A stretch of DNA of 64,000 nt, taken from contig JAHBWV010000002.1 of the NCBI GenBank assembly GCA_019636845.1, forward strand, positions 35,655-99,654, read 5' to 3'. Positions 1 to 64,000 of the stretch are shown one piece after another. Position numbers and translations under genes: made by a program. The number at the start of each line of letters is the position of its first letter. Within the stretch, counting starts at the first letter, position 1. Source of the stretch: Phycisphaeraceae bacterium (GTDB lineage Bacteria; Planctomycetota; Phycisphaerae; Phycisphaerales; UBA1924). The notes under the pieces were generated by a model that was not told where the DNA came from, ran no database searches, and saw nothing but the letters and a program-made list of their open reading frames with translations.

Positions 1-410
1 GACACGACCCATTCGGGAAGCAGCACGCGCCCGTCGGAGGAGGACAGTTCACCGAACCGCACGAGGTGTTGTTCCCCTGATAGGTCCCGCCGAGCGATCC
101 ACAATCCGTCGGCGAGATGTTGCCGATGCACGATCCATCGGGCAGACAGCACGCGCCCTTCGGGAAGCACGTGAACGTGGCGCACGCCGTGCCGACCCCG
201 CCCGGCACGCCGCCCGCCGTGGTGCAATCCGACGGCGAGAGATTCAGACACCCGCCAGTCGCCGGGAAGCAGCACGCCTGCGACGCCGCGGTGCAACCCG
301 CCGTCGCGCACGTCGATCCGTCGCCCTTGAACACACCGTTGGCGTTGGCGCAGTCCGTCGTTGTGGCGATGAGGCACGATCCGTCGGGAAGACAGCACGC
401 GCCAACGCCC
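1..410. repeat. Tandem ~120-bp coding repeats (4 units) inside the Cys-rich protein gene
   Basis: The plus-strand motif gggaag/cagaCAGCACGCGCC recurs near positions 20, 140, 262 and 385. It translates on the minus strand to GACCLPDGSC / QACCFPATGGC / GACCLPDGSC / GACCFPNGSC. The plus-strand ORF 117-605 (HDPSGRQHAP repeats) is its antisense shadow. Confidence 0.7.
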
Positions 411-1261
411 GGCGTGCACGCCAGCGATGTCCACGTCGCACGCATCACCCAGTCGCCGGTCGGGCGGCAGAACGACGCCAGCGTGCTGAACCTGGCCCAC
501 CCGCCATTCGGAGGGCAGCCGAATGACCCGCAGTTCAAGCCGAACAGCCAGTTCCGCGTCGGCTGCGCAAGCCCCGAGATGTCCGTCGTGGGGAACGCGT
601 TCTGATTCGACGGGGGAGCCGTGAAGCACGGATTGGCCGTCTGGTTGTTGTGCTTATCGATCCTGAAACCAATGCTGAACGAGTTCGTCGGGTTGGCGTT
701 GATGATGATCTGATCAGGATCGCCCGGATCGATCAGAAACTGCACGTTCGTGCCCTGCGTCCCCGGCGGCATCCGAAGGTGGGGGATCACGATGTCGTCC
801 GACGAGTACGAGGCCACGAGCGTGCCCGTGCCCGGCGGCCCCTGCCACACGAGCACCGACCAGTGCGTCGTCGTCGAGACGATCGCCGCCGACTGCGCGA
901 TGATGAACTCGCACAGATCGATCTTGATCGGAAACTTCGAGGGATCGAGCACGTACTCAGACGCCGCGATCTCACCCTCGGCGAACCCCGCCTGCACCAC
1001 GAACGAGCCCCCCGCGAAGTTCGCGTCGGTGTGCGTCGAGACCGCGGCACAATCACGCGTGGTCCCGTCGCCGGGCGCCTCAACCTCTACCCCCGTCCCC
1101 GAGATCGGGCGGAACTCAACCTTCGGCGCGTGGATCGTCACCGGAACCGGCCGGCGCTTCGCGTCCGCCTCGGACGGCTGCTGGGCAATCGCACCAGAAG
1201 CAAGGCCGCTGATCACCAAACCGGAAACAAGCGCCATCGAAGCCGCGCGCGCAATCATCAT
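1..1261 (-). CDS. Secreted cysteine-rich repeat protein (first 420 codons; C-terminus lies beyond the window start)
   Basis: Not in the supplied ORF track because no stop lies inside the window. The minus-strand frame from ATG 1261-1259 (AGGAG 8 nt upstream) stays open to position 2; I checked every triplet for TTA/CTA/TCA. The N-terminus MMIARAASMALVSGLVISGLASGAIAQQ looks like a signal peptide. The last ~135 codons are tandem ~40-aa units of the form ACC[LF]PxGxC..C..GG..G..C..C. Confidence 0.75.
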   Translation of the reverse strand, partial: MMIARAASMALVSGLVISGLASGAIAQQPSEADAKRRPVPVTIHAPKVEFRPISGTGVEVEAPGDGTTRDCAAVSTHTDANFAGGSFVVQAGFAEGEIAASEYVLDPSKFPIKIDLCEFIIAQSAAIVSTTTHWSVLVWQGPPGTGTLVASYSSDDIVIPHLRMPPGTQGTNVQFLIDPGDPDQIIINANPTNSFSIGFRIDKHNNQTANPCFTAPPSNQNAFPTTDISGLAQPTRNWLFGLNCGSFGCPPNGGWARFSTLASFCRPTGDWVMRATWTSLACTPGVGACCLPDGSCLIATTTDCANANGVFKGDGSTCATAGCTAASQACCFPATGGCLNLSPSDCTTAGGVPGGVGTACATFTCFPKGACCLPDGSCIGNISPTDCGSLGGTYQGNNTSCGSVNCPPPTGACCFPNGSC

Positions 1262-1483
1262 GTCTCACGCTCCTGTATCCGCATCCCGCGCGCCGATGCG
1301 GTCCTCACGCCGCGACCCGGCTCGCCACACCCATCCTACAGAAATGTGACGCGCGACAAAAGCACGATTCTCACGCGTTCTCGGACGATCACGACCGATC
1401 AGAGACCTTCGCTCCCAACCCACGAGTGCTCCAAACGTACAATCAACGCGGCTCGAAACGAACCGCGCCTCGGAGCACACCCG

Positions 1484-3463
1484 TTGAACACCAGCCAATC
1501 AGCACAGAAGCCCGAGCCCCGCACACACGCCGGCTCCCGCGCTCTGCTCCCGCGACTGATCATCGGCTCGCTGCTGCTGCTGGTCGCCGCGGGCTCGTCC
1601 GCCGCCCTCGTGCTCGAACACTTCGGCTCCATCGGGCTCCCCGGATGCGGACCGACCGGGGGATGCGGGGCCGCGGCACGCAGCGTCTTCGGATCGATCC
1701 CCCCGCTCGGCCTCCCGACCTCTTCCCTCGGACTCGCTTACTTCGCCGCCGTCCTCGTCGGCTACATCGTTTCGCGGGCCAACCCCGGCCCCGTCGCCCG
1801 CTGGATCGCCCGTCTCGGCGCACTCGCCTCGCTCGGCTTCATCGTCGTCTCCTTCACCGAGAAGATCCTCTGCCCGTATTGCATCGCGTCGCACGCCGCC
1901 AACTTCGCGTTCCTTCTCGTCCTCGAAACCACGCCCCGCGCCGGCGCGCGAAAGGGCACCGGCCTCGTCTCCGCGCTCGCGACCTTTCTCGTGCTGATGG
2001 GCGCGCTCGGTCTGGCCGAAGCCAACTCCAGATCACGCGCGCGTGACAAGGCCGAGCAGGAACTTCGAGACTCCACACGCGAAGCGATCGCACGCTCGCA
2101 GGCGCAGCCAGAGCAAACAACCGACCCCGCGACCAACACCGACGCATCGCAAGAGACCGCCACCGAGCCGATCGCCGCCGCAGAGACCGCCCAGCCCACT
2201 CCCCGCGCGTTCACGGGTCGGTACCGGCTCGGCCCCGAAGTCGCCCCCGTCCGCATCGTCATCTTCAGCGACTACCAGTGCCCCGAGTGCAAGGGCATGG
2301 AGAAGCAGGCGCTCGACATCCTCGCCAAGTACCCCGAGGTCTCGCTCTCGGCCAAGCACTTCCCCTTCAGCACCGACTGCAACCGCTACATGCCCGCCGG
2401 CAACAACAAACACCCCAACGCGTGCCGCGCCGCACGCGCGACCGAAGCCGCCGGCATCGCGGGCGGCAACGACGCCTTCTGGCTCATGCACCAGTGGGTC
2501 TTCTCCATCAACGGCGTCTTCACAGACCAGGACCTCTCCGCAAAGGTGCTGAATCTCGGCATCGATCCAGCCCGCTTCACCGCCGCGATGAACGACCCCG
2601 CGACCTCCGCGCTCGTCTCCGGCGATGTGGAAGAGGGCATGGCACTCGGCGTGCAGTACACGCCGACGGTCTTCATCAACGGCGTCGAGTTCCGGGGCGT
2701 CATCAACCAGGGCGCGTTGATGCGCGCCGTCGAGGCCCTGCTCGCCTCCAACCCCGCGCCCGCGACCGCCGCCGCCGACCAACCCCCGGGCATGCGCCGC
2801 AAGATCGTTGAAGACTGGCTCGCGGTCCGCCCCATGAACGATCCGGTCGACGACCGCGCCTGGTCGGTCGGCCCCGAGGATGCGCCCCTGCGCCTCTCGA
2901 TGTGGGGCGACTACTCAGAGCCGTTCACCGCCAGAGCCGATGCCGCGATCCGCCAGATCCTCGCCTCACGCGCCGATCTGCGATACACCTTCCGGCACTA
3001 CCCCGTGAATCGCACGTGCAACCCGTATGTGCAGCAGGTCACCTTCCCTTTCTCGTGCGCCGCCTCCAGAGCCACAGAAGCCGCCGGTGAACTCGCCGGT
3101 GAAGCGGGTTACTGGCACATGCACGACTGGCTCCTCGCGAACCAGTCCGATCTGAACGAGCAGAAGATCGTCGCCGAGGCCATGACGCTCGCCGAAGAGC
3201 ACGGCTTCGACCTCCAGAAGTTCATGGACACATACCGGGGCCGCTCCGTCCAGGCCGCGCTCGACCAGGACATCCGCGGCGCGCAGCGCGTCGGCATCCA
3301 GTCGCTCCCCACGATGACGCTGAACGGGCGCAAGATCCCGCGCTGGATCGTCGGCGACGAGGTCGTGCTCGATGCCATCATCGACGAGGCCGCACGCCTC
3401 CACGCCCAGTCCGGCCAATCCGGCCAGCCCGCCCAGTCCGGCGCACCAGACCCGACCAAGTAA
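1484..3463 (+). CDS. VKOR-family thiol oxidoreductase fused to two DsbA-like thioredoxin-fold domains
   Basis: This is the C-terminal ~660 aa of ORF 650-3463. It has a membrane VKOR core with the loop Cys pair LPGCGPTGGCG and the CxxC motif KILCPYCIASH. A DsbA-like domain with FSDYQCPECKG follows, and a second DsbA-like domain has the CxxC replaced (WGDYSEPFTARAD). There is no in-frame ATG; candidate starts are TTG 1484 or GTG 1346, so the start is uncertain. Confidence 0.8.
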   Translation: MNTSQSAQKPEPRTHAGSRALLPRLIIGSLLLLVAAGSSAALVLEHFGSIGLPGCGPTGGCGAAARSVFGSIPPLGLPTSSLGLAYFAAVLVGYIVSRANPGPVARWIARLGALASLGFIVVSFTEKILCPYCIASHAANFAFLLVLETTPRAGARKGTGLVSALATFLVLMGALGLAEANSRSRARDKAEQELRDSTREAIARSQAQPEQTTDPATNTDASQETATEPIAAAETAQPTPRAFTGRYRLGPEVAPVRIVIFSDYQCPECKGMEKQALDILAKYPEVSLSAKHFPFSTDCNRYMPAGNNKHPNACRAARATEAAGIAGGNDAFWLMHQWVFSINGVFTDQDLSAKVLNLGIDPARFTAAMNDPATSALVSGDVEEGMALGVQYTPTVFINGVEFRGVINQGALMRAVEALLASNPAPATAAADQPPGMRRKIVEDWLAVRPMNDPVDDRAWSVGPEDAPLRLSMWGDYSEPFTARADAAIRQILASRADLRYTFRHYPVNRTCNPYVQQVTFPFSCAASRATEAAGELAGEAGYWHMHDWLLANQSDLNEQKIVAEAMTLAEEHGFDLQKFMDTYRGRSVQAALDQDIRGAQRVGIQSLPTMTLNGRKIPRWIVGDEVVLDAIIDEAARLHAQSGQSGQPAQSGAPDPTK

Positions 3464-3492
3464 GACCCTCGCCGCCCCGGACGAATCGACGC

Positions 3493-3954
3493 TCACTTCT
3501 TCGAAATCGAAACCGTGAGTTTCGCGGCCTTGGCCTTGTCGCACAACGGACGCGACCCCTCACGCTGGTTCACCAGATCCGCCAGCGTCACGCCCTCGAA
3601 CAACTCAATGATCACCTTCGCCGCGCTATCCATCCGACGATGCAGCGGGCACAGGTTCGATCCGTGATCCGCAAGCCCGAGCGGACACGTCGTGATCCGC
3701 CTGATCGGCGCGACCGCGTTGATCACGTCCAGCATATTGATCTGCTCTGGCGCCTTGCTCAACTTGTACCCGCCACCGACGCCGCGCCGACCGGTGATCA
3801 GATCCGCGCCCGACAACTGCTGCAGCACCTTCGCCAGATACGTGGGAGGAACCTTGGTCTCCTCCGCGAGCGTCGGCGTCGGGACCAACTGGTCCGGGTA
3901 GTACGCCAGAAGCGCCATCGCACGCAGCGCATACTCGGTTGTCTGTGAGAACAT
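3493..3954 (-). CDS. Rrf2-family transcriptional regulator (IscR/NsrR-like)
   Basis: MFSQTTEYALRAMALLAYYP...GGGYKLSKAPEQINMLDVINAV is a typical Rrf2 wHTH domain. It carries a C-terminal Cys cluster (TTCPLGLADHGSNLCPLH). I placed the start at the internal ATG (codon 13 of ORF 3493-3990). Confidence 0.85.
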   Translation of the reverse strand: MFSQTTEYALRAMALLAYYPDQLVPTPTLAEETKVPPTYLAKVLQQLSGADLITGRRGVGGGYKLSKAPEQINMLDVINAVAPIRRITTCPLGLADHGSNLCPLHRRMDSAAKVIIELFEGVTLADLVNQREGSRPLCDKAKAAKLTVSISKK

Positions 3955-4051
3955 CAAAGACCCTCGTTCCGCCCCCGACCTCGCGTCCACGCAGACGATA
4001 TCTCAGGCCATCAAGCATAAGCGACCCGGAACTCCTCTTCTCTGCGCCCGC

Positions 4052-6112
4052 TCAGGCGGCCGCTGTCGCGCTCTCGTATTCCGTCTCCGCCCGCGGCTCA
4101 GAAACCCTCCCCGCCCTGAACGCCGGACCGATCAACAGTCGCAGCGAGTTCGCCACAACCAGCAGCGTCCCCCCCTCGTGCGCCAGCACGCCGATCCCGA
4201 GCGGCACACGCCGACCGATCGCCGACCCCACCAGCGTCGCCACACCCATCGCCACAATCACCGAGAGCGCAAACACCAGATTCACCGCGACCGTCCGACG
4301 CGCCCGACGCGCCAACTCGATCGCCCACCCCACAGCCGAGAGATCGTCGTTGAGCAGCACGATGTCCGCCGTCTCGAGCGCGGCGTCCGACCCGATCGAT
4401 CCGATCGCAACAGACACATCCGCCGCCGCGAGCGCGGGCGCGTCGTTCACCCCATCCCCGATCACCGCCACGCCCCCGCGTCGGCTCGCCCGCTCATTCC
4501 CCTCACGCGCCAGCCGCTCCTTGATCTCATGCACCAGCCGGAGCTTGTCCGCGGGCATCAACTCCGCCTCAAACTCATCAAGCCCCAGCTCCTTCGCCAC
4601 GAACGAGGCGGTCGTGCGGTTGTCGCCGGTCAGCATCTTCACCGGGCGCACACCCATCTCGTGCAGATGCGTGACAAGTCGCTTGGCCCCCGGCCGAACC
4701 GCGTCGCGCAGCACAAGCACCGCCGCGCCGCCGGCGTGCTCCGGAGCCGCTGTCCGCTCCACACCCTCCGCGCCCTCGCCCGCGACAACGATGCCGATGC
4801 GCCCGTGGCTGCGGATCCGCTCCAGCGTCTCGCGCGTGTTGGCCCGCAGACAGACAGGGATGATCTCCTCCGTGTGCGGGTAGCTGCCCAGGCGCACACG
4901 CACACCCCCCACCATGCCCGCCATGCCCCGCCCCGCCTCGTGCGTCACCGATTTGAGCGTCGCGCTCGCAACGCCCCGCGCCGCCGCGCCGTCGCGAACC
5001 GCGGCCGCGATCGGATGCGTGCTCTCCTGCTCCAGCGCGCTCGCCACCGCGAGCAGCGCGTCCGGATCCGACCAGCCGACCGGCATCACCGCCTCAAGCC
5101 GGGGCCGACCCACCGTCAGCGTCCCGGTTTTGTCGAAGCAGACCGCCCGCACCCGCGCCAACCTCTCGATCGTCTGCCCCCCCTTGAAGAGCACGCCGCT
5201 CGACGCGCCCCGCGCGATCGCCGCCAGCGTCGCCGTCGGCGTCGCGATCACCAGCGCGCACGGCGAGCACACGATCAGGAACGTGATCGCCGTGTACGAC
5301 GCGTCACGCCAGTCACGCCCGAGCACAAGCATCCACACCGCCGCCACCACAACCGACACGATCGTCACGCCCACCGCGTACGGCTGGCTGATCCTGTCGA
5401 TCGCACGCTGCACCGGCTCGCGCTGCTCACGCGCTGTCAACACCAGGTCGAGCACCTTCTGCACGCTCGACTCCGACGCCCGACGAATCACCTCGCACTC
5501 GATCGGGTTCTCGACGTTGATCGTCCCCGCGTAGATCGTCTCCCCGACACCGACCTCACGCGGCACGCTCTCGCCCGTCAGCGTCGCCTGGTCCATGCTC
5601 GTCGAGCCGAGCACGACCCGCGCATCGGCGGGCACACGCTCACCCGGACGCACCTTCACCCGCTCGCCGATCTCCAGCGTCTCCGGCTCCGCCTCCAACC
5701 ACTCGCCCCCACGCCACACGATCGCCTGGGTCGGCATCAACGCCGAGAGAGCCCGCACCTCGCGCTCGGTGCGCTGCATCGCCAGCTCCTCGAGCGCGCC
5801 AGCCAGCACAAAGAGAAAGAGCAGCAACGCGCCCTCGTCAGGATGCCCGACGATCGCGGCGAACACCGCGCCGAGCACCATCAGCACGTCGATGTTGAAC
5901 GCGCCGGAGCGCAGCGCATCAAACGCCGCACGACCCCCATACACCAGCCCGATCCCCAGCGATGCCCACACAGGCACCGAAGCCCACGCCCCGTCCGACA
6001 CCGCGCGAGCGACCCACCCGATCGCCAGCAGCACGCCCGCAAGAATCGCCCCGCGCAGCTCGCCCCGAGGCGAGAACACACCAGACGCCGAACTCTCGGA
6101 TCCCTTGTTCAA
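4052..6112 (-). CDS. Heavy-metal P-type ATPase, P1B-4-like (Co/Zn/Fe type), no N-terminal metal-binding domain
   Basis: It has DKTGTLT, TGES, GDGVNDAPAL, the transmembrane motif IVCSPCALVIATP (SPC rather than CPC), and HEGGTLLVVANSLRLL (HEGxT). Confidence 0.9.
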   Translation of the reverse strand: MNKGSESSASGVFSPRGELRGAILAGVLLAIGWVARAVSDGAWASVPVWASLGIGLVYGGRAAFDALRSGAFNIDVLMVLGAVFAAIVGHPDEGALLLFLFVLAGALEELAMQRTEREVRALSALMPTQAIVWRGGEWLEAEPETLEIGERVKVRPGERVPADARVVLGSTSMDQATLTGESVPREVGVGETIYAGTINVENPIECEVIRRASESSVQKVLDLVLTAREQREPVQRAIDRISQPYAVGVTIVSVVVAAVWMLVLGRDWRDASYTAITFLIVCSPCALVIATPTATLAAIARGASSGVLFKGGQTIERLARVRAVCFDKTGTLTVGRPRLEAVMPVGWSDPDALLAVASALEQESTHPIAAAVRDGAAARGVASATLKSVTHEAGRGMAGMVGGVRVRLGSYPHTEEIIPVCLRANTRETLERIRSHGRIGIVVAGEGAEGVERTAAPEHAGGAAVLVLRDAVRPGAKRLVTHLHEMGVRPVKMLTGDNRTTASFVAKELGLDEFEAELMPADKLRLVHEIKERLAREGNERASRRGGVAVIGDGVNDAPALAAADVSVAIGSIGSDAALETADIVLLNDDLSAVGWAIELARRARRTVAVNLVFALSVIVAMGVATLVGSAIGRRVPLGIGVLAHEGGTLLVVANSLRLLIGPAFRAGRVSEPRAETEYESATAAA

Positions 6113-6250
6113 GCAACGAGATCATGCGCCCGAAGCGAGCCGCTGTCGAATGAGAATGTGTCTCAAGCGTCTGAAGGGTGCCGGCGCGTCCTACCATCGA
6201 TCGACAACAGTCCAGGCCGGGCCAAACGCCCTGCCGATGGAGGTTCATCG

Positions 6251-7165
6251 ATGCTCCCCAAGCCGCCTCCTCGCGAGGGCTCACTCGGTTTCCTGTACGT
6301 TCCACCCTTCCGCATCCAGGGCGTCTCCGTCGCCGGCGAGACCACGTCCGTCGCGATCCCTGAGCTCGACATCGTCTTCGACCTCGGCGAGTGCCCCCGC
6401 GCGATGCTCCCCGCCAAGTACGCCGCGATCTCCCACGGCCACATGGACCACGTCGGAGCGCTCGCGTACTTCTGCTCCCAGCGCCGCTTCCAGGGCATGG
6501 GCGATGCCACCATCGTCTGCGATGCCCGCATCGAGACCGCCGTCCGCCAGATGATGGCCGGCTTCGTCGAGCTCGAACGCCAGGAGACCTCCTACAAGAT
6601 CGTGCCGCTCGACCACAACAAGCAGATCGAGATCAAGAACAACATCTTCCTCCGCGGGTTCCACACCGAGCACAACTGCCCCTCCATGGGCTACGCCGTC
6701 GTCGAGCGACGCAGCAAGCTCAAGACCGAGTTCATCGATCTCCCGCAGGAGAAACTCCGCGAGCTCAAGGACCGAGGCGTCGAGATCACCCGAACCCTCG
6801 AGATCCCCCTCGTCGCCTACCTCGGCGACACCGCGCCCGGCCCGCACCTCGTCCGCGAGGACGTCCGCAAGGCCCAGATCGTCATCTGCGAGTGCACCTT
6901 CTTCGAGCCCGATCATCGCGAACGCGCCAAGGTCGGCATGCACATGCACGTCGCCGATGTCGCCGAATGGCTCCGCGTCCTCGAATCGCAGGCCCTCGTC
7001 CTCATCCACATCTCCAGACGCACAAACCTCCAGTTCGCGCGCAAGCGCCTGGTCGAGGCCGTCGGTGCCGACCGCGCCTCCAAGGTGCTCTTCCTGATGG
7101 ACCACAAAAACAACAGAGAGCGCTACGAGGAACAGGCCAGGGTCGCCGAACACGCCGGGCGCTGA
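6251..7165 (+). CDS. MBL-fold metallo-hydrolase (RNase Z/ElaC-like)
   Basis: This is the last 304 aa of ORF 4178-7165, starting at ATG 6251 (MLPKPPPREGSLGF...). It carries the HGHMDH motif. The preceding ~690 codons of that ORF are an antisense shadow of the ATPase gene. Confidence 0.8.
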   Translation: MLPKPPPREGSLGFLYVPPFRIQGVSVAGETTSVAIPELDIVFDLGECPRAMLPAKYAAISHGHMDHVGALAYFCSQRRFQGMGDATIVCDARIETAVRQMMAGFVELERQETSYKIVPLDHNKQIEIKNNIFLRGFHTEHNCPSMGYAVVERRSKLKTEFIDLPQEKLRELKDRGVEITRTLEIPLVAYLGDTAPGPHLVREDVRKAQIVICECTFFEPDHRERAKVGMHMHVADVAEWLRVLESQALVLIHISRRTNLQFARKRLVEAVGADRASKVLFLMDHKNNRERYEEQARVAEHAGR

Positions 7166-7247
7166 ACGATCGCGGATTTCCTGCCCCCGCAAGCGTTTGA
7201 TCCTGCGAGGGTTGCCGATCCGCGCCGCCAGACAACACCGATTGGTG

Positions 7248-7276
7248 TTGACTCAACGCCCCGTTCCGATTACGTT
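7248..7276 (+). promoter_or_regulatory. Candidate sigma70-type promoter upstream of dnaA
   Basis: TTGACT (7248-7253), a 17-nt spacer, then TACGTT (7271-7276). It is preceded by the palindrome AACACCGATTGGTGTT. The -10 element is weak. Confidence 0.25.
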
Positions 7277-7362
7277 TCGCGTTGCGGGGTCGCGTGGTGC
7301 GCCCCGTGTGTCTGACGGGTTGCTTGGCGCGAGTGCCGACGTGTGCGGGGCGCGCAGGAAGG

Positions 7363-8838
7363 GTGGATTCTCCGTTGGCCGACCCCGATCGCAAGATCTG
7401 GGAGGGAATGCTCTCGCATCTGCGAGCGCACAACCCCGCCATCTGCCGCCAGTGGTTCGAGGAACTCGAGCCGCTGGGCGTCTCGGGCGGCGTCATGGCC
7501 GTTCGAACCCTCACCGCCGTTCACCGCGACTACCTCAGAAGCCAGTGCCTCGACCACTTCAACGACGCGATCCGCAGCGTCTCCGGCCAACTCCTCGCCG
7601 TCCGCTTCCTCGGACCGGACGAGGCCGTCGCGCCCCCCGCCCGCAACCCGCGCGCCGCCGGCTCCATCCTCGAACCAAAGCCCCAGCAGATCAACGAGCA
7701 CGCCATCTCATCCGCTTCCGACGCCTCGCCGAGCACCCTGGCCGGCAACGGACAGTCCGGCGCGGTCGGGGGCGTCTCCTTCGGCTCGCGCGACGCGATG
7801 CCCCGCCAGCACGAATCCCTCGTCATCAACCCCGACTACACCTTCGATAACTTCGTCATCGGGCCCGGCAACCGCCTCGCGCACGCCGCCGCCGTCGCCG
7901 TCGCCGACATGCCCGGACGCGCGTACAACCCCATCTTCGTCCACGGGGGCGTCGGCCTCGGCAAGAGCCACCTCCTCCAGGCCATCTGCCTCCGCATCGC
8001 CGAAGAACGCCCCGCCGCCGCCATGTACTACACCTCCTGCGAGGGCTTCATGACCCAGTTCATCGAGGCCGTCCAGCAGGGACAGATGAACGACTTCCGC
8101 CACCGCTTCCGCGATGTCGATGTCCTCGTCGTCGACGACATCCACTTCCTCGCCAAACGCGACCGCACCCAGGAAGAGTTCTTCCACACCTTCAACGCGC
8201 TCTACCAGGCCCACAAGCAGATCATCCTCTCCTCCGACGCGCCACCCGAAGAAATCCCCGACCTCGAAGAACGCCTCGTCTCACGCTTCAAGTGGGGACT
8301 CGTCACCAAGGTCGAGCCGCCCGACTACGAGACCCGCGTCGAGATCGTCAAGGCAAAGGCCCGCATCCGAGGATTCGAGATCCCCAACGATGTCGCCGGC
8401 TACATCGCCGAACGCATCAAAGCCAACATCCGCGAACTCGAAGGCGCGGTCATCAAGCTCCAGATCCAGGCAAAGGTCGAGAGCAGGCCCATCGACCTCT
8501 CGCTCGCGTCCGCGGCACTCGGAGACATCGTCGCCGCGGCCATCCCCTCCATCCAGGCGATCGTCACCACCGTCACCACCTTCTACGGCGTCCGCCTCGC
8601 CGATCTCCAATCCAAACGACGCCAGCAGTCCGTCGTCCTCCCACGACAGATCTGCATGTACCTCGCACGCAAACTCACCCGCCACTCCCTCGAAGAGATC
8701 GGCGGCTTCTTCGGCGGACGCGATCACACCACCGTCATGCACGCCCTGAAAGCCATCGTCACCCGGCGCGAACAAGACGACAAACTCGATGCCGCGATCC
8801 GCTCCATGGAAGAACGCCTCACCAACGGCCACTACTAG
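7363..8838 (+). CDS. dnaA: Chromosomal replication initiator protein DnaA
   Basis: It has the AAA+ core (GGVGLGKSHLLQAI, VLVVDDIHFL) and the C-terminal DNA-binding domain (RQICMYLARKLTRHSLEEIGGFFGGRDHTTVMHA). I prefer the GTG 7363 start because it keeps the conserved domain-I IWEGML motif. ATG 7408 is the alternative. Confidence 0.93.
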   Translation: MDSPLADPDRKIWEGMLSHLRAHNPAICRQWFEELEPLGVSGGVMAVRTLTAVHRDYLRSQCLDHFNDAIRSVSGQLLAVRFLGPDEAVAPPARNPRAAGSILEPKPQQINEHAISSASDASPSTLAGNGQSGAVGGVSFGSRDAMPRQHESLVINPDYTFDNFVIGPGNRLAHAAAVAVADMPGRAYNPIFVHGGVGLGKSHLLQAICLRIAEERPAAAMYYTSCEGFMTQFIEAVQQGQMNDFRHRFRDVDVLVVDDIHFLAKRDRTQEEFFHTFNALYQAHKQIILSSDAPPEEIPDLEERLVSRFKWGLVTKVEPPDYETRVEIVKAKARIRGFEIPNDVAGYIAERIKANIRELEGAVIKLQIQAKVESRPIDLSLASAALGDIVAAAIPSIQAIVTTVTTFYGVRLADLQSKRRQQSVVLPRQICMYLARKLTRHSLEEIGGFFGGRDHTTVMHALKAIVTRREQDDKLDAAIRSMEERLTNGHY

Positions 8839-8997
8839 AGCGGTTGAAGTTCAGGCGTAGCGTCCCGAGCGTCGGCGAGACAAGCAGGGCGCGAAGGCCG
8901 AAACAGGCGTATCCGCAGTGATACGCCGATGCAGGCCGACAACGCCATGCGATGTCGCAGCCAGCTCTGGACGCTACGTATGGATTGAAGCCGCTCT
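8836..8997. other. About 162-nt highly structured element immediately after the dnaA stop (REPIN/MITE-like or small RNA candidate)
   Basis: The outer stem pairs AGAGCGG (8837-8843) with CCGCTCT (8991-8997). The second stem pairs CGTAGCGTCC (8856-8865) with GGACGCTACG (8969-8978). An internal perfect hairpin pairs GGCGTATC (8906-8913) with GATACGCC (8920-8927). The outer arms share the core of the dispersed CCGCTCT..AGAGCGG palindromes. Confidence 0.35.
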
Positions 8998-9411
8998 AAA
9001 GCCGACACTCCCCACCCCGCGCTCACACGATCGGACTTTGTCCCCGCCCGGATCAAGGCGTACCTCACCCTTGTTTCTTTCTTCCTCCCTGGCGCTTGTG
9101 GCTGTGGAACGATGGTGCAGAACCGGGCGCTTCACGACGCGAATGACCGCCGAGTCTGAACGATCCGCTCACACGCCGGTCGGGTGTCGCGCCGCAGACA
9201 CACATCCCCGTCCGCGATTGCACGACAAATGACAGGATGTCCTCTCCCCGTGTTGATCCATAAACCAATCTCTACCAACACGTTGCGACATCGGTTCTGC
9301 CGACACTCCACAAAGCGCCAGCCCCTGCTATCACCACCATCATGGATATCTCAATGATGAAGGAAGAAGAGACCCCGGCGTTCGGTTCGCGCCCGCGAAC
9401 CACCCGTCTGC

Positions 9412-9443
9412 TTCTCCACAATTGTGGGTATCGCTGTGGATAG
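9412..9443. promoter_or_regulatory. Cluster of three DnaA-box-like 9-mers
   Basis: TTCTCCACA (9412-9420), TGTGGGTA (9423-9430) and TGTGGATAG (9435-9443) each sit within 1-2 mismatches of TTATCCACA/TGTGGATAA. The first two form the palindrome CCACAATTGTGG. The cluster lies in the 626-bp dnaA-mutM intergenic region next to a locally AT-richer stretch (9338-9370). Confidence 0.4.
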
Positions 9444-9464
9444 TCCTCCCCATCACCTCGCGGC

Positions 9465-10310
9465 TCATCGCTGACATCTCGCACACCACACCGTCGTCCT
9501 CTGCGCAACAACCCCACCTTTGAGGGTTGCCCCACACCCGATACACGGCTCGCCCATCCGGCCATACACCGCGTGCCCCAGCTGGGCTTGGCCCCGTTCC
9601 CCTGTTCCCCCGACGTAATCTCGCACCGTCGACCCACCCGCCTCCAGCGCGGCACGCATCACCCCACCGATCGCCAGGGCGAGCGCGTCCCACTCCTCAC
9701 GCCGCACACGTCGTGCGCCACGCGTCGGCCGGATCCCAGCCCGAAAGAGCGCCTCATCCGCGTAGATGTTCCCGACACCCGCGACCACCGATTGATCCAA
9801 CAACACACCCTTCACCGCGCGCGCCGATCTCCCACCGCGCTCGCGCAGCCCCTCCCCGGTCGCCTCCAGCGCGTCCGGACCCAGCTCGCTCCACCGATCC
9901 CTGAGCGCATCGAGCGAGAGCGGCCACAACCCGCCGAATCGGCGCGGATCACGAAACACCAGCACACCCGCGGGCTCGCGCTTCGTCGCCGCGCACGTCT
10001 CCATCGTCCACACCGCATGCACATGGTTTGTGGATGACAGATCCGGGCGCGTCGCGTGATGCACCAGCTGGCCGGTCATTCCCAGATGCACGATCAGCAC
10101 GCGGCCCGCACCCGCACCGGATCCGATCAGCGCCATCTGCTTCCCGTGCCTGCGTATCGCCTCGATCGTCGATCCCTCCAGCAACGCGCTCGCCGAGCGA
10201 TCGCCCTCCACAATGTCCGCCCGCCGCAACTCGACGCGCGACACACGCCGCCCCACGAGCAAGGGCTCGAGCGTCCGCCGCACCGTCTCCACTTCCGGCA
10301 ACTCAGGCAT
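9465..10310 (-). CDS. mutM: Formamidopyrimidine-DNA glycosylase
   Basis: It has the MPELPEVE N-terminus, the H2TH region, and the C-terminal zinc finger CIGCG...CARCQ. The start is set at MPELPEV (codon 8 of ORF 9465-10331). Confidence 0.9.
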   Translation of the reverse strand: MPELPEVETVRRTLEPLLVGRRVSRVELRRADIVEGDRSASALLEGSTIEAIRRHGKQMALIGSGAGAGRVLIVHLGMTGQLVHHATRPDLSSTNHVHAVWTMETCAATKREPAGVLVFRDPRRFGGLWPLSLDALRDRWSELGPDALEATGEGLRERGGRSARAVKGVLLDQSVVAGVGNIYADEALFRAGIRPTRGARRVRREEWDALALAIGGVMRAALEAGGSTVRDYVGGTGERGQAQLGHAVYGRMGEPCIGCGATLKGGVVAQRTTVWCARCQR

Positions 10311-10408
10311 GGGAAAGCATCCGACGTACACGCATCACAACGCTCTTCAGCCACCACTTCTTCGCGTTCAACATCTTCTTCTCGTTCTTCGCATGAAGCC
10401 CACATCTC

Positions 10409-10440
10409 CTCTCCGTGACTCTCCGTGTCCTCTGTGGTGA
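10409..10440 (+). repeat. Short dispersed repeat, family B (CTCCGTG..CCTCTGTGGTGA)
   Basis: ctctccgtgactctccgtgtcctctgtggtga lies in the mutM-tadA intergenic region. Related copies are at 28817-28860 (inverted), 30128-30210 and 30877-30910. Confidence 0.5.
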
Positions 10441-10463
10441 ATGTCTTCCTCTTCTTCCGGCTC

Positions 10464-11132
10464 TCACACCCCCGGCGCGGAACTGTCCGGCTTCCTCGGC
10501 CTGTCCGGCCTCCGCAGCGACGCGAAGAAACTCTTGAGCAGCGCAGCGCACTCATCCGCAAGCACACCATCCACCGGCACGACACGGTGATTCAGGCGCG
10601 CATCGTTCGTCAGCGACATCAGCGTGCGGCACGCACCGGCCTTCGGATCCGCCGCGCCGTACACCAGCCGCCCCACCCGCGCGTTCACGATCACACCCGC
10701 ACACATCGGGCACGGCTCCAGCGTCACCACCACCGTGCAATCGCTCAGCCGCCAATCACGCCTCACGCGGCACGCCTCGCGCATCGCCATCAACTCCGCG
10801 TGCGCTGTCGGGTCCCGATCCAGCTCGCGCCGGTTCGATGCCTCCGCCAACACCCGCCCCGTCGCCGTCTCATACACCACCGCGCCCACCGGCACCTCGC
10901 CCACAGCCGCGGCCTCGCGCGCCAGCTCCAACGCCCGACGCATCATCGCCACATCCGTCTCGGTCGCGAGAGATGTGTGAGGCGGAATGGGATCGAGTAC
11001 GGGCGAAGGATCCGGCCCGGGCTCGACGGGCTCAAGGATCCGCGTCGGACGCGGCTCCGGCACTTCCGCGTCAGGCAACGCCCCACGCGAGTACCACCCG
11101 AAGACCCTCAGGATGTCCCGTCCCAGTCCCAT
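10464..11132 (-). CDS. tadA: tRNA-specific adenosine deaminase
   Basis: It has the CDA motifs HAELMAMREA and TLEPCPMCAG. The ~60-aa Pro-rich N-terminal extension may be spurious; an alternative start lies at MMRRALEL, 10946. Confidence 0.85.
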   Translation of the reverse strand: MGLGRDILRVFGWYSRGALPDAEVPEPRPTRILEPVEPGPDPSPVLDPIPPHTSLATETDVAMMRRALELAREAAAVGEVPVGAVVYETATGRVLAEASNRRELDRDPTAHAELMAMREACRVRRDWRLSDCTVVVTLEPCPMCAGVIVNARVGRLVYGAADPKAGACRTLMSLTNDARLNHRVVPVDGVLADECAALLKSFFASLRRPDRPRKPDSSAPGV

Positions 11133-11146
11133 GTGCGCCTCCTCCT

Positions 11147-11169
11147 GGTGGCACCGCTCTCCAGAGCGG
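11147..11169. repeat. Palindromic REP-like element, family A
   Basis: GGTGGCACCGCTCTCCAGAGCGG lies 36 nt downstream of the tatC stop. Near-identical copies are at 19267-19287 and 32312-32336. Confidence 0.55.
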
Positions 11170-11206
11170 CGATGGATGCGCCAAGCCGAGCCGTCTCACC
11201 ACGCCC

Positions 11207-12211
11207 TCAATCCTCCCCCTGCTCCTCAAGAATCTCAGATTCCGTCTTGAACAGCTTCTTCGCTGGAAGAATCTTCAACAGCACAAGCCCCAGCTCATAC
11301 AGCAGATAGATCGGAATCGACAGCAGCGGCTGCGACACCGGGTCCGGAGGCGTCAACACAGCCCCGATCACGAACGCACCCAGGATCGCGTGCTTCCGAT
11401 ACTTCGCGATCACCTTCGGATCAATCGCGCCCGCCCACCCGAGCAACAGCACGACCACAGGCGTCTGGAACGCCAGCGCAAACCCGATCCCCATCACCGT
11501 CAGCCACTTGAAGTAATCCGTCAGCCGCGGCTGGATCACAATCCCCGTGTCCCGCGTCAGCGCCATCCCATAAATCTCCGGGGGTTTCCCCTCGGGCGCG
11601 ACGTTCACCCGCAATTGCCTCAGCGGCTCGTTGATCCACATCGCTCCCGAGCTCGGCTCCGACGGATCCCCACCCAGCACCGGCGCAAGCGGGAGCACGA
11701 TCCCCGGCGACTCCACGATCTGGCTCCCACGCTCCGAGATCTGCGTGCCGAAGCGCATGAAGAACGCCAGGATCACCGGAAGCAGCACGAAATACATGAA
11801 GCACGCGCTCGCCGCGGTCAGCACGCTGCTCAGCGGCAACAGAATGTGGATGAACCGCCGCTCATGCCTGTACAGCCCCGGCGCGATAAAGAGCCACGCC
11901 TGATACAGAAGCCACGGGCTGCCCATCAACACCGTCGCCAGCAGCGACACCTTGATGTACTGCGCAAACGACTCCGCCGGCGAGGTCGAAAGAAAAGTCT
12001 CCGGCAGACCCTGCTCACGGAGCGAACTCCGCGCCGGCAGCATCAGGATCTCCATCAACTTGCGACCCAGCAACAACGCCAGAATCAGAATCGGGATCAA
12101 CCCCAGCAACGCCACGATCAGCCGCGAACGCAACTCCTCCAGATGATCGCCAAACGACATGGCATCACCCGACGGCTTGTTCGTGCTCAGCATGGAAACT
12201 CGCTGGGGCAT
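11207..12211 (-). CDS. tatC: Twin-arginine translocase subunit TatC (with a large loop insertion)
   Basis: MSFGDHLEELRSRLIVALLG... matches the TatC N-terminus, and the protein has multiple TM helices. Three in-frame ATGs (12211, 12193, 12160) leave the start uncertain. An insertion of about 70 aa (SERGSQIVESPG...ALTRDTGIVIQP) sits between helices. Confidence 0.85.
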   Translation of the reverse strand: MPQRVSMLSTNKPSGDAMSFGDHLEELRSRLIVALLGLIPILILALLLGRKLMEILMLPARSSLREQGLPETFLSTSPAESFAQYIKVSLLATVLMGSPWLLYQAWLFIAPGLYRHERRFIHILLPLSSVLTAASACFMYFVLLPVILAFFMRFGTQISERGSQIVESPGIVLPLAPVLGGDPSEPSSGAMWINEPLRQLRVNVAPEGKPPEIYGMALTRDTGIVIQPRLTDYFKWLTVMGIGFALAFQTPVVVLLLGWAGAIDPKVIAKYRKHAILGAFVIGAVLTPPDPVSQPLLSIPIYLLYELGLVLLKILPAKKLFKTESEILEEQGED

Positions 12212-12399
12212 GGCGTTTGTTTGGGAAACCTCGCCCGCACCCCTTTCTACCCGGCGCGGCACAATCCGACCGAACGGTATCTGGCTCCCGATCGTTGTAC
12301 CAATCACACGCAACCAGAACCCCGAACACCGGAATTCACCTGACGGGAACCCCCACGGGTGCGCATCCTCGTTCTGAGTCATTGCGGGAGTACAAGCAC

Positions 12400-13131
12400 G
12401 TGCGACTTGTCGGGCTCGAAGACCGAGCGGCTACCGGAAGCAGCGCGGGTGCTGCGCTCGTTCTCGCCGCGATCAGGGGCGAGCGCGACGCCCAGCGCCA
12501 GGTCTGGGAAGACCACCGCCGCTGGGTCGCCGCCGTCCTCATGGCCCACAAGCCCAGACAAGCCGACCTCGAAGACCTTCTGCAGGATGTCGCCATGCAG
12601 TTCGTGCGCCGTGTCAACGAGATCCGAGACCCCGCCGCGCTCAAGCCCTGGCTCCGCACGGTCGCCGTGAACGCCGCCCACGCGTCCGGGCGCACACTCA
12701 AACGCCGTCGCCGCGACGAGACCGAGCACCGCCCCGCCTCCGCCTCCGGAGCCCTCGGGCTCACCACCGGAGCCGGCGCACCCGCCGATGCCAAGCCCGA
12801 CCTCATGACCGGACGACGCGAAGAGGCCCGACGCCTCATGGAACTCTCAGAGCGACTCCCCGACGGATACCGCGAGCCACTCCTCCTCAGATGCCTCCAG
12901 GGCATGAGCTACCGCATGATCGGCGAACTCATGGGGCTTCCGGAGACCACCATCGAGACCCGCATCGCCCGAGGCAGGCGCATGCTCCGCGAACTCGCGG
13001 AGAAAGCCCCCTCAGAAACACACCCGCCAAGCCACACCATCGAACGCAAGCCCGAAGGCGCAACGCAGGACCCGCACGCGCCACAACCACACGCAGGGAC
13101 GCCGCACGAAAACGCGGAGCCAACACCATGA
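12400..13131 (+). CDS. ECF-type RNA polymerase sigma factor
   Basis: Region 2 is DLEDLLQDVAMQFVRRV...PWLRTVAVNAA and region 4 is LPDGYREPLLLRCLQGMSYRMIGELMGLPETTIETRIARGRRML. The probable start is GTG 12400. The stop overlaps the next start (ATGA at 13128-13131). Confidence 0.85.
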   Translation: MRLVGLEDRAATGSSAGAALVLAAIRGERDAQRQVWEDHRRWVAAVLMAHKPRQADLEDLLQDVAMQFVRRVNEIRDPAALKPWLRTVAVNAAHASGRTLKRRRRDETEHRPASASGALGLTTGAGAPADAKPDLMTGRREEARRLMELSERLPDGYREPLLLRCLQGMSYRMIGELMGLPETTIETRIARGRRMLRELAEKAPSETHPPSHTIERKPEGATQDPHAPQPHAGTPHENAEPTP

Positions 13132-13763
13132 CCGGCACCGATCGTGACATCCTGATCTCACGCGTCATCGACGGCGAGGCCTCGCCCGAGGACTGGTCCG
13201 CGCTCAAGGCCCTCGCCGAACGCGACCCCTCCGTCTGGAGAGACCTCGCCGGCCTCCAGCAAGACCACGCCGAGCTCTCCGGAGCCATGGCAGAGGTCGT
13301 CGCCCTCGCCGACGATGTCGACGCTCCCGTCTACGCCGCGGGCGGCATCTCCGACCGCGCCCGCTCGCTCCGCATGTGGGGGGGCTGGGCCGCCGCCGCC
13401 GCGCTCGCCCTCGCCTGGATCGTCCGCCCGCCGAACCACGCCGAAAGCCCGAACTCGATCGTTCCGGTCAATCACGCCGCGCTCTCCCCCTTCGGCCTCT
13501 CCGCCTCCTCACAACCCGACGACTACTTCGACGCCTATCTCCGCGCAGGCCAACAGGATGGCCGCGTCCTCGGCGAGGTCGGCGAGCCCCTTCTTGTCCA
13601 GACCATCCCGCAGGAAGGGGGCGGCTACGAGGTCCGATACGTCCGACAGATCATGGAGCGACGCATCGTCCCGCAGGTCTACGGCATCGGACTCGGCTAC
13701 GACGAGCGAGGCGAGGCCCGCCCCATCCTCATCCCCGTCACCACCGCACCGGGTCGAATGTAA
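13128..13763 (+). CDS. Putative anti-sigma factor (single-pass membrane protein)
   Basis: It is translationally coupled to the ECF sigma gene. The N-terminus DRDILISRVIDGEASPEDWSALKALAERDP is typical of anti-sigma factors. One TM helix is present (WGGWAAAAALALAWIV). Confidence 0.6.
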   Translation: MTGTDRDILISRVIDGEASPEDWSALKALAERDPSVWRDLAGLQQDHAELSGAMAEVVALADDVDAPVYAAGGISDRARSLRMWGGWAAAAALALAWIVRPPNHAESPNSIVPVNHAALSPFGLSASSQPDDYFDAYLRAGQQDGRVLGEVGEPLLVQTIPQEGGGYEVRYVRQIMERRIVPQVYGIGLGYDERGEARPILIPVTTAPGRM

Positions 13764-13916
13764 TCACAACACGCACCCGCACCAATGCGACGGAAACCCG
13801 TCCCACGCGCATCACTGTGTGAGAGTCCCGATCGGCCCATTGCACCGATCCGAAAGACGAAGAGTCTCGTGGCCGCGCACCAGACCCGCACACGCCGCGA
13901 GCAACGGAGCACACCC

Positions 13917-15257
13917 ATGAACCGCAACACCAGAAACACCGCACTCCTTCCCGTCGTCTCCGCCCTCCTCCTCGTCGCCGGAGCCGCAACCGCCCACGCG
14001 CAGGTCAGGTGGTCCGACCAGCCCGCGACCCCTCCGGCACCAACGTCGGGCTCCGCCGGCTCGCACACCCGCGCTGCCTTCAACACGCACGAAGACCGCA
14101 CGATCAACATGAGCGGCACCACCCCCAAGGGCGAGAAGTACGAGGTCTCCCTCAAGAACGGCGCGCTGGTCAACGCCAAACTCAACGGCAAGCGCGTCCC
14201 CGATGATCGAATCCGCCGCACCGAATCACGCCTCGATTTCCTGGATGAACGGGGCGATGTCATCCTCTCTCTGGAGACCAACACCACCTTTCCCGAGATC
14301 CCCCCCATCCCCACCATCCCCACCATCGACTCCATCCCGCGCATCGTGCCCCAGACCGGCTCCGGGGGCACGTGGTCCACGTCGATCTCGCCCAGCGCGG
14401 GCGTCTCCTTCGCGACAACACAGACCGAGCCCCCCAGGGTCATGGTCGGCATCAACATGTCCGACGTCGGCGCAACCCTTCGCGAGCACTTCGGCCTCAG
14501 CGAAGACACCGGCTTCGTGGTCGATACGGTGATCGAGGGCCTCCCCGCATCCAACGCGGGCATCCAGCCCCGCGACATCGTCATCGCCATCGACGGCCAG
14601 AGCGTCACCAACGCCACCCTCCGCCAGGTCCTCAACACCAAAGAGCCCGGACAGAAGGTCAAGGTCCGGATCCTCCGCAAGGGAAGCGAACAGAACCTCG
14701 ACATGGTGCTCGAACCCTACGACGCCGCCAAACTCGGCATCAGCCCCACGGCTGGCGCCTCGGGCAGCGGCGGCCCGACCATCATCCGCGAGTTCCCCAT
14801 GATCGATTTCTACCGCCGCTCCGGCAACTCAGAAGAGGTCCAGCGCGCCCTCGAACTCGCCGAACGCTCCATGGAGCAGGCCATGTCCCAGCTCCGAGGC
14901 CAGCAAGGCGCAGAGAGCATGCGCGAGGCATCCGAACGCATGCGCCAGGCCCTCGAAGAGCTCCGCCGCTCACAGAGCACCCTCCGCGAAGGAACCGCAG
15001 GACAAGAAGGACTCGATCGCCTCTTCGTCGTTCCATCAGCGCCCACACCTCCCGCCTCGCCCTCCGAGCCGGGCACCGCTCAGGGACGCACCTCGCAGCG
15101 CGGCTTCCAGGTCCTCCGCGATCCCAGAGCCGCAACCCCCGCCGAAGCCGATCGCATGGGCCAACTCGAATCCCAGATCAACGAACTCAACTCCCGCCTC
15201 GACAAACTCGACGACCGCATCGGCAAACTCCTCGATCGCCTCGAACGCGGCAACTGA
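13917..15257 (+). CDS. Periplasmic PDZ-domain protein with C-terminal coiled coil
   Basis: The signal peptide is MNRNTRNTALLPVVSALLLVAGAATAHAQ. The PDZ-like segment is GFVVDTVIEGLPASNAGIQPRDIVIAIDGQSV...KVKVRILRKG. The tail is rich in E/R/Q/L heptads. Confidence 0.8.
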   Translation: MNRNTRNTALLPVVSALLLVAGAATAHAQVRWSDQPATPPAPTSGSAGSHTRAAFNTHEDRTINMSGTTPKGEKYEVSLKNGALVNAKLNGKRVPDDRIRRTESRLDFLDERGDVILSLETNTTFPEIPPIPTIPTIDSIPRIVPQTGSGGTWSTSISPSAGVSFATTQTEPPRVMVGINMSDVGATLREHFGLSEDTGFVVDTVIEGLPASNAGIQPRDIVIAIDGQSVTNATLRQVLNTKEPGQKVKVRILRKGSEQNLDMVLEPYDAAKLGISPTAGASGSGGPTIIREFPMIDFYRRSGNSEEVQRALELAERSMEQAMSQLRGQQGAESMREASERMRQALEELRRSQSTLREGTAGQEGLDRLFVVPSAPTPPASPSEPGTAQGRTSQRGFQVLRDPRAATPAEADRMGQLESQINELNSRLDKLDDRIGKLLDRLERGN

Positions 15258-15361
15258 TCCACACCGGGGTAACAACCCCGGGCAACCGATCGAAACCCCC
15301 GCCGAATCACGCCGGTAGGACTCTCGATTCACAGCCGATCAACCCCCCGCCTCCGCAATGC

Positions 15362-15402
15362 GCGGGCGCGTGCAACGTCGCACGTGCCCGCGTTCTTTTC
15401 TC
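15362..15402 (+). terminator. Rho-independent terminator after the sigma/anti-sigma/PDZ operon
   Basis: A 12-bp stem pairs GCGGGCGCGTGC (15362-15373) with GCACGTGCCCGC (15380-15391), with one mismatch. It is followed by GTTCTTTTCTCC. Confidence 0.6.
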
Positions 15403-15661
15403 CTGCCGCGGCCGAAACACGCGCCAACTCCCGCGTGACAACCCCGCTCCAGCCCTCTCCGACCACGCGGTACACTGCATCGTCCAGTGCCATCGAAACA
15501 GAAACGCGGAGATGGGAGCCAGAGATGTTCGATATCGCCGTGGAGAGATTGCGCCGAATCCCTCTCAAACGCACCGACGAGGTCTGGGAGGTCGCGGCGA
15601 TGCCGCTGCCGGGTCTGTTCGGTGATCCCGGCGGCTCCGACGTCCCACAGCGGATGGCGGC

Positions 15662-16252
15662 GTGCGACCGATATCGGTCCCGGGGATCATGCGCCGAAAG
15701 GGCATGACGGTCGAGCGGGTGCGAGCATTCGCGCACGCCGCACGCGAGTTCTGGAGAGCCAAGCCGTGGACCCTGGCCGAGGGCGAGACGCTCTGGTCGA
15801 TCGAGCCGAGACCGAAGTTGAAACCGATGAGACACGTCACCGTCATGGGCGGCGGCGGCGAAGAGTTCGGGCTGGCGTTCCTCGACAACCCGGATCGAAT
15901 GAGGCAGATGATCGAATCGGACACCCCGAGCACATACTTCGAGGCCGCGCCAACGACGCACTGGAGCGTGGGCCTTGAGTGCCGCGAGGATGCGCCCCCG
16001 GCCGATGTCGCCCTCTGGGCGAGCGAGGACTTAGCGCTCGCGTCGGACGAGGCGTTCCCAATGCCGATGGGCGTAACGCCCGCAGGGCGCGCCTCACGCC
16101 CGACGCCAGAGATGCTCACGCTGATGGAGGGGTTGCTGCGCGTCTTCGCGAAAGTCGGCAAGAGGGAGTTCGAGCGGGACACGATCACGATGACCGTGCC
16201 CACGTTCGGCGGGGATGTCGGCTTTGTGCTGCACGCGGCACTCAGGACCTGA
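15662..16252 (+). CDS. Hypothetical protein (possibly the 3' part of a frameshifted longer gene starting at 15525)
   Basis: The composition looks like a protein (ERVRAFAHAAREFWRAKPWTLAEGE...VMGGGGEEFGLAFLDNPD...). The overlapping minus-strand ORFs are R/S/P-rich. An upstream ORF in another frame (ATG 15525 to stop 15707, MFDIAVERLRRIPLKRTDEVWEV...) overlaps it by 46 nt. Confidence 0.5.
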   Translation: MRPISVPGIMRRKGMTVERVRAFAHAAREFWRAKPWTLAEGETLWSIEPRPKLKPMRHVTVMGGGGEEFGLAFLDNPDRMRQMIESDTPSTYFEAAPTTHWSVGLECREDAPPADVALWASEDLALASDEAFPMPMGVTPAGRASRPTPEMLTLMEGLLRVFAKVGKREFERDTITMTVPTFGGDVGFVLHAALRT

Positions 16253-16349
16253 GAACATGGGCTTCTTGAGCAGGGGCGTTGCGTTGCGATTCTCCGACCA
16301 TGGGCGGCCGGAGTCGTCGAGGGCGGAAGGGTCGGACATGAGGGTGCTG

Positions 16350-19300
16350 TCATCTGGAAGGCGTGTGGCGTTTCCGAAATGGCAACGTGTCAAAGACGTG
16401 GATGGTCTGGTCGAACTTGTATCTGGCAACCAGGCGTGTGCCGTCCGAACTGAGTTGGAAGATGTCGAACCCATCCTCGTGCGAAGCCTCCGGTCTGAGC
16501 ACCAGCACCTCGCGCCCGGTTGCGGTTTCCCATACGCGGATGGTGTTGTCGAGCGAGGCCGTGAAGATGCGAGAGCCATCCGGGCTGAATATCGCGCGAT
16601 CGATAGCCCACGCGTGGCCCTTCAGCGTGCTGACTGTCTCCCCGGTGTCTGTGTCAACGACAACGCACCCCGCGTTCACGAAGTAGGCCATACGCGAGCC
16701 GTGGCTGTCGAACGATGCGACACCGAACCTCTGCCAGCCATCGAAGGCGGCCTGGTCGATCTCGGTAAGGACTCGATGAGCGCCGGAATCAGTCTCCCAG
16801 AGGCGAATCGTGCGATCTTCAGCCCGGGTCGCGAGGAATCTTCCAGAGGGATCGAACAGCACCTGCACCACGTGGCCGGAGTGCCCGTTGAGCGTCTGGA
16901 CTAATCGGCCGGATTCCACGTCGTACAGCTTCAGGGAGTGGTCTGACCAGGCGATCGCGGCGACAGACCCGTCCGCGTTGAGTGTGCCGCAGGGGTATCC
17001 GTCGCCCGTTGCTTCGAAGAGCGTGTCACCCGTGTCCATGTCGTACACACGCACGAGGCCGTTCCCGAGGCAGGCGAGGAGCCGCTTGCCGGCGTGGTCA
17101 CATCGGAGAGAGACCGGATCGCGTTCGGGCGTGCCGCCGTGGCGCTCTGAGATCTCGCGGCTTCGGATGGAAGGATTGTTGATGTGAACGGGGATGACGG
17201 CCTCGCCGAGGGACGCTGCGGTGGCGACATTCCATGCCCGAACGGAGGAGCCACGGCGCGTGAAGACCCGAGTTCCATCGTGGCTGAAGAACGCGCTCTG
17301 GATCCCGGCGTGGCCCTCCCACGCTTCCGGGCTTGGTATCGTCCATGTCGAAGACGGTCGGCCATTGTCAACATCGATGAGCGCGGCAGTGGCTCCTCCG
17401 CTCCAGTGGGGTGCGAGGATGTGCGTTCCGTTGAAGAGAGAGTTGTGAGCCTTCTCGAATCCAACGCGATAGATCGGGTCGTCGGGGGCCTCAAACGACG
17501 GTTGTGGGAGGGTGGTTGCATCCCAGATCCGGAAGGTGCCATCCCATGCGTAGCTGACAATCTTCGAGCCATCGGGGCTGTATGTCGTATTGATCCACGA
17601 ATCGCCGTGGCCAGCGAGTTTGGCCAGACGCTTCCCGGTGTTCGCGTCCCAGATGCAGACGAAGGGGCCTGCGTTCGCGACGATTCGCGCTCCATCGGGA
17701 GAGAACTCCCCACCATGCACGCCGTGAAGCTCCTCCGTGAACTCCTGGACGAGCTTGCCCGTGGCGATCTCATAGACTCGTCCCGCCTCGTTGTATGGGC
17801 GAACGAGCACGTGTCGTCCATCCGGAGAGACAGCGGCGCCGAGTGTCATCCACGCTGTCTCGAATGTGCCGATCGGTGTGAGCGAACTTGCGTCCCATGT
17901 GGAGTAGCGAGAGCCATGTCCATCGCTGGTCGTGGTGAGGACGATCTCGCCCCCGACATAGAGGTCGAGGTCGTTCGATAGCCCTTCGACAGAGTACAGG
18001 CACTCTCCAGAGGTTCCGTCCCAGAGGTCGATGCGGTACTTCGCGTTCTCGCCTGTGGCGACGCCCCACGTCAGGATGTCCGTGTCGTTCGCGGAGAATC
18101 GGGCCCGGAACTGCTTGTATCTCGCACTCGCGTCGATGGATGTGATGACCGATCCGTCCGATGCATTCAACACCTTGCCGGCGGCGTAGATCCTTTCGCC
18201 TGAGGATGAGAACGTCGGCTCGCCCGGCAGCACGTACCGTGGTTGCAGCGTGCGGCAGTCCCATGCCTCCGCGAAGCTTGTCTTGGAGCCGGTGAGCGGA
18301 TCGATGCGAGAGCCGAGAACACCGAGCAGGCCGGCACGGGGTGATGAACTGAAATGACGCACCACGACACTTTCGGGGCTCGATGAGATCTCCTCGCCGG
18401 TGTGTGCATCCAAGCAGACGATCTGCCCGCACTCGGAGAGGGCTGCGACGAGCTCTCCATTTGAGACGAAATCGGCTCTCATCCAGTGCGCCGGCTCTCC
18501 CGGCGCGAGGACGGCGAATCGGCTTGCGTCCGAGCTTGCCCACAGATACTGCCATTCCCAGTTGCGAAGATGCTCCGCGCACGCGCTCAGGTAGCGACGC
18601 GCTGAATAAGGGTCAGAGAGCGCGGCGAAGATGTTGGCAACATACGCGGACCACTCGGCGGCATCCGTCTTGTCGCGCAACTCCTCCTGTGCCGCAAGCA
18701 CCCTCTGCGCGGTCTCCATGGACATCGCCGCGAGTTCTCGGAGATCCGCAGGAAGAGACTCAGGCGGCTGATTCGGATCAAATCCGTTGCCCGGCGTGAT
18801 CGCGGTGTTGTTCAACGAACCGACGTATCTCACGTCCGGATCATCGAAGCGCCCCTGCAAGAACGCAACGAGTGCTCGGTTCGCTCTCTCGGCAAAATGG
18901 CGTTGCATCTCAGCCCGTGCCGCACTCTCGCCCGCGAGCCGCGCCTGATAGTCCGCCTCGACGCTCGCTCGCGCCGCACGGTTCCACCCCCACGTCGTCC
19001 CCGCAATCCCCACCAGCAACGCCGCAGCCACCGCGCTCCCCGCAATCACCGGCCCCTTGTTACGCCGCACAAACTTCCGCAACCGATACCCCGCGCTCGG
19101 CGGCGCGGCAACCACCGCCTCGCCCTTCAAGTGCCGCTCAACATCCGCGGCCAATGCGCTCGGGGTTTCGTAACGCCGGGCGCGGTCCTTGTCGAGGGAC
19201 TTCATCACGATCCAGTCGAGCTCGCCGCGGAGAGTTGAGGGAGGGAAAGGGACTTTGCGTTTGGTCGCACCGCTCTCCAGAGCGGTGTGGCTCGGGTTAG

Positions 19301-20411
19301 TTCTTTCAACTGCTGGCCTGCCCTCTGCCACCTGAGCCGGATCAGAAGACACTTCTCTCGAGAGCGGTGCCACCGAAGAGGGAACCACCAAAGAAGAATC
19401 CACTTTCATCCGCTGCGTGACGCGCACGCTCGGCGTCGGCGGCTCTTCCTCCTTGATGATGCGACGCATCTCGTCCCACGCCGCCGAACGCAGCCGCTTC
19501 CCATCAAACGGCGTGTCGCCCGCCAGCAACTCGTACAACAGCACACCCAGCGCGTACACATCCGTCCGTGTGTCAATATCCGGCGACCCCTGGGCTTGCT
19601 CGGGGCTCATGTACTCGGGCGTGCCGATGAGCTGCCGATGCTCGGTGAAGAGCGTCTTGTCAGTCAGGCCGCCGGCGGATGCGGTGGCCTTGGCGATGCC
19701 GAAGTCGATGACGCGAGCGAAGGGCTTGCCGTCGGTCATGGTGACGAGCACGTTGCCGGGCTTGATGTCGCGGTGGATGATCCCCTTGGTGTGGGCGTGC
19801 TGCACGGCGGAGCAGACCTGGGCGAAGAGTTCGAGCCGGGCGCGGAGATCGAGGGTGTTGTTTGCCGCGAACTGTGTGATGGCATCACCGACGACGTATT
19901 CCATGACGAAGTAGGGGCGGCCGCCGCCGTGCTCGGTGATGGGAGTTGCGCCGGCATCCAGCACGCGGGCGATGTGCGGGTGGTCCATGAGGGCGAGGGC
20001 CTGGCGCTCGGCCTCGAAGCGCGCGATCACCTGCTTGGTGTCCATGCCGAGCTTGATGATCTTGAGGGCGACGCGCCGGCGGACGGGATCGGTCTGCTCG
20101 GCGAGGAAGACGGTACCGAAGCCACCCTCGCCGATGACCTGGAGGAGTTTGTAGGGGCCGACGCGCGAGCCGGGGGCTTCGGTGATGGTTGCGTTACGGA
20201 TGGTGGTCGCGGCGGTGGGGCTGGTCATGAACCCCCCAACGCCCGCGGCGTCGTGTGAGCCCAGCAGGGCTTCGACCTCGGCGCGGAGGGCGGGGTTGTT
20301 GCCGCAGAGCCGACCGAGCGCAGCAGCACGCTCGGTCGGCGGGAGGCCCGCAACCTCATCAAAGATCGAGCGAACGCGATCACGGTTCGGCTTGTTGTCA
20401 TGCTCGTTCAT
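16350..20411 (-). CDS. Ser/Thr protein kinase with a TM helix and a large WD40 beta-propeller region
   Basis: The kinase motifs are [20 protein letters not shown], DFG and GTPEYMSPE. The TM helix is [24 protein letters not shown]. WD40 units include [31 protein letters not shown] and [31 protein letters not shown]. Confidence 0.92.
   Translation of the reverse strand: [1353 protein letters not shown]
19267..19374. repeat. REP-like palindromic element (family A) embedded in frame in the kinase gene
   Basis: GCACCGCTCTCCAGAGCGGTG lies at 19267-19287 and a further half-site AGAGCGGTGCCACC at 19361-19374. The span is 108 nt (36 codons) and encodes SVAPLSRE...SHTALESGA in the linker before [13 protein letters not shown]. 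Confidence 0.5.
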
Positions 20412-20412
20412 G

Positions 20413-20994
20413 TCATGCGTCTCCGTCGCCCTCGGTCAGCAAGCGATGGAGCCGCGCCCGGGCGAAGGTCCATTGGCGTGCCGCGGAGCGTGGGGAGATT
20501 CCCATGGCTTCGGCGGCGTGTTCCACGCTGAGGCCCGCGAAGAACCGCAGCTTGACGATCGCCGCGGCTTCCGGATCCTCAACCTCCAAGCGTGCGAGGG
20601 CACGATCGACTGCCAGGATTGTCTCGGAATCCGAGGAGGCGAGTGCGGCAACATCGGGGAGGTCGGCGGTTCGCGGTCGGGGGGGTTCACGTCCGCCGCG
20701 GGCTTGCTTGGCCCGGGCGTGGTCGATGAGGATCTGGCGCATGGCTTGTGCGGCGGCGGCATAGAAGTGCGCACGATTCTGCCACTGGATGTCGCGCGGG
20801 CCGAGGAGCTTGAGGTAGGCGTCGTGGACGAGGGCCGTGGGCTGGAGGGTGTGGGCGGGAGATTCGTGGGCGAGGGCGATCGCCGCGGCGGCGCGGAGCT
20901 GGTCGTAGACGAGCGGGAGGAGTTGGTTGATGCGGTCGTCGGGGGAGAGAGAGTCGTTGAGGAGGATGGTGAGGGGCGGGGGATCGGTGGGCAT
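20413..20994 (-). CDS. ECF sigma factor of the kinase-associated type
   Basis: LLPLVYDQLRAAAAIALAHESPAHTLQPTALVHDAYLKLLG...NRAHFYAAAAQAMRQILIDHAR is typical of ECF sigmas encoded next to Ser/Thr kinases. Its stop lies 1 nt before the kinase ATG (TGAcATG). Confidence 0.88.
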   Translation of the reverse strand: MPTDPPPLTILLNDSLSPDDRINQLLPLVYDQLRAAAAIALAHESPAHTLQPTALVHDAYLKLLGPRDIQWQNRAHFYAAAAQAMRQILIDHARAKQARGGREPPRPRTADLPDVAALASSDSETILAVDRALARLEVEDPEAAAIVKLRFFAGLSVEHAAEAMGISPRSAARQWTFARARLHRLLTEGDGDA

Positions 20995-21017
20995 CGGGAG
21001 AGCGTACCGCGCAGCGC

Positions 21018-21051
21018 AAGAAGAAGGCCGCGCTGAACGACCAGCGCGGCC
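21018..21051 (-). terminator. Rho-independent terminator after the PEP-CTERM gene
   Basis: A perfect 10-bp stem pairs GGCCGCGCTG (21026-21035) with CAGCGCGGCC (21042-21051), with a 6-nt loop. On the minus strand it is followed by TTCTTCTT. Confidence 0.6.
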
Positions 21052-21079
21052 TCGAGATTGTCAGTTGCGTGTTCGAGGG

Positions 21080-21658
21080 TCAGCGGCGGCGGCGTGCGGC
21101 GCAGGATGCAAGGCCCAGGAGCGCGAGGGCACCGGGCGTCGGGATCACACGGACGGTGGCCGTGAAGTACACCTGATCCGCACTGGGCGTGTGCCAGATG
21201 TTGAGCGCATCGTTTCCGATGTTCGGGCGGTCACCCCACGGACCGACGCCGTCGGCTCCGAATGAGAGCGGGGCCATGGTCGAGACGCCGAAGCCGGTGA
21301 CCGAGACCACCCAATCGGTCTGATTGGTGACCAGGCGGTCGGCACCGTTGGAGAAGAGACTGCCGTTGTTGACAGTCAGGTCGGCGATGAACGCGGCGGG
21401 GTCGCCGAAGTCCTGGGCGGAGACCTGGATGTAATACGTGCCTGCGGCGGTGAAGTCGTACGTACCGGAGAAAGTTGCACCCCAGTTGTTGCCTGTCAGG
21501 AAGATGTCACCCTGCAGGGTGGGGTCGGTCGAGATGGACATCTGGAATGCGTTGTCGGCGGTGGCAAACGCGGTGAGCGTGGCGACCTGAGCCGAGGCGG
21601 CACCTGCGACTGCCGCGACCATGGAGCATGTGAACACGAATCGAACGGTGTTGGACAT
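21080..21658 (-). CDS. Secreted PEP-CTERM-anchored protein
   Basis: The signal peptide is MSNTVRFVFTCSMVAAVAGAASAQ. The C-terminus VIPTPGALALLGLASCAARRRR has the PEP-CTERM architecture: a Pro-containing motif, a TM helix and an Arg-rich tail. Confidence 0.8.
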   Translation of the reverse strand: MSNTVRFVFTCSMVAAVAGAASAQVATLTAFATADNAFQMSISTDPTLQGDIFLTGNNWGATFSGTYDFTAAGTYYIQVSAQDFGDPAAFIADLTVNNGSLFSNGADRLVTNQTDWVVSVTGFGVSTMAPLSFGADGVGPWGDRPNIGNDALNIWHTPSADQVYFTATVRVIPTPGALALLGLASCAARRRR

Positions 21659-22003
21659 AACGACCTCCTCCGCGGCATGTTGGCGGTATGAGAAAAGATA
21701 CAGCGCATTCTCGGGCGTGCCAGTAAAGCGGCGGGCCGGAGCAGGGTATTTGCGTACTTCGGGCGAAAGCGCACCGCCGCGGTTCGGGGGGTGTGGGGGT
21801 TTTCAGCGTCTTTCAAGATGGCCGTCGACAATCGGCGAAGGCCGGGGGGTCGCGGAGGTGGGTGTAGACGAGGGGGCAACCGGTTGATGTGATCGTTGGA
21901 GGAAGGGTGTCTCGTTCAGCAGGATTGTCAGCGGGTCTTTGGGCATAGAAAGAGAAGAGCGGGAAGGAGACGGAAAACGGACGCAAGGTGGGCCGCGAAA
22001 GGC

Positions 22004-22022
22004 CACCGCTTGGCGAGCGGTG
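22004..22022. repeat. REP-like hairpin, family A variant
   Basis: CACCGCT-tggcg-AGCGGTG lies 18 nt downstream of the TVP38 stop. Confidence 0.4.
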
Positions 22023-22039
22023 CCAGCACCAACTGACGA

Positions 22040-22870
22040 TCATTCCAGTGAGGATGGTGCCTGCCCGGTGACCTTCTCCAGTGCCTTCTTCGCGATGTGG
22101 CCGATCACGATGATGACGACGAGCGTCAGGCCGATGCCGGCGAAGATCATCCACTTGGGGCGGGTTTCGGCGGCAGTGGCGACATCCTGGATCTGTGAGG
22201 CAACAAAGACCGCAACACCCGTCCGCGGAGCCATGCCGATCAACGTCCCCAACAAATATGGGAAACGCGGCACCTTCGCCGCAGCCATCACGAGGTTGGT
22301 GAGCGCAAACGGCGAGTTCGGCGGCAGGCGCAGCAACGCCACAATGCCGAGCGTCTTGAAGAAGCCCGAGCCGATCAGTGACTCACGCACCGCCCGCCAC
22401 TTGGGGTGCTCATCGATGATCACCTTCACCTTGTCGCCGGTCGCGCCCCACGCAACGCCGTAGCCGATGAGCGCGCCGCCGAAAAAGCCCGCGAGCGCGG
22501 CCGGAAACCCCGCCGCGAAGCCGAACGCCCACCCGCCCAGCACCGCCTGCGCATACGTCGGCAGCAACGCAAGACCCGCAAGCACCGCGAAGCACCCCGC
22601 GTACAAAAACACCCCGGCAACGCCGTGCGACTGAAGCCAAGGACCCACAATCGTCAGCGTCCCAAGCAGCGCAAAGCCCCCCAGCGGCGGCAACACCGAA
22701 GCAACGATCGCCAAAGGACCCACAGCTCCCGAACGCTTGAACAGTGAGCCGATGGATTCCTTCGCGGGTGGCGTTGTACGGTCAATGGCTTCCTGAACGG
22801 GCGCGGCGGGGGATGAATCTTGAGATTGGTCGGGCGAGGAGCCGGGCGATGGATTGTGGGCGTCGCTCAT
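22040..22870 (-). CDS. TVP38/TMEM64 (DedA-related) family membrane protein
   Basis: It is a multi-TM protein whose core is characteristic of the family (LLPTYAQAVLGGWAFGF...GIVALLRLPPNSPFALTNLVMAAAKVPRFPYLLGTLIGMAP). Confidence 0.85.
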   Translation of the reverse strand: MSDAHNPSPGSSPDQSQDSSPAAPVQEAIDRTTPPAKESIGSLFKRSGAVGPLAIVASVLPPLGGFALLGTLTIVGPWLQSHGVAGVFLYAGCFAVLAGLALLPTYAQAVLGGWAFGFAAGFPAALAGFFGGALIGYGVAWGATGDKVKVIIDEHPKWRAVRESLIGSGFFKTLGIVALLRLPPNSPFALTNLVMAAAKVPRFPYLLGTLIGMAPRTGVAVFVASQIQDVATAAETRPKWMIFAGIGLTLVVIIVIGHIAKKALEKVTGQAPSSLE

Positions 22871-22927
22871 GTCAGGGGGCAGCGTAGGGCGCGGGTTGTC
22901 ATGCGTGCCGCGAGCGATTGTGTTGCG

Positions 22928-23251
22928 TCAGCCCTTCTCGCGTTCGAACGAGGGCTGTTGGCGGCCGTGCCGGAACGCGAGAATCTCAACGAAGCGGTGC
23001 TCATCATCCACGCGAAAGAAGATCGCATAGTCGCCGCGGTTGGCGCGCCTTACCTCGTAGCCCCTCGCAGCGCTGGTTGCGTCGGCAACGGGAAAGCGGC
23101 GTGGCCAGTCGGAGAGCGAGTCGATGAGATGGAGCAGACCATCGAGCCAGTCTTGAAGCCGGTCATCGGCGGTGCCCTGTTTGATCAAGTAGGAGACCTG
23201 TGCGTCGATGGCTTCCTCGACCGCGCGCGGAACGACAACGCGAAAGCTCAT
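22928..23251 (-). CDS. parE: Type II toxin, ParE/RelE superfamily
   Basis: The protein is 107 aa. Its C-terminus (YEVRRANRGDYAIFFRVDDEHRFVEILAFRHGRQ) is typical of ParE. Its ATG overlaps the upstream antitoxin stop (ATGA). Confidence 0.8.
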   Translation of the reverse strand: MSFRVVVPRAVEEAIDAQVSYLIKQGTADDRLQDWLDGLLHLIDSLSDWPRRFPVADATSAARGYEVRRANRGDYAIFFRVDDEHRFVEILAFRHGRQQPSFEREKG

Positions 23252-23541
23252 GGCTTGCGGGAGATCTTGTGCTTCTTGGCGATGGAGCGAACGGCCTCGC
23301 GAGCGTCACGGGCACGTCCGGCCTTGAGGTCCGCCTCGCTGCGAAGGATCATCGCGAGCGTTTCGGCCATGTCGGCACGGTCGGCCAGTTCGTCGTAGGC
23401 CCTGGCGCTCAGCACCACCGCCTCGGTCTGGCCGTTGGTCGTGACGTAGAGCGGTCGGTCCGACTTGTTGAGGCGGTCCAGGTGCTCGCGAAGGTTTTTG
23501 CGATGCTCCGTGACGCTGGTGATGTCGGTGGTGCGGGTCAT
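23248..23541 (-). CDS. Type II antitoxin, Phd/YefM family
   Basis: MTRTTDITSVTEHRKNLREHLDRLNKSDRPLYVTTNGQTEAVVLSARAYDEL matches the Phd/YefM fold signature. The start is the internal ATG 23541, with GGAGAGG upstream. Confidence 0.8.
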   Translation of the reverse strand: MTRTTDITSVTEHRKNLREHLDRLNKSDRPLYVTTNGQTEAVVLSARAYDELADRADMAETLAMILRSEADLKAGRARDAREAVRSIAKKHKISRKP

Positions 23542-23560
23542 GGCCTCTCCATCGGCTGAG

Positions 23561-23583
23561 TGTACAGAATAATGTACGTCATG
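23561..23583 (-). promoter_or_regulatory. Candidate promoter/operator of the phd-parE operon
   Basis: The minus strand reads CATGACGTACATTATTCTGTACA, with GTACA repeats and TACATT as a possible -10. It lies 20-40 nt upstream of the antitoxin ATG. The 14-mer CATGACGTACATTA recurs at 29910-29923. Confidence 0.35.
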
Positions 23584-23673
23584 AAGAAGGTGGGTGTTCC
23601 CCGGTCCGCGCGCGGCCGTAGCTCGCAAATCGCCGCCCTTCTTATGGGACGAACACGGCTCACTCGACGATGC

Positions 23674-24045
23674 TCACGCGTACCGCCTCAGCCCCCGCTT
23701 GATCCAGCCCCCGTCGTGCCAGTTGGCCGGGTCGTGGTGGGTCCAGTGGAGCGTGCCGCCCTGATCGGTCCACGTGTACTCACCCTGGAAGCGGATCTTG
23801 TTTCCGATCTTCAGCGGCACGCGCCTCGCAAGGTCGATGTTGTGTGCAACAAGCACCGTAAAGGGGCGTCTGAACACGCCGCCCTGAATCCGGAGAAGGA
23901 AACGCTGGTGGCGGCTGCCCACGCTGTCGTCCGCGAGAATCCGGATCACCCGCCCGCTGCCGACGACCCACGCCTCGCCCGCGCGACGCCTGAAGGCGTC
24001 GCGGATCGGGATGCAGGTGTTGAGGCGCTGCGCGGTGGCTGTCAC
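23674..24045 (-). CDS. DUF3465-like small protein
   Basis: DDSVGSRHQRFLLRI...VLVAHNIDLARRVPLKIGNKIRFQGEYTWTDQGGTLHWTHHDPANWHDGGWI matches my recollection of the DUF3465 signature. The GTG start lies 4 nt after the MoxR stop. I see no obvious signal peptide. Confidence 0.6.
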   Translation of the reverse strand: MTATAQRLNTCIPIRDAFRRRAGEAWVVGSGRVIRILADDSVGSRHQRFLLRIQGGVFRRPFTVLVAHNIDLARRVPLKIGNKIRFQGEYTWTDQGGTLHWTHHDPANWHDGGWIKRGLRRYA

Positions 24046-24049
24046 GCGC

Positions 24050-25132
<1,083 letters not shown>

Positions 25133-25267
25133 GCCTCAAACCCTCCGTGGGGATCCGCGTCCTCTTCATGCCCTCACCGCGATGCACATGGTACCGGGGT
25201 GCCGCGACGGGGATTCGCCCGTTCACGCACACCACGCGCCCGCCACCGCCCGCCCATACCCTCTCAC

Positions 25268-25600
25268 ATGCCCGCCGATGCCGACCCATCCCTTCCCGGC
25301 CCCCTCACCGACGCAACCGTCCGCAAGGTGGCATCCCTCGCACGCCTCGCCATCGCCGACGACCATGTCGCACTCTACCAGCACCAACTCTCCGATGTCC
25401 TGAAGTACATCGAGCGCCTCCGCACACTCGATCTCGAAGGCGTCGAGCCGCTGACGCACGCCGGCGACACCCTCAATCGCATGCGCGACGACGAGGTCGG
25501 CCCCATGCTCACCAACGCCGATGCCATCGCCCTCGCGCCCGAGTCCACCGGGCCGTTCATCAAAGTCCCCAAGGTCATCGGCGATGGGGGGGGCGCGTGA
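25268..25600 (+). CDS. gatC: Asp/Glu-tRNA amidotransferase subunit C
   Basis: VRKVASLARLAIADDHVALYQHQLSDVLKYIERLRTLDLEGVEPLTH. The stop overlaps the gatA GTG (GTGA). Confidence 0.9.
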   Translation: MPADADPSLPGPLTDATVRKVASLARLAIADDHVALYQHQLSDVLKYIERLRTLDLEGVEPLTHAGDTLNRMRDDEVGPMLTNADAIALAPESTGPFIKVPKVIGDGGGA

Positions 25601-27102
25601 CGCCCCCGCCGAGCGATCCCGCCGCGCCGCCTGTCACGGGCGCCGCGCTCGCCGCCCGCATCCGCGCCGGCGAACTCACCGCCGTCGCAGCCACGCAGCG
25701 CGCGCTCGCCCAACTCGACGCCCTCAACCCCGCGCTCAACTGCTTCATCGACACCTTCCCCGATCAGTCCCTCGCCCGTGCCGCCACCATCGACAAGGCC
25801 CGCGCCGACGGAGCACCACTCGGCCCGCTCGCAGGCGTCCCCATCGCCCTCAAAGACAACATGTGCCTGTCGTGGGGCCGCACGACCTGCGCAAGCAAGA
25901 TGCTCGCCGACTACCGCTCCCCCTACACGCTCACCGCGGGCCAACGCCTCATCGATGCCGGCGCGATCATCGTCGGCAAGGCCAACATGGACGAGTTCGC
26001 CATGGGCTCCAGCGGCGAGTCCTCCTTCTTCGGACCAACCAGGAACCCGCTCGATCACTCGCGCGTCCCCGGCGGCTCTTCCTCCGGCTCCGCCGCAGCC
26101 GTCGCCGCCGACATCGTCCCCGTCGCCCTCGGCAGCGACACGGGCGGCTCCATCCGCCAGCCCGCCGGGCTCTCCGGCGTCGTCGGCATGAAACCCACTT
26201 ACGGACGCGTCAGCCGCTACGGGCTCGTCGCCTACGCCTCCTCGCTCGACCAGATCGGGCCCCTCGCTCGCACCGTTGAAGACTGCGCGCTCATCCTCGA
26301 GACGATCTGCGGCGTCGATCCCGCCGACGGCACCACCGCCGATCTGCCCGCGCCATCGCTCCTCGCCACGCTCAACGACCCCATCGACCGACCCGTCATC
26401 GGCGTGCCCAAGCAGGCCCACGACCCCCACAACCACCCCGGCGTCGTCAACGCCCTCGGCGATGCCATCGACGCCTTCGTGCGCATGGGCGCACGCATCG
26501 TCGAGGTCGATCTCGCGCACGTCGCACACGGCATCGCGGCGTACTACCTCGTCGCCTCCGCCGAGGCCAGCTCAAACCTCGCCCGCTTCGACGGCGTCCG
26601 CTACGGCCATCGCGCCACGCTCCAGCCCGGCGACGAGCTGCTCGACCTCTACTGCAAGTCGCGCGCCGAGGGCTTCGGCCCCGAGGTCCAGCGTCGCATC
26701 ATGCTCGGCACCTACGCGCTCTCCAGCGGATACGCCGACGCCTACTACAACACCGCCCTCAAGGTCCGGCGTCTCATCCGGCGCGACTACGACAGCGCGT
26801 TCGCCCCGAACGATCGCATGGGCACACCCGCGTGCGATGCGATCCTCATGCCCTCCAGCCCGAGCCCCGCGTTCAAACTCGGCGAGAAGACAAGCGACCC
26901 CCTCGCGATGTATCTCGAAGATGTCTACACCGTCACCGTCAATCTCGCCGGGCTCCCGGCCATCACCCTCCCCGGCACACCCACAACCGTCGACGGCGTC
27001 TCGCTCCCCGTCGGCATGCAACTGATCGGCCGCGCCTTCGATGAGCCGCGCCTGCTCCGCATCGCCCGCATGCTCGAACTGGCGGGCGGCAACAGACCGT
27101 AA
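25597..27102 (+). CDS. gatA: Asp/Glu-tRNA amidotransferase subunit A
   Basis: The amidase signature is GGSSSGSAAAVAADIVPVALGSDTGGSIRQPA, preceded by KANMDEFAMGSS. The start is GTG 25597. Confidence 0.93.
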   Translation: MTPPPSDPAAPPVTGAALAARIRAGELTAVAATQRALAQLDALNPALNCFIDTFPDQSLARAATIDKARADGAPLGPLAGVPIALKDNMCLSWGRTTCASKMLADYRSPYTLTAGQRLIDAGAIIVGKANMDEFAMGSSGESSFFGPTRNPLDHSRVPGGSSSGSAAAVAADIVPVALGSDTGGSIRQPAGLSGVVGMKPTYGRVSRYGLVAYASSLDQIGPLARTVEDCALILETICGVDPADGTTADLPAPSLLATLNDPIDRPVIGVPKQAHDPHNHPGVVNALGDAIDAFVRMGARIVEVDLAHVAHGIAAYYLVASAEASSNLARFDGVRYGHRATLQPGDELLDLYCKSRAEGFGPEVQRRIMLGTYALSSGYADAYYNTALKVRRLIRRDYDSAFAPNDRMGTPACDAILMPSSPSPAFKLGEKTSDPLAMYLEDVYTVTVNLAGLPAITLPGTPTTVDGVSLPVGMQLIGRAFDEPRLLRIARMLELAGGNRP

Positions 27103-27127
27103 CGATCGGGCGGCGTGCCCCACGCGC

Positions 27128-28777
27128 TCACGCAACCTGGGCCACAAAGAACAGCAGCACCGACATGATCGTCCCGTTGTGCAGCGCGTGCGCGACGATC
27201 GGCGCGATCAACGAGCCCCGCCACTCACGCATCAACGCGAAGTTGAAGCCGAGCGCGATCACAGGCAGCAGCAGCAACGGCGAATAGCCGTGGATCAGCC
27301 CGAAAAAGAGCGCGGAGCACACCGCCGCCACCAGCACGCCCACCCGCGAGCGCAGGTGTCGATACAGCCCGCCCCGGAAGATCGCCTCCTCGGTGAACGG
27401 AGCCCAGATCGTCGCGAGCATGAAAAGCAGAATCGGCGCCAGCCCGCCGGACGTTGCGATATCCAGAATCGGGTTGTGGGGCGTCTCGGGGGGCTCGCCA
27501 GCTGCCTGCCTGATCGCCGACTGCACCACAATGCCGATGAACACGATCGCAAACGCCGCCATCACGAGCGGCAGTCCCGCCAGATAACAGAACACACCCG
27601 CCAGCACCTCGCGCATGATCCCCTTCCCCCGCGTCCAGCCAAGACGCTGCGCGTGCTCCTTGAGCGAAACACCACGAACCAGCGGCCAGAACGCCGCGAG
27701 CGCAACCGGCCACTGCGCGATCAGACCGATCTGCAGAATCACCCCCTCGTCCGCGTTCGGACCCATGACTGAGGCGACAATGCCCAGGCCGACCTTGAGC
27801 AACAGGAACGCGACCATGAACACCGCGAGCATCTCGATGTAGACGCTCCCGCCGGGCATTGGCGCCGCGAACGCGCGCCGTGCGCCGGGCCTCGACATCC
27901 GCATGATGGCAATGACCATGCAGACAAACGACAGCGGGATCACAACCACGAGCGCGCCCGCAAAGACGAGCAGCGCGCCGACCAACAGCTCGCCCCCGCC
28001 GACCAGCCGCGCCCGCTCCGGGTCGCTCTCGGGCCTCCCGAAGGTCAACGCGATCCGTCCGAGTCGCCCGTGCCGATTCACCAGCCGCTCGCGCTCATCC
28101 TGCGTGAGCGAGTCCGCGCTCACCGGGCCGGGGATCGGCCCCCCCGCCCCACCATAGATCGCGCGGAGCAGATCGATATCACCCACCAACTCGTCGGCCG
28201 CCTCGGGTTCGAGCGCGGGCGCACCAGATACGCGATCGATCTCGATCTCTCCGCGAACCGCGTCGAGCCGGCTCATCGCCTCCTCGGGCCCGACCAGCTC
28301 CGCCGCGGCTATCGCCGCCCGCACACGCTCGACCATCGGCTCCGCCGCCGCCCCCGCCGCCTGATCGATCTGGCGGAGCATCTCCGACGAACTCCCCGCC
28401 TGCATGCTGTTGAACGCACGCCCGGCCTTGATCATCATCGCGCTGACCATGACCTGCGGGTTGCTGTCCGCGCTCGGGGCCGACGCCTCTCCCGGCGGCT
28501 TCGCGGGCCCGCTGCACTGGTTCAACGCGATCGTGAGACAGAACAGCACAATCGCGACAAGCCACGCGATCCGCCCCGCCCCCGAAGAGCCCGGGTCCCG
28601 CGTCTCACGCCCCGGAGGCGCAACATCCTCAGAGCCCCCGGAGACAGAGGCATCCCCGCCCTGCATCCCCGCGGCGTACGGATCGCGCACACGCGGCGCG
28701 CCCGGAGTGGACCAGGGATCACGCGGATCAACCTTGCTCCCCGCACGCGGATCGAATGGGTCGGTCGTGTTCGGCAT
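27128..28777 (-). CDS. CPBP-family intramembrane glutamic endopeptidase (CAAX protease-like) with a long N-terminal region
   Basis: The C-terminal motifs are FTEEAIFRGG, LFFGLIHG and AHALHNG. Several TM helices are present. Confidence 0.8.
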   Translation of the reverse strand: MPNTTDPFDPRAGSKVDPRDPWSTPGAPRVRDPYAAGMQGGDASVSGGSEDVAPPGRETRDPGSSGAGRIAWLVAIVLFCLTIALNQCSGPAKPPGEASAPSADSNPQVMVSAMMIKAGRAFNSMQAGSSSEMLRQIDQAAGAAAEPMVERVRAAIAAAELVGPEEAMSRLDAVRGEIEIDRVSGAPALEPEAADELVGDIDLLRAIYGGAGGPIPGPVSADSLTQDERERLVNRHGRLGRIALTFGRPESDPERARLVGGGELLVGALLVFAGALVVVIPLSFVCMVIAIMRMSRPGARRAFAAPMPGGSVYIEMLAVFMVAFLLLKVGLGIVASVMGPNADEGVILQIGLIAQWPVALAAFWPLVRGVSLKEHAQRLGWTRGKGIMREVLAGVFCYLAGLPLVMAAFAIVFIGIVVQSAIRQAAGEPPETPHNPILDIATSGGLAPILLFMLATIWAPFTEEAIFRGGLYRHLRSRVGVLVAAVCSALFFGLIHGYSPLLLLPVIALGFNFALMREWRGSLIAPIVAHALHNGTIMSVLLFFVAQVA

Positions 28778-28816
28778 GGGCAGAGGGTATCGGCTGGGCG
28801 GAGCTTGGAATACGAA

Positions 28817-28860
28817 GAGAACACAGAGGACGCGGAGGAATCAGAGGACCGCGGAGGAAG
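28817..28860 (-). repeat. Family B repeat cluster (inverted orientation) left of the RAYT gene
   Basis: The plus strand reads gagaacacagaggacgcggaggaatcagaggaccgcggaggaag. This is the reverse complement of cttcctccgcggtcctctgattcctccgcgtcctctgttctc-type units. Confidence 0.5.
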
Positions 28861-29148
28861 CCAAGAGCACTCACCACTCGGCTCGCAGAGGCATGCGCAA
28901 GAGCGGAACCCGCAGGGAGACAGGGTGAGAAAGGATCAGAAGGAAAGGCACGAGAGCGACACAGGCGTTCCGCCGCGGAGCGGCGTGCGGCGGTTGCCAG
29001 CGGTCAGTGAGGGGTGGAGCCCCGAGCGCAACCCCTGGAAGGCGGCTTCAACTTTCTCCGCTGTTCGTTGCTCCTTCCTTTGATCGCTCCGGCAGGGGCA
29101 AGCGGTGAGCGCATCGGGATCAGGCATGCTCTGGCGCGGGAGGATCTC

Positions 29149-29595
29149 ATGCCAAGCACATGGTCACAGGTTCTGCTGCACATTCTTTGTTCGACCAAGA
29201 GCCGCACGCCGTCGATCGAGACGGACGTTGCTGATGATCTGTATGGCTTCATCGGTGGGATCGTGCGTGATGAGGACGACATGCTGCTTGCGATTGGTGG
29301 GATGCCCGATCATGTCCACATGTTGGTGCGCTGGGGAACCGACAAAGCGATTTCTGAGTTGATGCGACATGTCAAGACACGATCTTCGCGATGGATGCAC
29401 AAATCACGCGGCGTCAGCGCGTTCGCGTGGCAGGTCGGTTATGGCGTGTTCTCCGTGAGCCAATCGCAGGCGGAGGGAGTGAAAGCGTACATCAGGAGTC
29501 AGCCGGAGCATCACGCCAAGCGATCGTTCAGAGAGGAGTTGGTGGCGCTGCTGAAGGCGCATGAGGTGGAGTATGACGAGAAGTATCTGGATTGA
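29149..29595 (+). CDS. rayT: REP-associated tyrosine transposase (RAYT; IS200-like Y1 HUH transposase)
   Basis: The HUH motif is MPDHVHMLV and the Tyr region is FAWQVGYGVFSVSQSQ. The C-terminus FREELVALLKAHEVEYDEKYLD is typical of COG1943-type RAYTs. The start is set at MPSTWSQVLLHILCSTKSR. It is a single copy with no TnpB. Confidence 0.8.
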   Translation: MPSTWSQVLLHILCSTKSRTPSIETDVADDLYGFIGGIVRDEDDMLLAIGGMPDHVHMLVRWGTDKAISELMRHVKTRSSRWMHKSRGVSAFAWQVGYGVFSVSQSQAEGVKAYIRSQPEHHAKRSFREELVALLKAHEVEYDEKYLD

Positions 29596-29653
29596 GGCTG
29601 GAGGTTGCCGCGTGCCCCTGCTGGGGCGCGCGGAGAAAAGAGGAAGGGGATGT

Positions 29654-29683
29654 GGCGCCGCTTTCCAGAGCATGCGCGGTGCC
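29654..29683. repeat. Degenerate REP-like hairpin right of the RAYT gene
   Basis: GGCGCCGCTTTCCAGAGCATGCGCGGTGCC. Its core CCAGAGCATGC (29665-29675) is the inverted copy of GCATGCTCTGG (29124-29134), which lies 15 nt upstream of the RAYT ATG. Confidence 0.45.
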
Positions 29684-29893
29684 TGACCGTAGGGGGCGGC
29701 ACGCGCTGACCCCTGGTAGCCGCGGCTGAACAAAAACGGATACCCGTCGGGTCTCATGAACATCGCGCCGCTCGCTGAACCCGACCCCCTCCCCCTCGAC
29801 CTCTTCGTCCCCACTCCCCCCCCACGCCCCCCACCCCTATCCCCCTTCCCACCAACCACTTCCAACAATCTTCCACATACCAAACAAAACCCA

Positions 29894-29922
29894 TTGACAG
29901 ACCAAAGCCCATGACGTACATT
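29894..29922 (+). promoter_or_regulatory. Near-consensus sigma70-type promoter
   Basis: TTGACA (29894-29899), a 17-nt spacer, then TACATT (29917-29922). The ORF ATG at 29933 lies only 10 nt after the -10, which implies a leaderless or near-leaderless mRNA. Confidence 0.5.
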
Positions 29923-29932
29923 ACCCGTACTC

Positions 29933-30982
29933 ATGGTCGCCCACACCGCGACAACTCCCGGCTCCACCGCCACCGACCCGCCTCGGGTCAGCGCTCCCTC
30001 TGCTCCATGTTGTTCTCCACCACGCCACACACTCGACGATGCGGAGTGGGCCGACCCGCGCGACCGCCGCGCTACGCACGACGCGCGTTTCCTCGACGAC
30101 GCCCCTTCCCCCTCTTCTCCTGATTCGTCTCCTCCGTGGCCCTCCGTGGCCCTCTGTGGTGAACCCGCCTCTTCCCCGTCTCCCTCCGCGTCCTCCGCGG
30201 CCCTCCGCGTTGAGTCCTCTTTCGCTTCGCCTTCCCGCACCATCCCCTTCAACCCCTCCCCCGAACAACTCCACGATGTCCTCAACGACATCGTCTCTCC
30301 CTACGCCTCGCTCGTGGACGTCGCCGCCAACAACAACACCACCGTCCACGCCCTCAGCGCGTGGATCGCCCTCAGCGAGACCCAGGCCATGCTCGACCAG
30401 ATCGAGCAGGCCGCCTACCGCCGCGCCCGCGTCTCCGCCGCCTGCCTCCTCACCGACGCCGTCAACTCCCTCTCCTTCACCCTCCGCGCCCACGTCGATG
30501 CCGAGAGCAACGAACCCCTCGGCCGCTCCACCGAAGCCCTCCACATCCGCCAACGCCAGCGCACCGACGCCCGCAAGGCCTCCTGGCTCCTCTACCGCAT
30601 CGCCCGCGCCTACCCCGCCATCCCCATCGATCCCAACACCCTCCGCTTCATCCACACTCTCAAACGCGAACGCGACGAGCAGCTGTCTCATAGAACCTCT
30701 CGCGTCAGCGAGCGGACCGCCTCTCGGGTGCCACTGGTTCCCGCCGAGCGCAGCGAGGTGGAACCAGTGCATCACGCGCACAACTCCGCGTCTGACGCAC
30801 TCCACGACCTCCCCCTCGCATCGTCGCTCCACGACGATACGGACTCAACCCCGAACGTCAGCGAGCGGACCACTTCTTCTCCGTGGCCCTCTGTGGCCCT
30901 GAGTGGTGAGACTTCCCGCTCGCGTCCCCCAGCACCTTCCACTTCCGCCTCCGGCGCTCCCCCTCCCCCCGCCGCGGCGTGA
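29933..30982 (+). CDS. Hypothetical protein; only the central ~215 aa look like genuine coding sequence
   Basis: There is strong C-ending codon bias in this frame from about 30216 to 30690 (FNPSPEQLHDVLNDIVSPYASLVDVAANNNTTVHALSAWIALSETQAMLDQIEQAAYRRA...). The N- and C-terminal parts are low complexity and are built from family B repeats. The true start and stop are uncertain. Confidence 0.4.
   Translation: MVAHTATTPGSTATDPPRVSAPSAPCCSPPRHTLDDAEWADPRDRRATHDARFLDDAPSPSSPDSSPPWPSVALCGEPASSPSPSASSAALRVESSFASPSRTIPFNPSPEQLHDVLNDIVSPYASLVDVAANNNTTVHALSAWIALSETQAMLDQIEQAAYRRARVSAACLLTDAVNSLSFTLRAHVDAESNEPLGRSTEALHIRQRQRTDARKASWLLYRIARAYPAIPIDPNTLRFIHTLKRERDEQLSHRTSRVSERTASRVPLVPAERSEVEPVHHAHNSASDALHDLPLASSLHDDTDSTPNVSERTTSSPWPSVALSGETSRSRPPAPSTSASGAPPPPAAA
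30128..30210 (+). repeat. Family B repeat cluster
   Basis: tctcctccgtggccctccgtggccctctgtggtgaa, followed by further cctccgcg units. Confidence 0.5.
30877..30910 (+). repeat. Family B repeat
   Basis: ttctccgtggccctctgtggccctgagtggtgag. Confidence 0.5.
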
Positions 30983-31286
30983 ACACTCCTCCCATCCGAC
31001 CAACGTCTGGACCACCCCTCCCCGAGGGTCTACTGTTCTCTTCCCACGGGTCGGACGGAGTCCGGCTTCTGGGGCGTTCGGGTTGAGGCGGCCGCTTTCC
31101 AGCGGCGGCACCGGCCCGAGCGAAGAGCACACAAGTCTGCCGGCTTCATGGAAGGCCGGCCCGCCCCGCCCGGCAGGCGGCGAACCGAACCCCCATCCGG
31201 GCTGGCGAAGTGGCACATGCCATCGCTCGACCGGAACCAGGGCCAGAACCGTTTAGCGCCGGAAGCGTCCGGCGGAGGCAGATCCG

Positions 31287-31724
31287 ATGATGCGTCGTCA
31301 GACTTACATGGCAAAGAACGGCGAGGTGCCCCGCACCTGGCGCGTGGTCGATGCCGAGGGGCAGTCGCTCGGCCGCCTCGCCGTTGATGTGGCCACCGTG
31401 CTCATGGGCAAGCACCGCCCGGAGTACACCCCCCACGTCTTCTGCGGCGATCCGGTCGTCGTCACCAACGCCTCAAAGGTAGTGCTCACGGGCAAGAAGG
31501 CGCAGCAGAAGGTTCGCAAGCACTACACCGGCTACATCAGCGGCCTGAAGACCGAGACCTACGAGTCCGTCATGCAGCGGCGTCCCGAGACGCTGATCGA
31601 GGACGCGGTGCGGCGCATGCTCCCCAAGAACCGTCTCGGGCGCGTGATGATGAAGAACCTGAAGGTGTACAGCGGCACCGATCACCCCTACGCCGACAAG
31701 GGCCTGAAGGCGTTGAACGCCTGA
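31287..31724 (+). CDS. rplM: 50S ribosomal protein L13
   Basis: RTWRVVDAEGQSLGRLAVDVATVLMGKHRPEYTPHV...GDPVVVTNASKVVLTGKK aligns with bacterial L13. Confidence 0.93.
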   Translation: MMRRQTYMAKNGEVPRTWRVVDAEGQSLGRLAVDVATVLMGKHRPEYTPHVFCGDPVVVTNASKVVLTGKKAQQKVRKHYTGYISGLKTETYESVMQRRPETLIEDAVRRMLPKNRLGRVMMKNLKVYSGTDHPYADKGLKALNA

Positions 31725-31786
31725 GTGTCACACACGAACGAATCACCAGCGCGCCCTGTCGGGCGTGAAGAGGAACGGAAGCGTCC

Positions 31787-32305
<519 letters not shown>

Positions 32306-32311
32306 TCCTCT

Positions 32312-32336
32312 GGTGGCACCGCTCTCCAGAGCGGTG
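32312..32336. repeat. Palindromic REP-like element, family A
   Basis: GGTGGCACCGCTCTCCAGAGCGGTG is a 9-bp perfect inverted repeat (CACCGCTCT/AGAGCGGTG). It lies 7 nt after the rpsI stop. Confidence 0.55.
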
Positions 32337-32361
32337 TTCCCTATCCGAAGCACACACCACC

Positions 32362-32398
32362 GATGCCCGTGCGATCTCGCGCGGGCATCGTTTCATTT
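32362..32398 (+). terminator. Rho-independent terminator of rplM-rpsI
   Basis: The stem pairs GATGCCCG (32362-32369) with CGGGCATC (32382-32389) and is followed by GTTTCATTT. Confidence 0.65.
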
Positions 32399-32450
32399 CG
32401 GGAGACGGCGTGTCGGTGTGTTGCTCGTCTCCCGTACCATTCGCCCCGTG

Positions 32451-33242
32451 ATGTCCGACCCGCTCCATGCTCAGTCGCTCCACGCCAGGGCTCGGCGCGT
32501 GCGCCGGTTGCGGCGGTGGGCGGTGGGTGTGGGGCTCGGGGTGGCGGCTGCGATCACCGTCGGGTGGATCGTGGTGGGCTCGATGCTGCGTGCCGCGCCG
32601 CCCTGGTGGAGGCAGGTGCGCTTGCAGGAGCAGCGGACGCACGAGATCGCAACAGAGGTTGAGAACGCGATCGGAACACATCTTCACCTTGCGCGTGAGG
32701 GAGAGAAGAAACCCGACGGCGTCTGGCGGAGCGAGCCGTGGGGCGTCTCGATTCCGTCGTCGGATGCGAACGCGTGGCTGAACGCGAGATTGCCGAAATG
32801 GCTGGAAACGATGGACGCGGGGTTTGAGCTGCCTCGGCTGGTCTCGGAGGTTCAGGTCGAGTTCCGCGATGGGCGGATCTCGATCGGCGGGGCGTCGGCG
32901 GGATCGGGCGAGAAGGGGGGTGGAGGCGAGGGTGAGCGGCGGATTCTTTGGGCGTCGGCGAGCGCGACGGTCGAGCCGGGGGGCGCGCTGGTGGTGGTGC
33001 TCGATCGGGTGTACGTCGGGCGGCTGCCGATCTCGCGCGGGGTGCTGGTGCAGGTGGTGGAGCGGACGGGGCTTGGGAAGGGGGAGGGTTCGGAGGCGTG
33101 GAAGGAGTTGCTGCGCGGGCGCGAGGTGCGGGTCGAGCCGGTGATGAAGCTGGAGGATGGGCGTCGGGTTCGGGTGAAGGGCCTGCGGGCGCGCGAGGGG
33201 AAGTTAGAGGTCACGTGCGTGACGGAGCATGGGGTCGGGTGA
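32451..33242 (+). CDS. Hypothetical membrane-anchored protein
   Basis: It has an Arg-rich N-terminus and one TM helix (WAVGVGLGVAAAITVGWIVVGSML). The start is ATG 32451 within ORF 32313-33242. Its last ~24 codons are duplicated at 34279-34350. Confidence 0.6.
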   Translation: MSDPLHAQSLHARARRVRRLRRWAVGVGLGVAAAITVGWIVVGSMLRAAPPWWRQVRLQEQRTHEIATEVENAIGTHLHLAREGEKKPDGVWRSEPWGVSIPSSDANAWLNARLPKWLETMDAGFELPRLVSEVQVEFRDGRISIGGASAGSGEKGGGGEGERRILWASASATVEPGGALVVVLDRVYVGRLPISRGVLVQVVERTGLGKGEGSEAWKELLRGREVRVEPVMKLEDGRRVRVKGLRAREGKLEVTCVTEHGVG

Positions 33243-33246
33243 GGGA
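33171..33246 (+). repeat. Direct repeat copy 1 (3' end of gene 32451-33242)
   Basis: About 75 bp, roughly 80 percent identical to 34279-34352. The perfect shared core is GAGGTCACGTGCGTGACGGAGCA, which contains the palindrome GTCACGTGCGTGAC. Confidence 0.7.
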
Positions 33247-33261
33247 GCGAGCGTTCGCCGC

Positions 33262-33654
33262 TCAGCGAGAGGGATTGTCTGCGCGGAGGCAGGGCCAGTG
33301 CTCGTGGCCGTCGCGCATGACTCGTGTGTAGAGCGCGCGGAGTTCGTCCGTTGGCTCGCAGCGTTCGGGCATGAAGCCGATCCAGGTCGGAAACTCGCGC
33401 AATGCGACCTCCCACAGTTCTGCGGCACGCGACTCCTGGCCGAGCACAAGGCGAGTGCGATGATGCCAGAGGAGCCGGACGTTGGTGATGCCACAGGTCG
33501 CGAACTCTTCCTCGCGATCGAAGGGTGCCTCGTCGAGCCAAGCCACCGCGTCCGAAAGGACGCAGTATCGCGGCTCGCACCCTTGCTGAGGCACAAGGTC
33601 TCTAAGGGCAGGCGCCAGCGCGAGGACTTGTTCAACCAGTCTCGAGTGAGTCAT
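33262..33654 (-). CDS. Hypothetical small protein (130 aa)
   Basis: The internal start is MTHSRLVEQVLALAPALRDLVP... within ORF 33262-33939. The composition is balanced (W, F, E, C). It overlaps the upstream gene by 23 nt. I recognise no family. Confidence 0.5.
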   Translation of the reverse strand: MTHSRLVEQVLALAPALRDLVPQQGCEPRYCVLSDAVAWLDEAPFDREEEFATCGITNVRLLWHHRTRLVLGQESRAAELWEVALREFPTWIGFMPERCEPTDELRALYTRVMRDGHEHWPCLRADNPSR

Positions 33655-34255
33655 GTATTCGTTCTGCGATGATTCGCCCGGATTCTGCGTCGAGCGTGAA
33701 GGGTGTCCATGTGTCGGTTGCCGCGATCCATCCCTCGCCTCGGACAACATCGCCATCGATGGTGACGTTGCGGATCTCGTCGGACGCGAGACGCTCGCTG
33801 ACCCACCATGTGGCATCGCTTCGAATTCCGATGAGTTCGGTGAATGTGACCAGCACGAGCGCGGATGAGGCAGGCCCGCCGACGTGGCCGACGACCTGAG
33901 GGTGCGGAATGGGCAAAGTTCGATCGGGGTGAGCGACATCGACCAGATACGCCTGTCCGAGCATGACGATGCAGCAGTGCCGTGGCGACGGCGTCGCCAG
34001 CACGTCCGAATAGTTCACCATTCCTTGGGCGAAGCGGCCGGTCCAAGAATCGTCCTGTCGGGATGTGAACCTGTACCTGTATCCCACATCAAGAGGCGCG
34101 CACGCCCCGGCCTCGTCGAAGCAAAGCACCTTGTCCGAACGTTCTTCGGATGACAGGCCGACCTCGTACTCGGGTGTCTGGAGAAAGTGCATGCGAACCC
34201 GGCCTCCCAGCTCTTTGGCAGAATACACAGGGAGGGGCGGAACGGACAACATCAA
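33632..34255 (-). CDS. Hypothetical protein (207 aa)
   Basis: ORF with protein-like composition (...YRYRFTSRQDDSWTGRFAQGMVNYSDV...WWVSERLASDEIRNVTIDGDVVRGEGWIAATDTW...). Local GC is lower than in the flanks. I recognise no family. Confidence 0.55.
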   Translation of the reverse strand: MMLSVPPLPVYSAKELGGRVRMHFLQTPEYEVGLSSEERSDKVLCFDEAGACAPLDVGYRYRFTSRQDDSWTGRFAQGMVNYSDVLATPSPRHCCIVMLGQAYLVDVAHPDRTLPIPHPQVVGHVGGPASSALVLVTFTELIGIRSDATWWVSERLASDEIRNVTIDGDVVRGEGWIAATDTWTPFTLDAESGRIIAERIHDSLETG

Positions 34256-34278
34256 TTGTGGAGAAACGATCGCGTATG

Positions 34279-34352
34279 CGGATTACGGGTCTGCGGGCGC
34301 GTGAGGTGCGGCTGGAGGTCACGTGCGTGACGGAGCACGGGGGAGGGTGAGA
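34279..34352 (+). repeat. Direct repeat copy 2: orphan 3'-end fragment homologous to the end of gene 32451-33242
   Basis: It encodes ..ITGLRAREVRLEVTCVTEHGGG*, against ..VKGLRAREGKLEVTCVTEHGVG* in copy 1. The stop is at the same position, and the differences are partly synonymous or conservative. Confidence 0.7.
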
Positions 34353-34356
34353 GTTC

Positions 34357-34653
34357 TCAACTTGGTTCGCTCTGATTGACCACTCTCTCGCGCGAGACAA
34401 GCACGCGTTTGCCTTCCCACATTTCTTCAACGCAGCGCACGTAACCGCCCGGAGGGAACGACCACAGTTCATCTGACGCGCCCGTCCTGGCCTCAGGAAG
34501 TCGGTAGACACTGCCCCCCATGGCAACCGCTTCAAGTGGCCTGATGCAGTCAACGCCTTCGTTGAGCAAGATCACATTCACCGCACGCGTGCGGTCCACG
34601 CGTTTCAGTATGCCAGTCCTTAGCCGGATCTGCAAACCGAAGCCCGAGAACAA
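34357..34653 (-). CDS. Hypothetical small protein (98 aa)
   Basis: ORF with plausible composition (...LNEGVDCIRPLEAVAMGGSVYRLPEARTGASDELWSFPPGGYVRCVEEMWEGKRVLV...). I recognise no family. Confidence 0.4.
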   Translation of the reverse strand: MFSGFGLQIRLRTGILKRVDRTRAVNVILLNEGVDCIRPLEAVAMGGSVYRLPEARTGASDELWSFPPGGYVRCVEEMWEGKRVLVSRERVVNQSEPS

Positions 34654-34722
34654 GTCACGCGAGACACATCGGTTTCACGCGCCGGCAACGAAGAGCATCG
34701 CGGTCAAGTTAACTGGGCCCGC

Positions 34723-37257
34723 TCAGAACGGCAGGTCGATGGAGAAGGAGAAGAGGCGTTCTTCGTCGCCGTCCTGTTTGATGATGGGGAAGCCGAAGTC
34801 GAAGGCGAGGTCGAAGGGGGAGAGCTGCGGGATGTAGAGGCGGACGCCGAGTCCCACGGCGACGCGGTAGTCGTCGAAGCCGGGGTCGATGAGGACGGTG
34901 CCGCTGTCGACGAAGCCGACGACGGAGATCATGTCTCCGAAGACGGGTTGTTTGATCTCGGCTCCGGCGAAGAAGGACCAGAGTCCGCCGACCGGATCGT
35001 CTGAGGGCTCACCGTTGTCGTTGCGGATGCCTTTGGGTGAGACGGTGCGGAAATCGAATCCGCGGAAGGAGCGGCCGCCGAGGTAGTAGCGTTCGTACAC
35101 GGGGACATCGCCCCGGTTCTGTGGGATGTAGTTTGCGGCGAGGTTGAGCGAGAGGATGGTCTTTCGTCCGAGTGCGTCTTCGCGGACTTTGAAGAAGGTT
35201 GTGTAGTCGGCTCCGAGTTTGGTGAAGTCGTAGTCGCCACCGAGGATGCCGACCTGTTCGGCGGAGAGGACGACGCGTGTGCCCTTGGAGGGGCGGAAGA
35301 TGTTGTCGTAGGTGGAGCGTGTGAGATTGAATCCGAGGCCGGTGATGGCGGCCTGATCGGCGAACTCGAAGACCTCTGTGGGCTGGTCTTCGTCGATGTC
35401 GGAGAGTTCGACGGATTCGAGGCGCATGCTGAGGTTGCCGGTCCAGCGTGTGCCGAAGCGTCGTCCGAAGCCGATGCGTGTTCCGTATCGCTCTTCGTCG
35501 TAGTCGCTGAAATCGCGGTCGCGGTAGTAGGCGGAGATGGAGGCGGAGTAGTCCGAGTCGAAGAGCGCGGGATCGGAGAGTGAGATCGAGTAGGTCTGGA
35601 CCTCAGTGCCGGGGAGGGCCTCGATGCGGAAGGTCTGGCCCGCGCCGCGGAAGGCGCGTCCGCTGAAGAACTCGCTGGCGGTGTCGGGTGTGTCGAAGAG
35701 GTCGAAGTTTCGCTGGGTGAGTGAGATGCTGCCGGCGACGCCGGAGTCGGAGCTGGTGACGACGCCGAAGCCGAGCGCGCCGGTGTTGGTCTCGGTGACT
35801 TCGACGAGGACGTCGCGGTAGGCCGGGTCGGCGCGGTCGGGTCGTTGTGGCGTGACCTTGACCGGGTTGGAGAGGCCGTCGAAGACGCGCGTGTTGGTGA
35901 TGAGGCGCTGGGACTCGTCGATGGCGACCGTGTTCAGGGGCCTGTCGGGCTTGATCTCCATGTTTCGGAGAACGACGTTGCCCTTGGTGAGATCGTTGCC
36001 CTGGATCTCGATGATGCCGGTCTTGAAGCGAGAGCCCTCGGCGATGGTGAGGAGCAGATCGACCTCGGGGCTGTCGGTCGAGCGTGGGTCGTAGCGGCGG
36101 ATGCGGGCCTCGGTGTAGCCCATCTGGCCGTACGCGCTGCGGATGGATTCGACGGAGTCGTTGATCTTCCGGACGGAGTACGCGTCGCCGGGTTTGACGG
36201 ACATGTGGGCGACGATCTGGTCGGGGGGCATGAGCCCGTCGGAAGTGACGAGCCAGCCGCGGGGGCGGAAGGGGTCTTGCACGACGCGTTCGAGTGGTCC
36301 GAGGTCGGCGATGGCTTCCTGTTCGGAGTCGAATTCGCGTGAGCGTTCGACATAGAGGACGCGGACGTTTCTGAGGGTGTAGAGGCGTCCTTCGGAGATG
36401 ACGAAGGTGACGATGGCTTCGCGTCCGTTGGGTGCGATGCGGATGCTTGGCGCGACTTCGACGTCGAGATAGCCGCGGTCGCGATAGAACTCGACGAGGG
36501 CGCGTGTGTCGGCGTCGAGCTGATCGTCGTCGATGGCTCCGGTGCGGAAGATGGGGAACGAGGGGCGGGTCTTGACCGCGGAGCCGAGCTCGCTGGGTGT
36601 GAAGGAGAGGTTTCCTTCGTAGCGGATCTCTGCGGCGCGGACGCGTTCGCCCTCTCGGATTCGGAAGAGGACGATGCCCTGCTCTTCGAGCGATTGCTCG
36701 TCCCATGTGGCCTGGACGAGGTAGTAGCCCTTCTTGCGGTACATGTCCTCGATGCGGCGTGCGGCGCGGTCGAGGACGAGCGAGTCGACGGGGGTGCCGA
36801 CGACGGCTTCGACCTGCTCGGCGATTTTGGAGTCGGGGAACTTGGTGTTGCCGACGGCCTGGACGTCTTTGACGATGGGCTGGGGGATCACGTCGTAGGA
36901 GACGATGACGCTGCCGTCTTCCATGAGCTGGGCGCGGGTCTCGATGCGCCGGAATCGTCCGAGGCGGTTGAGTCGGGAGATGTCTTCGGCGGCGGTTTGC
37001 TGGCGGTAGGGGCGGCCGCGTTGGAGACGGATGTTGGCGCGGACGAGACGCTCGAGGTCGGCGTCCAGGGCTTCATCGACGCGCTGGCCGTCCTTGATCG
37101 CGGGGCGGGTGACGCGGATCTCTCGGATGGGGCGGCCGTCGTACGCGCCGGGCTCGGCGGCGACGCTCTGGGCTTCGGCGCGCAGAGCGAACGGGGCGAT
37201 GGGGAGCCCGGAGACGATCGGCAGGATGGAGAGCCCGAAGATCCGGGCGGCGCGCAT
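34723..37257 (-). CDS. bamA: Outer membrane protein assembly factor BamA
   Basis: The signal peptide is MRAARIFGLSILPIVSGLPIAPFALRAEAQ. It is followed by POTRA repeats and a C-terminal beta-barrel ending ...FSFSIDLPF. The 285 codons upstream in ORF 34723-38112 are P/R/T-rich and are not part of the gene. Confidence 0.9.
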   Translation of the reverse strand: MRAARIFGLSILPIVSGLPIAPFALRAEAQSVAAEPGAYDGRPIREIRVTRPAIKDGQRVDEALDADLERLVRANIRLQRGRPYRQQTAAEDISRLNRLGRFRRIETRAQLMEDGSVIVSYDVIPQPIVKDVQAVGNTKFPDSKIAEQVEAVVGTPVDSLVLDRAARRIEDMYRKKGYYLVQATWDEQSLEEQGIVLFRIREGERVRAAEIRYEGNLSFTPSELGSAVKTRPSFPIFRTGAIDDDQLDADTRALVEFYRDRGYLDVEVAPSIRIAPNGREAIVTFVISEGRLYTLRNVRVLYVERSREFDSEQEAIADLGPLERVVQDPFRPRGWLVTSDGLMPPDQIVAHMSVKPGDAYSVRKINDSVESIRSAYGQMGYTEARIRRYDPRSTDSPEVDLLLTIAEGSRFKTGIIEIQGNDLTKGNVVLRNMEIKPDRPLNTVAIDESQRLITNTRVFDGLSNPVKVTPQRPDRADPAYRDVLVEVTETNTGALGFGVVTSSDSGVAGSISLTQRNFDLFDTPDTASEFFSGRAFRGAGQTFRIEALPGTEVQTYSISLSDPALFDSDYSASISAYYRDRDFSDYDEERYGTRIGFGRRFGTRWTGNLSMRLESVELSDIDEDQPTEVFEFADQAAITGLGFNLTRSTYDNIFRPSKGTRVVLSAEQVGILGGDYDFTKLGADYTTFFKVREDALGRKTILSLNLAANYIPQNRGDVPVYERYYLGGRSFRGFDFRTVSPKGIRNDNGEPSDDPVGGLWSFFAGAEIKQPVFGDMISVVGFVDSGTVLIDPGFDDYRVAVGLGVRLYIPQLSPFDLAFDFGFPIIKQDGDEERLFSFSIDLPF

Positions 37258-37544
37258 CTTCACAGAGCGGGGACAATAGCCAGCCAGACCCGAACCCACA
37301 AACACAACACAGACTGAACGGGCGGGTACGAGTTTTGGTGCGTGATGGAAAGCAAGACCCTGTCTTGGGTTGCGGCGTGATGCGGCGTGGAGGTGGGGGT
37401 GTGTCGAAGCGCTTGAAACTGGAGCAGGGCCGTTGTGTGGATGGTGTGTGTGTATCTGGCGGGGTTGCGTGCTGACCCTCAAGGACCTACCGTTTCGGCC
37501 CCCGACACTGTGTTCCCCCGGATTTGGTGATGCGATGCGGGTGA

Positions 37545-38000
37545 TTGTGTATGTTTGTGACGCACGGAGGCGATGTGGCTGAGATTGTGACGAGCGTTCG
37601 CCGGATCGGTCTTGTGGTGGCCGGCGTTGGGTCGATTCTGCTTGGTTTGCTGGTGGCGTGGATGTTTGTTCGTCCTGGCGTGATCGGCGGCGTGGGGACG
37701 GGTGCGTTGGCGGCGATCTTCGGATTGGTGGCGTTGCCGGGGGTTGTGTACTGGTTCTGGACGCTGGATCGGCGGGCGGCGGTGCGTCAGGCGGCGCGTC
37801 GGCGGACGTTGGCGGCGGCATTGGAAGGCGCGGATGTGCCTCGGCGGGTGTTGGTGGGGGTGTCCGGAGCGCGGAGCATGGGCCGCGAGGCGGGCGCGGC
37901 GCAGGTGGTGCAGCACGACGGGGCGCGTGCGGGGGGGCGCGGGGATGAGCGTCGTGAGCGGCCGCATCGGGCGGCTCCTCGCGCGGTGCGTGTGGGGTGA
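37545..38000 (+). CDS. Possible small two-TM membrane protein (weak call)
   Basis: It is the only ORF in the 850-bp gap between bamA and the VOC gene. Two hydrophobic segments are present (IGLVVAGVGSILLGLLVAWMFV and GALAAIFGLVALPGVVYWFW). However, G/T-rich DNA produces such peptides by chance. Confidence 0.25.
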   Translation: MCMFVTHGGDVAEIVTSVRRIGLVVAGVGSILLGLLVAWMFVRPGVIGGVGTGALAAIFGLVALPGVVYWFWTLDRRAAVRQAARRRTLAAALEGADVPRRVLVGVSGARSMGREAGAAQVVQHDGARAGGRGDERRERPHRAAPRAVRVG

Positions 38001-38108
38001 GTGCGATCGCTTCCGGCAGCTGTGATTGACAGCGCGGAACGGCGGATCGTGAGAGTGAAGCGTGCGCGTGAGTCGATGATGTGGGCTTGCCGCGAGTGCG
38101 CGTCGGCT

Positions 38109-38606
38109 TCATCCCTTGCGTGCGGCCTCGATCTGGGCTTCGATTTGGGCGATATCAATCTTGCCCATGGTCATCATGGCTTCGAAGGCGCGCTTGGCGA
38201 TGGCGGGGTTGGCATCGACGATGGAACTGGTGAGGATGGTGGGTGTGATCTGCCAGGAGATGCCCCATTTGTCTTTGCACCAGCCGCACGCGGATTCGGA
38301 GCCGCCGTTGCTGACGATGGCGTTCCAGTAGCGATCGGTCTCGGCCTGGTCTTCGGTGGCGATCTGGAAGGAGAAGGCCTCGGTCTGTTTGAACTGTGGG
38401 CCGCCGTTGAGGCCGAGGCAGGGGATGCCCAGGACGGTGAACTCGATGGTCAGGACGTCACCCTTCTTTCCAGAGGGGTAGTCGGCTGGGGCGCGGAAGA
38501 TGTGGCCGACGGATGAGTTGGGGAAGGTCTTGGCGTAGAAGCGTGCGGCTTCCTCGGCGTCGTTGTTGAACCAGAGACAGATCCTGTTCTTGGGGAGTGA
38601 TAGCAT
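38109..38606 (-). CDS. VOC/glyoxalase-superfamily protein (PhnB / 3-demethylubiquinone-9 3-methyltransferase-domain type)
   Basis: ICLWFNNDAEEAARFYAKTFPNS...GGPQFKQTEAFSFQIATEDQAETDRYWNAIVSNGGSESACGWCKDKWGISWQITP. The start is ATG 38606. Confidence 0.85.
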   Translation of the reverse strand: MLSLPKNRICLWFNNDAEEAARFYAKTFPNSSVGHIFRAPADYPSGKKGDVLTIEFTVLGIPCLGLNGGPQFKQTEAFSFQIATEDQAETDRYWNAIVSNGGSESACGWCKDKWGISWQITPTILTSSIVDANPAIAKRAFEAMMTMGKIDIAQIEAQIEAARKG

Positions 38607-38686
38607 GGCCGCATTATATGCCACATACAGCATATGAAGCGGCGGGGGTTTCGTGTGTCGGCTGGGAGAGAGGGCGTGGGGGGCGT

Positions 38687-38731
38687 GGGGTGTGTGGGGT
38701 GTGCGGGGTGTGCGGGGTGTGTGGGGTGTGT
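38687..38731 (+). repeat. Tandem 9-bp G-rich repeat (5 units of GGGGTGTG[TC])
   Basis: The units read ggggtgtgt ggggtgtgc ggggtgtgc ggggtgtgt ggggtgtgt. They are flanked by more GGGG runs (38672-38768), in the divergent VOC/hpf intergenic region. Confidence 0.85.
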
Positions 38732-38875
38732 GAGGGGTGCGTGCGGGCATCCTGGGGGTGGGCGTGGTGGTACATTCAGGGAGAGCGGAAGCGTGGGGCG
38801 AACGATGGAGCGTGTGGGGCGTACGTGGCGTGTGTTCACGGGTCCTTCGTGGGGGCCGGAACGAGGAGTACTGAC

Positions 38876-39193
38876 ATGCGGATCCAGGTCAACACGGACA
38901 GCCAGACGCCGGGGACGGCCGATCTTGAGCGGAGCGTTGAGTTTGTGATCGTTGAGAAGTTGGGGCGCTTTGCGGAGCGGATCACGCGGGTTGAGGTGCA
39001 CCTGACGGACGAGAACGGGACGGGAAAGTCGGGCGGGAACGACAAGCGGTGCATGATCGAGGTGCGGATGGCGGGGAAGGAGCCGGTCACCGCGACCGAC
39101 CGCGGCGCAACGCACGATGTGGCACTGCGCGGCGCGACGGCGAAGATGCAGAGCCAGCTCGACACGATCATCGGCAAGCTCGGACGCGGGTGA
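38876..39193 (+). CDS. hpf: HPF/RaiA-family ribosome-associated protein
   Basis: MRIQVNTDSQ...VEFVIVEKLGRFAERITRVEVHLTDENG...KRCMIEVRMAGKEPVTATD. GAGGAG lies 7 nt upstream of the ATG. Confidence 0.75.
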   Translation: MRIQVNTDSQTPGTADLERSVEFVIVEKLGRFAERITRVEVHLTDENGTGKSGGNDKRCMIEVRMAGKEPVTATDRGATHDVALRGATAKMQSQLDTIIGKLGRG

Positions 39194-39235
39194 TGTATCC
39201 AGTGGGCAGATTGAGGGCGATGGGAAAGGGCTGGC

Positions 39236-40372
39236 TTACGTCAACGACACCGGCATCACCACATAAACGAAGTCCGTTCCGCTCTTGATGAGGCCGGGCT
39301 TGCTGGAGCTCTTGAGTTCCATAATGACCTGGTTCTCGGGGATGACCTTGAGGGCGTCGGTGATGAAGGTGGGGTTGAAGCCGATCTCGATATCGCCACC
39401 GTCGAAGCCCGCGAGGTCGACGCGGATCTCGGCCTCGCCCATTTCGGGCGCGCGGCTGGAGAGCTCGACCTGCTTGTCGGCCTTTTTGAAGGACATGCGC
39501 ACGCCGCGGGACTCTTCGTTGGTGAGGAGTGCGGCGCGGCGGACGGCGGAGGAGAGCACATCGCGGTCGAAGGTGACCTTGATGTCGTGGTCCTTGGGGA
39601 TGACGTCTTCGTAGGGGGGGAAGGTGCCTTCGACGAGGTTGCTGGCCAGGACCGCTGTCTCGCCGAGGGCGAAGACGATCTGGTTGTCGGTGAGGGAGAT
39701 GCGGACCTGCTCGTCGGGGTTTCCGAGGAGTCGGGTGAGCATGTTGAGGGCTTTGGTGGGGACGATGCAGGAGAGGGGCTGGGCGTCTTTGTCGGCGGCG
39801 ACGTGTGTGCGCGTGAGGGCGAGGCGGCGGCCGTCGGTGGCGACCATCTCCATGCGCTTGCCGTCGCGCTTCAGGAGGACGCCGTTGATGGCGTAGCGGG
39901 TGTTCTCGCGGGCGGTGGCGAAGACGGTGCGGGCGATCAGGCCGCCGAGCGTGGCGGCGTCTTGTGTGAAGCTGGCCTTGCCGGTTGTGGCTTCGAGGCC
40001 GGGGATTGCAGGGAAGTCGGCCGGTGGGTATCCGAGGACCTTGAAATGGGCATCGTCGCCCTTGATGTGGCAGGCATCGCCATCGGACTCGAGGGTGAGG
40101 GTTGGTGCGGCGTCTTCGGCGGAAACGATCTGTCGGAGTTTGTCGGCGGGGATGAGCACCTCGCCGGGCTGTGTGACATCGACCTGCGATATCCGGAGGC
40201 GGATGGAGATCTCTGCGTCGGTGGCGGAGAGGGTGAGCGAGCCGACCTTGCCCGACTTTTCCGCGGTGAGTTTCACGCAGGTGAGCTGGGGGCGGGGTGA
40301 GCGAGAGGCGACAACGCCGGAGACGACGTTGACGGCGTTCAGAAGCGCAGAGCGATCGCAGATGACCTTCAT
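39236..40372 (-). CDS. dnaN: DNA polymerase III beta sliding clamp
   Basis: MKVICDRSALLNAVNVVSGVVASRSPRPQLTCVKLTAEK...LGYPPADFPAIP... with three-domain length (378 aa). Confidence 0.93.
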   Translation of the reverse strand: MKVICDRSALLNAVNVVSGVVASRSPRPQLTCVKLTAEKSGKVGSLTLSATDAEISIRLRISQVDVTQPGEVLIPADKLRQIVSAEDAAPTLTLESDGDACHIKGDDAHFKVLGYPPADFPAIPGLEATTGKASFTQDAATLGGLIARTVFATARENTRYAINGVLLKRDGKRMEMVATDGRRLALTRTHVAADKDAQPLSCIVPTKALNMLTRLLGNPDEQVRISLTDNQIVFALGETAVLASNLVEGTFPPYEDVIPKDHDIKVTFDRDVLSSAVRRAALLTNEESRGVRMSFKKADKQVELSSRAPEMGEAEIRVDLAGFDGGDIEIGFNPTFITDALKVIPENQVIMELKSSSKPGLIKSGTDFVYVVMPVSLT

Positions 40373-40657
40373 GGGCCACTCCGTAGGTGAGGGGGGGGCG
40401 CGAGGATGTGTTCCACGGCTCCCCCGGCGGTCGGGAAGTGTACACCGGCGGGGGTGGGAGGTGTTGTGGGGCTGGTTCTTGCGCCACGATCTGTGGTGGT
40501 GGCGTGTTTTCCTGTGGGTGGCTTGGGGATTTCGGGGTGGTTTCGGGGTGTCGGTCCGAACCCGGACCTATGGTATTGGTTACGTTGTTGGGGGTGCGGG
40601 AGCCCGATCTCGGGCCTCCGTTGTCCTTTGTCGCCGACTCGGCAGGGAGCTGGACGG

Positions 40658-42628
40658 ATGTCATTTGAAGCCGCGGTACACGCACAGGCCATTGAACTCG
40701 GGAAGATCTCGCTGGAGATGACAGCGGCTGCGGGGAGCGGGCATCCGACGACTGCGTTGTCATTGGCGCACATCACAACGGTGTTGATGTTCCACACGAT
40801 GCGTTGGAGCCCCGAGTACCCCGACTATCCGACGAGCGACCGGCTGGTGCTGAGCGAGGGGCACGCGGTGCCGATCGTGTATGCCGCGGCTTGTGAGCTG
40901 GGCGTGATGGTGGGGAAGGACCCTGAGAATCGGCGTGCGTTGACGCGTGATGATGCGAAGACGCTGCGTGCGTGGAACTCGGAGTTGGATGGGCACCCGA
41001 ACCCGATGGAGGGTTTCCCGTTCTTTGATGCTGCGACGGGTTCGTTGGGTCAGGGTTTGTCGGTCGCGGCGGGCGTGGGCGAGGCGGCGCGTCTGGACAA
41101 GATCGGTCGTCACGTGTACTGCATCATCGGCGATGGTGAGGCGCGTGAGGGGCAGATCACGGAGGCCCTGGATTACATCATCGACCGGAAGCTGAACAAT
41201 GTGCTTCCGATCTTCAACTGCAACGGCTACGGCCAGGCGGACCGGGTCTCGCAGCAGCAGTCGGCGGATCGACTGGCGGCGAAGCTCGAGGCGTCGGGGT
41301 ACATCGTGAAGGTGATCGACGGGCACAGCCCGAGCCAGATCAAGGGCGCCTTCGACGCGTTCGTGGCGAATGCGGCTGACGCATCCGCGGCGCCGATGGC
41401 GATCGTCGCGAAGACGGTCAAGGGGTGGGGATCTCAGACGGTGCAGGGCGGGGGCTGGCACGGGAAGCCGGCGACGGGCGATGCGCTGCGTCGGGCGCTT
41501 GCGGATCTGGACGAGCGGCGCGTGGAGTTGACGAGCACGCTGGTGGCGACGGATGCGTTTGAGATCCAGCCGCCGGAAGAGGCGCCGGACACGGAGCCGA
41601 AGCAGGGCGACCTGCCTCCGATGGGCGAGGCGATGAAGTCGATGGACATGGAGTCGCTGCTGCACACGGGGAAGCTGGCGACGCGTCGGGCGTACGGGAT
41701 CGCGTTGCGTGCGCTCGGGAACGTGAACGACCGCGTGGTGGTGCTGGACTGCGACGTGTCGAACTCGACGTTCGCGGATGCGTTCGGGAAGGCGAGCGCG
41801 CTGGCCGAGCGGTTCATGGAGTGCAAGATCGGCGAGCAGAACATGTTCAGCGTTGCGGCGGGCCTGTCGGCGGCGGGGAAGATCCCGTTCTGCTCGACGT
41901 TCGCGAAGTTTGTGACGCGCGGGTATGACCAGATCGAGATGGCGATCAACTCTGGCGCGAACATCAAGATTGTCGGTTCGCACGCGGGGATCACGCTCGC
42001 CTCGGACGGTCCGAGCCAGATGGCTCTGCCGGACGTGGCGTGGTTCCGCTCGTTCAGCACGATGCGCGATCATCGCGGGAACCCGGGGTGTTATGTGCTC
42101 CAGCCGGCGGACGCGTTCGCGGCGTACGCGCTGACGGGCGTGATGGCCGAGTACGAGGGCGCGTGCTACATGCGGACGCTGCGTGCGGACACGGAGTTCC
42201 TGTACTCGGACAAACAGGTGTTCAACCTGGGCGGGTTCGAGGTGCTGCAGGAGGGGCGTGACGTGGTGCTGTGCGCCTCCGGGTACATGGTTCACGAGGC
42301 GAACAAGGCGATCGAGCTTCTGGACAAGGCGGGGATCTCTGCGACGCTGGTCGATCTGTACTCGCTGCCGTTCGACTCGGACAAGCTGCTCGACATCGTG
42401 AACGAGAACGGCGGGTACGTGATCTCGCTCGAGGACAACTACGGGGGCGGGATCGGCTCTGCGATCGCGGACATCCTGGCGGAGTCGGGCGACGGGTTCA
42501 CGCTGCACCAGATGTATGTGAAGCGGATCCCGAAGAGTGCGAAGACGCCCGATGAGATGCTCCAGATGTGCGGGCTGACCGCGCAGGACATCCTGAAGGC
42601 GACGCTGAAGCTGCTGCAGGTGGCCTGA
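40658..42628 (+). CDS. tkt: Transketolase-family protein (N- and C-terminal halves fused)
   Basis: AGSGHPTTALSLAHITTVLMFH...SDRLVLSEGHAVPIVYAA...IIGDGEAREGQ. The start is ATG 40658, with GGGAG 8 nt upstream. Confidence 0.88.
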   Translation: MSFEAAVHAQAIELGKISLEMTAAAGSGHPTTALSLAHITTVLMFHTMRWSPEYPDYPTSDRLVLSEGHAVPIVYAAACELGVMVGKDPENRRALTRDDAKTLRAWNSELDGHPNPMEGFPFFDAATGSLGQGLSVAAGVGEAARLDKIGRHVYCIIGDGEAREGQITEALDYIIDRKLNNVLPIFNCNGYGQADRVSQQQSADRLAAKLEASGYIVKVIDGHSPSQIKGAFDAFVANAADASAAPMAIVAKTVKGWGSQTVQGGGWHGKPATGDALRRALADLDERRVELTSTLVATDAFEIQPPEEAPDTEPKQGDLPPMGEAMKSMDMESLLHTGKLATRRAYGIALRALGNVNDRVVVLDCDVSNSTFADAFGKASALAERFMECKIGEQNMFSVAAGLSAAGKIPFCSTFAKFVTRGYDQIEMAINSGANIKIVGSHAGITLASDGPSQMALPDVAWFRSFSTMRDHRGNPGCYVLQPADAFAAYALTGVMAEYEGACYMRTLRADTEFLYSDKQVFNLGGFEVLQEGRDVVLCASGYMVHEANKAIELLDKAGISATLVDLYSLPFDSDKLLDIVNENGGYVISLEDNYGGGIGSAIADILAESGDGFTLHQMYVKRIPKSAKTPDEMLQMCGLTAQDILKATLKLLQVA

Positions 42629-42658
42629 GAGACGCCGGAACTCGGCACGGATTCGCCG

Positions 42659-43831
42659 ATGCGCATTGTTCATTGCATGAGGCACATGCTGCTGGAGCAC
42701 GGCGGCGTGGTGCGCGCGGTGTTGGACATCTGCGCGGTGCTCGCGAGCGCCGGGCACGATGTCGAGCTGTGGTGCATCGATGACAAGGACGTGCCCGAGC
42801 CGTGGAAGCGGGGCGAGCCGGGGTTTCCGAGGGTGAGGCGGCTTCCGAGGCCGGGCCTGCCGGGGGCGATGTTCACGGCGGCGCAGTTGCGCGAGATCGG
42901 CGGGATGATGTCGGGCGCGGACGTGGTGCACCTGCACTCGGTCTGGCATATTTCGAACATGCAGATCGCGTCGCGCTGCCGCGCGAGCGGCGTGCCGTAT
43001 GTGGTGAGCATCCACGGGATGCTTGATGACTGGTCGATGGCGCAGCGCCGGACGAAGAAGAAGTTGTTTCTGGGTGTGGGCGGGCGCTCGATGATGGAGC
43101 GTGCGTCGTTTGTTCACTGCACGGCGCAGGCGGAGATGGATCAGAGCAAGAAGTGGTATCCGCGTGGTCGGGGGCGGGTGATACCGCTGGTGTTCGATGT
43201 CTCGCCGTTCCGCGTGATGCCGGGGCGCGGGCCTGCGGAGCGGAAGTTCGCGGCGTTGACGCGCGGGCGTCCGAATGTGTTGTTTCTGAGCCGCCTGCAT
43301 TACAAGAAGGGTGTGGAGCATCTGATCCGTGCGGCGGAGATTCTGCGCGGGCGCGGGGTTTCGATCACGGTGCTTGTGGCGGGGAGCGGGGACCACGAGT
43401 ACGAGCAGCGTCTTCGGTCGCTGGTGTCGGAGCTGAACCTGTCGGAGACGGTTGAATTTCTGGGGATGGTCTCGGGTGTGGAGAAGATCTCGCTGTACGA
43501 GGCGTCGGATGTGGTGGCGTTGCCGACGAGCCAGGAGAACTTCGGGTTTGTGGTGTTCGAGGCGCTGGCCTCGGGGCGGCCGCTGATCACGACGTCGGGT
43601 GTGGACACGTGGCCCGAGATCGAGGCATCCGGGGGCGGGCTGATCGTGGTGCAGGAGGCGGGGGCGATCGCGGAGGCGATCGAGGGGCTGCTTTCGGATC
43701 CGGAGCGACGCGCAAAGATGGGCGCTTCCGGGCGCGAGTGGGTGCTGCGCGAACTTGATCCGGCACGGGTCGTAGAGCGTTTCGTGGCGATGTACGCCGA
43801 GGCGGCAGGTTCGGCACCGACTCGTTCGTGA
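42659..43831 (+). CDS. Glycosyltransferase, GT4-like (GT-B fold)
   Basis: The C-terminal motif is ENFGFVVFEALASGRPLITTSGVDTWPEI (E-x7-E type). The N-terminus is MRIVHCMRHMLLEHGGVV. Confidence 0.85.
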   Translation: MRIVHCMRHMLLEHGGVVRAVLDICAVLASAGHDVELWCIDDKDVPEPWKRGEPGFPRVRRLPRPGLPGAMFTAAQLREIGGMMSGADVVHLHSVWHISNMQIASRCRASGVPYVVSIHGMLDDWSMAQRRTKKKLFLGVGGRSMMERASFVHCTAQAEMDQSKKWYPRGRGRVIPLVFDVSPFRVMPGRGPAERKFAALTRGRPNVLFLSRLHYKKGVEHLIRAAEILRGRGVSITVLVAGSGDHEYEQRLRSLVSELNLSETVEFLGMVSGVEKISLYEASDVVALPTSQENFGFVVFEALASGRPLITTSGVDTWPEIEASGGGLIVVQEAGAIAEAIEGLLSDPERRAKMGASGREWVLRELDPARVVERFVAMYAEAAGSAPTRS

Positions 43832-43900
43832 TCCGTATGTATCCCGAAGCGATTTCGGACGTTCGTCTGGTCCGCGTCATGGTTTCGGCCGATCTGTGAA

Positions 43901-44896
43901 GTGTTTGTGGCCACACCGAGGGTGTGGGTGTGTCCGTCTAGAGTCTTGGTTCCGCTCTGGTGTGGGCGGGCCGGGTTCGTACACGACTTGCGGAGAGCGC
44001 GTTTGGGGAGTCAGAACGGAGAAGCCAGGCACACGAGGGCCCAGCTTGCGCTGCGCGCGGCGTCGCATCGCGCGACGTGGTGGATCGGGCGGACGTTCAA
44101 GCGGTCGGTGCCGCTGGTGTTCGTGGTCGGGTATCCGAAGAGCGGGACGACGTGGATGTGCCAGTTGCTGGCCGAGTGTCTGCAGCTTCCCTTTCCGAGG
44201 TTCTCGCTGCTGCCGATCGGGTGTCCTGCTGTGGTACACGGGCACGACACGGTGGGGGCGCGTGATCCGCGCGGGGTGTACTCGATCCGTGATGGGCGTG
44301 ATGCGCTGGTGAGTTTCTACTTTCACATGGCGCGGCACTTGCCGGAGGGTGATCGGCCCCGGTTGTCGAAGGCCCAGCGGGCGATCTTTCCGGGGCTTGT
44401 GAACAAGAACGATGTGGCGACGAACTTTCCGAGGTTTCTGGAGCGGCAGATGTCGCATCCGACTTCGTGCCGCGTGAACTGGGGTCGGCACGTGGAGTCG
44501 TATCTGAGCACGCGTCGTCCTGACTGGGCGATGCTGCGATACGAGGACTTGCTGTCGAACGGGCATGCCGCGCTGGCGGGTGCTGTGTCGAAGGTGATGG
44601 GGGAGCCGGCGGACGATGAGCGCGTGGCGCGAGCGCTCGACACGTACAGCTTCGCGAGGCAGTCGGGGCGGAGGGCGGGCCAGGAGAACAAGAAGAGTTT
44701 TTTGCGGAAGGGCCAGGCGGGTGACTGGCGGAACTATTTCACGCGCGAGGTGGCGGAGATCTTCGATCGATCGTGCGGGAGTGCGCTGATCGGCGCGGGG
44801 TACGAGCCGGACCGCGCGTGGGTGGAGCGTTGTCCCGCGAGTATCGAGGAGATCGGTGCGATGGCGGGATCTGGCGCCACGGGGGGCGGGGCATGA
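43901..44896 (+). CDS. Sulfotransferase (Sulfotransfer_1-like)
   Basis: The 5'-PSB loop is GYPKSGTTWMCQLL and the 3'-PB motif is FLRKGQAGDWRNYF. The start is uncertain and probably lies downstream of 43901. Confidence 0.8.
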   Translation: MFVATPRVWVCPSRVLVPLWCGRAGFVHDLRRARLGSQNGEARHTRAQLALRAASHRATWWIGRTFKRSVPLVFVVGYPKSGTTWMCQLLAECLQLPFPRFSLLPIGCPAVVHGHDTVGARDPRGVYSIRDGRDALVSFYFHMARHLPEGDRPRLSKAQRAIFPGLVNKNDVATNFPRFLERQMSHPTSCRVNWGRHVESYLSTRRPDWAMLRYEDLLSNGHAALAGAVSKVMGEPADDERVARALDTYSFARQSGRRAGQENKKSFLRKGQAGDWRNYFTREVAEIFDRSCGSALIGAGYEPDRAWVERCPASIEEIGAMAGSGATGGGA

Positions 44897-45774
44897 AGCT
44901 GCCGCGCTTCCTGATCATCGGCGCGATGAAGGCGGGGACGACGACGCTGTATCGCGATCTCCTGGCCAATCCTGCGGTGTACATGCCCCAGGAGAAGGAG
45001 CCGAACAATCTGTGTTCGGACGAGGTGCTGACGGAGCGTGGGCTGCGCGACTATTCGTCGCTGTTCGCGGCGATGAGGGGTGAGCAGGTCGGGGGCGAGG
45101 CGTCCACGAACTACACGAAGATCCCGATGTTCGCGGGCGTGCCGGAGCGGGCGCGGCGCGTGCTCGGCGAGGACGTGCGATTGATCTATGTGCTTCGCGA
45201 GCCGATCTCGCGCGCGATCAGCCATCACGCGCACGCGTTGACGACGGGGTACACCGCGGAGCGGGACTTCAACATCGACGTGAGGCGTCTGGAGCAGTAC
45301 CTGGATTTCAGCCGCTACGCGATGCAGGCATCGGCATGGCTTGATGTGTTCGGTCCGGAGCGGGTGATGCTGGTGCGGTTTGAGTCGTTCGTAGGGGACA
45401 GGCGGGGCACGGTGGAGCGTGTGAGCCGGTTCATCGGGGTGGAGCCGCGTGCGGATCTTGTTGACGAGAGCGCGGTTCACAACAAGACATCGGAGCGTGT
45501 GCGGAACGTCGGTCCGCTGCGTGTGGTGACGGCTTCGCGACCTTACAAGCGGTTCATTCGTCCGCTTCTCTCGCCGGAGGTGCGGACGAGGTTGCGTCGT
45601 ATGGTGCTTCCGAAGGCGGAGATCCATCCGATCGGGCCGACGCCCGAGACGATCGAGTGGATGATCGAGCGTCTGGAACCGGACACGGCGCGTCTGGCGT
45701 CGTTGATGGGGCAGTCCGGGCCGGTGTGGGACGTAGAGAAGGTTCGCAGCAAGTATGCGTCACAGAAGGTGTAG
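44893..45774 (+). CDS. Sulfotransferase (second, distinct family)
   Basis: MKLPRFLIIGAMKAGTTTLYRDL (PAPS-binding loop) ...IYVLREPISRAISHH. The ATG overlaps the preceding stop (ATGA). Confidence 0.8.
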   Translation: MKLPRFLIIGAMKAGTTTLYRDLLANPAVYMPQEKEPNNLCSDEVLTERGLRDYSSLFAAMRGEQVGGEASTNYTKIPMFAGVPERARRVLGEDVRLIYVLREPISRAISHHAHALTTGYTAERDFNIDVRRLEQYLDFSRYAMQASAWLDVFGPERVMLVRFESFVGDRRGTVERVSRFIGVEPRADLVDESAVHNKTSERVRNVGPLRVVTASRPYKRFIRPLLSPEVRTRLRRMVLPKAEIHPIGPTPETIEWMIERLEPDTARLASLMGQSGPVWDVEKVRSKYASQKV

Positions 45775-45780
45775 GGCCAC

Positions 45781-47196
45781 ATGACAGCCGCAGTCGCCAC
45801 CTATCTGCTGTTTCTCTCGCTCCTCCTGGGGCTGCTGATGATGCGCGACCACGTGAAGGGCCGCGTGGAGCTGCTCTCGATCCGGAACTTCGGTCTGGCG
45901 GGATTCATTATCTTTCAGCTGACATCGGCGTCGCTGGCGTTGTACCGGGAGTATCAGCCGCTCTATCCACTGACGGACACGGCGGGGACTGCGGTGAAGT
46001 ACGCGGCGTTCTGCACGGTGTTTCTGATCGTTGCACTCGTGGTGTATCGCGTGGGTCCCGGTGTGTCGAAGCTTGTGCGTCTGGTGCCGACATCGCGAGC
46101 GGTTCCGAACGAACCGTTCATGTGGCTGGTGGCGGCGATTCTCGCGTTCATGGCACTTGCCCTGCGGACGATGGTCCGCGTGCCGCTGGTCGCGGTGCTG
46201 GCGGACTATGTGGGAACGGCGTTCGCGGCGATCGCGTGCGGGCTGGCGGGGTGGATCTGGGCGAAGCGTTTCCTGAATCCGGCCGCGGCGACGTACGCCA
46301 TGCTGATCTTTCTGGCGTGCTCGGCGTCGGTGATCCTCGGGTCGTTCGGTCGGCGCGGGCTCGTGGCGGTGGGCGCGGGGATGTTGTGGGGGATGTATTA
46401 CTCACGCTGGCGTTTCAACGAACCGAAGCGGATGCTCGTCCAGTTGTCGCTGGTGGCGGCGGTCCCGATCGTCGCGCTCGCGTTGTTCACGTCTGTGCGT
46501 TCGTCGCGTGAGCACGATCGCGGGGTCGGGGAGCACGTGAGCGCGATCACATCTGGCGGGAGTCTCAAGGCGGGGCTTGAGATGCTGTTGGATGGGCAGG
46601 GGACGGGCTCGGTGAGCATGTGGCTCTCCGAGCAGTATCCGGATAATTACGCGTATCGGTGGTTCCATACGCCGAAGTACTTTGTGGTGTTCCCGGTGCC
46701 CAGGGCGTTGTGGAGGGGAAAGCCGGACGCGTTGAGCGAGCGGATCGCGACGATGGCGAATCGCTCGGGCGTCGATCGGAGTCGGCTGAAGGTCGGCCCG
46801 GGGATCATCGGGCATGCCGCGGCGGAGGGGGGCTGGATCGCGATCGTGTTCTACGGGATTCTTGCGGGGCTTGTGCTGAGGTTCTTCGACGAGATCGTGA
46901 GGCAGAGTCCGTACTCGCCGTTTGTGGTGCTGCCGGTGGGCGCGGCTCTTGGCCAGATCATCGGCCTGTCGCGTGGCGAGACGGCTCCGTTCTTGTTCAA
47001 CTATGTGTTCGGCGTGTTCGGCTCGTACTTCACGCTGATCATGGTCGCGAAGTTCGTGGAGCGGATCGGGCTGGCGCGGCCGGGTGATGGGTCGGAGCAG
47101 GGGGTCGCGCACTCGGATGAGTATGAGCAGTGGGAGGGATACGGCGACGAGACGCAGGACTCTTCCGGGTATGGAGATGAGCGGCAGGCGGGCTGA
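45781..47196 (+). CDS. Multi-pass membrane protein, O-antigen polymerase (Wzy)/EpsG-like
   Basis: It has about 10 or more hydrophobic helices and sits between the sulfotransferases and the flippase. The family assignment rests on context and topology only. Confidence 0.5.
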   Translation: MTAAVATYLLFLSLLLGLLMMRDHVKGRVELLSIRNFGLAGFIIFQLTSASLALYREYQPLYPLTDTAGTAVKYAAFCTVFLIVALVVYRVGPGVSKLVRLVPTSRAVPNEPFMWLVAAILAFMALALRTMVRVPLVAVLADYVGTAFAAIACGLAGWIWAKRFLNPAAATYAMLIFLACSASVILGSFGRRGLVAVGAGMLWGMYYSRWRFNEPKRMLVQLSLVAAVPIVALALFTSVRSSREHDRGVGEHVSAITSGGSLKAGLEMLLDGQGTGSVSMWLSEQYPDNYAYRWFHTPKYFVVFPVPRALWRGKPDALSERIATMANRSGVDRSRLKVGPGIIGHAAAEGGWIAIVFYGILAGLVLRFFDEIVRQSPYSPFVVLPVGAALGQIIGLSRGETAPFLFNYVFGVFGSYFTLIMVAKFVERIGLARPGDGSEQGVAHSDEYEQWEGYGDETQDSSGYGDERQAG

Positions 47197-47218
47197 TCGG
47201 CTTGTTGATCGGTAGGCA

Positions 47219-48838
47219 GTGGAGGTTCGAGTGTCTTCGGAAGCCAAGCGCGGCGCGGTGCGAATCGCGTCCAACTACACCCGCCTTCTCACCAATGTTG
47301 TGCTTGGGCTTGTGTCTGTCAAGATCCTGGTCGAGGTCGCGGGCGACAGCGGCTTCGGGCTGGTCTCTACGCTGGGCGCGACGACGGGGATCGCGAACCT
47401 GACGGAAGAGACGGTGCGGCGTTCGATGATCCGGGAGCTGGGATCCGCGCTGCACAACGAGGATCGGTCGGTCTTCACGCGGGTCTTCAACACGGCGCTG
47501 CTGCTCGCGGGCGGGATGTCGCTGATCACGCTTTCTGTGTTCGGGCTGATCATGCTCTGTCTGTGGCAGGGGTGGATCTTCGAGATCGATCCGCCCTCTC
47601 TGATCGAGGCCGCGTACTGGCTGGTTGCGTGGAAGGCGGCGGAGTCCGTGGTTGATGTGCTGCTCTCGCCGATCATCAATGTGTATATTGCCAGCGAGCG
47701 GATGCGGGCGTTCAACGGGTGGATGATGTTGCAGCGGCTGGCGCGGCTCGCGGCGGCGCTCGGGTTGTTCTTCTATTACGGGAGCGGAGCCGACCCGGCG
47801 ACTGCGCTCAAGACCTACGCGATGGTCGGGGCGATTCTGTATATCTCGGCGAACCTGACGGCCGCACTGACGATGATGCTCTTTGTTGAGGGGCGTACGC
47901 GTCCGCGTCCGTGGCTTGCGCGGCGGTCCGAGCTGCCGGGCCTCGTGACGGTGGGCAAGTGGAACATGGCGATGTCCACGGCCCAGAACCTGCATCTGCG
48001 GGCGGATCAGATCATCACCAACTCGCTCTTCGGGCTCATCTACAACACGTCGTTCGGGTTGGCGATGCAGCTGACGAGTTATGTGCGGATGCTGACGGTC
48101 GGCATGACGGACGGGTTGGACGCGGTGACGGCGCGTCTGTCGATCAAGAAGGGCGAGGAGTCGGTGCGCGACCTGGTGCGCCACTCGACGCGTCTGCACG
48201 CGTTTGTGTCGATCCCGACGGGGATCGGCATGTTGATTCTTGCCGAGCCCGCGCTGGATGTGTGGGTGGGCGCGAACCTTCAGAATCGTGCGATGGTGAT
48301 CTCGCGGGCGACGATCATCATGCAGATCATCGTCCTCGGCGTGACGCTGCGGGCGATCTCGGACGGTTGGATCCGCATCCTGTACGGCGCGGGTCATATC
48401 CGGAGTTACGCGCTGCCGATCGTGGCGTTGAGTTTCCTGAATCCGGTTGTGGCGATCGTGCTGGCGAAGACGATGCCGGCGGATGTGGCGTATCTCGGTC
48501 CGCCGATCGCGTTCTCGCTGGTGACGGCGATCATCAGTGCGGTTGTGGTGCCGTTGATCGGCGGACGCTGTCTGGGCGTGAGCCCGTGGGCGTTGGCGGC
48601 TCCGATCGTGAGACCCGGCGCGGTGGCGATTGTGTCGGCCCCGATCCTGATGCTGGCGATTCGTTACGTGCCGTCGTGGAATCTGCTGTGGCTGGGCGCA
48701 ACGTGCGGGGCGTATGCGATGGTGGTGACGGTGCTGTGCGTGCGGTTCGCGATGACACAGCAGGAGCGCCAGCGTTTCCGCGGCGCGATCATGCGGAGGT
48801 TGGGGCGTGGTGGGGGGCGTGGGGCCGGGCGCGTTTGA
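47219..48838 (+). CDS. Polysaccharide flippase (MOP/Wzx-like)
   Basis: It has about 12-14 TM helices. The N-terminus NYTRLLTNVVLGLVSVKILVEVAG...FGLVSTLGATTG is typical of oligosaccharide flippases. Confidence 0.6.
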   Translation: MEVRVSSEAKRGAVRIASNYTRLLTNVVLGLVSVKILVEVAGDSGFGLVSTLGATTGIANLTEETVRRSMIRELGSALHNEDRSVFTRVFNTALLLAGGMSLITLSVFGLIMLCLWQGWIFEIDPPSLIEAAYWLVAWKAAESVVDVLLSPIINVYIASERMRAFNGWMMLQRLARLAAALGLFFYYGSGADPATALKTYAMVGAILYISANLTAALTMMLFVEGRTRPRPWLARRSELPGLVTVGKWNMAMSTAQNLHLRADQIITNSLFGLIYNTSFGLAMQLTSYVRMLTVGMTDGLDAVTARLSIKKGEESVRDLVRHSTRLHAFVSIPTGIGMLILAEPALDVWVGANLQNRAMVISRATIIMQIIVLGVTLRAISDGWIRILYGAGHIRSYALPIVALSFLNPVVAIVLAKTMPADVAYLGPPIAFSLVTAIISAVVVPLIGGRCLGVSPWALAAPIVRPGAVAIVSAPILMLAIRYVPSWNLLWLGATCGAYAMVVTVLCVRFAMTQQERQRFRGAIMRRLGRGGGRGAGRV

Positions 48839-48845
48839 GGGAGCT

Positions 48846-50066
48846 TTATCGCGGGGCAAGTGTGTGGAGTTCGATGGAGACGGCGCGGTGGTCCGAGCCG
48901 GGGAAGCGGCGCGTTGACCACGAGACGATGCGGAAGTGATCGCTGACGAGCGCGTCATCGATCGCAACCCGGAGCGGCCAGGGCGCCCATGAGGGGTATG
49001 TGCCGTCGGGGGCGAGTGGCTGCTTGGCGCGGCGCAGGCCGATCGCGTTGAGGTGCGAGGTTCTCGCCCCGAGCGGGGTCGCGTTCAGGTCGCCGATGAC
49101 GAGGACGGGGAATCCAGCATCAAGCATGGAGCGGGCGGTTCGGGCCGCGTCCATTGCGGTTCGATTGCCGCTTCGCCAGCGCGCGGGCGCCCACGGGGAC
49201 GAGGCGTGGAGCGCGACGATTCCGATGGGTCCGTCGGGGTGGTGGAGGATCGCGCCGAGCACGCCGCTTGGTTGGGGTTGCTGATCTGGCGGTGTATCAA
49301 GGGGCCAGGGCTCGATGGGCCACTTCGAGAAGGCCTTGATCCACTGTGTGTAGGGCGGGTTTGGTGGCGCGACGACACGATGGAGATTGCTGAGCGCGCT
49401 GCCCGACCTGATGGAGCGGGAGAGTTCGGCGGGGCACTCGAGAAGGACCGCAAGGTCGAGATCGGTGTTGTTGATGGCGTCGTGGATCGCGCTGTGGTTC
49501 GGATTGTCGGCGCGGGCGTTGAGCTGGAGGATGCGGAGGGACGGGGGCGTGCGTGCCGGGGCGGTGGCGGCGCGCTGACCGGGCGAGAGGAGGATGAAAA
49601 GGATCCAGGCGCAAGCCGCGGCGTTGAGGGCGAGGAGCGCGATGTGTCGCACGCGGAGCGCGATGGCTGCGGCAATGAGTGTGAGGGGGAGCGCGAGGGT
49701 GAGTGTGTCGCGCAGGAGTGAGGGGATCCAGAAGTGGTGCGCGAGCGTGGCGGCGAGAAGCACCCAGAGCGAGGGTGTGAGGAGGAGGCAGAGGCGAGCG
49801 GCGGGCACTGGGCGTCGTTCTGGGACGTGGGTGGATGCCGACGTGTGGTCCCCTGTGGTGGCGTTGGTGTTTGTGGGGCCCATAACGGCGGCTTTCAATG
49901 GGAGAAGGTTGTGCGGGATAGTCGGGTCCGAGTTTGCGATGAGGCGTTCAAGATGGGCAAGAGATCGGGCACGATTTGCCTTCATATTCGATGATTGATC
50001 TTTGGATGGGTCTACCTCGCGTGCGTGTACGCGATCGAACCAGTTGAGGAAGTGCCATGCTCTCAC
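48846..50066 (-). CDS. Endonuclease/exonuclease/phosphatase (EEP) family protein with N-terminal TM helices
   Basis: LRILQLNARADN..., VLVIGDLNATP, and the C-terminal SDHRAVSIEL. Alternative start at ATG 49985. Confidence 0.75.
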   Translation of the reverse strand: MRAWHFLNWFDRVHAREVDPSKDQSSNMKANRARSLAHLERLIANSDPTIPHNLLPLKAAVMGPTNTNATTGDHTSASTHVPERRPVPAARLCLLLTPSLWVLLAATLAHHFWIPSLLRDTLTLALPLTLIAAAIALRVRHIALLALNAAACAWILFILLSPGQRAATAPARTPPSLRILQLNARADNPNHSAIHDAINNTDLDLAVLLECPAELSRSIRSGSALSNLHRVVAPPNPPYTQWIKAFSKWPIEPWPLDTPPDQQPQPSGVLGAILHHPDGPIGIVALHASSPWAPARWRSGNRTAMDAARTARSMLDAGFPVLVIGDLNATPLGARTSHLNAIGLRRAKQPLAPDGTYPSWAPWPLRVAIDDALVSDHFRIVSWSTRRFPGSDHRAVSIELHTLAPR

Positions 50067-52186
50067 TCACACCGTTCTCTACGAGGAACCTCGGACCACG
50101 GCTCGCCGCAGCGTCGCTGGCGATTGCCGCGATCGCGCTGGGTGCGGCTGCCCAGGGCGACTTTGCCGTGAGCGCGGGGTATGAAGCGGGGAAGATCGCG
50201 GTTCGGGATGCGCGTGATGCGGGTCCGATCGTGATGCAGCGGAACCTGCCGCTGTGGGAGGACAACGCGGGCGGTCAGTCGCTGGCACCGACGATCGAGT
50301 TCGTTCCTCAGCAGACGGGGTACGACCTGATCTACACGTTCACGAACACGTCGTCGTTCCCGAAGAAGCAGGGGCAGATGCGCGTGGGCGTGTTCACGCT
50401 GGGATCCGAGGTGCGGGTTCTCGACGGCGGCTTCAAGAGCGGCAACGAGCGGCTCGACAAGGCGGACGGGTACAAGGTGTACGCGCGGTACTACCCGCTG
50501 AACATGTACTCGCCGGTGTGGATGCTGCGTGACAGCCGCTACGCGGTGGGCGTGTCGGTTCAGTACCCGGTGCTCGAGTACCAGCACGATCTGAGATTCA
50601 GCATGCGTCGTTCGGCCGGCGCGACGGCGAGCGGCGAGGGCGGTGTGGGCTGGTGGGTGGAGATCCGTCTGTCGAACAATCTTGCTGACACTCCGGACTC
50701 CGGCCTTCGGTACGAGGCGATGATCCCGCCGGGCGAGACGCGCCGGTATGTGGTGAGTGTGCGGGCGACGAACGTGTCGAACGAGTGGATGCGGACGCTG
50801 ACACCGTACCGGACGTTCTTCCGCTCGACCTATGGCGGCGTTCGCTACGAGCGGAAGCCGATGCCGATCAACGCGGTCTCGCTCGCGGTGGATGAGGCCG
50901 TGAGCAACGAGAACCCGTACGGCTGGAACCGTCACGTGCAGCGCAGCCCCGACGTGCACGGCTGGGGCAAGTGGGTTGACGACCTGTCGTCGCGTTCGGG
51001 CTGGAGCGGTTTCATGCTCTGGAAGCCGACGGGGGTGTTCAAGAACAACCAGTCTCTGAACTTCCCGTTCCAGTTCACGTCGCGCTGGCTCGAGAACGAG
51101 AACATGCGGACCGCGCTGGACTCGAGGAACGGCCTTCCTTCGCTGATCAGGAAGTCGGGGAAGAAGGAGCTGGGATTGTGGTGGGGTCGCGCGTGCCAGG
51201 TGATGACCGCGTGGGACGACGGCAAGTTTGAGCCGCTGGATCCGGACAACCCCGCGCACGTGCAGGCGGCTCTGAAGGAGATGGGTCTTGCGGCCCAGGC
51301 GGGCGCGACGATCATCGGGCTCGACACGTTCACGCACCGCTACACACCGACGTGGAAGCTCTACACATGGCTTCAGCGGCTGCAGTTCATCCACCCGCAG
51401 ATGCGGTTCATCATCGAGCCGGTCGCGTGCGACATCATGCACACGCTGGCACCGATGTGGCTGCGCGGGTTCGACGACAAGCTCATTCCCGAGTCGGTGG
51501 AGGATCTCTACCAGATCAAGAGCCCGCACTACATGGCGGACTTCCTTCTCCCGGGTCACGAGCTGTGGGCGGGGTTCCGGTACTACGGCCACACGCGTTA
51601 CTTCGGGATTGAGGTGACCCAGGAGCGGATCCACAACGACATGCGTCTGTACGCCTCGTACGGGCACGTACCGGTCTTCTTCGTGGACGGCTCGCTGACG
51701 GACGACAGCATCCGGGCCGCGAAGTCCTGGCTGACCAGCGTCCCGGCGGATCTTCAGATCTCCGAGTCCGAGTGGCGGGCGAGCCCAGCGCCCGGGCTGA
51801 CGATCGGGATGTCCGGCTCAACGGGCCTTGTGGATGAGCAGACGTTCGCGAGCGATCAGTCCAATCAGTTGCCGGGTAGCGGGATGGGCGAGACGCCGGG
51901 CTCGCGCCTTCAGATGGGGCCGCAGCGCGATGGCGCGCCTCCGATGTCGCTGATGATGCAGGACAACAGCGGGCGCGGCCCGACGATCAACCACTCCGAT
52001 GTGGCGCGGGCCCTTCAGCGTGCGGCGATGACGAGGACGGGCGGTCTGGCAGCGGCCTCGCCCAATCTGCCCGCTCAGATCCGCACCGGGAACCAGACGA
52101 ATCTGGCGCCGAGGACAAGCGGCGTGGTGATCTACAGCGGCCGAGCACCGAGACAGAGCACGGTCGTGGTTGCCGGCAACGAGTGA
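50057..52186 (+). CDS. Large secreted hypothetical protein (709 aa)
   Basis: It has a signal-peptide-like N-terminus (LAAASLAIAAIALGAAAQG), a long frame with balanced composition (many W/Y/F/N), and a low-complexity C-terminal tail. I recognise no family. Confidence 0.7.
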   Translation: MLSLTPFSTRNLGPRLAAASLAIAAIALGAAAQGDFAVSAGYEAGKIAVRDARDAGPIVMQRNLPLWEDNAGGQSLAPTIEFVPQQTGYDLIYTFTNTSSFPKKQGQMRVGVFTLGSEVRVLDGGFKSGNERLDKADGYKVYARYYPLNMYSPVWMLRDSRYAVGVSVQYPVLEYQHDLRFSMRRSAGATASGEGGVGWWVEIRLSNNLADTPDSGLRYEAMIPPGETRRYVVSVRATNVSNEWMRTLTPYRTFFRSTYGGVRYERKPMPINAVSLAVDEAVSNENPYGWNRHVQRSPDVHGWGKWVDDLSSRSGWSGFMLWKPTGVFKNNQSLNFPFQFTSRWLENENMRTALDSRNGLPSLIRKSGKKELGLWWGRACQVMTAWDDGKFEPLDPDNPAHVQAALKEMGLAAQAGATIIGLDTFTHRYTPTWKLYTWLQRLQFIHPQMRFIIEPVACDIMHTLAPMWLRGFDDKLIPESVEDLYQIKSPHYMADFLLPGHELWAGFRYYGHTRYFGIEVTQERIHNDMRLYASYGHVPVFFVDGSLTDDSIRAAKSWLTSVPADLQISESEWRASPAPGLTIGMSGSTGLVDEQTFASDQSNQLPGSGMGETPGSRLQMGPQRDGAPPMSLMMQDNSGRGPTINHSDVARALQRAAMTRTGGLAAASPNLPAQIRTGNQTNLAPRTSGVVIYSGRAPRQSTVVVAGNE

Positions 52187-52261
52187 GCCGAATCAACAGA
52201 GAATGATCGTGAGGGCGGGTTCCGTGCGGAGCCCGCCCTCTTTATTTGTGAAGGTGTTTCG

Positions 52262-54970
52262 TTATGGCCTCAGAAAGCTGAGCGAGCGGAGCAGGGCGCG
52301 TCTGGCGGGGGTGTCGAGGGCGCGGTCTTCGATGATCTGCCCACCGAACCAGTTCATGGCGGCGCAGCGGATCTCGAGCCCGAGGCCATCGATGCCGGAG
52401 CCGTCGTCGAAGCGGATCGAGGTCGGTGGATGGAGAAGCGTTGCGACGAGCGGGCCGCCATCGACGCGGACCATCTCACGCACCGGCGCGGCGCAGAGCG
52501 AAGCGGAGATCTGGAGATCGGCACCCGGGCCGGGGCGCGCGATCGAGAGGAGGACGGGCGAGTTTCGAGTCCAGACGACGCCGTCGAGCCGGAGACGGGC
52601 CACGAGCGTTCCGTTCCTGGTGATGTCGGCCTCGGCGGCGTGCGCAGCGGTATCGGCGTAGATGGTGAGCCGTTCATTGCCATCGCCCGCGATGGTGGCG
52701 AGCGGCCAGCGGTGACCGGGGCCGACGGGGACGGCCAGATCCCAGCCGCTGTCGGGGAGCATGCCCGCGAGCGAGATGGTCCACGCGCTTCCCGGGGCGA
52801 AGCCCTCGACCACGGCGCGTTCGTCGGGGAGCGCGGAACCGGTCTGCGAGAGTGATGTGTCGGGCGGCGCGGGGTAGCCGGCAAAGCCCACGCCTTCGGC
52901 GAAGAGGTCTGTTGCGAGATAGAAGGACTGCGCATCGGCTGTGGAGCCGGACCTGATGCGGAGAACGGGGCGTTGCCCGGCGGGGATGGGGGCGTCGAGG
53001 GCGAGATCAACGGGGAGCCATGACATCGTGGTGTTCGCGTTCGGGAAGCGCGTGACGATGACGCCTGCCGCGTTGGGCTTGAGTTCGATGCGAGGCGTCA
53101 TGGCCTTGGACTCGAGGGCGTTCAGGAGCCAGATGCGTCCGATGATGCGATCGGTGCCGAGCGTCTGTCCCATGGTCGGAGAGGCGATGGGGAAGAGGTC
53201 GCCGATGCGGGTGTCGGCCGAGCCGGCAAGTCCTGTGAGTTTCCAGACGGGGCCGGCGCAGGGGGGTTGCGGGTCGAGGGGTGTTCCGCCATCGACCCAG
53301 CGTCCGAGGGCGTCCTTTGTGAGCGGCACGACGGTGCCGCCCGCAAAGGGGGTGAAGGTGGGATTCGGGACAAGGCGTTGCATCGCACCGGGTCCGACGG
53401 CGAGGGGGTGTGCGGAGTGGAGGGTCGGCCTTGTGGTGCGTCGGAGTCCGAGTCGCGAGACGGGGTCGGAGTCGATGTAGATGTGTGAGCCGTGGACGGC
53501 TGCGGACCATGCGCTGCCGGTATCGGGGGCGAACGCCTGGGCCCAATCGATGCCGTTCTCCGAGTACAGGGCGCGGCGAATCTGCGGCGGCACGGGCTCG
53601 GAGAGCACCTGCGGGTCGTAGGTTGCGACGTAGGGTCCGGCGCGTTCGGGCGTGGGCGTTCTGATGACGAAGTTCTGGCTGTTGCGTCCGTCGGACCACG
53701 GCCCGCCGTAGAGGCGCCAGTGGCGTGCGACGGGTCCGGTGGCATCGAGCATCATGATCTGCTCGTAGCAGAGATCTGAGCCGAGGATCATCAGGCCGTT
53801 GGCGGGGCCGGGTGCGAGGCCGACGAACTGGTTGCCGGAGGTCGGTTGCGGGTCTGTGCCCGCCGCGGAACCGTGGAAGGATTCGTTGGCTGTCCATCCC
53901 GAGGCGGCGACGGCTTCGCCTCCCTTGTCGAGGGCGACGATGCGATTGAACTGTTGTGTGTCGCCGATGGCGACGATGGCGCGGAGGCCGGAGGGGGTTG
54001 GGAAGATCCCGGCGGTGTGGGCGTGCTGTCCCGCGCCGGCGACGGGTGTTTCGTAGAAGCGGACGGGGGGAGAGATGATCCAGGGCGAGCCGGGGGCGGG
54101 GCGTGTGGCACGGAAGCCGTAGGCGCGCCCGCCATCGCAGCCGGGCTTGGAGCGATAGTCTGCGGCGGCGAAGTAGGCATCGAGCGGTTGGAGCGAGTCG
54201 GAGGCGGGCCACCAGTTCTGCATCGACCATTCACGGACGCGGTCTCGGTTCTCCTGGACGATGGTGTCTTCGAAGGCGACGGTCCAGGTTGTGCCACGGT
54301 CCTGAGAGACAACGATGGCGGTTGCGCCGGTGTTCCACGCGCTGAAGGGTGGAACGGGCTGTCGCGAGACCGCGCAGAAGAGAACGATCAGCCCGTGGCA
54401 GACGGCGCCTGCGCGCGGGTCGTAGCGTCGGTTGGCGACGGTGCCCTGCATGACGTCGACGCCGCCTCCGATGCCGAGTGGTGTTCGGATGCGTCCGATG
54501 CCGGTGGATTCGGCGAGCATGAGCGCGTCGTCGGCTCCGACGAAGACATCGAGCACGCCGGCGGTGGAATCGGTGAGCACGAGCAGCGGGGTTGTGCCGT
54601 CGTGATCGAAGCCGGAACCGATGATGGTGGTGCTGCGTGAGCCGGGGCGCACGTCCTGCACCTCGACCGCGCCGGCGATGGTTGTTCGCGGCGCGAAGCG
54701 CGGCGCATCAGGTCCGATCGGCTCGCCGTTCCATTGCCAGGTTGGTTGGGGGCGATCGACCCTGAAGGTGAGTCCGGGAGAGCCGACGAATGCGCCGTCG
54801 AAGATGAAGCGGAGTGGCTCTCGCACCTCGGTTGTGTTGGATGCGGGCGAGTGGGTGCCGGTCGAGCCCGCGCCGGACTGGCGGACGCGGAGCGGCTGGG
54901 CGTCGGCGGAGAGGCACACAGCCGCGGGAAGGAATGAAGCCAAGAGTGTGAGCGCGCCGCGCAGGAACAT
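52262..54970 (-). CDS. Large secreted protein with a BNR/Asp-box motif (sialidase-like beta-propeller candidate)
   Basis: The start is ATG 54970 (MFLRGALTLLASFLPAAVCLSADAQ signal peptide). A perfect Asp-box SQDRGTTW is present, plus a weaker one (SENGIDW). The upstream 125 codons of ORF 52262-55345 were rejected. Confidence 0.7.
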   Translation of the reverse strand: MFLRGALTLLASFLPAAVCLSADAQPLRVRQSGAGSTGTHSPASNTTEVREPLRFIFDGAFVGSPGLTFRVDRPQPTWQWNGEPIGPDAPRFAPRTTIAGAVEVQDVRPGSRSTTIIGSGFDHDGTTPLLVLTDSTAGVLDVFVGADDALMLAESTGIGRIRTPLGIGGGVDVMQGTVANRRYDPRAGAVCHGLIVLFCAVSRQPVPPFSAWNTGATAIVVSQDRGTTWTVAFEDTIVQENRDRVREWSMQNWWPASDSLQPLDAYFAAADYRSKPGCDGGRAYGFRATRPAPGSPWIISPPVRFYETPVAGAGQHAHTAGIFPTPSGLRAIVAIGDTQQFNRIVALDKGGEAVAASGWTANESFHGSAAGTDPQPTSGNQFVGLAPGPANGLMILGSDLCYEQIMMLDATGPVARHWRLYGGPWSDGRNSQNFVIRTPTPERAGPYVATYDPQVLSEPVPPQIRRALYSENGIDWAQAFAPDTGSAWSAAVHGSHIYIDSDPVSRLGLRRTTRPTLHSAHPLAVGPGAMQRLVPNPTFTPFAGGTVVPLTKDALGRWVDGGTPLDPQPPCAGPVWKLTGLAGSADTRIGDLFPIASPTMGQTLGTDRIIGRIWLLNALESKAMTPRIELKPNAAGVIVTRFPNANTTMSWLPVDLALDAPIPAGQRPVLRIRSGSTADAQSFYLATDLFAEGVGFAGYPAPPDTSLSQTGSALPDERAVVEGFAPGSAWTISLAGMLPDSGWDLAVPVGPGHRWPLATIAGDGNERLTIYADTAAHAAEADITRNGTLVARLRLDGVVWTRNSPVLLSIARPGPGADLQISASLCAAPVREMVRVDGGPLVATLLHPPTSIRFDDGSGIDGLGLEIRCAAMNWFGGQIIEDRALDTPARRALLRSLSFLRP

Positions 54971-55100
54971 GCCTCTCTCCGGATGGTGCGGCGGCGGGGA
55001 GTGCGAGCGCCGTCGTATGGAATATACGGGCGGGATCGCGTGCCGCCAGAGAATCCGGCGAAACAGCGTTCGACATCGCGGAAATGGCGAGCGGGACGGG

Positions 55101-56078
55101 TTATCTGTCGGTTTGGGAGATGGCTTCCCACTGGGCACGCAGGCCGGACTCGAGGGTGGTTCTCGGACTGTATCCGAGTTCGGCTGCGCTCCGGGTGAGG
55201 TCTGCCCAGGTACGTTCGACATCGCCGGGTTGGGGCGGGCGGTGCTCGATGGCGGGCTCGGTGCCGGCGACGCGCCCGATGGAGGCGATGAGCTGGTTGA
55301 GGGTGACGGGGGCGTTGCCGCCGAGGTTCCAGATGCGGTAGCCATGCGCGTCGATGCGCTGGTAGGAGGCGAGGACGCCGGAGACGATGTCGTCGATGAA
55401 GGTGTAGTCGCGGCTGGTGTTGCCGTTGCCGAACATCGGGATGGGCTTTCCGGCGCGGAGGAGCTTCATGAACTTGGAGATGGCCAGATCGGGCCGCTGG
55501 TCGGGGCCGTAGACCGTGAAGAAGCGGAGCATGGCGATGGGTGTGCCCGTGAGGCGGTGGTGGGAGAAGGCGAGGAGCTCGCAGGCGCGTTTGGTCGCGG
55601 CGTAGGGGCTGATGGGGCTCTCGACCGGGTCGTCTTCGGCGAAGGGGACCTTGGTGTTGTTGCCGTAGACGGAACTGCTCGAGGCGATGATGACGCGTGC
55701 GCAGCCGGCGCGGGATGCGGCATGCAACACGCTGGCGGTGCCGGTCACGTTGGCGTGCGCGTAGCCGATGGGGTCTTCGATGCTGGGGCGCACGCCGGCT
55801 TTGGCGGCGAGGTGGATGATCCCCTCGACGCGGTGCTCCTTGAGGAGGGATTCGATGCGGGGAGTGTCGTTGATGTCTGCCCGGACGGGGGTGTAGGCGT
55901 CGGGGTGCTGGGCACGGGTGCGCTCGTCGGCGCGCTGCTTGATCGCGGGGTCGTAGAAGGGGTCGAGGTTGTCGATGCCGACGACTCGGGCGTTGCGTGT
56001 GAGCAGGGCACGGCAGAGGTGTGAGCCGATGAAGCCGGCTGCGCCCGTGACCAGAATCGAACGATCATTCCATTCCAT
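55101..56078 (-). CDS. NAD-dependent nucleotide-sugar epimerase (UDP-glucuronate 4-epimerase-like SDR)
   Basis: ILVTGAAGFIGSHL, the catalytic YAATK, and RFFTVYGPDQRPDLA. The start is ATG 56078 (MEWNDRS). Confidence 0.9.
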   Translation of the reverse strand: MEWNDRSILVTGAAGFIGSHLCRALLTRNARVVGIDNLDPFYDPAIKQRADERTRAQHPDAYTPVRADINDTPRIESLLKEHRVEGIIHLAAKAGVRPSIEDPIGYAHANVTGTASVLHAASRAGCARVIIASSSSVYGNNTKVPFAEDDPVESPISPYAATKRACELLAFSHHRLTGTPIAMLRFFTVYGPDQRPDLAISKFMKLLRAGKPIPMFGNGNTSRDYTFIDDIVSGVLASYQRIDAHGYRIWNLGGNAPVTLNQLIASIGRVAGTEPAIEHRPPQPGDVERTWADLTRSAAELGYSPRTTLESGLRAQWEAISQTDR

Positions 56079-56530
56079 GAGCCGCTCCGGTCTCTGTGCT
56101 CGCAGAGAGGCATTTGTACGCATGGGGCGAGCGGCTGTGCGTGGATCGGGGACGATTGGCGTGGCTGAGAAAGAAGCAGGGCGCCATCTATTCGACAGCG
56201 CCCCGCTGGAGGAGAGAGAGATCCTGTTTGAACAACATTGTGCTTATCGGGCCAGTATCAGAATCGCTACACACATTTGTTGCAACTTTTCCGTCTACTT
56301 TCCTGTCTTTTCCACAAATTCGCTTGACTTAGGTGTGTTCGATGATCCTTACGTGGCGGTTTGTGCGCGGTTCGGCGCGTCGCACAGGGGTTGCTTCCTC
56401 ACACGCGAGAGCGCGAGCCGAGATCCGCAAGACGAGCGCGATTCGTGCAAGTCATGCGCAGAAACGGCCATATTTCTTCATAAATCGCGTCGCTCTTGCG
56501 CTCTCGGGAGAGTTTGTGCGCTTTGACAGC

Positions 56531-56561
56531 AAAGCCGCCGACACACATGGGTGTCGGCGGC
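56531..56561 (-). terminator. Rho-independent terminator after gene 56622-57671
   Basis: A perfect 11-bp stem pairs GCCGCCGACAC (56534-56544) with GTGTCGGCGGC (56551-56561). On the minus strand it is followed by TTTGCTGTC. Confidence 0.6.
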
Positions 56562-56621
56562 GGGTCTCGGCGTGATCAGATGTCAGTGAAACTACCCACG
56601 AGATCGGCATCTGCGACGCGA

Positions 56622-57671
56622 TCACTCGGGGTCGCGGAGGTCGTCGATGGATGGCGGGGGCTTGGGCTCACCTCGGGTCCGCTCGCGCTGCATTCTGGTG
56701 CGCATCTTCTCGGCGGCCTCGCGTCGCTCTTCGGGCGACATCTCGCTGAGGCGGCGGGCCATCTCCTCGCGGGCTTCGGGGCTCATGCGTGCGCCCGGGC
56801 CGCTTAGCTCGGGGGCGGGTCCGCCCTGATTGGCACCCTCGCGGCGCTTGTTGAGGTATTGCTCGACGCGCCGGTCGAGATCGGCATCCATGCCCTCAGC
56901 CTCGATGCGATCGAGTTCCTGCCTGACGATGACCCGCTGGGCGTCGTTGAGGACGGACCAGAGGCGGGTCTGCATCTCATCGGCCTGGGCTCTGAGGCGT
57001 TGTTCGAGTTCCGGATTGGGTCCCCGGGCGGGACGCGGGCCGTCGGTGCCATCCGCCGCGGGGCGGGCCGGACGCTGCTGGGGCGGGCCTTTGGGCTCAC
57101 CTTCGGCGCGTTGGTCAGGACCTCCCTCGCGGCCGGCCTGGGGACCGGGTTGCGGGCGTTGGCGGCGCGGCCCGTCGGCGTTGGCCGGTCTCTCGCCATC
57201 GGGTGGTGCGTTGCGCTGGGCGCGGGGGCCGGGCTGTTGGGCGGGTCGGTCTCCGGGGCCGCGGCCCTGGGCGTTGGATGCACGCTCGCGGACCTGTGAT
57301 TCGATCTGAGCGCGCATCTGGCGGCGTTGCTCGCTCATGATGGATTCGATCTGCTCGTGCTGCTGCTCGGAGAGGCGGAGTGCGTCGGGCGTGTCCTCGC
57401 GGTCGAGGACCTGGATCGCGCTGAAGAATGAGCGCATCGGCGCGGGGCGTCTGGCGATACGGTCTTTGCCCATGCGCTCGCCTCCCCCGAAATCGCCTCC
57501 GACGCCCGGGGGCTTCGGGCGATCGGCGCGCGGTCCTTCGAGGACGGGGGGTTGATCGGGTCGAGCGGCTTCGGGTGCGCGTCGTCCCTGCTGGTTCTGG
57601 GCAAGGGCGGGGAGGGCGAGGCCGCAGGCGGCTGCGAGCCAGATTGCGGTGATGACTCGTCGGTTGTTCAT
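56622..57671 (-). CDS. Periplasmic low-complexity protein, Spy/CpxP-like (LTxxQ-type motifs)
   Basis: The signal peptide is MNNRRVITAIWLAAACGLALPALAQ. Motifs LSEQQHEQI and LNDAQRVIVRQEL are present, with long P/G/R/Q-rich linkers. AGGAG lies 6 nt upstream of the ATG. Confidence 0.6.
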   Translation of the reverse strand: MNNRRVITAIWLAAACGLALPALAQNQQGRRAPEAARPDQPPVLEGPRADRPKPPGVGGDFGGGERMGKDRIARRPAPMRSFFSAIQVLDREDTPDALRLSEQQHEQIESIMSEQRRQMRAQIESQVRERASNAQGRGPGDRPAQQPGPRAQRNAPPDGERPANADGPRRQRPQPGPQAGREGGPDQRAEGEPKGPPQQRPARPAADGTDGPRPARGPNPELEQRLRAQADEMQTRLWSVLNDAQRVIVRQELDRIEAEGMDADLDRRVEQYLNKRREGANQGGPAPELSGPGARMSPEAREEMARRLSEMSPEERREAAEKMRTRMQRERTRGEPKPPPSIDDLRDPE

Positions 57672-57841
57672 GTGGGGCTCCTGTGTGTTCGGGAGGGTGC
57701 TGCTCCGGGTTGGGCTTGGGCCTCCGCGATGCTCAACGCTCCGGGTGGGCGTGCATTGCACATTCCTACCATCGACCGTGCGTGTCGTTGTTGTGTTGCC
57801 GGGCTTGCGCTGAGCCCGGAAGGTTCTCCGGAGAAGGCCCC

Positions 57842-59104
57842 ATGTCCATGACAAAGGATTCCCTGCGTGCGGTTCTCGGACCCCTTCCGGTTGGTGCGGG
57901 GAGGGGGACGATCGAGCAGGCAGGGTTGCTGGAATGGGTGTCTGTCTGCGAGTCGTTTGTCAGTGTGAAGTTGAACGATCCGGGCGTGGCAGAGCGCGAA
58001 CCGCTGGCGGGTCGTATCGGCGCGGCGGTCTCGGCGCACGCGCGGGCTGTGGGCGTTGGTCTTCAATCGCTGATCGTCGAGTTTGTCGATTCGGCCGGGA
58101 GCGTGGTGCACACCTCGCGGTTCGGGGAGGGGAGTTCGGCTTCAACGGTGGCCGCGGCACCGGGGGGTGCAAGTGCGTCGGAGGGGCATCGTCCGATCGG
58201 CGGATTGGGACAGGCACCCGCGCAGACTGGATCGCAGACTGGATCCCAGACTGGGGCTTCACGCGCTCAGCATCCGCAGGACACGGCGAGCGGCTTGCCG
58301 GGCGTGCGCAGCGTGATCGCGGTCGGCGCGGGGAAGGGGGGCGTCGGGAAGTCGACGATCGCGGTGAATCTCGCGGTTGCGCTTGCGCGGCGCGGGCACG
58401 CGGTGGGGTTGCTTGACGGGGATATTTATGGTCCGTCGCTGCCGACGCTGCTCGGGCTTGGTGCGATGGAGCAGGTGGTGATGCAGGGGATGTTGCAGCC
58501 GTTTCTGGTGCATGGCGTGAAGGCGATCACGCTCGGGAAGCTGGTGGATGCGGAGAAGCCGCTGATCTGGCGCGGGCCGATGGCGCACGGCGCGTTCAAG
58601 CAATTGACCGAGCAGACGAGCTGGGGCGAGCTGGATTATCTCGTCATCGACTTGCCGCCGGGGACGGGAGACGTGTCGCTGACGCTTGCGCAGACGCTGC
58701 GGCTGTCGGGCGCGGTGGTGGTGTGCACGCCTCAGAAGGTGGCGCAGGACGACGCGGTGCGTGCGGCCCGGATGTTCCAGCAACTGGGCATCGACGTGCT
58801 GGGTGTGGTCGAGAACATGTCGTGGTTCATCGGCGATGATGGGAAGGAGTACGACATCTTCGGTCGTGGGGGCGCTCAGGTGATGGCGCAGCGTCTTGGG
58901 CTGCCGTTCCTGGGGGCGGTGCCGCTCAACATGGCGTTGCGTGCGAATTCGGACAGGGGAGAGCCGCTGAAGAACTTTGATGCGGGTGTTGTGGGTTCGG
59001 CATTGTCGGGCGCGTTGGAGGCGGTCGCGACGCGGGTGGAGCAGGAGATCGCGATTGCGGAGATGCGTCGGGGGACGCGCGTGCCGACGCTGACGGTGTC
59101 GTGA
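57842..59104 (+). CDS. mrp: Mrp/NBP35 (ApbC) family Fe-S cluster carrier ATPase
   Basis: The deviant Walker A is GAGKGGVGKST, with DLPPGTGD and CTPQ. The N-terminus is a DUF59-like domain. Confidence 0.9.
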   Translation: MSMTKDSLRAVLGPLPVGAGRGTIEQAGLLEWVSVCESFVSVKLNDPGVAEREPLAGRIGAAVSAHARAVGVGLQSLIVEFVDSAGSVVHTSRFGEGSSASTVAAAPGGASASEGHRPIGGLGQAPAQTGSQTGSQTGASRAQHPQDTASGLPGVRSVIAVGAGKGGVGKSTIAVNLAVALARRGHAVGLLDGDIYGPSLPTLLGLGAMEQVVMQGMLQPFLVHGVKAITLGKLVDAEKPLIWRGPMAHGAFKQLTEQTSWGELDYLVIDLPPGTGDVSLTLAQTLRLSGAVVVCTPQKVAQDDAVRAARMFQQLGIDVLGVVENMSWFIGDDGKEYDIFGRGGAQVMAQRLGLPFLGAVPLNMALRANSDRGEPLKNFDAGVVGSALSGALEAVATRVEQEIAIAEMRRGTRVPTLTVS

Positions 59105-59364
59105 TGCAAGTACTTGCTGTGGATGATCTTGGGCGAGTTGGCCTGGCGAGTGACCGCGAGACGGCGGGCAGGATTCACACACGATTGTCTCGATTCGCGG
59201 GCGACTTCTTGGTATGACTCTGCGTGTCGGTTTCGGGGTTTCGCGATCTTCTCTCTGATTCCCGTGCGGACCCATGGAGTGGATTGTGCGCGGGGGGGGT
59301 CTGACGATTCCCCGCGGCGGAGCGACGGGGCCAGCACACCTGAACGTACAAGGAGCAATCGTCC

Positions 59365-59898
59365 ATGGCGAAGAAGAAGAACAAGAAGCCGGAGAAGGCG
59401 TCCGGCAAGGGCAAGAAGGAGTCCGCGAAGAAGGGCTCCGGAGGAAAGGCGAAGAAGGGCGGCAAGTCGAAGGGTACGAAGCAGCCGAAGAACCCGAGGC
59501 CGATCTCTTCTGGCAAGGGGAAGCCGGTTGCGGAGATCGCGGCGGCGACGATGGAGCACCTGCGATCCGGCAAGCCGGACAGCGAGTTGTGGGCGGCGCA
59601 CTTCTCATCGAAGTTCATGTCGATCGAGGGCTCGGGCCAGGGGTGGAAGGGCGTGAAGGCCGTCAAGCAGAAGTGCGACGAGTGGATGTCGCAGCACGAG
59701 ATCCATGGCGTGCAGTTCGAGGGGCCGTACGTCGGCGCGACGGGCTTCTCGGTCAAGTACACGCTCGATGTGACGAACAAGGCGAGCGGCCAGCGGTTCA
59801 GCATGTCCGAGGTCGGCGTCTACACCGTCGAGAAGGGGAAGGTTGTGCAGGAGGAGTTCATGTACTTCAGCCCGACGGACACGGCGCCCGCTTCCTGA
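59365..59898 (+). CDS. Lys-rich N-terminal tail plus an NTF2/SnoaL-like domain protein
   Basis: AAGGAG lies 9 nt upstream. The N-terminus is MAKKKNKKPEKASGKGKKESAKKGSGGKAKKGGKSKG. The C-terminal ~120 aa have an alpha+beta cone-like pattern (...YTVEKGKVVQEEFMY). Confidence 0.55.
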   Translation: MAKKKNKKPEKASGKGKKESAKKGSGGKAKKGGKSKGTKQPKNPRPISSGKGKPVAEIAAATMEHLRSGKPDSELWAAHFSSKFMSIEGSGQGWKGVKAVKQKCDEWMSQHEIHGVQFEGPYVGATGFSVKYTLDVTNKASGQRFSMSEVGVYTVEKGKVVQEEFMYFSPTDTAPAS

Positions 59899-59924
59899 TC
59901 GCGGATCAGCGGCGATGAATCGAG

Positions 59925-59957
59925 CAAGGCCCGGAGCGGTTCACACGCCGGGCCTTG
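59925..59957. terminator. Bidirectional terminator hairpin between convergent genes
   Basis: A perfect 10-bp stem pairs CAAGGCCCGG (59925-59934) with CCGGGCCTTG (59948-59957). Confidence 0.6.
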
Positions 59958-59995
59958 TGCGTTGATTGGAGCGCGAAGAGCGAGTGGATATCGGC

Positions 59996-60757
59996 TTACT
60001 GCGCCGTGATGCCGCCATCCACCAGCAGCGATGTGCCGGTGACGAAACTCGATTCATCGCTGAGCAGGAAGAGGATGGGCGCGGCGATCTCTGCCGATTG
60101 AGCGATACGCCCAACGGGGTGGAACGCGGCGAACGCCTTCTTGGCCTCGTCACCGACGAACGCGCGGGCGTTCATCTCTGTCGCCACGCCGCCGGGCGCG
60201 ATCGTGTTCACGCGGATGCCCTTCTGGGCCAGTTCCAGCGCGACCGACTTGGTGATTCCCTCGACGGCGTGCTTGCTGCCGGTATAGACGTGCATGTGCG
60301 CCATGCCGACGTGCCCGAGTCCGGACGTGATGTTGACGATGGAGCCGCCGCCGGACCTGAGCATCGCCGGCACCTGGTGTTTCATGCCCATCAAGACGCC
60401 CAGCACGTTGATCTCGAAGACCTGTTTGTAGTCGTCCGCCGAAGTCTCGGCGATGGGGCCGGCCCTGCCCTCGATCGCGGCGTTGTTCACCGCGCCGTCG
60501 AGCCGCCTGAATCGCTTCACCGTCTCATCGACCGTTCGCTTGTTGTCGGCTTCGAGCGCGTGGTCGGCACGGACGAAGAGGGCGGAGCCCGGCGCGATCG
60601 CGTTTGCTTCCTTCTCCAGGGCCTTGCCCATCTCTTCGCGGCGGCCCGTGAACGCGACCTTCGCGCCCTCGCGAGCCAGCGCGAGGACGGTCTCCTTTCC
60701 GATGCCGCTGGTCGCGCCGGTGACAAGCACAACCTTCCCGTTGAATCGCTGGGCCAT
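59996..60757 (-). CDS. Short-chain dehydrogenase/reductase (SDR)
   Basis: VLVTGATSGIGKE, NNAA, and the catalytic YTGSKHAVEG. AAGGAG lies 7 nt upstream of ATG 60757. Confidence 0.9.
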   Translation of the reverse strand: MAQRFNGKVVLVTGATSGIGKETVLALAREGAKVAFTGRREEMGKALEKEANAIAPGSALFVRADHALEADNKRTVDETVKRFRRLDGAVNNAAIEGRAGPIAETSADDYKQVFEINVLGVLMGMKHQVPAMLRSGGGSIVNITSGLGHVGMAHMHVYTGSKHAVEGITKSVALELAQKGIRVNTIAPGGVATEMNARAFVGDEAKKAFAAFHPVGRIAQSAEIAAPILFLLSDESSFVTGTSLLVDGGITAQ

Positions 60758-60857
60758 GAGAGTCTCCTTGATGGAGGCGGGCGCGTGGTTGAGGGGCCGG
60801 TCGGCCCTACGGGGTTCGGGATGGGACATGGATTCGATGCCGGCCGTGGAGTGCGGG

Positions 60858-61484
60858 TTACGCGTGGCGACCTTGTCTGCGTCGCGACCGTTCGTCGTTG
60901 ACGAGTTCGATTGCCTTTCTGATGGAGTCTTCGAGCACGTCGTTGACGATAAAGGCGTTGTAGATCCCGCATGTTCGGGCCTGCTCGATCTCGGCGCGGC
61001 CTTGCTCGTAGCGGCGTTGGATGATCTCTTCGGACTCGCGTTTGCGGCTGCGGAGCCGCTCGAGGAGCGAGCTCTCGCTGGGCGGAAGGATGTAGATGGC
61101 GTAGGCGTCGGGGATCTGCTGCTTCACGCTGATGGCGCCCTGGACGTCGATCTCAAGGATGACGAGGCGTCCGCGTTTGATCTGTTCGAGGACCCAGGCC
61201 TTGGGTGTGCCGTATTTTTTGCCGTAGACGCCGGCGGTTTCGAGGAACTCGCCGCGTGATTTCATGGTCTCGAAATCATCATCGGTGACGAAGCGGTAGT
61301 CGACGCCTTCCACATCGGCGTCGGTTCTCTGGCGTGTGGTGGCGGAGACGCTGAAGACTGATCCTGGGATGCCGCGCTCGACGCCGCGGGTGATGGTGGT
61401 CTTTCCCGCGCCGGAGGGTCCGCTGATGATGAGGACCATTCCGTCGTCGGTGTCTGTCGGGAGTCTGTGGGCGTGTTCGGGCAT
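60858..61484 (-). CDS. gmk: Guanylate kinase
   Basis: ISGPSGAGKTT, SATTRQRTDADVEGVDYRFV, and EIDVQGA. The start is ATG 61484. Confidence 0.9.
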   Translation of the reverse strand: MPEHAHRLPTDTDDGMVLIISGPSGAGKTTITRGVERGIPGSVFSVSATTRQRTDADVEGVDYRFVTDDDFETMKSRGEFLETAGVYGKKYGTPKAWVLEQIKRGRLVILEIDVQGAISVKQQIPDAYAIYILPPSESSLLERLRSRKRESEEIIQRRYEQGRAEIEQARTCGIYNAFIVNDVLEDSIRKAIELVNDERSRRRQGRHA

Positions 61485-61546
61485 TGGGCGACAGGATAGG
61501 GGCGTGGGGCGCAGAGGGGGCGAGGGGAGCGTGCGTGGGGGCGCGT

Positions 61547-64000
61547 TCAGCCGCCTCCGCCGCCGGGACGATTCGAGCCGGGGAGGTTCTTGAGCAGGTC
61601 CTGGAGTCCGCCTTCGATGAGCTTGCCGGGCTCCTTGATGAGGTTCTGGCCGGTTGTCTTGAGGAAGAGCTGGAGATCGGGCTTTGTATCGAGTTTGCCG
61701 CCGACGGTGCCGCTGGTGCGCCACGGGAGCATGGTGAGGCGTTCGATGGGTTTCACGGAGCCGCCGAGCAGCCCGCCGAGCCCGGTGTTGAAGAGTCCTG
61801 CGGCTTCGTCGGCGAGCGCGCCGGCGGGGATCCAGGTGAGGAAGTCGACGCGCTTGGTCACGAGGTCGTAGGTTCCTTCGGTGTCGATGTTGAACTCTCC
61901 GAGCGGCACGACGAAGCGGTCGTAGGAGACGACACCGTTGGTGATCTTGACGCGGAGGGGCTGGAGGCGTCTGCCGACCGTGCCTCGGTCTCGCTGTCCG
62001 ACGGTCTTGAGCACAGACTGGAACGCGCCGCCGGTCTCGAAGCGCACATCGCCGAGATCGAGCGTGAGGTCTCCGTTGAGGCGGCGGAGGTCTTCGGGTG
62101 TCTCGGTTGTGGTGGGGACTTCGAGGCGTGCGGTTGTGAGGGTTGCGGGGGCATCGGTGGCGCGCTTCTCGAGCGAGCCGACGAGCGGCACACCCTCGGT
62201 GAGCGAGTGGCCGAGCGCGGGGGTGATGATCTTGACCTGTGCTCCGGTGGAGCCGTCGGCGATGAAGAGTCCGTCTCGGATGGTGCCGCGGACGACGGCG
62301 TTCGCGTGATCGGCGTTGAGCGTTGCGGCGAGGCGTCCTGCGCGTTTGTTCAGGCGGTCGGCGTCGAGATCCATGTTGACGATGGGTCCGAGGAACTCGA
62401 CGAGGCGCCCGTCCTGATCGGCGATCGCATCGACGAGCGCGGTCGGAAGCCCGGCGATGTTGCCCTTTGCGGTGAGTTCGGCGTCATCGGGCGTGATGTT
62501 CCCGGCGGCGTCGGCGAGTTTGGTGATTGTGCCGTCGAATGTGACGGGCTTCGCACCCGCTGCGCTCGCGCCGACGGGGAGTGTGCGGAGCTTGAAGGTG
62601 ATCGCGCTGGGATCCGCGGGCGCGCGGGCGACACTGGCATTGATGTCTTTGAGCGTGATCTTGTTGCCATCGGCCATGGCGAGCGCGGCGTTGGCGATGC
62701 CGACGGAGGCGTCGAGGGCGAAGACGCCGGGGAGCATCGGGCCGATGGGCTTGCCGGTTGATTCGTTGTCGCCCATGGCGATGGCGAGGGATGTGAGCGC
62801 GATGGTGACGGGCGGGCCTTCGACGAAGCGGATGCTCGGCGCATCGGAGGGCGAAGCGGGCGACTGCCCGAGCATGTAGCGCGTGGCCCAGGCGGGCGAG
62901 GGCTTCCAGTCGATGGTGACGGGCTTGGCGAGCTCGAGGCGGTCGGGGCGGAGGCGGATGGTCGCGACATCGGAGAACGTCACGCGCTCGCTGGACATCC
63001 TGACGTTCACGCCGAGGTTCTTCAGGTCTTCGCCAGTGGGGAACTGGGCGAAGTTGGCGGTCGCGGCGGCTTGGAAGCGTGCGCCGAGCGAGCCGACGAG
63101 CATGTCGGGCGTGGCGAGAAAGCGGTCCACAAAGGCGGAGGAGACGTTCTCGACGCGCGCGCTGGCAGATGCGGGGCCTGCGGGCGCCGGGCCACGGAGC
63201 CCGACGTCGGCCGTTGCGACGATCGCGCCGATCGACTCGCCCTGCGGCTGCGCGAGCGAGGCGTTCAGAGAGACCGTGGCGCGCTCGGGCTTGCTGGTCT
63301 CGGGTGCCGGCGCGAGGGCGGCGAGCGGCGCGTCCGCCACGAGGCGGATGTTGGAGAGGTTGATGGGCCCGGTGCGACGGGCCGGCGTGTTCGGCTCGCT
63401 ACTCGCGATGACGAAGTCTGAGAACGAGGCGTTGCCCGTGACGCTGGCCTTGATGCGCTTGCCCGCGAGCTTGGTCTCGTCGAGCGCGGTGCCTCGCAGG
63501 GGGAGCACGAACGGATCGAGCGCGACATCGAACGAGGCGGGCGAGCTGAGGCGCGGGACGGAGGGGTTGTCCTTCGCGAGCGTTGCGAGCAGGCGTGGGG
63601 AGACGTTCGCCTTTGCGTTCACGGCTCCGACGGAGATCTCGTCGGGCTTGAGGGTGGCGGTGGAGGTCAGCGTGGTGCCGCTCGATGCGTTGATGGTGGC
63701 GCGGATGGCCGTGTTGGCGGCTTCGGGCGTTGCGGCCAGTTGTGCGCTCACGGTCTGGCCGAGGGCCTCGGTGATGAGTGAGGCGAGATCCTTGCCGGCC
63801 AGCGATGCGAGCACGGTGGGCACGTCGGCGAGCTCGATGCGTCCCTCGGGGCGCACGCCGGTGGCGTTGATCGAGCCGTCGGGGTTGAAGAGGTTGTTGA
63901 ACTTCAGTGCGCCGGAGGCGACGGACGGCTTGTCGCCGATGCTCATGCGGCTCTGGAGGTCGAGCGTGGGCGGGCCGCCGGGCGTGAGGGCGAGCGCGAG
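61547..64000 (-). CDS. AsmA/TamB-like large envelope protein (C-terminal 817 codons; N-terminus beyond the window end)
   Basis: The frame stays open from 63946 to 64000, so the ORF-track start is not the true start. It is a long beta-rich protein. The C-terminus VSYDRFVVPLGEFNIDTEGTYDLVTKRVDFLTWIP...LPWRTSGTVGG resembles AsmA-family C-terminal regions. Confidence 0.6.
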   Translation of the reverse strand, partial: LALALTPGGPPTLDLQSRMSIGDKPSVASGALKFNNLFNPDGSINATGVRPEGRIELADVPTVLASLAGKDLASLITEALGQTVSAQLAATPEAANTAIRATINASSGTTLTSTATLKPDEISVGAVNAKANVSPRLLATLAKDNPSVPRLSSPASFDVALDPFVLPLRGTALDETKLAGKRIKASVTGNASFSDFVIASSEPNTPARRTGPINLSNIRLVADAPLAALAPAPETSKPERATVSLNASLAQPQGESIGAIVATADVGLRGPAPAGPASASARVENVSSAFVDRFLATPDMLVGSLGARFQAAATANFAQFPTGEDLKNLGVNVRMSSERVTFSDVATIRLRPDRLELAKPVTIDWKPSPAWATRYMLGQSPASPSDAPSIRFVEGPPVTIALTSLAIAMGDNESTGKPIGPMLPGVFALDASVGIANAALAMADGNKITLKDINASVARAPADPSAITFKLRTLPVGASAAGAKPVTFDGTITKLADAAGNITPDDAELTAKGNIAGLPTALVDAIADQDGRLVEFLGPIVNMDLDADRLNKRAGRLAATLNADHANAVVRGTIRDGLFIADGSTGAQVKIITPALGHSLTEGVPLVGSLEKRATDAPATLTTARLEVPTTTETPEDLRRLNGDLTLDLGDVRFETGGAFQSVLKTVGQRDRGTVGRRLQPLRVKITNGVVSYDRFVVPLGEFNIDTEGTYDLVTKRVDFLTWIPAGALADEAAGLFNTGLGGLLGGSVKPIERLTMLPWRTSGTVGGKLDTKPDLQLFLKTTGQNLIKEPGKLIEGGLQDLLKNLPGSNRPGGGGG

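Follow-up and report, generated by a model that had tools for sequence, protein, structure and literature searches.

Opposite replication-strand signatures alternate within single genes of an ECF sigma factor/WD40 kinase locus in a Phycisphaeraceae bacterium

Introduction

Local reversals of GC skew have been read as inversions of genes or segments (Merrikh and Merrikh, 2018; PMC6220195), and this inversion reading has been criticised (Liu and Zhang, 2022; PMC9098844). The 64-kb stretch of DNA analysed here, from an uncultured Phycisphaeraceae bacterium and hereafter called the window, raises a related question: how did a block of neighbouring genes come to carry the codon usage of the opposite replication strand, with patches of the surrounding polarity inside single genes? 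An initial annotation of this DNA attributed the pattern to a recently inverted or acquired block and to short recombination patches imported from alleles that evolved in the opposite orientation.

Results

Strand bias and the polarity block

Over 1-15 kb and 24-31 kb the window has a plus-strand GC skew of about -0.2, which changes to about +0.2 from 32 kb rightward; the sign is set by the DNA strand and not by the direction of transcription, holding for genes on either strand. Genes that obey this bias display four-fold-site skews of +/-0.4 to 0.7, and codon choice is strongly unlike between the two replication strands. The skew flips only once, at around 31 kb, between dnaA (7252..8838, plus strand) and dnaN (39236..40567, minus strand), the left and right markers of the origin region, which is the behaviour of a replication-strand asymmetry with an origin-type switch. 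The switch corresponds to the cumulative skew minimum (30100..31260, no strand assigned), near which one DnaA-box match with 1 mismatch (30648) and some local repeats are found; considering the skew and the gene markers, we regard it as a candidate origin and this interval as a candidate oriC region. At 16-24 kb the skew is near zero or positive, in agreement with the block of wrong polarity that had been described in the C-rich left half. The reversed polarity noted for the RAYT/IS200-like Y1 transposase gene (29014..29595, plus strand; GC3 skew +0.22), which is also present in L084 and L092, was likewise recovered.

To describe polarity we refer to lagging-strand codon usage as C-type and to leading-strand codon usage as G-type, and we use an amino-acid-stratified codon log-likelihood score that compares leading-type with lagging-type reference genes (24 genes, leave-one-out). 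The block extends over 15398..23679 (no strand assigned), its limits being the points where the window and the close relative L002 cease to be collinear at high identity (blastn of the window against L002; stops at 15397/15398 and 23679/23680). The genes at 16.35-23.63 kb are all on the minus strand and occupy a leading-strand position, yet they have C-type codon usage. Their four-fold coding skews are reversed (ECF sigma factor -0.55, PEP-CTERM-like -0.40, parE -0.50, phd -0.37, kinase codons 1-250 -0.61), while those of the adjoining minus-strand genes range from +0.34 to +0.71.

Per-gene GC3 skew is not uniform across the locus: the block genes are reversed and two internal patches are found. 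The maximal reversed segments correspond to kinase codons 274-615 (window 18567-19592, +126 bits) and TVP38 codons 43-223 (22202-22744, +130 bits), compared with a top score of 48 bits, and mostly 24 bits or less, among the 24 reference genes. The C-ending ends of TVP38 and its G-type centre, formerly placed at 22195-22735, are thus reproduced. For the kinase, the G/T-ending patch proposed at 18.55-19.59 kb keeps its boundaries but is not uniform, given that codons 351-425 dip negative, and of its supposed C-ending flanks the N-terminal one is clear whereas the WD40 part is weakly C-type. The two breakpoints expected in this gene coincide with the patch edges, but the mosaic is finer, with at least six segments.

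Three arrangements of the locus

Nine related loci account for the pattern. The segment between PDZ and GatC, which comprises MoxR, DUF3465, TVP38, the ECF sigma factor and the WD40 Ser/Thr kinase, sits 8-15 kb from the origin-type skew switch and displays three arrangements. In arrangement A, found in the close relatives L002, L099 and L100, the order is MoxR-DUF3465-...-TVP38-ECF-kinase and then PDZ, the genes are co-directional with replication, and the ECF gene, TVP38 and the kinase N-terminus are all G-type. In arrangement C, found in the more distant L088, L095 and L097, the MoxR-to-kinase block is inverted between the same flanks and every gene in it is C-type, which provides the inversion polymorphism sought among relatives. 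The window shows arrangement B, with an A-like gene order except for a DUF7309 gene that lies at the other end and is inverted. Against L088, L095 and L097 the whole segment from this gene to MoxR is inverted; against L002, L099 and L100 the inversion or relocation is limited to the DUF7309 gene and does not involve the kinase, ECF and TVP38 genes. Of the two possibilities raised initially, an acquired block is thus a better fit than one recently inverted in place. The sister assemblies L084, L085, L086 and L092 share the window layout and most of the mosaic, and L001 is 100% identical to the window over 19752-24632.

At the left edge, the DUF7309-like hypothetical gene (15626..16252, plus strand) gives a weak Pfam DUF7309 match, shares 68% amino-acid identity with residues 155-346 of the L002 DUF7309 protein and is possibly truncated or frameshifted; its polarity is near neutral (+0.10), contrary to its earlier inclusion among the G-rich block genes. 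In arrangement-A relatives the DUF7309 homologue adjoins MoxR in the opposite orientation, and blastn against L002 reveals 1199 bp cleanly missing at window 25216/25217, corresponding to the DUF7309 relocation. At the right edge, parE and phd (22928..23628, minus strand), which are C-type and occur in arrangement-B genomes only, overlap and form a type II toxin-antitoxin pair (ParE_toxin PF05016, 3.9e-08; PhdYeFM_antitox PF02604, 7.4e-11). The right-hand flank harbors DUF3465 and MoxR (23674..25132, minus strand), both within the segment inverted in L088, L095 and L097; MoxR has the correct polarity, and DUF3465 is near neutral and follows the flank tree.

Ancestry of the block segments

The ECF sigma factor gene (20413..20994, minus strand; PF07638, TIGR02999) is C-type throughout, with a nucleotide identity of 85-86% to the inverted lineage versus 77% to arrangement A. 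Relative to L002, this gene has 28 G-to-C changes, and C-to-G does not figure among its commonest change types (p4 0.49); kinase codons 1-273 show 39 G-to-C versus 3 C-to-G, compared with 11 and 8 in MoxR (p4 0.26). The neighboring PEP-CTERM-like gene (21080..21658, minus strand; C-type) occupies a variable cargo slot and is absent at all related loci compared; its product, a predicted secreted protein, has a signal-like N-terminus and the C-terminus VIPTPGALALLGLASCAARRRR, yet no Pfam or NCBIfam match.

The TVP38 gene, also on the minus strand, can be divided into three tracts. Codons 1-42 (22745..22870) are C-type and inverted-lineage-like. The core with the VTT domain, codons 43-223 (22202..22744), is G-type and 90% identical to arrangement A, with a flank-like four-fold difference of 0.30, versus 75-76% to the inverted lineage. 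Codons 224-276 (22040..22201) are again C-type, and codons 226-250 are 95% identical to L095, from the inverted lineage, and 81% to L002.

The kinase, encoded next to the ECF gene on the minus strand, is 1353 residues long and carries a Pkinase domain at its N-terminus and WD40 repeats at its C-terminus. Its codons 1-25 (20337..20411) are arrangement-A-like (93% identity versus 64-65% to the inverted lineage), and codons 26-273 (19593..20336), most of the catalytic domain, are C-type (89-91% to C-type genomes, 80-84% to arrangement A). Codons 274-350 (19362..19592), supported by one MAG assembly alone, are G-type (86-87% to arrangement A versus 73-76% to the inverted lineage); over this stretch the sister L085 shows C-type usage, sharing 69% identity with the window at codons 276-300. 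Codons 351-425 (19137..19361) contain an insertion of about 50 codons specific to the window sequence (GC3 0.58), followed by a short inverted-lineage-like stretch. The G-type codons 426-615 (18567..19136) are common to the sister genomes, with 91% identity to L099 of arrangement A over codons 426-475 and no close relative among the compared sequences over codons 476-615. Lastly, codons 616-1353 (16350..18566), the linker and WD40 beta-propeller, are weakly C-type with lower GC3; they are identical in L085, and their best outside match is P0002, with 80% amino-acid identity.

This mosaic differs even from that of a near-identical sister genome: between the window and L085, p4 is 0.01-0.05 in the flanks and 0.3-0.67 across kinase codons 51-400. 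The window and L092 kinases are identical up to approximately codon 475 and unrelated beyond it, and the first half of the L092 ECF gene has G-type usage, the second half C-type usage. The kinase divergence from L085 and the half-and-half ECF gene of L092 indicate that exchange between alleles is ongoing. The polarity boundary at codon 274 falls within the catalytic domain (residues 87-321), the protein of which is 96-100% identical across alleles over residues 101-300.

Agreement between ancestry and polarity

The flanks have a nucleotide identity of 83-94% to arrangement A versus 63-85% to arrangement C. Within the block, C-type segments group with the inverted lineage and G-type segments with the non-inverted one, in agreement with the idea that the block and its patches represent alleles that evolved in opposite replication orientations. 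Third-position similarity partly reflects shared composition; using codon positions 1 and 2 only, a non-circular control with few informative sites in the conserved catalytic domain, we obtained a Spearman rho of -0.53 (p 0.001) and a Mann-Whitney p of 0.003. Site painting placed the ancestry switches at 19593/19587, 22748/22742 and 22205/22199, at most 6 bp from the polarity switches at 19592/3, 22744/5 and 22201/2, so that proposed breakpoints in both genes are matched by changes of ancestry. Informative sites are clustered, as in mosaic genes (runs-test z of -6.3 for TVP38 and -4.2 for the kinase). No near-identical donor was found among the compared sequences, the best matches to the C-type tracts reaching 85-97% in 25-codon windows.

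Discussion

The locus is a polarity mosaic, its lineages differ by an inversion, and polarity matches ancestry down to the breakpoints. The explanation that we favour, with good confidence, is that the block is a patchwork of two allele lineages long replicated in opposite directions and joined by recombination. Under a very strong replication-strand mutation bias, the DNA would keep a record of its long-term replication direction. Most of 15.4-23.7 kb (the TVP38 ends, parE/phd, the PEP-CTERM-like gene, the ECF gene and kinase codons 26-273) would come from the C-type lineage, while MoxR, the TVP38 core and kinase codons 1-25, 274-350 and 426-475 would be of A-type descent, the segments having probably been joined through homologous recombination inside conserved coding sequence. 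Kinase codons 476-615 and 616-1353, for which the compared sequences include no close relative, were assigned to neither lineage.

We infer that the C-type DNA would be the imported part. The G-type patches and the flanks show equal divergence from the close relatives, and the patches are most simply read as retained resident sequence; this keeps the opposite-orientation origin of the alleles but departs from the earlier view of the patches as imports. The present state may have been reached by imports into an A-like backbone plus the DUF7309 relocation, or by acquisition of a whole C-type block that was re-inverted and then back-converted by A-type alleles. Simple allelic replacement does not account for the DUF7309 relocation, which fits the route via an inverted state, and the G-type patches would then be the imports.

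It is conceivable, though doubtful, that these alleles belong to a long-lived orientation dimorphism of the origin-proximal ECF-sigma/WD40-kinase cassette, with alleles crossing between classes. The cassette may be head-on in one Phycisphaeraceae lineage and co-directional in another, and both the exchange and the rapid swapping of the WD40 part may be maintained by selection, either for diverse sensors or for expression or mutability that depends on orientation. If this were true, strand-bias "barcodes" could date and map recombination genome-wide from single high-skew genomes.

The donor could also have been a second, lagging-strand ECF-kinase cassette elsewhere in the same genome. In L093 a C-type ECF-kinase pair has unrelated neighbours (EF-Tu, SecE, NusG, thioredoxin) and matches the C-type segments of the window as well as the inverted orthologues do (ECF 86%, kinase codons 26-273 89%), and Planctomycetota STK families are thought to expand via duplication and/or recombination (PMC11032199). 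We consider this unlikely, given that the C-type TVP38 ends match the orthologous inverted-lineage TVP38, as seen with L095, that the L093 cassette is without TVP38, and that the top matches include no paralogue from the 64-kb window or its contig.

Somewhat less probable still is a simple recent inversion in situ. The 8-kb block would have been inverted in the lineage of the window once it had separated from its close relatives, the reversed skew would be the un-ameliorated or newly evolving trace of that event, and gene conversion would later have produced the patches. Inversion classically leaves reversed skew behind (PMC6220195), the DUF7309 gene differs from that of L002 in both place and orientation, and a single inversion of the entire inter-flank segment turns arrangement C into arrangement B. 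However, the kinase, ECF and TVP38 genes keep the orientation towards MoxR and PDZ that they have in L002, L099 and L100, and the required precursor, with 15.4-23.7 kb alone flipped, is seen in no genome compared. There would also have been too little time, considering that around 10% of G sites differ as C in MoxR versus 43% in the ECF gene, which is at full C-type equilibrium; moreover, p4 between the window and L088 is 0.27-0.31 in C-type segments and 0.41-0.47 in the flanks.

As the source is a MAG, the assembler may have joined reads of co-occurring strains or paralogues; sample ERZ2606016 indeed holds two strains that differ solely within the block, and the junction at 19593 is specific to the window, without independent support. 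As an account of the whole mosaic such a chimera is very improbable, since a Logan assembly matches the window at 100% identity across the right block edge, both TVP38 junctions and kinase codons 1-220, and since L084, L085, L086 and L092, which stem from different samples and different assemblers, again contain the TVP38 mosaic and the kinase 401-1353 segment. For the features that the window has in common with the sister genomes, assembly error is excluded, and these features are inherited.

There is a negligible chance that the G/T-ending patches arise, regardless of history, from amino-acid composition, from a codon preference of membrane segments or from local mRNA selection: the TVP38 patch approximates the conserved membrane core and VTT domain and the amino acid partly fixes the third-position G/C choice, but the flip remains at four-fold sites and in the amino-acid-stratified score, L088, L095, L097 and L093 have C-type usage in both the TVP38 core and kinase codons 276-350 (as does L085 in the kinase stretch), and the codon-274 boundary lies inside the catalytic domain.

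Two further candidates were rejected. A genomic island or mobile insertion would be at odds with a window without tRNA, a block without recombinase and the lack of significant junction repeats; the RAYT gene is 5 kb away from the block. A programmed invertible segment was discarded given that no inverted repeats were found at the ends (none beyond shared 10-11-mers at 15.3-15.6, 16.15-16.35, 23.6-23.7 and 25.1-25.3 kb) and that none of the scanned block and flank proteins has an invertase domain.

The patchwork of oppositely replicated alleles resembles described skew-reversal cases (PMC6220195) in that strand composition contradicts the present replication orientation and is read as a record of a past one, and in that a real inversion exists among related genomes. 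Unlike those cases, the reversed-skew genes of the window keep the orientation seen in the closest relatives, the alleles having apparently come from the inverted lineage, and the signal flips within single genes, with edges resolved to a few bp. Reversed GC skew thus need not mean that the gene itself was inverted: the skew here is fully reversed without inversion against close relatives because the allele would come from a lineage with an inverted locus, a concrete counter-example to equating negative skew with inversion that bears on the dispute over per-gene inference (PMC6220195 versus PMC9098844).

In a lineage with extreme strand bias, third-position composition acts as an ancestry tag that resolves recombination tracts to a few bp from one sequence, and the comparative data independently confirmed the polarity-defined tracts. 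Mosaic genes arise via homologous recombination between diverged alleles, as in the pneumococcal pbp genes. The window shares with them tracts of alternating ancestry in one ORF, breakpoints in conserved sequence and differences between close strains. It differs in that no selective agent is known and in that one sequence, without any comparison, already reveals the tracts, owing to the opposite strand-bias signatures of the parental alleles. The phenomenon is known biology, inversion plus homologous recombination, at unusual resolution.

The dnaA-dnaN region beside the candidate origin emerges as a hotspot of rearrangement and recombination with a fast-diversifying signalling cassette. In Planctomycetota, ECF sigma factors paired with Hanks-type Ser/Thr kinases carrying C-terminal WD40 repeats have been described (PMC11032199), and the adjacent ECF and kinase genes characterized here conform to this pairing in family assignment and domain order. 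What is new relative to that pair is a near-invariant catalytic domain whose linker and WD40 repeats are swapped between very close strains.

Strand bias and codon polarity

The window has a G+C content of 65%, and its plus strand is C-rich (skew of about -0.2) at 1-15 kb and 24-31 kb and G-rich (about +0.2) from 32 kb onward, with skew near zero or positive at 16-24 kb. Third positions to the left of 31 kb are C-rich in plus-strand genes and G-rich in minus-strand genes, and the mirror image is found to the right; the bias is set by the DNA strand and not by transcription. Strand-specific codon usage is exceptionally strong across the window (four-fold GC skew of about +/-0.6), and the alanine codon counts GCG:GCC are 560:97 in leading-strand coding genes versus 189:421 in the other genes. 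We refer to leading- and lagging-strand codon usage as G-type and C-type, respectively.

The genes between 16350 and 23628 all lie on the minus strand and are therefore co-directional with replication. They are the genes for a WD40-repeat Ser/Thr kinase of 1353 residues, an ECF sigma factor (PF07638 and TIGR02999), a secreted protein whose tail is PEP-CTERM-like and a TVP38 protein with a VTT domain, together with parE and phd; the pairing of an ECF sigma factor with a WD40 kinase is typical of Planctomycetota (PMC11032199). The four-fold sites of the block genes are C-rich (-0.37 to -0.61), as opposed to +0.34 to +0.71 in neighbouring minus-strand genes. Using a score that grades each codon, given its amino acid, as leading- or lagging-type, and thus controls for amino-acid content, we located the maximal segments of reversed, G-type polarity within two of these genes: codons 274-615 of the kinase (18567-19592, +126 bits) and codons 43-223 of TVP38 (22202-22744, +130 bits). 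In leave-one-out scoring the 24 reference genes stayed at or below 48 bits, and the patch boundaries proposed in the initial annotation were recovered to about 10-20 bp. Amino-acid composition and intrinsic codon preference were rejected as the cause of the patches, because four related loci (L088, L095, L097 and L093) show C-type usage both in the TVP38 core and in kinase codons 276-350; the latter stretch is C-type even in the sister locus L085. The kinase also carries a linker insertion of about 50 codons (19212-19361, codons 351-400) with a low GC3 of 0.58, mostly missing from more distant homologues, at which L085 has an unrelated stretch of equal length (42% amino-acid identity).

Three gene arrangements in related loci

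Related loci display three arrangements. In arrangement A (L002, the closed genome CP075368.1; L099; L100) the order is GatA, GatC, DUF7309, MoxR, DUF3465, variable genes, TVP38, ECF and kinase, with PDZ next on the opposite strand, and ECF, TVP38 and the kinase N-terminus are G-type, fitting their orientation. Arrangement B, comprising the window, L084, L085, L086 and L092, keeps this order, with DUF7309 gone from the MoxR side, phd and parE present, and a diverged DUF7309 copy (68% amino-acid identity) inverted between kinase and PDZ; the B relatives share the wrong polarity and, like the window, have G-type usage in the TVP38 core and in kinase codons 426-475. Aligning relatives, as the initial annotation had proposed, revealed an inversion in arrangement C (L088, L095, L097), where the flanks are as in A and B, the entire MoxR-to-kinase segment is inverted, and all block genes are C-type, at equilibrium with the local strand. 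The flanking-gene tree is ((window, L085), A genomes), C genomes, with four-fold-site differences in the flanks of 0.01-0.05, 0.12-0.27 and 0.41-0.67 at the three levels.

Two slots hold variable cargo. The one between DUF3465 and TVP38 (22871-23673) is taken up by phd/parE in B and by genes of 192-223 and 568-604 residues in A; in C it either carries a 268-residue gene or is empty. In the one between TVP38 and ECF (20995-22039), the window carries the PEP-CTERM-like gene, L085 an opposite-strand gene of 244 residues and L095 a 174-residue gene, and this slot is empty elsewhere. A RAYT/IS200-like Y1 transposase of reversed polarity adjoins Rce1 in all B genomes (window 29014-29595; L084 345-2149; L092 2632-3183), with an IS110 transposase beside it in L084. 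The block junctions showed no REP-like repeats.

Codon polarity follows ancestry

The G-type segments of the window are closer in nucleotide identity to A than to C-type genomes: MoxR (93% versus 83-84%), the TVP38 core, codons 43-223 (90% versus 75-76%), and kinase codons 1-25 (93% versus 64-65%), 274-350 (86-87% versus 73-76%) and 426-475 (91%, to L099, versus 63-77%). The reverse holds for its C-type segments, namely ECF (77% to A versus 85-86%), kinase codons 26-273 (80-84% versus 89-91%) and TVP38 codons 224-276 (79% versus 86%, to L097), within which the stretch of codons 226-250 reaches 95% identity to L095. The flanks show 83-94% identity to A and 63-85% to C-type genomes, and the C genomes are nearer to the window's C-type segments than to its flanks. 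Since similarity at third positions could stem from shared composition, the test was repeated on codon positions 1 and 2 only, where the polarity of the window remains a predictor of relative distance (Spearman rho -0.53, p 0.001; Mann-Whitney p 0.003).

When positions that separate the A from the C consensus were painted by ancestry, they formed long runs (runs-test z of -6.3 in TVP38 and -4.2 in the kinase). Ancestry switches at 19593/19587, 22748/22742 and 22205/22199, and polarity, determined from the window alone, changes at 19592/3, 22744/5 and 22201/2; the two signals are independent, and the breakpoints thus agree within 6 bp. The proposal that the patches derive from oppositely oriented alleles is supported. 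Mosaic genes made by recombination are well known; what is unusual here is that polarity flips within single genes at breakpoints verified by ancestry, and that skew is fully reversed in genes that are uninverted relative to close relatives. This last point departs from the reading of local skew reversals as inversions, which is established but contested (PMC6220195, PMC9098844).

The G-type patches and the flanks are equally diverged from the A genomes, and for this reason the simplest reading is that the patches are resident sequence and the C-type DNA was imported. Exchange of alleles at this locus is ongoing. The window and L085 differ at 0.00-0.07 of four-fold sites in the flanks and kinase codons 401-1353 and at 0.3-0.67 over kinase codons 51-400, and a C-type patch is present in L002 too, at kinase codons 151-200. 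L092 and L084, from one sample (ENA ERZ2606016), show the same codon score for each gene from Rce1 through parE; the ECF of L092 is G-type in its first half and C-type in its second, and its kinase C-terminus differs from about codon 476 on. Between these co-occurring strains, the differences lie in the 3' end of TVP38, the 5' half of ECF, the presence of a 244-residue gene and the kinase C-terminus, and TVP38 in L084 is split (products of 207 and 78 residues). The kinase catalytic domain shows 96-100% protein identity across alleles (residues 101-300) and probably supplies the homology for crossovers.

Source of the C-type DNA

The C-type DNA probably has its source in or near the arrangement-C lineage. 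For ECF and kinase, the donor may instead have been a paralogue within the same genome, as L093 holds a C-type ECF-kinase cassette that is equally similar and stands in an unrelated context; the TVP38 ends, on the other hand, have their match in the TVP38 orthologues of the inverted lineage. In L093 (JGI 3300055294, 10001-14655) the pair lies between an FHA/GAF histidine kinase and a thioredoxin, near EF-Tu, SecE and NusG, and the cassette therefore exists outside the origin-proximal locus too; its ECF is 86% identical to that of the window and its kinase is without WD40 matches. For codons 476-615 of the window kinase the searches gave no close relative, and the best match to its WD40 part is an outside protein (P0002) with 80% amino-acid identity. 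A contig search with the kinase N-terminus gave relatives of <=65% identity among the matches listed (L004-L083), which are uninformative for allele tracing.

The window comes from a Phycisphaeraceae MAG (kinase MBX3318133.1, contig of 150,892 bp), and the initial annotation had raised the question of chimeric assembly. Such an error does not account for any of the features shared with L001, L084, L085, L086 and L092. L001, assembled by Logan from run SRR17720540, matches the window at 100% identity from 19752 to 24632, a stretch that takes in both TVP38 junctions and the right edge of the block. Chimeric assembly may apply to the window-specific patch at 19362-19592 alone: no second assembly was found for this patch, exact-match metagenome scans for the 19593 junction gave no match, and a protein search with kinase residues 221-420 for independent fragments across that junction gave only matches short of full identity, most of them at about 45-58%.

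A simple recent inversion of the block, suggested initially alongside acquisition, does not explain the reversed skew, given that kinase, ECF and TVP38 have the same orientation as in the closest relatives. Relative to L002, kinase codons 1-273 show strongly directional changes (39 G-to-C, 3 C-to-G) and ECF shows 28 G-to-C changes with no C-to-G among the commonest types, while changes in MoxR are symmetric (11 versus 8); L002 G sites read as C in the window at about 10% in MoxR versus 43% in ECF. ECF is at full C-type equilibrium (four-fold skew of -0.55; native lagging genes about -0.6), and the change counts suggest that too little time has passed since divergence from the A genomes for such a shift. 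The four-fold difference to L088 is 0.27-0.31 for the window ECF and kinase N-terminus and 0.41-0.47 for the flanks. Taken together, the directional changes, the ECF equilibrium and the closeness to L088 argue that the C-type DNA evolved for long in the opposite orientation and was then transferred.

An alternative route would be acquisition of the entire inverted block, its re-inversion and back-conversion by A-type alleles. DUF7309 was deleted cleanly at 25216/25217 (1199 bp) and reinserted between the PDZ and kinase 3' ends, and one inversion of the whole inter-flank C-type layout would give exactly this relocation. DUF7309 occupies the predicted place in no sampled C genome; proteins of 234 and 237 residues beside GatC (L088, L095) are not homologous to it, so that the two-inversion route is without an anchor in the sampled genomes. 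A search for inverted or direct repeats at the ends of the block and at the inversion junctions inferred gave nothing beyond chance-level 10-11-mers, and a tRNA scan was empty. In the DUF7309-like gene of the window (15384-16252), L002 residues 1-29 match 15512-15611 and residues 155-346 match 15683-16149, with several overlapping ORFs in different frames; the gene may be a pseudogene with an internal deletion or a frameshift.

Putative origin region

The positions of dnaA (7252-8838, plus strand), dnaN (39236-40567, minus strand) and rplM and rpsI (31.2-32.3 kb), together with the skew, indicate that the minimum of the skew near 31 kb is of the origin type. A shift of the origin toward dnaA was rejected as the cause of the reversed block because 9-15 kb and 24-31 kb retain normal polarity. 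The usual dnaA-dnaN pair is adjacent and co-directional; the window pair differs, its members flanking the switch at a distance of about 30 kb from each other, both lagging-strand encoded with C-type codon usage and directed toward it. Left of the switch (30100-31260) lie direct repeats of 35 nt (at 30128, 30179 and 30875) and 31 nt (at 30694 and 30847) and a single DnaA-box-like site at 30648. The 349-codon ORF containing these repeats and this site (29933-30982) has no Pfam match, and the region may represent oriC and not a gene. The position of the switch relative to genes varies among lineages (L088 15700-18600, L097 18300-20800, window 25-31 kb): it falls at GatC/Amidase in L088, where Rce1 is replicated in the opposite direction to the window, and further out in L097, where Rce1 is near neutral. 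The surroundings of the origin have undergone more than one rearrangement.

Follow-up and report, generated by a model that had tools for sequence, protein, structure and literature searches.

The gene at positions 29149–29595 of the window, the 64,000-nt stretch of a Phycisphaeraceae genome that was analysed here, resembles a transposase and lies in a repeat-rich island, which raises the question of whether it is a RAYT accompanied by the REP sequences it mobilises, as an earlier note on this DNA had proposed. Another reading is the probable one in our judgement: the window would be annotated not as a solitary RAYT that has REPs of its own but as an IS200-like, intact HUH/Y1 endonuclease gene of subclass 1.2, set within an eroded REPtron-like unit in an insertion hotspot, with an incidental 11-mer pair and unrelated 9-nt repeats nearby.

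The gene (plus strand, 148 aa) is real, intact and under purifying selection. Its protein matched the Pfam family PF01797 (Y1_Tnp) with an E-value of 2e-23 and a score of 83 bits (cut-off 23), which confirmed the IS200-like Y1 enzyme of the earlier note. The HVHML of that note was also recovered, as DHVHML, together with WQVGYGVFSVS; the GYG..SVS stretch it had taken for the Tyr region, however, belongs to the W motif (WQ at residues 94–95, context AWQ), and the catalytic tyrosine, by alignment to ISDra2 TnpA, is Y114 (29488–29490, plus strand) in YIRSQ. Specifically, H55-V56-H57, the HuH motif (29311–29319, plus strand), and Y114 align with the HVH and the Tyr of ISDra2 TnpA (2XM3), and the tyrosine opens the motif YIRSQPEHH (29488–29514, plus strand). 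The NCBIfam IS200/IS605 equivalog NF033573 scored 63.3 bits, above its cut-off of 55, and the nearest solved structures in a PDB search were ISDra2 and other IS200/IS605 TnpA proteins. The REP_Tyr_transpos HMM NF047646 reached 28.6 bits, below its cut-off of 80, and the PDB matches at E ≤ 0.01 did not include 4ER8, the RAYT structure of E. coli (entry code in PMC6006769).

The tyrosine motif has the form Y---Q--HH and lacks the Y---NP signature of class 2 RAYTs (PMC6006769). The traits that Table 1 of Quentin et al. (2018, BMC Genomics 19:475, PMC6006769) gives for subclass 1.2, namely a median length of 148 aa, DH[IV]H, WQ and YIKNQKEHH, all have their counterparts here in the 148 aa, DHVH, WQ and YIRSQPEHH of the window protein, which also shares the C-terminal tail of about 30 aa. 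Judged by its motifs, the gene thus appears to be a TnpA-Y1 of subclass 1.2, on the IS200 side, and no canonical class 2 RAYT; it is an unremarkable example of a widespread kind that has been described before, and Y...Q..HH was kept in 76 of 80 homologous loci. In the table of Quentin et al. the members of subclass 1.2 come mostly from Cyanobacteria and Bacteroidetes and average 1.7 copies per genome, and the entry for repeats is 'REP: no' (PMC6006769). The present genome differs in being that of a planctomycete with 7–8 copies, and the entry on REPs contrasts with homologs from at least six phyla that almost always lie within inverted repeats. Copy number and lack of REPs are descriptive traits of the 2018 sample, not defining ones.

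The earlier note had called the gene single, which holds for the examined part of the window but not for the genome, where 11 Y1_Tnp hits were found in all and where seven intact paralogs, one fragment and three distant Y1 genes are present. The intact copies share 42–48% amino acid identity, with none above 95%. The reported lack of TnpB extends to the whole genome, in which a PF07282 search found nothing while giving matches in control genomes. Low intragenomic identity, the lack of IS-like near-identical copies and the missing tnpB are further likenesses to subclass 1.2. Comparison with the copy in a sister species (G004) gave a dN/dS of 0.15, indicating purifying selection, at a dS of 0.72; neighbouring genes have a dS of 0.28, lower by a factor of 2.6, so that simple orthology of the two 'syntenic' copies is not assured.

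These data bear on the alternative that the locus is an ordinary autonomous IS200-type insertion sequence (subclass 1.1), transposing as a whole unit with the flanking hairpins as its ends. Sequence and structure place IS200 proteins closest, with HuH, the Y---Q core and about 150 aa in common; the equivalog match, the patchy occurrence among relatives (12 of 31 genomes), a gene GC content of 56% below the 64% of the genome and the location in a variable hotspot all fit such an element, as do two copies in G004 with 98% nucleotide identity. A limit of 95% identity is said to have been used by Bertels et al. to recognise IS-like copies, and the G004 pair passes it. That pair, an exception to the low identity between subclass 1.2 copies, is the sole duplication seen. 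Its duplicate is a 1653-nt block that takes in two thirds of a neighbouring B gene and ends in a dispersed family-A palindrome and a REP instead of symmetric element ends. A set of near-identical copies is missing from the present genome, the protein carries an additional HH motif and a C-terminal tail that mark it as non-IS subclass 1.2, and the dN/dS of 0.15 over a dS of 0.7 also speaks against an insertion sequence. Ends of IS200/IS605 elements are subterminal hairpins on one strand without terminal inverted repeats, unlike the inverted flanks of this gene. Quentin et al. describe such ends only as 'small subterminal DNA hairpin structures' (PMC6006769). An IS200-type element is, on balance, unlikely.

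What brackets the gene, then, on the reading as a REPtron-like unit? The earlier note had pointed to an inverted 11-mer, GCATGCTCTGG at 29124–29134 with its reverse complement at 29665–29675, and to a related CAGAGGCATGCGC, found at 28886. The positions are right; the pair is incidental. A perfect 11-mer scores 22 in the flank test, which is chance level, given that the best inverted score of random 300-nt flank pairs from the same genome has a mean of 19.7 (sd 2.7) and a 95th percentile of 24. The 11-mer occurs eight times in 3.67 Mb, two of them at this locus, where about 2.6 occurrences are expected by a rough estimate from base composition; these eight copies, and the two of a related 13-mer, rule out either as a genome-wide family. 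It is not conserved, since the G004 ortholog has GTATGCTGTGG at the upstream and CCAGGGGTTTG at the downstream site. The upstream 11-mer lies in the 5' leader (29100–29148, plus strand; ribosome-binding site GGGAGG at 29138–29143), within a motif (T/C)AT(G/T)CT..GCGGGAGG common to paralogs, which was also found 5' of par1, par3, par4, par5 and the G004 ortholog. The downstream one falls within the right REP-like arm; the 11-mers are hence not symmetric counterparts.

The actual bracket is a composite inverted repeat, located at 28968–29099 and 29610–29728, with all of its parts described on the plus strand. It is eroded here and clean and tandemly amplified in G004. The outer part of the left arm (28968–29038), which aligns with the clean G004 arm, comprises a hairpin TTCCGCCGCGGAGCGGCG (28968–28985) and an eroded long hairpin GGTTGCCAGCGGT...ACCCCTGG (28992–29038) with one stem mismatch and the foot GTTG in place of GTAG; the clean counterpart is GGTAGCCAGGGGT...ACCCCTGG. 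Its fold z-score is only −0.5 here vs. −2.9 in G004. The inner part (29046–29099) consists of a pyrimidine-rich spacer (29046–29086) and a degenerate hairpin hp1' CTCCGGCAGGGGC (29087–29099). On the right, the inner part (29610–29655) is formed by a stable hairpin hp1 GCGTGCCCCTGCTGGGGCGCGC (29610–29631) and a purine-rich spacer (29632–29655), with a single-stranded DNA fold of −13.3 kcal/mol (z −4.3; 0 of 200 shuffles as good). It is followed by the right REP-like long hairpin CGCCGCTTTCCAGAG...ACCCCTGGTAGCC (29656–29728; fold z −1.9), whose ortholog in G004 is the distal REP copy (L011:5217–5300). The inner arms pair as inverted repeat I1 (29068–29105 vs. 29608–29645) over 38 nt at 74%, and the arms of the G004 ortholog pair over 37 nt at 86%, 21 nt at 100% (the counterpart of the inner arm) and 15 nt at 93%. 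In the window both feet carry mutations, as does one stem, and the left inner hairpin is weak. The inverted flank score of the window gene (par0) is 27, at about the 97th percentile of controls whose maximum is 30, so the bracket is not convincing from this genome alone.

The layout recurs elsewhere. Scores of 39–98, against the same control maximum of 30, were obtained for par1–4 and par6, the hairpin-plus-purine-tract layout recurs 3' of the stop codon in par1–par5, and inverted arms of 28–51 nt were present in all eight of eight loci from relatives. Across at least six phyla, among them Planctomycetota, Acidobacteriota, Verrucomicrobiota, Chloroflexia and Bacteroidota, 66 homologous loci were surveyed, of which 58 had inverted flanks above the control 95th percentile, with a median of 61 vs. 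18. In most of the arms inspected, a GTAG-type foot, usually (T)GTAGCC or a variant of it, precedes stems that differ by compensatory changes (CCACGGGT/ACCCGTGG, CCAGGGGT/ACCCCTGG, CCGGGGGT/ACCCCCGG). Given these inverted flanks and GTAG-footed hairpins, the locus is REPtron-like, yet it is without dispersed cognate REPs in its own genome. The cognate REP hairpin occurs once there vs. 16 times in G004, where 13 of the copies stand beside the two gene copies, and REP words of the G004 type are essentially absent outside the locus. The earlier note had counted absence of the flanking motifs elsewhere in the genome against its own reading, and for the gene-proximal flanks, which are unique, this absence is what was found. 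Genome-wide, the GTAGCC-stem foot was not enriched (23 vs. 28 in the control); only CCACGGGT[GT] was (92 vs. 39). The commonest flanking 16-mers, with 11 and 13 copies, represent an unrelated hairpin family and a C-rich tract; GGAGCCCCGAGCGCAA (11 copies), considered as a cognate REP, is part of a distinct small hairpin family, AAGGGAGCCCCGAGCGCAAGCTCGGGG, and the left arm has only half of it. An Rfam scan of 27–33 kb at E ≤ 1 returned only a spurious microRNA match of 23 bits, so the island contains no known RNA family.

A second alternative is that the Y1 protein now serves the host in a role that has nothing to do with the flanking repeats, the hairpins acting only as expression signals of the gene (insulators, terminators or mRNA stabilisers). 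Purifying selection on the gene while its flanks erode would fit this, as would the strong hairpin directly 3' of the stop codon, the conserved leader motif and the lack of a dispersed REP population for the window copy. A terminator would need hairpins on one side only, however, and no T-run follows the hairpin, whereas on both flanks of the gene the mirror-image layout persists across phyla, along with the GTAG-type foot and covarying stems. Moreover, REP units form a tandem 304-nt array beside the G004 ortholog, with a few units far from the gene. Recruitment of this kind therefore seems quite improbable.

The REPtron-like reading suggests how such a unit might work. The enzyme would be an IS200-related, non-IS single-strand DNA endonuclease of subclass 1.2, and the full unit, as in its homologs, runs from an outer hairpin through a GTAG-type foot with a long covarying hairpin, a pyrimidine tract, a small GC hairpin and the leader to the gene and then, in mirror image, outwards again. 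The analogy of IS608/ISDra2 TnpA and of E. coli TnpA-REP suggests that the enzyme may bind the hairpins of the unit in single-stranded DNA and cut and rejoin at the hairpin foot. Hairpin units would be copied, deleted or amplified in this way while the gene itself is not moved, and the tandem array in G004 is the kind of product to be expected.

The RAYT proposal of the earlier note is upheld in that a TnpB-less, non-duplicated Y1 gene between inverted hairpin repeats is REPtron-like or RAYT-like, and falls short in that the sequence is on the IS200 side. With the REPtron of E. coli YafM (Nunvar 2010; Ton-Hoang 2012; Bertels & Rainey 2011) the locus shares a single TnpB-less Y1 gene that is not multiplied in the manner of an IS, REP units that can be arrayed beside it, and several diverged genes per genome, each with its own hairpin type. 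Inverted hairpins with a GTAG-type foot are a likeness too, one that is weak in the window copy and clear in the sister ortholog and the other paralogs. It differs in the IS200-side protein, with Y---Q--HH instead of Y---NP and a REP_Tyr_transpos score below the cut-off, in its eroded arms, and in cognate REPs that are tiny in number or absent, compared with tens to hundreds of REPINs. The REP families of the paralogs are likewise tiny (0 to about 14 copies). By description, the locus is also reminiscent of the TIRYT/TIRtron and GTAG repeats of the PVC superphylum and Acidobacteria (Di Nocera et al. 2013, PMC3733652), in which Y1 genes are bordered by inverted repeats; TIRYTs were placed in subclass 2.1 by Quentin et al. 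(PMC6006769). Di Nocera et al. also reported GTAG-tagged stem-loops in Planctomycetes and Verrucomicrobia, and REPtrons in species without a matching REP family (PMC3733652).

The 66-locus survey suggests a conserved hairpin partner for a little-studied Y1 branch, and the clean G004 arms provide a defined candidate substrate for subclass 1.2 enzymes. This bears on how often IS200-type enzymes became non-mobile, hairpin-processing genes. Tentatively, and with somewhat more doubt than belief, subclass 1.2 (Y---Q--HH) could be seen as a second lineage associated with REPs, within the IS200 part of the family, made up of low-copy 'mini-REPtrons' that would amplify locally without seeding large REPIN populations, with the window copy in late decay. 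The inspected arms share the small GC hairpin, GTAG-type foot and long covarying hairpin.

The earlier note had also described a second short repeat bracketing the gene in inverted clusters. Such clusters are present, as a (CCTCYGYGN)n 9-nt periodic repeat at 28812–28861 (minus strand, inverted relative to those further right and outside the Y1 unit; four related copies elsewhere in the genome), a plus-strand doublet at 30128–30213 (type A, ...GTGGTGA, 30128–30162; type B, ...GCGTTGA, 30179–30213; 16–26 related copies genome-wide) and a third, type A cluster at 30875–30909 (plus strand). They are not REPs of the Y1 gene. The family is dispersed, with 109 clusters in the genome vs. 16 in a reversed-sequence control, and 22 of the 109 are found in the 0.8% of the genome that surrounds B loci, a 25-fold enrichment; none lies within 3 kb of the other seven Y1 paralogs. 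The repeats are direct, without hairpin potential, and neighbouring clusters are mostly on the same strand (26:4). They form a dispersed family of their own, associated with the neighbouring ORF-B genes and unrelated to the Y1 unit. A canonical RAYT mobilising the 11-mer and/or the 9-nt repeats as a REP/REPIN population is thus highly improbable, for although both repeats lie where they were reported and the second is truly dispersed, the first is at chance level and not conserved, the second consists of direct repeats enriched around B loci, and the protein lacks the class 2 signature and HMM match.

The island is not gene-poor, contrary to the earlier note, because the ORF at 29933–30982 (ORF B0; plus strand, 349 aa) is a real gene belonging to a 12-member family. 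It has 11 paralogs by tblastn, a 96%-identical ortholog at G004:C1:3216613, and a sigma-70-like promoter, TTGACA-17-TACATT (29894–29922, plus strand; 10 of 12 matches), which is conserved in the G004 ortholog, while shuffles average 0.3 such sites. The 30128–30213 doublet lies in frame in ORF B0 and is missing from the G004 ortholog (net +78 nt), and the third cluster lies in its variable 3' part; repeats inserted in frame into genes were also noted by Di Nocera et al. (PMC3733652). The N-terminus is a helix-turn-helix-like three-helix module. Profile searches of Pfam, PHROGs and PDB gave no significant match for ORF B0, and an AF2 model (pLDDT 77) returned only weak TetR-like matches in Foldseek (E > 0.4).

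Opposite strand polarity of the island had been offered as a sign of insertion. GC skew is indeed positive at 28.6–29.8 kb on a negative background, but the ORF-B part matches its surroundings. Five of seven Y1 paralogs are G-rich on the coding strand whatever surrounds them, so the skew reflects, in part at least, the gene family itself and carries little weight as proof. The insertion itself was borne out by comparison with relatives: the island stands between a CPBP protease gene and rplM, and in G007 and G010, members of two other genera, no insertion occupies the site, making the insertion lineage-specific. In G003 the same site holds a different Y1 gene together with a B gene, and the island is a lineage-specific, rearranging insertion hotspot.

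The gene at 29149-29595 (plus strand, 148 aa) is correctly described as an IS200-like Y1 gene of subclass 1.2 in a REPtron-like unit, and the locus is an ordinary example, if slightly decayed, of an already known kind. Together with ORF B0 (29933-30982, plus strand, 349 aa), the Y1_Tnp gene makes up the two genes between a CPBP-type intramembrane protease gene on the left (27128-28777, minus strand) and rplM on the right (31287-31724), in a genome assembled to 3.67 Mb in four contigs (64% GC), of which the window covers C2:35655-99654. The names that databases give to near-identical proteins put the genome in the Phycisphaeraceae (phylum Planctomycetota). The protein matched the Pfam Y1_Tnp model (E 2e-23) and passed the cut-off of the NCBIfam IS200/IS605 equivalog (63 bits; cut-off 55). 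The NCBIfam REP-associated tyrosine transposase model gave 28.6 bits, below its cut-off of 80. Solved relatives at E <= 0.01 were IS200/IS605 TnpA proteins only, with ISDra2 (2XM3) on top. Alignment to ISDra2 TnpA identified the HuH motif as H55-V-H57 and the catalytic tyrosine as Y114 in YIRSQ, and therefore not in the GYG..SVS stretch where it had been placed before. Subclass 1.2 has a median length of 148 aa, the motifs DH[IV]H, WQ, and YIKNQKEHH (Y---Q--HH), and copies within one genome that are of low identity and without IS properties, while class 2 RAYTs carry Y---NP (Quentin et al. 2018, PMC6006769). All of the subclass 1.2 motifs were found in the window protein (DHVH, WQ, YIRSQPEHH), which differs from class 2 RAYTs in lacking Y---NP at its tyrosine motif and in falling under the REP transposase cut-off. 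JGI names the homologs 'RayT', which looks like a generic label and not the outcome of a test.

The gene had been taken for a single copy. Using tblastn, seven intact copies and one fragment were identified in the genome, each about 148-150 aa with a GC content of 56-60%, and the Pfam model identified 11 Y1 loci in all. The copies are only 42-48% identical to that in the window. The gene is thus neither single nor part of an IS-like identical set. No TnpB was present in the genome.

The real bracket of the Y1 gene is probably a pair of composite hairpin arms, inverted around it at 28968-29099 and 29610-29728, and not the pair of inverted 11-mers (29124-29134 and 29665-29675) proposed in the earlier note. 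In the complete genome of a sister species (CPBP 93% and L13 99% identical), a Y1 gene is at the corresponding place with clean inverted repeats as flanks. The clean arm consists of GGTAGCCAGGGGT...ACCCCTGG and a hairpin, GCCCCTGCCGGGGC; the inverted pairs were TTCCGCCGCGGAGCGGCG...GGTAGCCAGGGGT vs. ACCCCTGGCTACCGCAGC... (37 nt, 86%), CGCCCCGGCAGGGGCACGCGG vs. its own complement (21 nt, 100%), and AACCCCTGGAGAGCG vs. CGCTTTCCAGGGGTT (15 nt, 93%). Its right-hand unit recurs as a tandem array with a 304-nt period (positions 4559-5330 of the fetched sister locus, L011). The array, directly downstream of the sister ortholog, consists of hairpin, purine tract, and REP units, and contains six copies of the CCGCAGCACGCTGCTCCGCAGCGG hairpin. 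The window arms can be aligned to those of the sister but are worn, with GTTG in place of GTAG at the foot, mismatches in the stem, and a weak left inner hairpin (z -0.3), the right one being strong (z -4.3). The inverted-flank score was 27 for the window gene and 39-98 for five other paralogs, with a control maximum of 30. The gene-proximal flanks had no other occurrence in the genome. This genome has a single copy of the cognate hairpin word and the sister has 16, of which 13 adjoin its two Y1 copies.

Both 11-mers are present, but as an inverted bracket they are at chance level: the flank test gives 22 for an inverted 11-mer without mismatches, and random flank pairs of the same genome, which served as the control, gave a mean of 19.7 and a 95th percentile of 24. 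The word occurs eight times in the genome; we take the count expected from base composition to be roughly 2.6. It is not kept in the sister ortholog. The upstream copy lies within a leader motif common to the Y1 paralogs, the downstream copy within the right hairpin arm, and the two do not mirror each other.

Arms of 28-51 nt were found at all eight fetched loci of relatives. In a scan that used a single genome for each species, at least 594 homologous loci were found, and the best 66 of these with 300-nt flanks were surveyed; 58 scored above the 95th percentile of controls (median 61 vs. 18). Hosts included Planctomycetota, Acidobacteriota, Verrucomicrobiota, Chloroflexia, Bacteroidota, Fibrobacteres, and others. 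Of 19 arms inspected, most showed a small GC hairpin, a stretch of ~6-10 nt, a foot of GTAG type (often (T)GTAGCC, with variants), and then a long hairpin, and compensatory changes were seen between stems (CCACGGGT/ACCCGTGG, CCAGGGGT/ACCCCTGG, CCGGGGGT/ACCCCCGG). Inverted GTAG-footed hairpin arms around Y1 homologs are the REPtron pattern. GTAG-tagged repeats and REPtrons/TIRtrons are known from PVC bacteria and Acidobacteria, as are REPtrons that lack a matching dispersed family (Di Nocera et al. 2013, PMC3733652); we therefore count the kind as known. Subclass 1.2 was tabulated as REP-less (Quentin et al. 2018, PMC6006769), a listing contradicted by the inverted arms at those 58 loci. We tentatively raise the possibility, at slightly less than even weight, that subclass 1.2 Y1 genes are REP-associated.

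The dN/dS of 0.15 between the window and sister copies indicates a functional Y1 gene. The dS was 0.72 (29149-29595 vs. L011:4111-4554), 2.6-fold that of CPBP and rplM (0.28), and the non-coding upstream arm was 77% identical. That excess may mean that the pair are not simple orthologs or that the gene has been replaced, and an allele replacement or a higher local mutation rate could account for it. The two Y1 copies of the sister are 98% identical and share a duplicated block of 1653 nt, from a palindrome within a B gene to a REP, which is a repeat-bounded segmental duplication and not an IS with symmetric ends.

The CPBP-rplM site is a hotspot. Relative G001 has another gene upstream of rplM. 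In two other genera, CPBP is adjacent to rplM (gap of about 20-400 nt). These empty sites are better evidence of insertion than the strand polarity noted earlier; the positive skew is real at 28.6-29.8 kb but weak as such evidence, since five of seven Y1 paralogs are G-rich on the coding strand wherever located. Next to the CPBP gene in G003, a further species of the genus (contig C12, fetched locus L016:1156-1797), there was a 213-aa class 2-type Y1 gene (HVHLIV, FWQEG, YVHRNP) in place of the subclass 1.2 gene, together with a B-family gene.

The 9-nt repeats, (CCTCYGYGN)n, are of two types, A with the ending GTGGTGA and B with the ending GCGTTGA, and form 109 clusters genome-wide vs. 16 in the reversed-sequence control. 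They had been read as REPs of the Y1 gene, an assignment upheld no more than that of the 11-mer. Adjacent clusters mostly share a strand (26:4) and are therefore not REPIN-like doublets, and none was found within 3 kb of the other seven Y1 paralogs. The sister ortholog of ORF B0, 96% identical, lacks the A+B doublet found at 30128-30213 (net +78 nt in the window, in frame). The family is therefore one of fast turnover, unrelated to the Y1 gene, its doublets being fast-turnover insertions or expansions. Direct doublets, A then B, are frequent. Of the 109 clusters, 22 lie no more than 1 kb from one of the 12 B-family loci (0.8% of the genome).

The island had also been called gene-poor. It is not: ~60% of it is coding, and ORF B0 has a near-consensus promoter, a conserved start (MVAH), and 11 paralogs (27-36% identity). 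Family and fold searches with ORF B0 gave no match; homologs occur in close relatives only, and in the sister genome the ortholog is 118 kb away from the island. The family comprises the window locus (29838-30770) and loci at C1:67062, 209418, 610481, 918092, 1654922, 1965106, 2416350, 2617734, 2820582, 2938257, and 3355050. Its members share the promoter, an N-terminal helix-turn-helix-like module, and long helices, and their variable linkers are dispersed repeats translated in frame. Four paralogs are near-identical to one another (86-95% nt); thus, a ~1.1-kb single-gene unit was multiplied recently.

The palindrome GGTGGCACCGCTCTCCAGAGCGGTG has about 25-34 copies genome-wide (e.g., C2:46808, 54924, and 67973, or window 11154, 19270, and 32319); several B genes carry it in frame close to the 5' end, and the sister's duplication block has it at one end. 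A small, dispersed hairpin family, AAGGGAGCCCCGAGCGCAAGCTCGGGG (8-bp stem, GCAA/GCGA loop), has about 20 C1 sites, with a five-copy, 281-nt tandem array at C1 617686-618811. Outside the window, the 16-mers CCCCTCACGCAGGGGC...GGGCGCGGATTGAAAC occur 41-42 times each and look like a CRISPR array repeat, and TCCTCGACTTCCTCGAC occurs 31 times.

Follow-up and report, generated by a model that had tools for sequence, protein, structure and literature searches.

A Phycisphaerales locus with two distinct sulfotransferases, predicted to build a sulfated surface or secreted polysaccharide

Known sulfated-polysaccharide clusters and the layout of the locus

Bacterial sulfated polysaccharides have long been considered essentially cyanobacterial, and the Phycisphaerales are mostly regarded as organisms that break down the sulfated glycans of algae. 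The characterized analogue of the locus described here is the xss cluster on plasmid pSYSM of Synechocystis sp. PCC 6803, which underlies the sulfated exopolysaccharide synechan (Maeda et al. 2021, PMC8205485); synechan accumulation depends on XssA (PMC8205485). Sulfotransferase genes also occur in the capsule loci of Vibrio sp. KMM 8419 and Cobetia marina KMM 1449 (PMC11641403, PMC11766843), in a putative sulfated GAG cluster of Pontiella sulfatireligans, a member of the same PVC superphylum (PMC7356697), and in a sulfated-glycan cluster of Actinoplanes missouriensis (PMC13390465). By their descriptions, these four loci resemble ours in having sulfotransferases embedded in polysaccharide clusters. 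None of them comes from Planctomycetota, and our literature search found no paper linking Phycisphaerae with sulfotransferases. The mechanism is not new, and several loci of a similar kind have been described.

The window is a stretch of 64,000 nucleotides from a Phycisphaeraceae bacterium of the order Phycisphaerales (GCA_019636845.1 JAHBWV010000002.1:35655-99654). At 65% G+C the sequence yields many spurious open reading frames, and real genes were picked by GC3. The glycan cluster spans positions 42659-56123 and encodes a GT4 glycosyltransferase, two sulfotransferases (ST1 and ST2), a Wzy-like protein, a Wzx flippase, an EEP phosphoesterase, two secreted proteins and an SDR epimerase. Gene calls and Pfam searches placed every gene named in the initial annotation where it had been reported. 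The genes for transketolase (tkt), GT4 and ST1-ST2-Wzy-Wzx form a single unit on the + strand, with gaps of 6-30 nt and an ATGA overlap, while the EEP, GH-like and SDR genes sit on transcription units separate from this left operon. No sigma-70-type promoter was found between 40000 and 57000, a test that is uninformative for a planctomycete host.

The transketolase gene (40658..42628, + strand; NCBIfam NF004559, 1e-187) lies 30 nt upstream of the GT4 gene, and the two are probably co-transcribed. Because the two genes adjoin only in the nearest relatives (L004, L014 and L015), we rejected transketolase as a member of the glycan pathway. The GT4 enzyme (42659..43831, + strand) is the only glycosyltransferase in the locus. 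It is a GT-B protein whose assignment is supported by Pfam Glycos_transf_1 (4e-33) and Glyco_trans_4_4 (7e-21); its best NCBIfam matches, both below cut-off, are the EPS glycosyltransferases HpsP and XYAG1. Neither a TM segment nor a signal peptide was found in it, and since it lacks a TM segment we take it to be cytoplasmic.

Our comparison indicates that the locus works like xss without being an xss orthologue, only ST2 having a match there (XssA). Both are Wzx/Wzy-type clusters with two sulfotransferases of distinct subfamilies. In both, GT4 enzymes are present, the genes run locally as ST-Wzy-...-Wzx (with a candidate Wzy here), the OPX gene lies outside the cluster, and an exosortase-associated gene is found in or near the system. 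In contrast, xss has eight glycosyltransferases, whereas this locus has one, and the PCP, the priming transferase and the XssQRS regulators are missing here. ST1 has no counterpart in xss by sequence, no sequence similarity of the Wzy-like and Wzx proteins to XssF and XssH was detected, and overall GT4, ST1, Wzy and Wzx show weak or no similarity to xss proteins. The EEP and GH-like genes are not found in xss, and synechan is without uronic acid (PMC8205485). Pfam and profile searches within our locus returned no priming transferase, PCP or OPX/export gene; it also holds no STAND or two-component regulator.

Judging from sequence, the most likely product of the cluster is a surface or secreted polymer that is doubly sulfated and contains uronic acid. 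We propose a five-step Wzx/Wzy pathway, to which, taken as a whole, we assign a probability of about 0.7. The SDR 4-epimerase would make UDP-galacturonate from UDP-glucuronate, and nucleotide sugars would be built onto undecaprenyl phosphate, with an unlinked priming transferase starting the chain and the GT4 enzyme extending it. ST1 and ST2, acting in the cytoplasm, would add sulfate from PAPS at two positions before export. Wzx would then flip the unit and the Wzy-like protein would polymerize it, after which the polymer would leave through the genome's only Wza/Wzc pair. The product may be processed, trimmed or released by the GH-like enzyme, which would be periplasmic or secreted, and by the membrane-anchored EEP. 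We infer in what order these steps run, which substrates are used, that the polymer contains uronic acid, how many sulfates it bears and what the GH-like and EEP proteins do.

A check of PAPS supply found genes for ATP sulfurylase and APS kinase elsewhere in the genome. Also encoded there are two UDP-sugar 6-dehydrogenases and priming transferases, one of them WbaP-like (C1:2277704-2279452) and others WecA-like. The only Wza/Wzc pair lies in an exosortase locus with the order Wza-EpsH-...-Wzc-SDR-WecA-like (L093). Since the cluster has one glycosyltransferase and no priming transferase, PCP or OPX, we assume a functional link between it and these unlinked priming and export genes.

Two sulfotransferases of different subfamilies

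ST1 (~44003..44896, + strand) is a SULT-like PAPS-dependent sulfotransferase. Its start is uncertain within 43901-44036, and the product on record has 297 aa. It matches Sulfotransfer_1 at 1.8e-25 (90.3 bits, against a curated cut-off of 22) and carries the motifs YPKSGTTWM and RKGQAGDWRNYF. Across 120 homologues, PKSGTTW, His81, RDGRD..S and RKGxxGDW are conserved at 95% or more; from its position relative to the motifs, we infer that His81 is the counterpart of the SULT catalytic base His108. The closest PDB entry is SULT2B1b (8e-10).

ST2 (44893..45774, + strand) is of the XssA type and resembles heparan sulfate (HS) 3-O-sulfotransferases (3-OSTs). It matches both Sulfotransfer_3 (1.2e-13; 52.2 bits, cut-off 27) and Sulfotransfer_1 (2.8e-11; 43.7 bits, cut-off 22) and contains the motif IIGAMKAGTTT. 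Its PDB matches include 3rnl (1e-20) and HS 3-OSTs (1e-7). Residues K13, T16, R102, R107 and S110 are conserved in the family and align to HS 3-OST, as does the conserved E36 (KEP), a putative catalytic base, which aligns with the EP of AEPHFF in 3-OST-3. With 32% identity to XssA (E 1.7e-39), ST2 is a clear homologue of that protein, a relation newly found here.

The ATG of ST2 (44893-44895) overlaps the TGA of ST1 (44894-44896). The initial annotation had described two different PAPS-type sulfotransferases joined by this ATGA, with PKSGTTW/RKGxxGDW in ST1 and GAMKAGTT in ST2, and both the arrangement and the motifs hold. An ATGA overlap is nothing unusual within an operon, but the one between ST1 and ST2 is kept in relatives. 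Residues for catalysis and for PAPS binding are found, and conserved, in the two families: each protein keeps the 5'-PSB and 3'-PB motifs and a predicted catalytic His or Glu. No signal peptide or TM segment was found in either. These features point to two intact PAPS-type sulfotransferases of different subfamilies; carbohydrates are their predicted acceptors.

Sulfotransferases may also act on lipids, small metabolites or protein tyrosine, in which case their position in a glycan cluster would be incidental. Among solved structures, ST1 comes closest to cytosolic small-molecule enzymes, the steroid and phenol sulfotransferases, and to Teg14, and the roughly 15 sulfotransferase matches of this genome occur in varied contexts. 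However, ST2 is homologous to HS 3-O-sulfotransferases and to XssA, its closest characterized homologue, which serves sulfated exopolysaccharide synthesis (PMC8205485). In addition, ST1 overlaps both the upstream GT4 gene and ST2 by 4-14 nt in relatives, and a Wzy gene accompanies the sulfotransferases in all 20 sulfotransferase-bearing loci of our survey (20/20; see below). A non-glycan substrate is thus highly improbable, and we retain sulfation of a glycan as the proposed function of both enzymes. The initial annotation had named two refuting conditions, missing catalytic residues and homologous loci acting on non-glycan substrates; we checked for both, and neither outcome was seen.

Polymerase candidate, flippase and processing proteins

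The flippase (47219..48838, + strand) is of the Wzx type (MOP superfamily), as first proposed: it matches Polysacc_synt_3 (8.3e-7; 29 bits, cut-off 23) and MatE (5.7e-4) and has at least nine hydrophobic segments. The preceding gene (45781..47196, + strand) encodes the polymerase candidate, the weakest call in the locus. A polytopic membrane protein is in place where a Wzy/EpsG-like polymerase had been suggested, and its AF2 model (pLDDT 89.7) is all-helical with about 12 TM helices, but the Wzy matches are weak (1e-3 to 1e-4). They comprise the WzyE NCBIfam (1.3e-4) and a sub-threshold Wzy_C match at 46309-46497 (1e-3). The protein itself has no Pfam match, and its profile found nothing meaningful among PDB sequences; a search of 52 homologues gave 8 hits to Wzy Pfams (WzyE 4, O-ag_pol_Wzy 4). 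The sole confident fold match is the WaaL ligase 7tpg (probability 0.99), at a TM-score of 0.31-0.35.

Given this match, the same enzymology could yield an LPS O-antigen, or a lipid- or protein-anchored glycan, through a WaaL-type ligase instead of Wza/Wzc. Neither Wzc nor Wza is encoded in the locus, O-antigen clusters typically lack priming transferase and export genes, and the genome contains two stronger Wzy_C genes (ligase or polymerase family), one of them beside a WecA-like transferase. Against this, the Wzy-like family has no invariant His of the WaaL kind, and a Wza/Wzc/priming-transferase locus exists for which no other Wzx/Wzy partner was found. Moreover, processing enzymes of the GH type are a typical feature of EPS operons, and xss makes a released EPS, likewise with an unlinked OPX (PMC8205485). 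We consider a ligase-attached product unlikely and favor export through the Wza/Wzc pair.

The EEP gene (- strand, 48846..49982 or 50066, depending on the start) encodes a membrane-anchored phosphoesterase, in line with its earlier description as an EEP-family membrane enzyme. It matches Exo_endo_phos at about 1.3e-12 (48.3 bits, cut-off 24.5), and the catalytic Asn/Glu/Asp/His set (N156, E182, D298, N300, D342, D364 and H365) is conserved in 34 homologues. Three N-terminal TM helices precede a catalytic domain predicted to be periplasmic. No PDB sequence match was found, and a literature search returned no EEP proteins in EPS clusters.

The initial annotation had left both large secreted proteins without a function. 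The 709-aa one (50057..52186, + strand) can now be described, from its model, as a glycoside-hydrolase-like protein, a finding new here, whereas the 902-aa one stays without an assigned fold. The AF2 model of the former (pLDDT 83, core above 90) comprises a signal peptide, a beta-sandwich, a (beta/alpha)8 barrel and a disordered tail. Foldseek matched it to GH129, GH36, GH31, GH101, PelA and GH191, with E down to 6e-11, and D423, D459, D495 and E502, invariant in the family, are candidate catalytic acids. It shares the beta-sandwich and barrel with PelA (GH166), GH129, GH36 and GH31, and, like PelA and PslG, it is secreted and placed in a polysaccharide locus. In contrast, it has no sequence similarity to PelA or clan GH-D-type enzymes, and TM-scores are only about 0.4; searches found no Pfam or PDB sequence match and no GH family by sequence. 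The fold parallels hydrolases of EPS operons such as PelA.

The 902-aa protein (52262..54970, - strand) has a signal peptide and a single Asp-box (SQDRGTTW), which is insufficient to make it a sialidase-like propeller. The start near 54970 is preferred over a 1027-aa reading of the ORF at 52262-55345, because the signal peptide begins there and the N-terminus of the longer form overlaps the SDR gene in another frame. Its core has no Pfam or PDB match, even via 30 homologues. The family counts 135 representatives in a set of 1.84 billion proteins, and a dockerin, TSP3 or Laminin_G_3 tail is present in some of them. Only in L004 and L014 does the gene adjoin the cluster, which places it outside the conserved set of genes.

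The SDR protein (55101..56123, alternative start 56078, - strand) is a nucleotide-sugar 4-epimerase (Epimerase, 2.5e-58). Its PDB matches are 5u4q (3e-67), the B. cereus UDP-GlcA 4-epimerase UGAepi (6zl6, 3e-53) and MoeE5 (2e-52), against only 1e-33 to 1e-42 for GalE, whose NCBIfam match is below cut-off. As had been proposed, it is closest to solved UDP-glucuronate 4-epimerases, and not to GalE or dehydratases.

Conservation of the locus in Phycisphaerales

Relatives with 58-70% ST1 identity show the same gene order, GT4-ST-ST-Wzy-Wzx-...-EEP(-)-GH-like(+)-SDR(-), and the core genes (GT4, sulfotransferases, Wzy-like, Wzx, EEP, GH-like and SDR) are syntenic in many Phycisphaerales species. We surveyed species loci anchored on the GH-like alignment, 55 of which had enough flank. 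Single-protein tblastn under-detected the relatives' sulfotransferases, and we used iterated HMMs instead, which also recovered XssA and XssE. A Wzy-like gene was present in 40/55 loci, one to four sulfotransferases in 20/55 and Sat or CysC in 7/55; EEP lay beside the GH-like gene in 29/55, and an SDR followed the latter in 30/55. Some Phycisphaerales core loci carry no sulfotransferase. Even within the family the locus has a patchy distribution, and the GH-like gene is absent from five genomes of one sister genus.

These data bear on whether only GT4-ST1-ST2-Wzy-Wzx is biosynthetic, the EEP, GH-like, 902-aa and SDR genes being neighbors with separate, for instance degradative or envelope, roles; the uronic acid and processing inferences would then not apply. 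The latter genes occupy convergent or divergent transcription units, with a strong hairpin terminator (52211..52240; 13-bp stem, 10 G-C pairs, T-rich tail) between the convergent GH-like and 902-aa genes. The GH-like gene lacks a detectable Wzy gene in 15/55 loci and also occurs alone or as tandem paralogues, the 902-aa gene is restricted to the closest relatives, and its dockerin-bearing relatives suggest a degradative or cell-surface role. Yet even in relatives with only about 35% identity the block EEP(-)/GH-like(+)/SDR(-) still comes right after Wzy/Wzx, a persistence far beyond that of chance neighbors, and an SDR epimerase is nothing unusual in a polysaccharide cluster. We accordingly give a purely left-operon pathway a low probability and treat the EEP, GH-like and SDR proteins as part of the proposed pathway.

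The Pfam-less Wzy-like protein, the predicted periplasmic EEP and the new GH-like family, found only in Phycisphaerales-type records, form a conserved Phycisphaerales-specific trio. The single glycosyltransferase, the unlinked priming transferase, the UDP-uronate 4-epimerase and the two sulfotransferases, one of them HS-3-OST-like, prompt a more speculative reading, which we rate as rather improbable: the product would be a glycosaminoglycan-like polymer with a disulfated disaccharide repeat of uronic acid and (amino)sugar, and the trio would be an unrecognized polymerization/release module. If the trio is such a module, Phycisphaerales lineages may plug in or swap decoration genes on it, either sulfotransferases with ATP sulfurylase or methyltransferases. 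In any case, the locus provides a testable context for two families that lack annotation, the Wzy-like membrane and the GH-like secreted proteins.

The initial annotation had called carbohydrate sulfotransferases uncommon in bacterial clusters of this kind. They are rare in model bacteria, but this does not extend to Phycisphaerales, where Sulfotransfer_1 has 2-17 matches per genome. The present genome has about 15 sulfotransferase matches against only 3 sulfatase-family matches; taken with the complete PAPS route and the conserved locus, these counts suggest that the order also includes producers of sulfated polymers. Such production would matter for the cycling of carbon and sulfur in the sea, for the matrices of particles and biofilms, and for obtaining heparin-like materials from microbes. 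Two of the relatives that share the full gene order carry ATP sulfurylase, extra glycosyltransferases and up to five sulfotransferases inside the cluster.

Organization of the locus

The window has a G+C content of 65% and contains many spurious ORFs; genes were therefore selected by third-position G+C first and by domain content second. The left arm consists of co-directional genes, all on the forward strand, encoding a transketolase (about 40658-42628), a GT4 glycosyltransferase (42659-43831), a SULT-like sulfotransferase, ST1 (about 44003-44896), an XssA-type sulfotransferase, ST2 (44893-45774), a 471-aa Wzy-like polytopic membrane protein (45781-47196), and a 539-aa MOP-type flippase, Wzx (47219-48838). 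Neighbouring genes of this arm lie 6-30 nt apart, with the exception of about 70-170 nt ahead of ST1, and ST1 and ST2 overlap through an ATGA sequence (ATG at 44893; TGA ending at 44896). The right arm encodes a membrane-anchored protein of the endonuclease/exonuclease/phosphatase family (EEP; 48846-49982 or 50066, reverse strand), a 709-aa secreted glycoside hydrolase (GH)-like protein (50057-52186, forward strand), a secreted 902-aa protein (52262-54970, reverse strand), and an SDR (55101-56123, reverse strand). A strong hairpin at 52211-52240, with a 13-bp stem containing 10 G-C pairs, separates the convergent genes for the GH-like and 902-aa proteins and is likely a bidirectional terminator. 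Since the flanking genes, dnaN and bamA on the left and Mrp/NUBPL, SnoaL, and FabG-like on the right, are all unrelated, we place the bounds of the locus at about 42659 and 56123. Pfam and NCBIfam confirmed all of the families that the initial annotation had named for this locus, and the sulfotransferase motifs it quoted are present. On the 5' side of its conserved start, the transketolase ORF continues for about 84 codons (40406-40657); this Gly/Cys/Trp-rich extension is probably not translated.

Two sulfotransferases and the comparison with synechan

ST1 is similar to cytosolic SULTs (SULT2B1b, 8e-10), and its GYPKSGTTW motif (5'-PSB loop), H81, the RDGRD...S strand-helix, and RKGxxGDW show at least 95% conservation across 120 aligned homologues. 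ST2 matches 3rnl, a bacterial sulfotransferase of known structure (1e-20), and heparan sulfate 3-O-sulfotransferases (1e-7); its residues Lys13, Glu36, and R102/R107/S110 occupy the catalytic and PAPS-binding positions when aligned with these enzymes and are all conserved among its close family. Judged by these residues, ST1 and ST2 are predicted to be intact enzymes from two different subfamilies. Neither a signal peptide nor a TM segment was found in ST1 or ST2, and sulfation would therefore be cytoplasmic.

We compared these proteins with those of the synechan (xss) cluster for sulfated EPS on the Synechocystis plasmid pSYSM. ST2 shares 32% identity over 236 residues with the synechan sulfotransferase XssA (E 1.7e-39), while ST1 has no counterpart in that cluster. 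Deletion of xssA abolishes EPS accumulation (PMC8205485). In the synechan cluster, two sulfotransferases from distinct subfamilies accompany Wzx and Wzy, and the OPX gene is unlinked (PMC8205485); the present locus likewise places a two-subfamily pair beside Wzx and Wzy-like genes. The initial annotation had named two grounds for abandoning a sulfated glycan as the product, namely missing catalytic residues and homologous loci that modify non-glycan substrates; because the ST1 and ST2 motifs are intact and ST2 is homologous to XssA, which is needed for EPS, we found neither. ST2-like sulfotransferases also occur in 218 plasmid records, chiefly from Sinorhizobium, Phaeobacter, and other Roseobacter-group bacteria, where they often adjoin GT2 genes, as in Rhodovulum (38% identity).

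The proposed mechanism builds on observed gene identity, motif integrity, XssA homology, synteny, and genomic precursor supply. Its remaining steps are inferred by analogy with Wzx/Wzy pathways and synechan. The polymer may be an EPS or capsule or else an O-antigen, and the EEP, GH-like, and SDR proteins of the right arm may act on it. Clusters for sulfated polysaccharides that include sulfotransferase genes have been described in cyanobacteria (xss; PMC8205485), marine Gammaproteobacteria (PMC11641403, PMC11766843), and Actinoplanes (PMC13390465), and a putative one has been described in Pontiella (PMC7356697). A literature search for papers linking Phycisphaerae to sulfotransferases found none. 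This kind of cluster is already known, and the additions made here are modest: a GH-like family that is putatively new, and an EEP protein as its conserved partner.

Membrane, secreted, and epimerase-like proteins

The 471-aa Wzy-like protein has no Pfam match of its own. It gives a weak match to the WzyE NCBIfam (1.3e-4), and its gene contains a weak Wzy_C match (1e-3). The 52 members of its family gave eight hits to Pfam WzyE or O-ag_pol_Wzy (best 7.6e-8), and its confident AF2 model (pLDDT 89.7) has the O-antigen ligase WaaL as its sole high-probability PDB neighbour (probability 0.99, TM 0.31-0.35). These four weak lines agree. We place the protein in the Wzy/WaaL superfamily, the least secure assignment in the locus, and consider it most likely to be a polymerase. 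For the SDR, solved UDP-glucuronate 4-epimerases (B. cereus 6zl6, 3e-53; MoeE5, 2e-52) score far above GalE.

At the sequence level, neither Pfam nor PDB holds a relative of the GH-like protein. Its predicted model, which is confident (pLDDT 83, core above 90), comprises an N-terminal beta-sandwich and a (beta/alpha)8 barrel, with Foldseek matches to GH129, GH36, GH31, GH101, PelA, and GH191 (E down to 6e-11, TM about 0.4) and invariant residues D423, D459, D495, and E502. We read this model as suggesting a new glycoside-hydrolase-like family. The EEP protein retains the full catalytic residue set of its superfamily, and the distribution of charges around its three TM helices suggests a periplasmic EEP domain. 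The 902-aa protein belongs to a small family, with 135 representatives at 50% identity among 1.84 billion proteins; it carries one Asp-box, some relatives have dockerin, thrombospondin-3, or Laminin_G_3 tails, and no family assignment was reached for its core.

Genomic supply and variation among relatives

For PAPS supply, which the initial annotation had proposed to check, the genome (3.67 Mb, 4 contigs) encodes ATP sulfurylase (contig C1:3016104-3017306) and APS kinase (C1:3017364-3018251) as divergent neighbours with a third sulfotransferase alongside. This island, outside the window (G000:C1:3013270-3018251, G000 being the source genome), also encodes a secreted protein that ends in VPAPGSLAVLGAAGLLGARRRR, PEP-CTERM-like by eye, and has no Pfam match. 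Because the sulfotransferase-ATP sulfurylase pair lies within the glycan cluster in relatives, it seems to have been split from that cluster by rearrangement in the present genome.

For priming, the genome has one WbaP-like transferase, which stands by itself, and two UDP-sugar 6-dehydrogenases would supply uronic acid. For export, the sole Wza gene is located in an exosortase locus (L093, G000:C1:2965001-2985000) with the order Wza, EpsH exosortase, DUF3485, 1520-aa TPR, 737-aa Wzc-like, SDR, WecA-like, ParA-like ATPase, and MurJ; the synechan cluster, for its part, includes a cyanoexosortase-associated gene (22553-22993 of the fetched locus L094). Together, these pieces could make a complete Wzx/Wzy pathway, a link between them that we infer.

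Planctomycetes usually present a sulfatase-rich picture. The present genome reverses it: its 3.67 Mb contain 15 Sulfotransfer_1 matches (about 14 loci) and only 3 matches to sulfatase families. Several of its sulfotransferase ORFs are 500-650 aa long and may therefore be fusions.

ST1 has 369 homologues in the protein collection (E <= 0.001), the named ones coming from Phycisphaerales or Planctomycetota MAGs, and we read the gene contexts of three relatives. The closest (70% identity) has the order dnaN-tkt-GT4-ST-ST-Wzy-Wzx-ST-EEP-GH-like-895aa. The other two (about 60% identity) carry a larger cluster that begins with ST, ATP sulfurylase, SDR, GT4, GT2, and hexapeptide acyltransferase and continues with ST, GT4, ST, ST, Wzy-like, Wzx-like, GT4, ST, EEP (reverse strand), GH-like (forward), and SDR (reverse); in both, the overlaps of GT4 with ST1 and of ST1 with ST2 are retained.

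When one genome was scanned for each species, 79 loci proved to carry the GH-like gene; every one of them bears the label Phycisphaerales, Phycisphaeraceae, Phycisphaerae, Planctomycetota, or uncultured. Using HMMs built here, we counted genes in the 55 loci with at least 8 kb upstream. The Wzy-like gene accompanies the GH-like gene in 40 of the 55 and is undetectable in 15; GT4 occurs in 34, SDR in 30, EEP in 29, Wzx in 18, one to four sulfotransferases in 20, and Sat (ATP sulfurylase) or CysC (APS kinase) in 7. Some species carry two or three tandem GH-like paralogues (loci L027, L068, L071, and others).

In the complete genome of Phycisphaerales bacterium ac7 (L077, CP159477.1, 1-11455), the backbone includes a methyltransferase and no sulfotransferase: SDR, GT4, GT2 fusion, hexapeptide transferase, SAM methyltransferase, split ATP sulfurylase, GT4, Wzy-like, and GH-like. 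The ATP sulfurylase is split across two frames (5684-6376 and 6174-6872), and this lineage may have lost sulfation, with methylation in its place. We therefore regard the backbone as a polysaccharide locus typical of the lineage, with sulfation as a variable decoration. Its distribution is patchy: in a phylum-wide sample of 401 genomes, 5 carried the GH-like gene, and five genomes of a sister genus lacked it. The order Phycisphaerales is characteristically rich in sulfotransferases, with 2-17 Sulfotransfer_1 matches per genome compared with 0-5 in the other orders of the class and a match in 2 of 14 control genomes.
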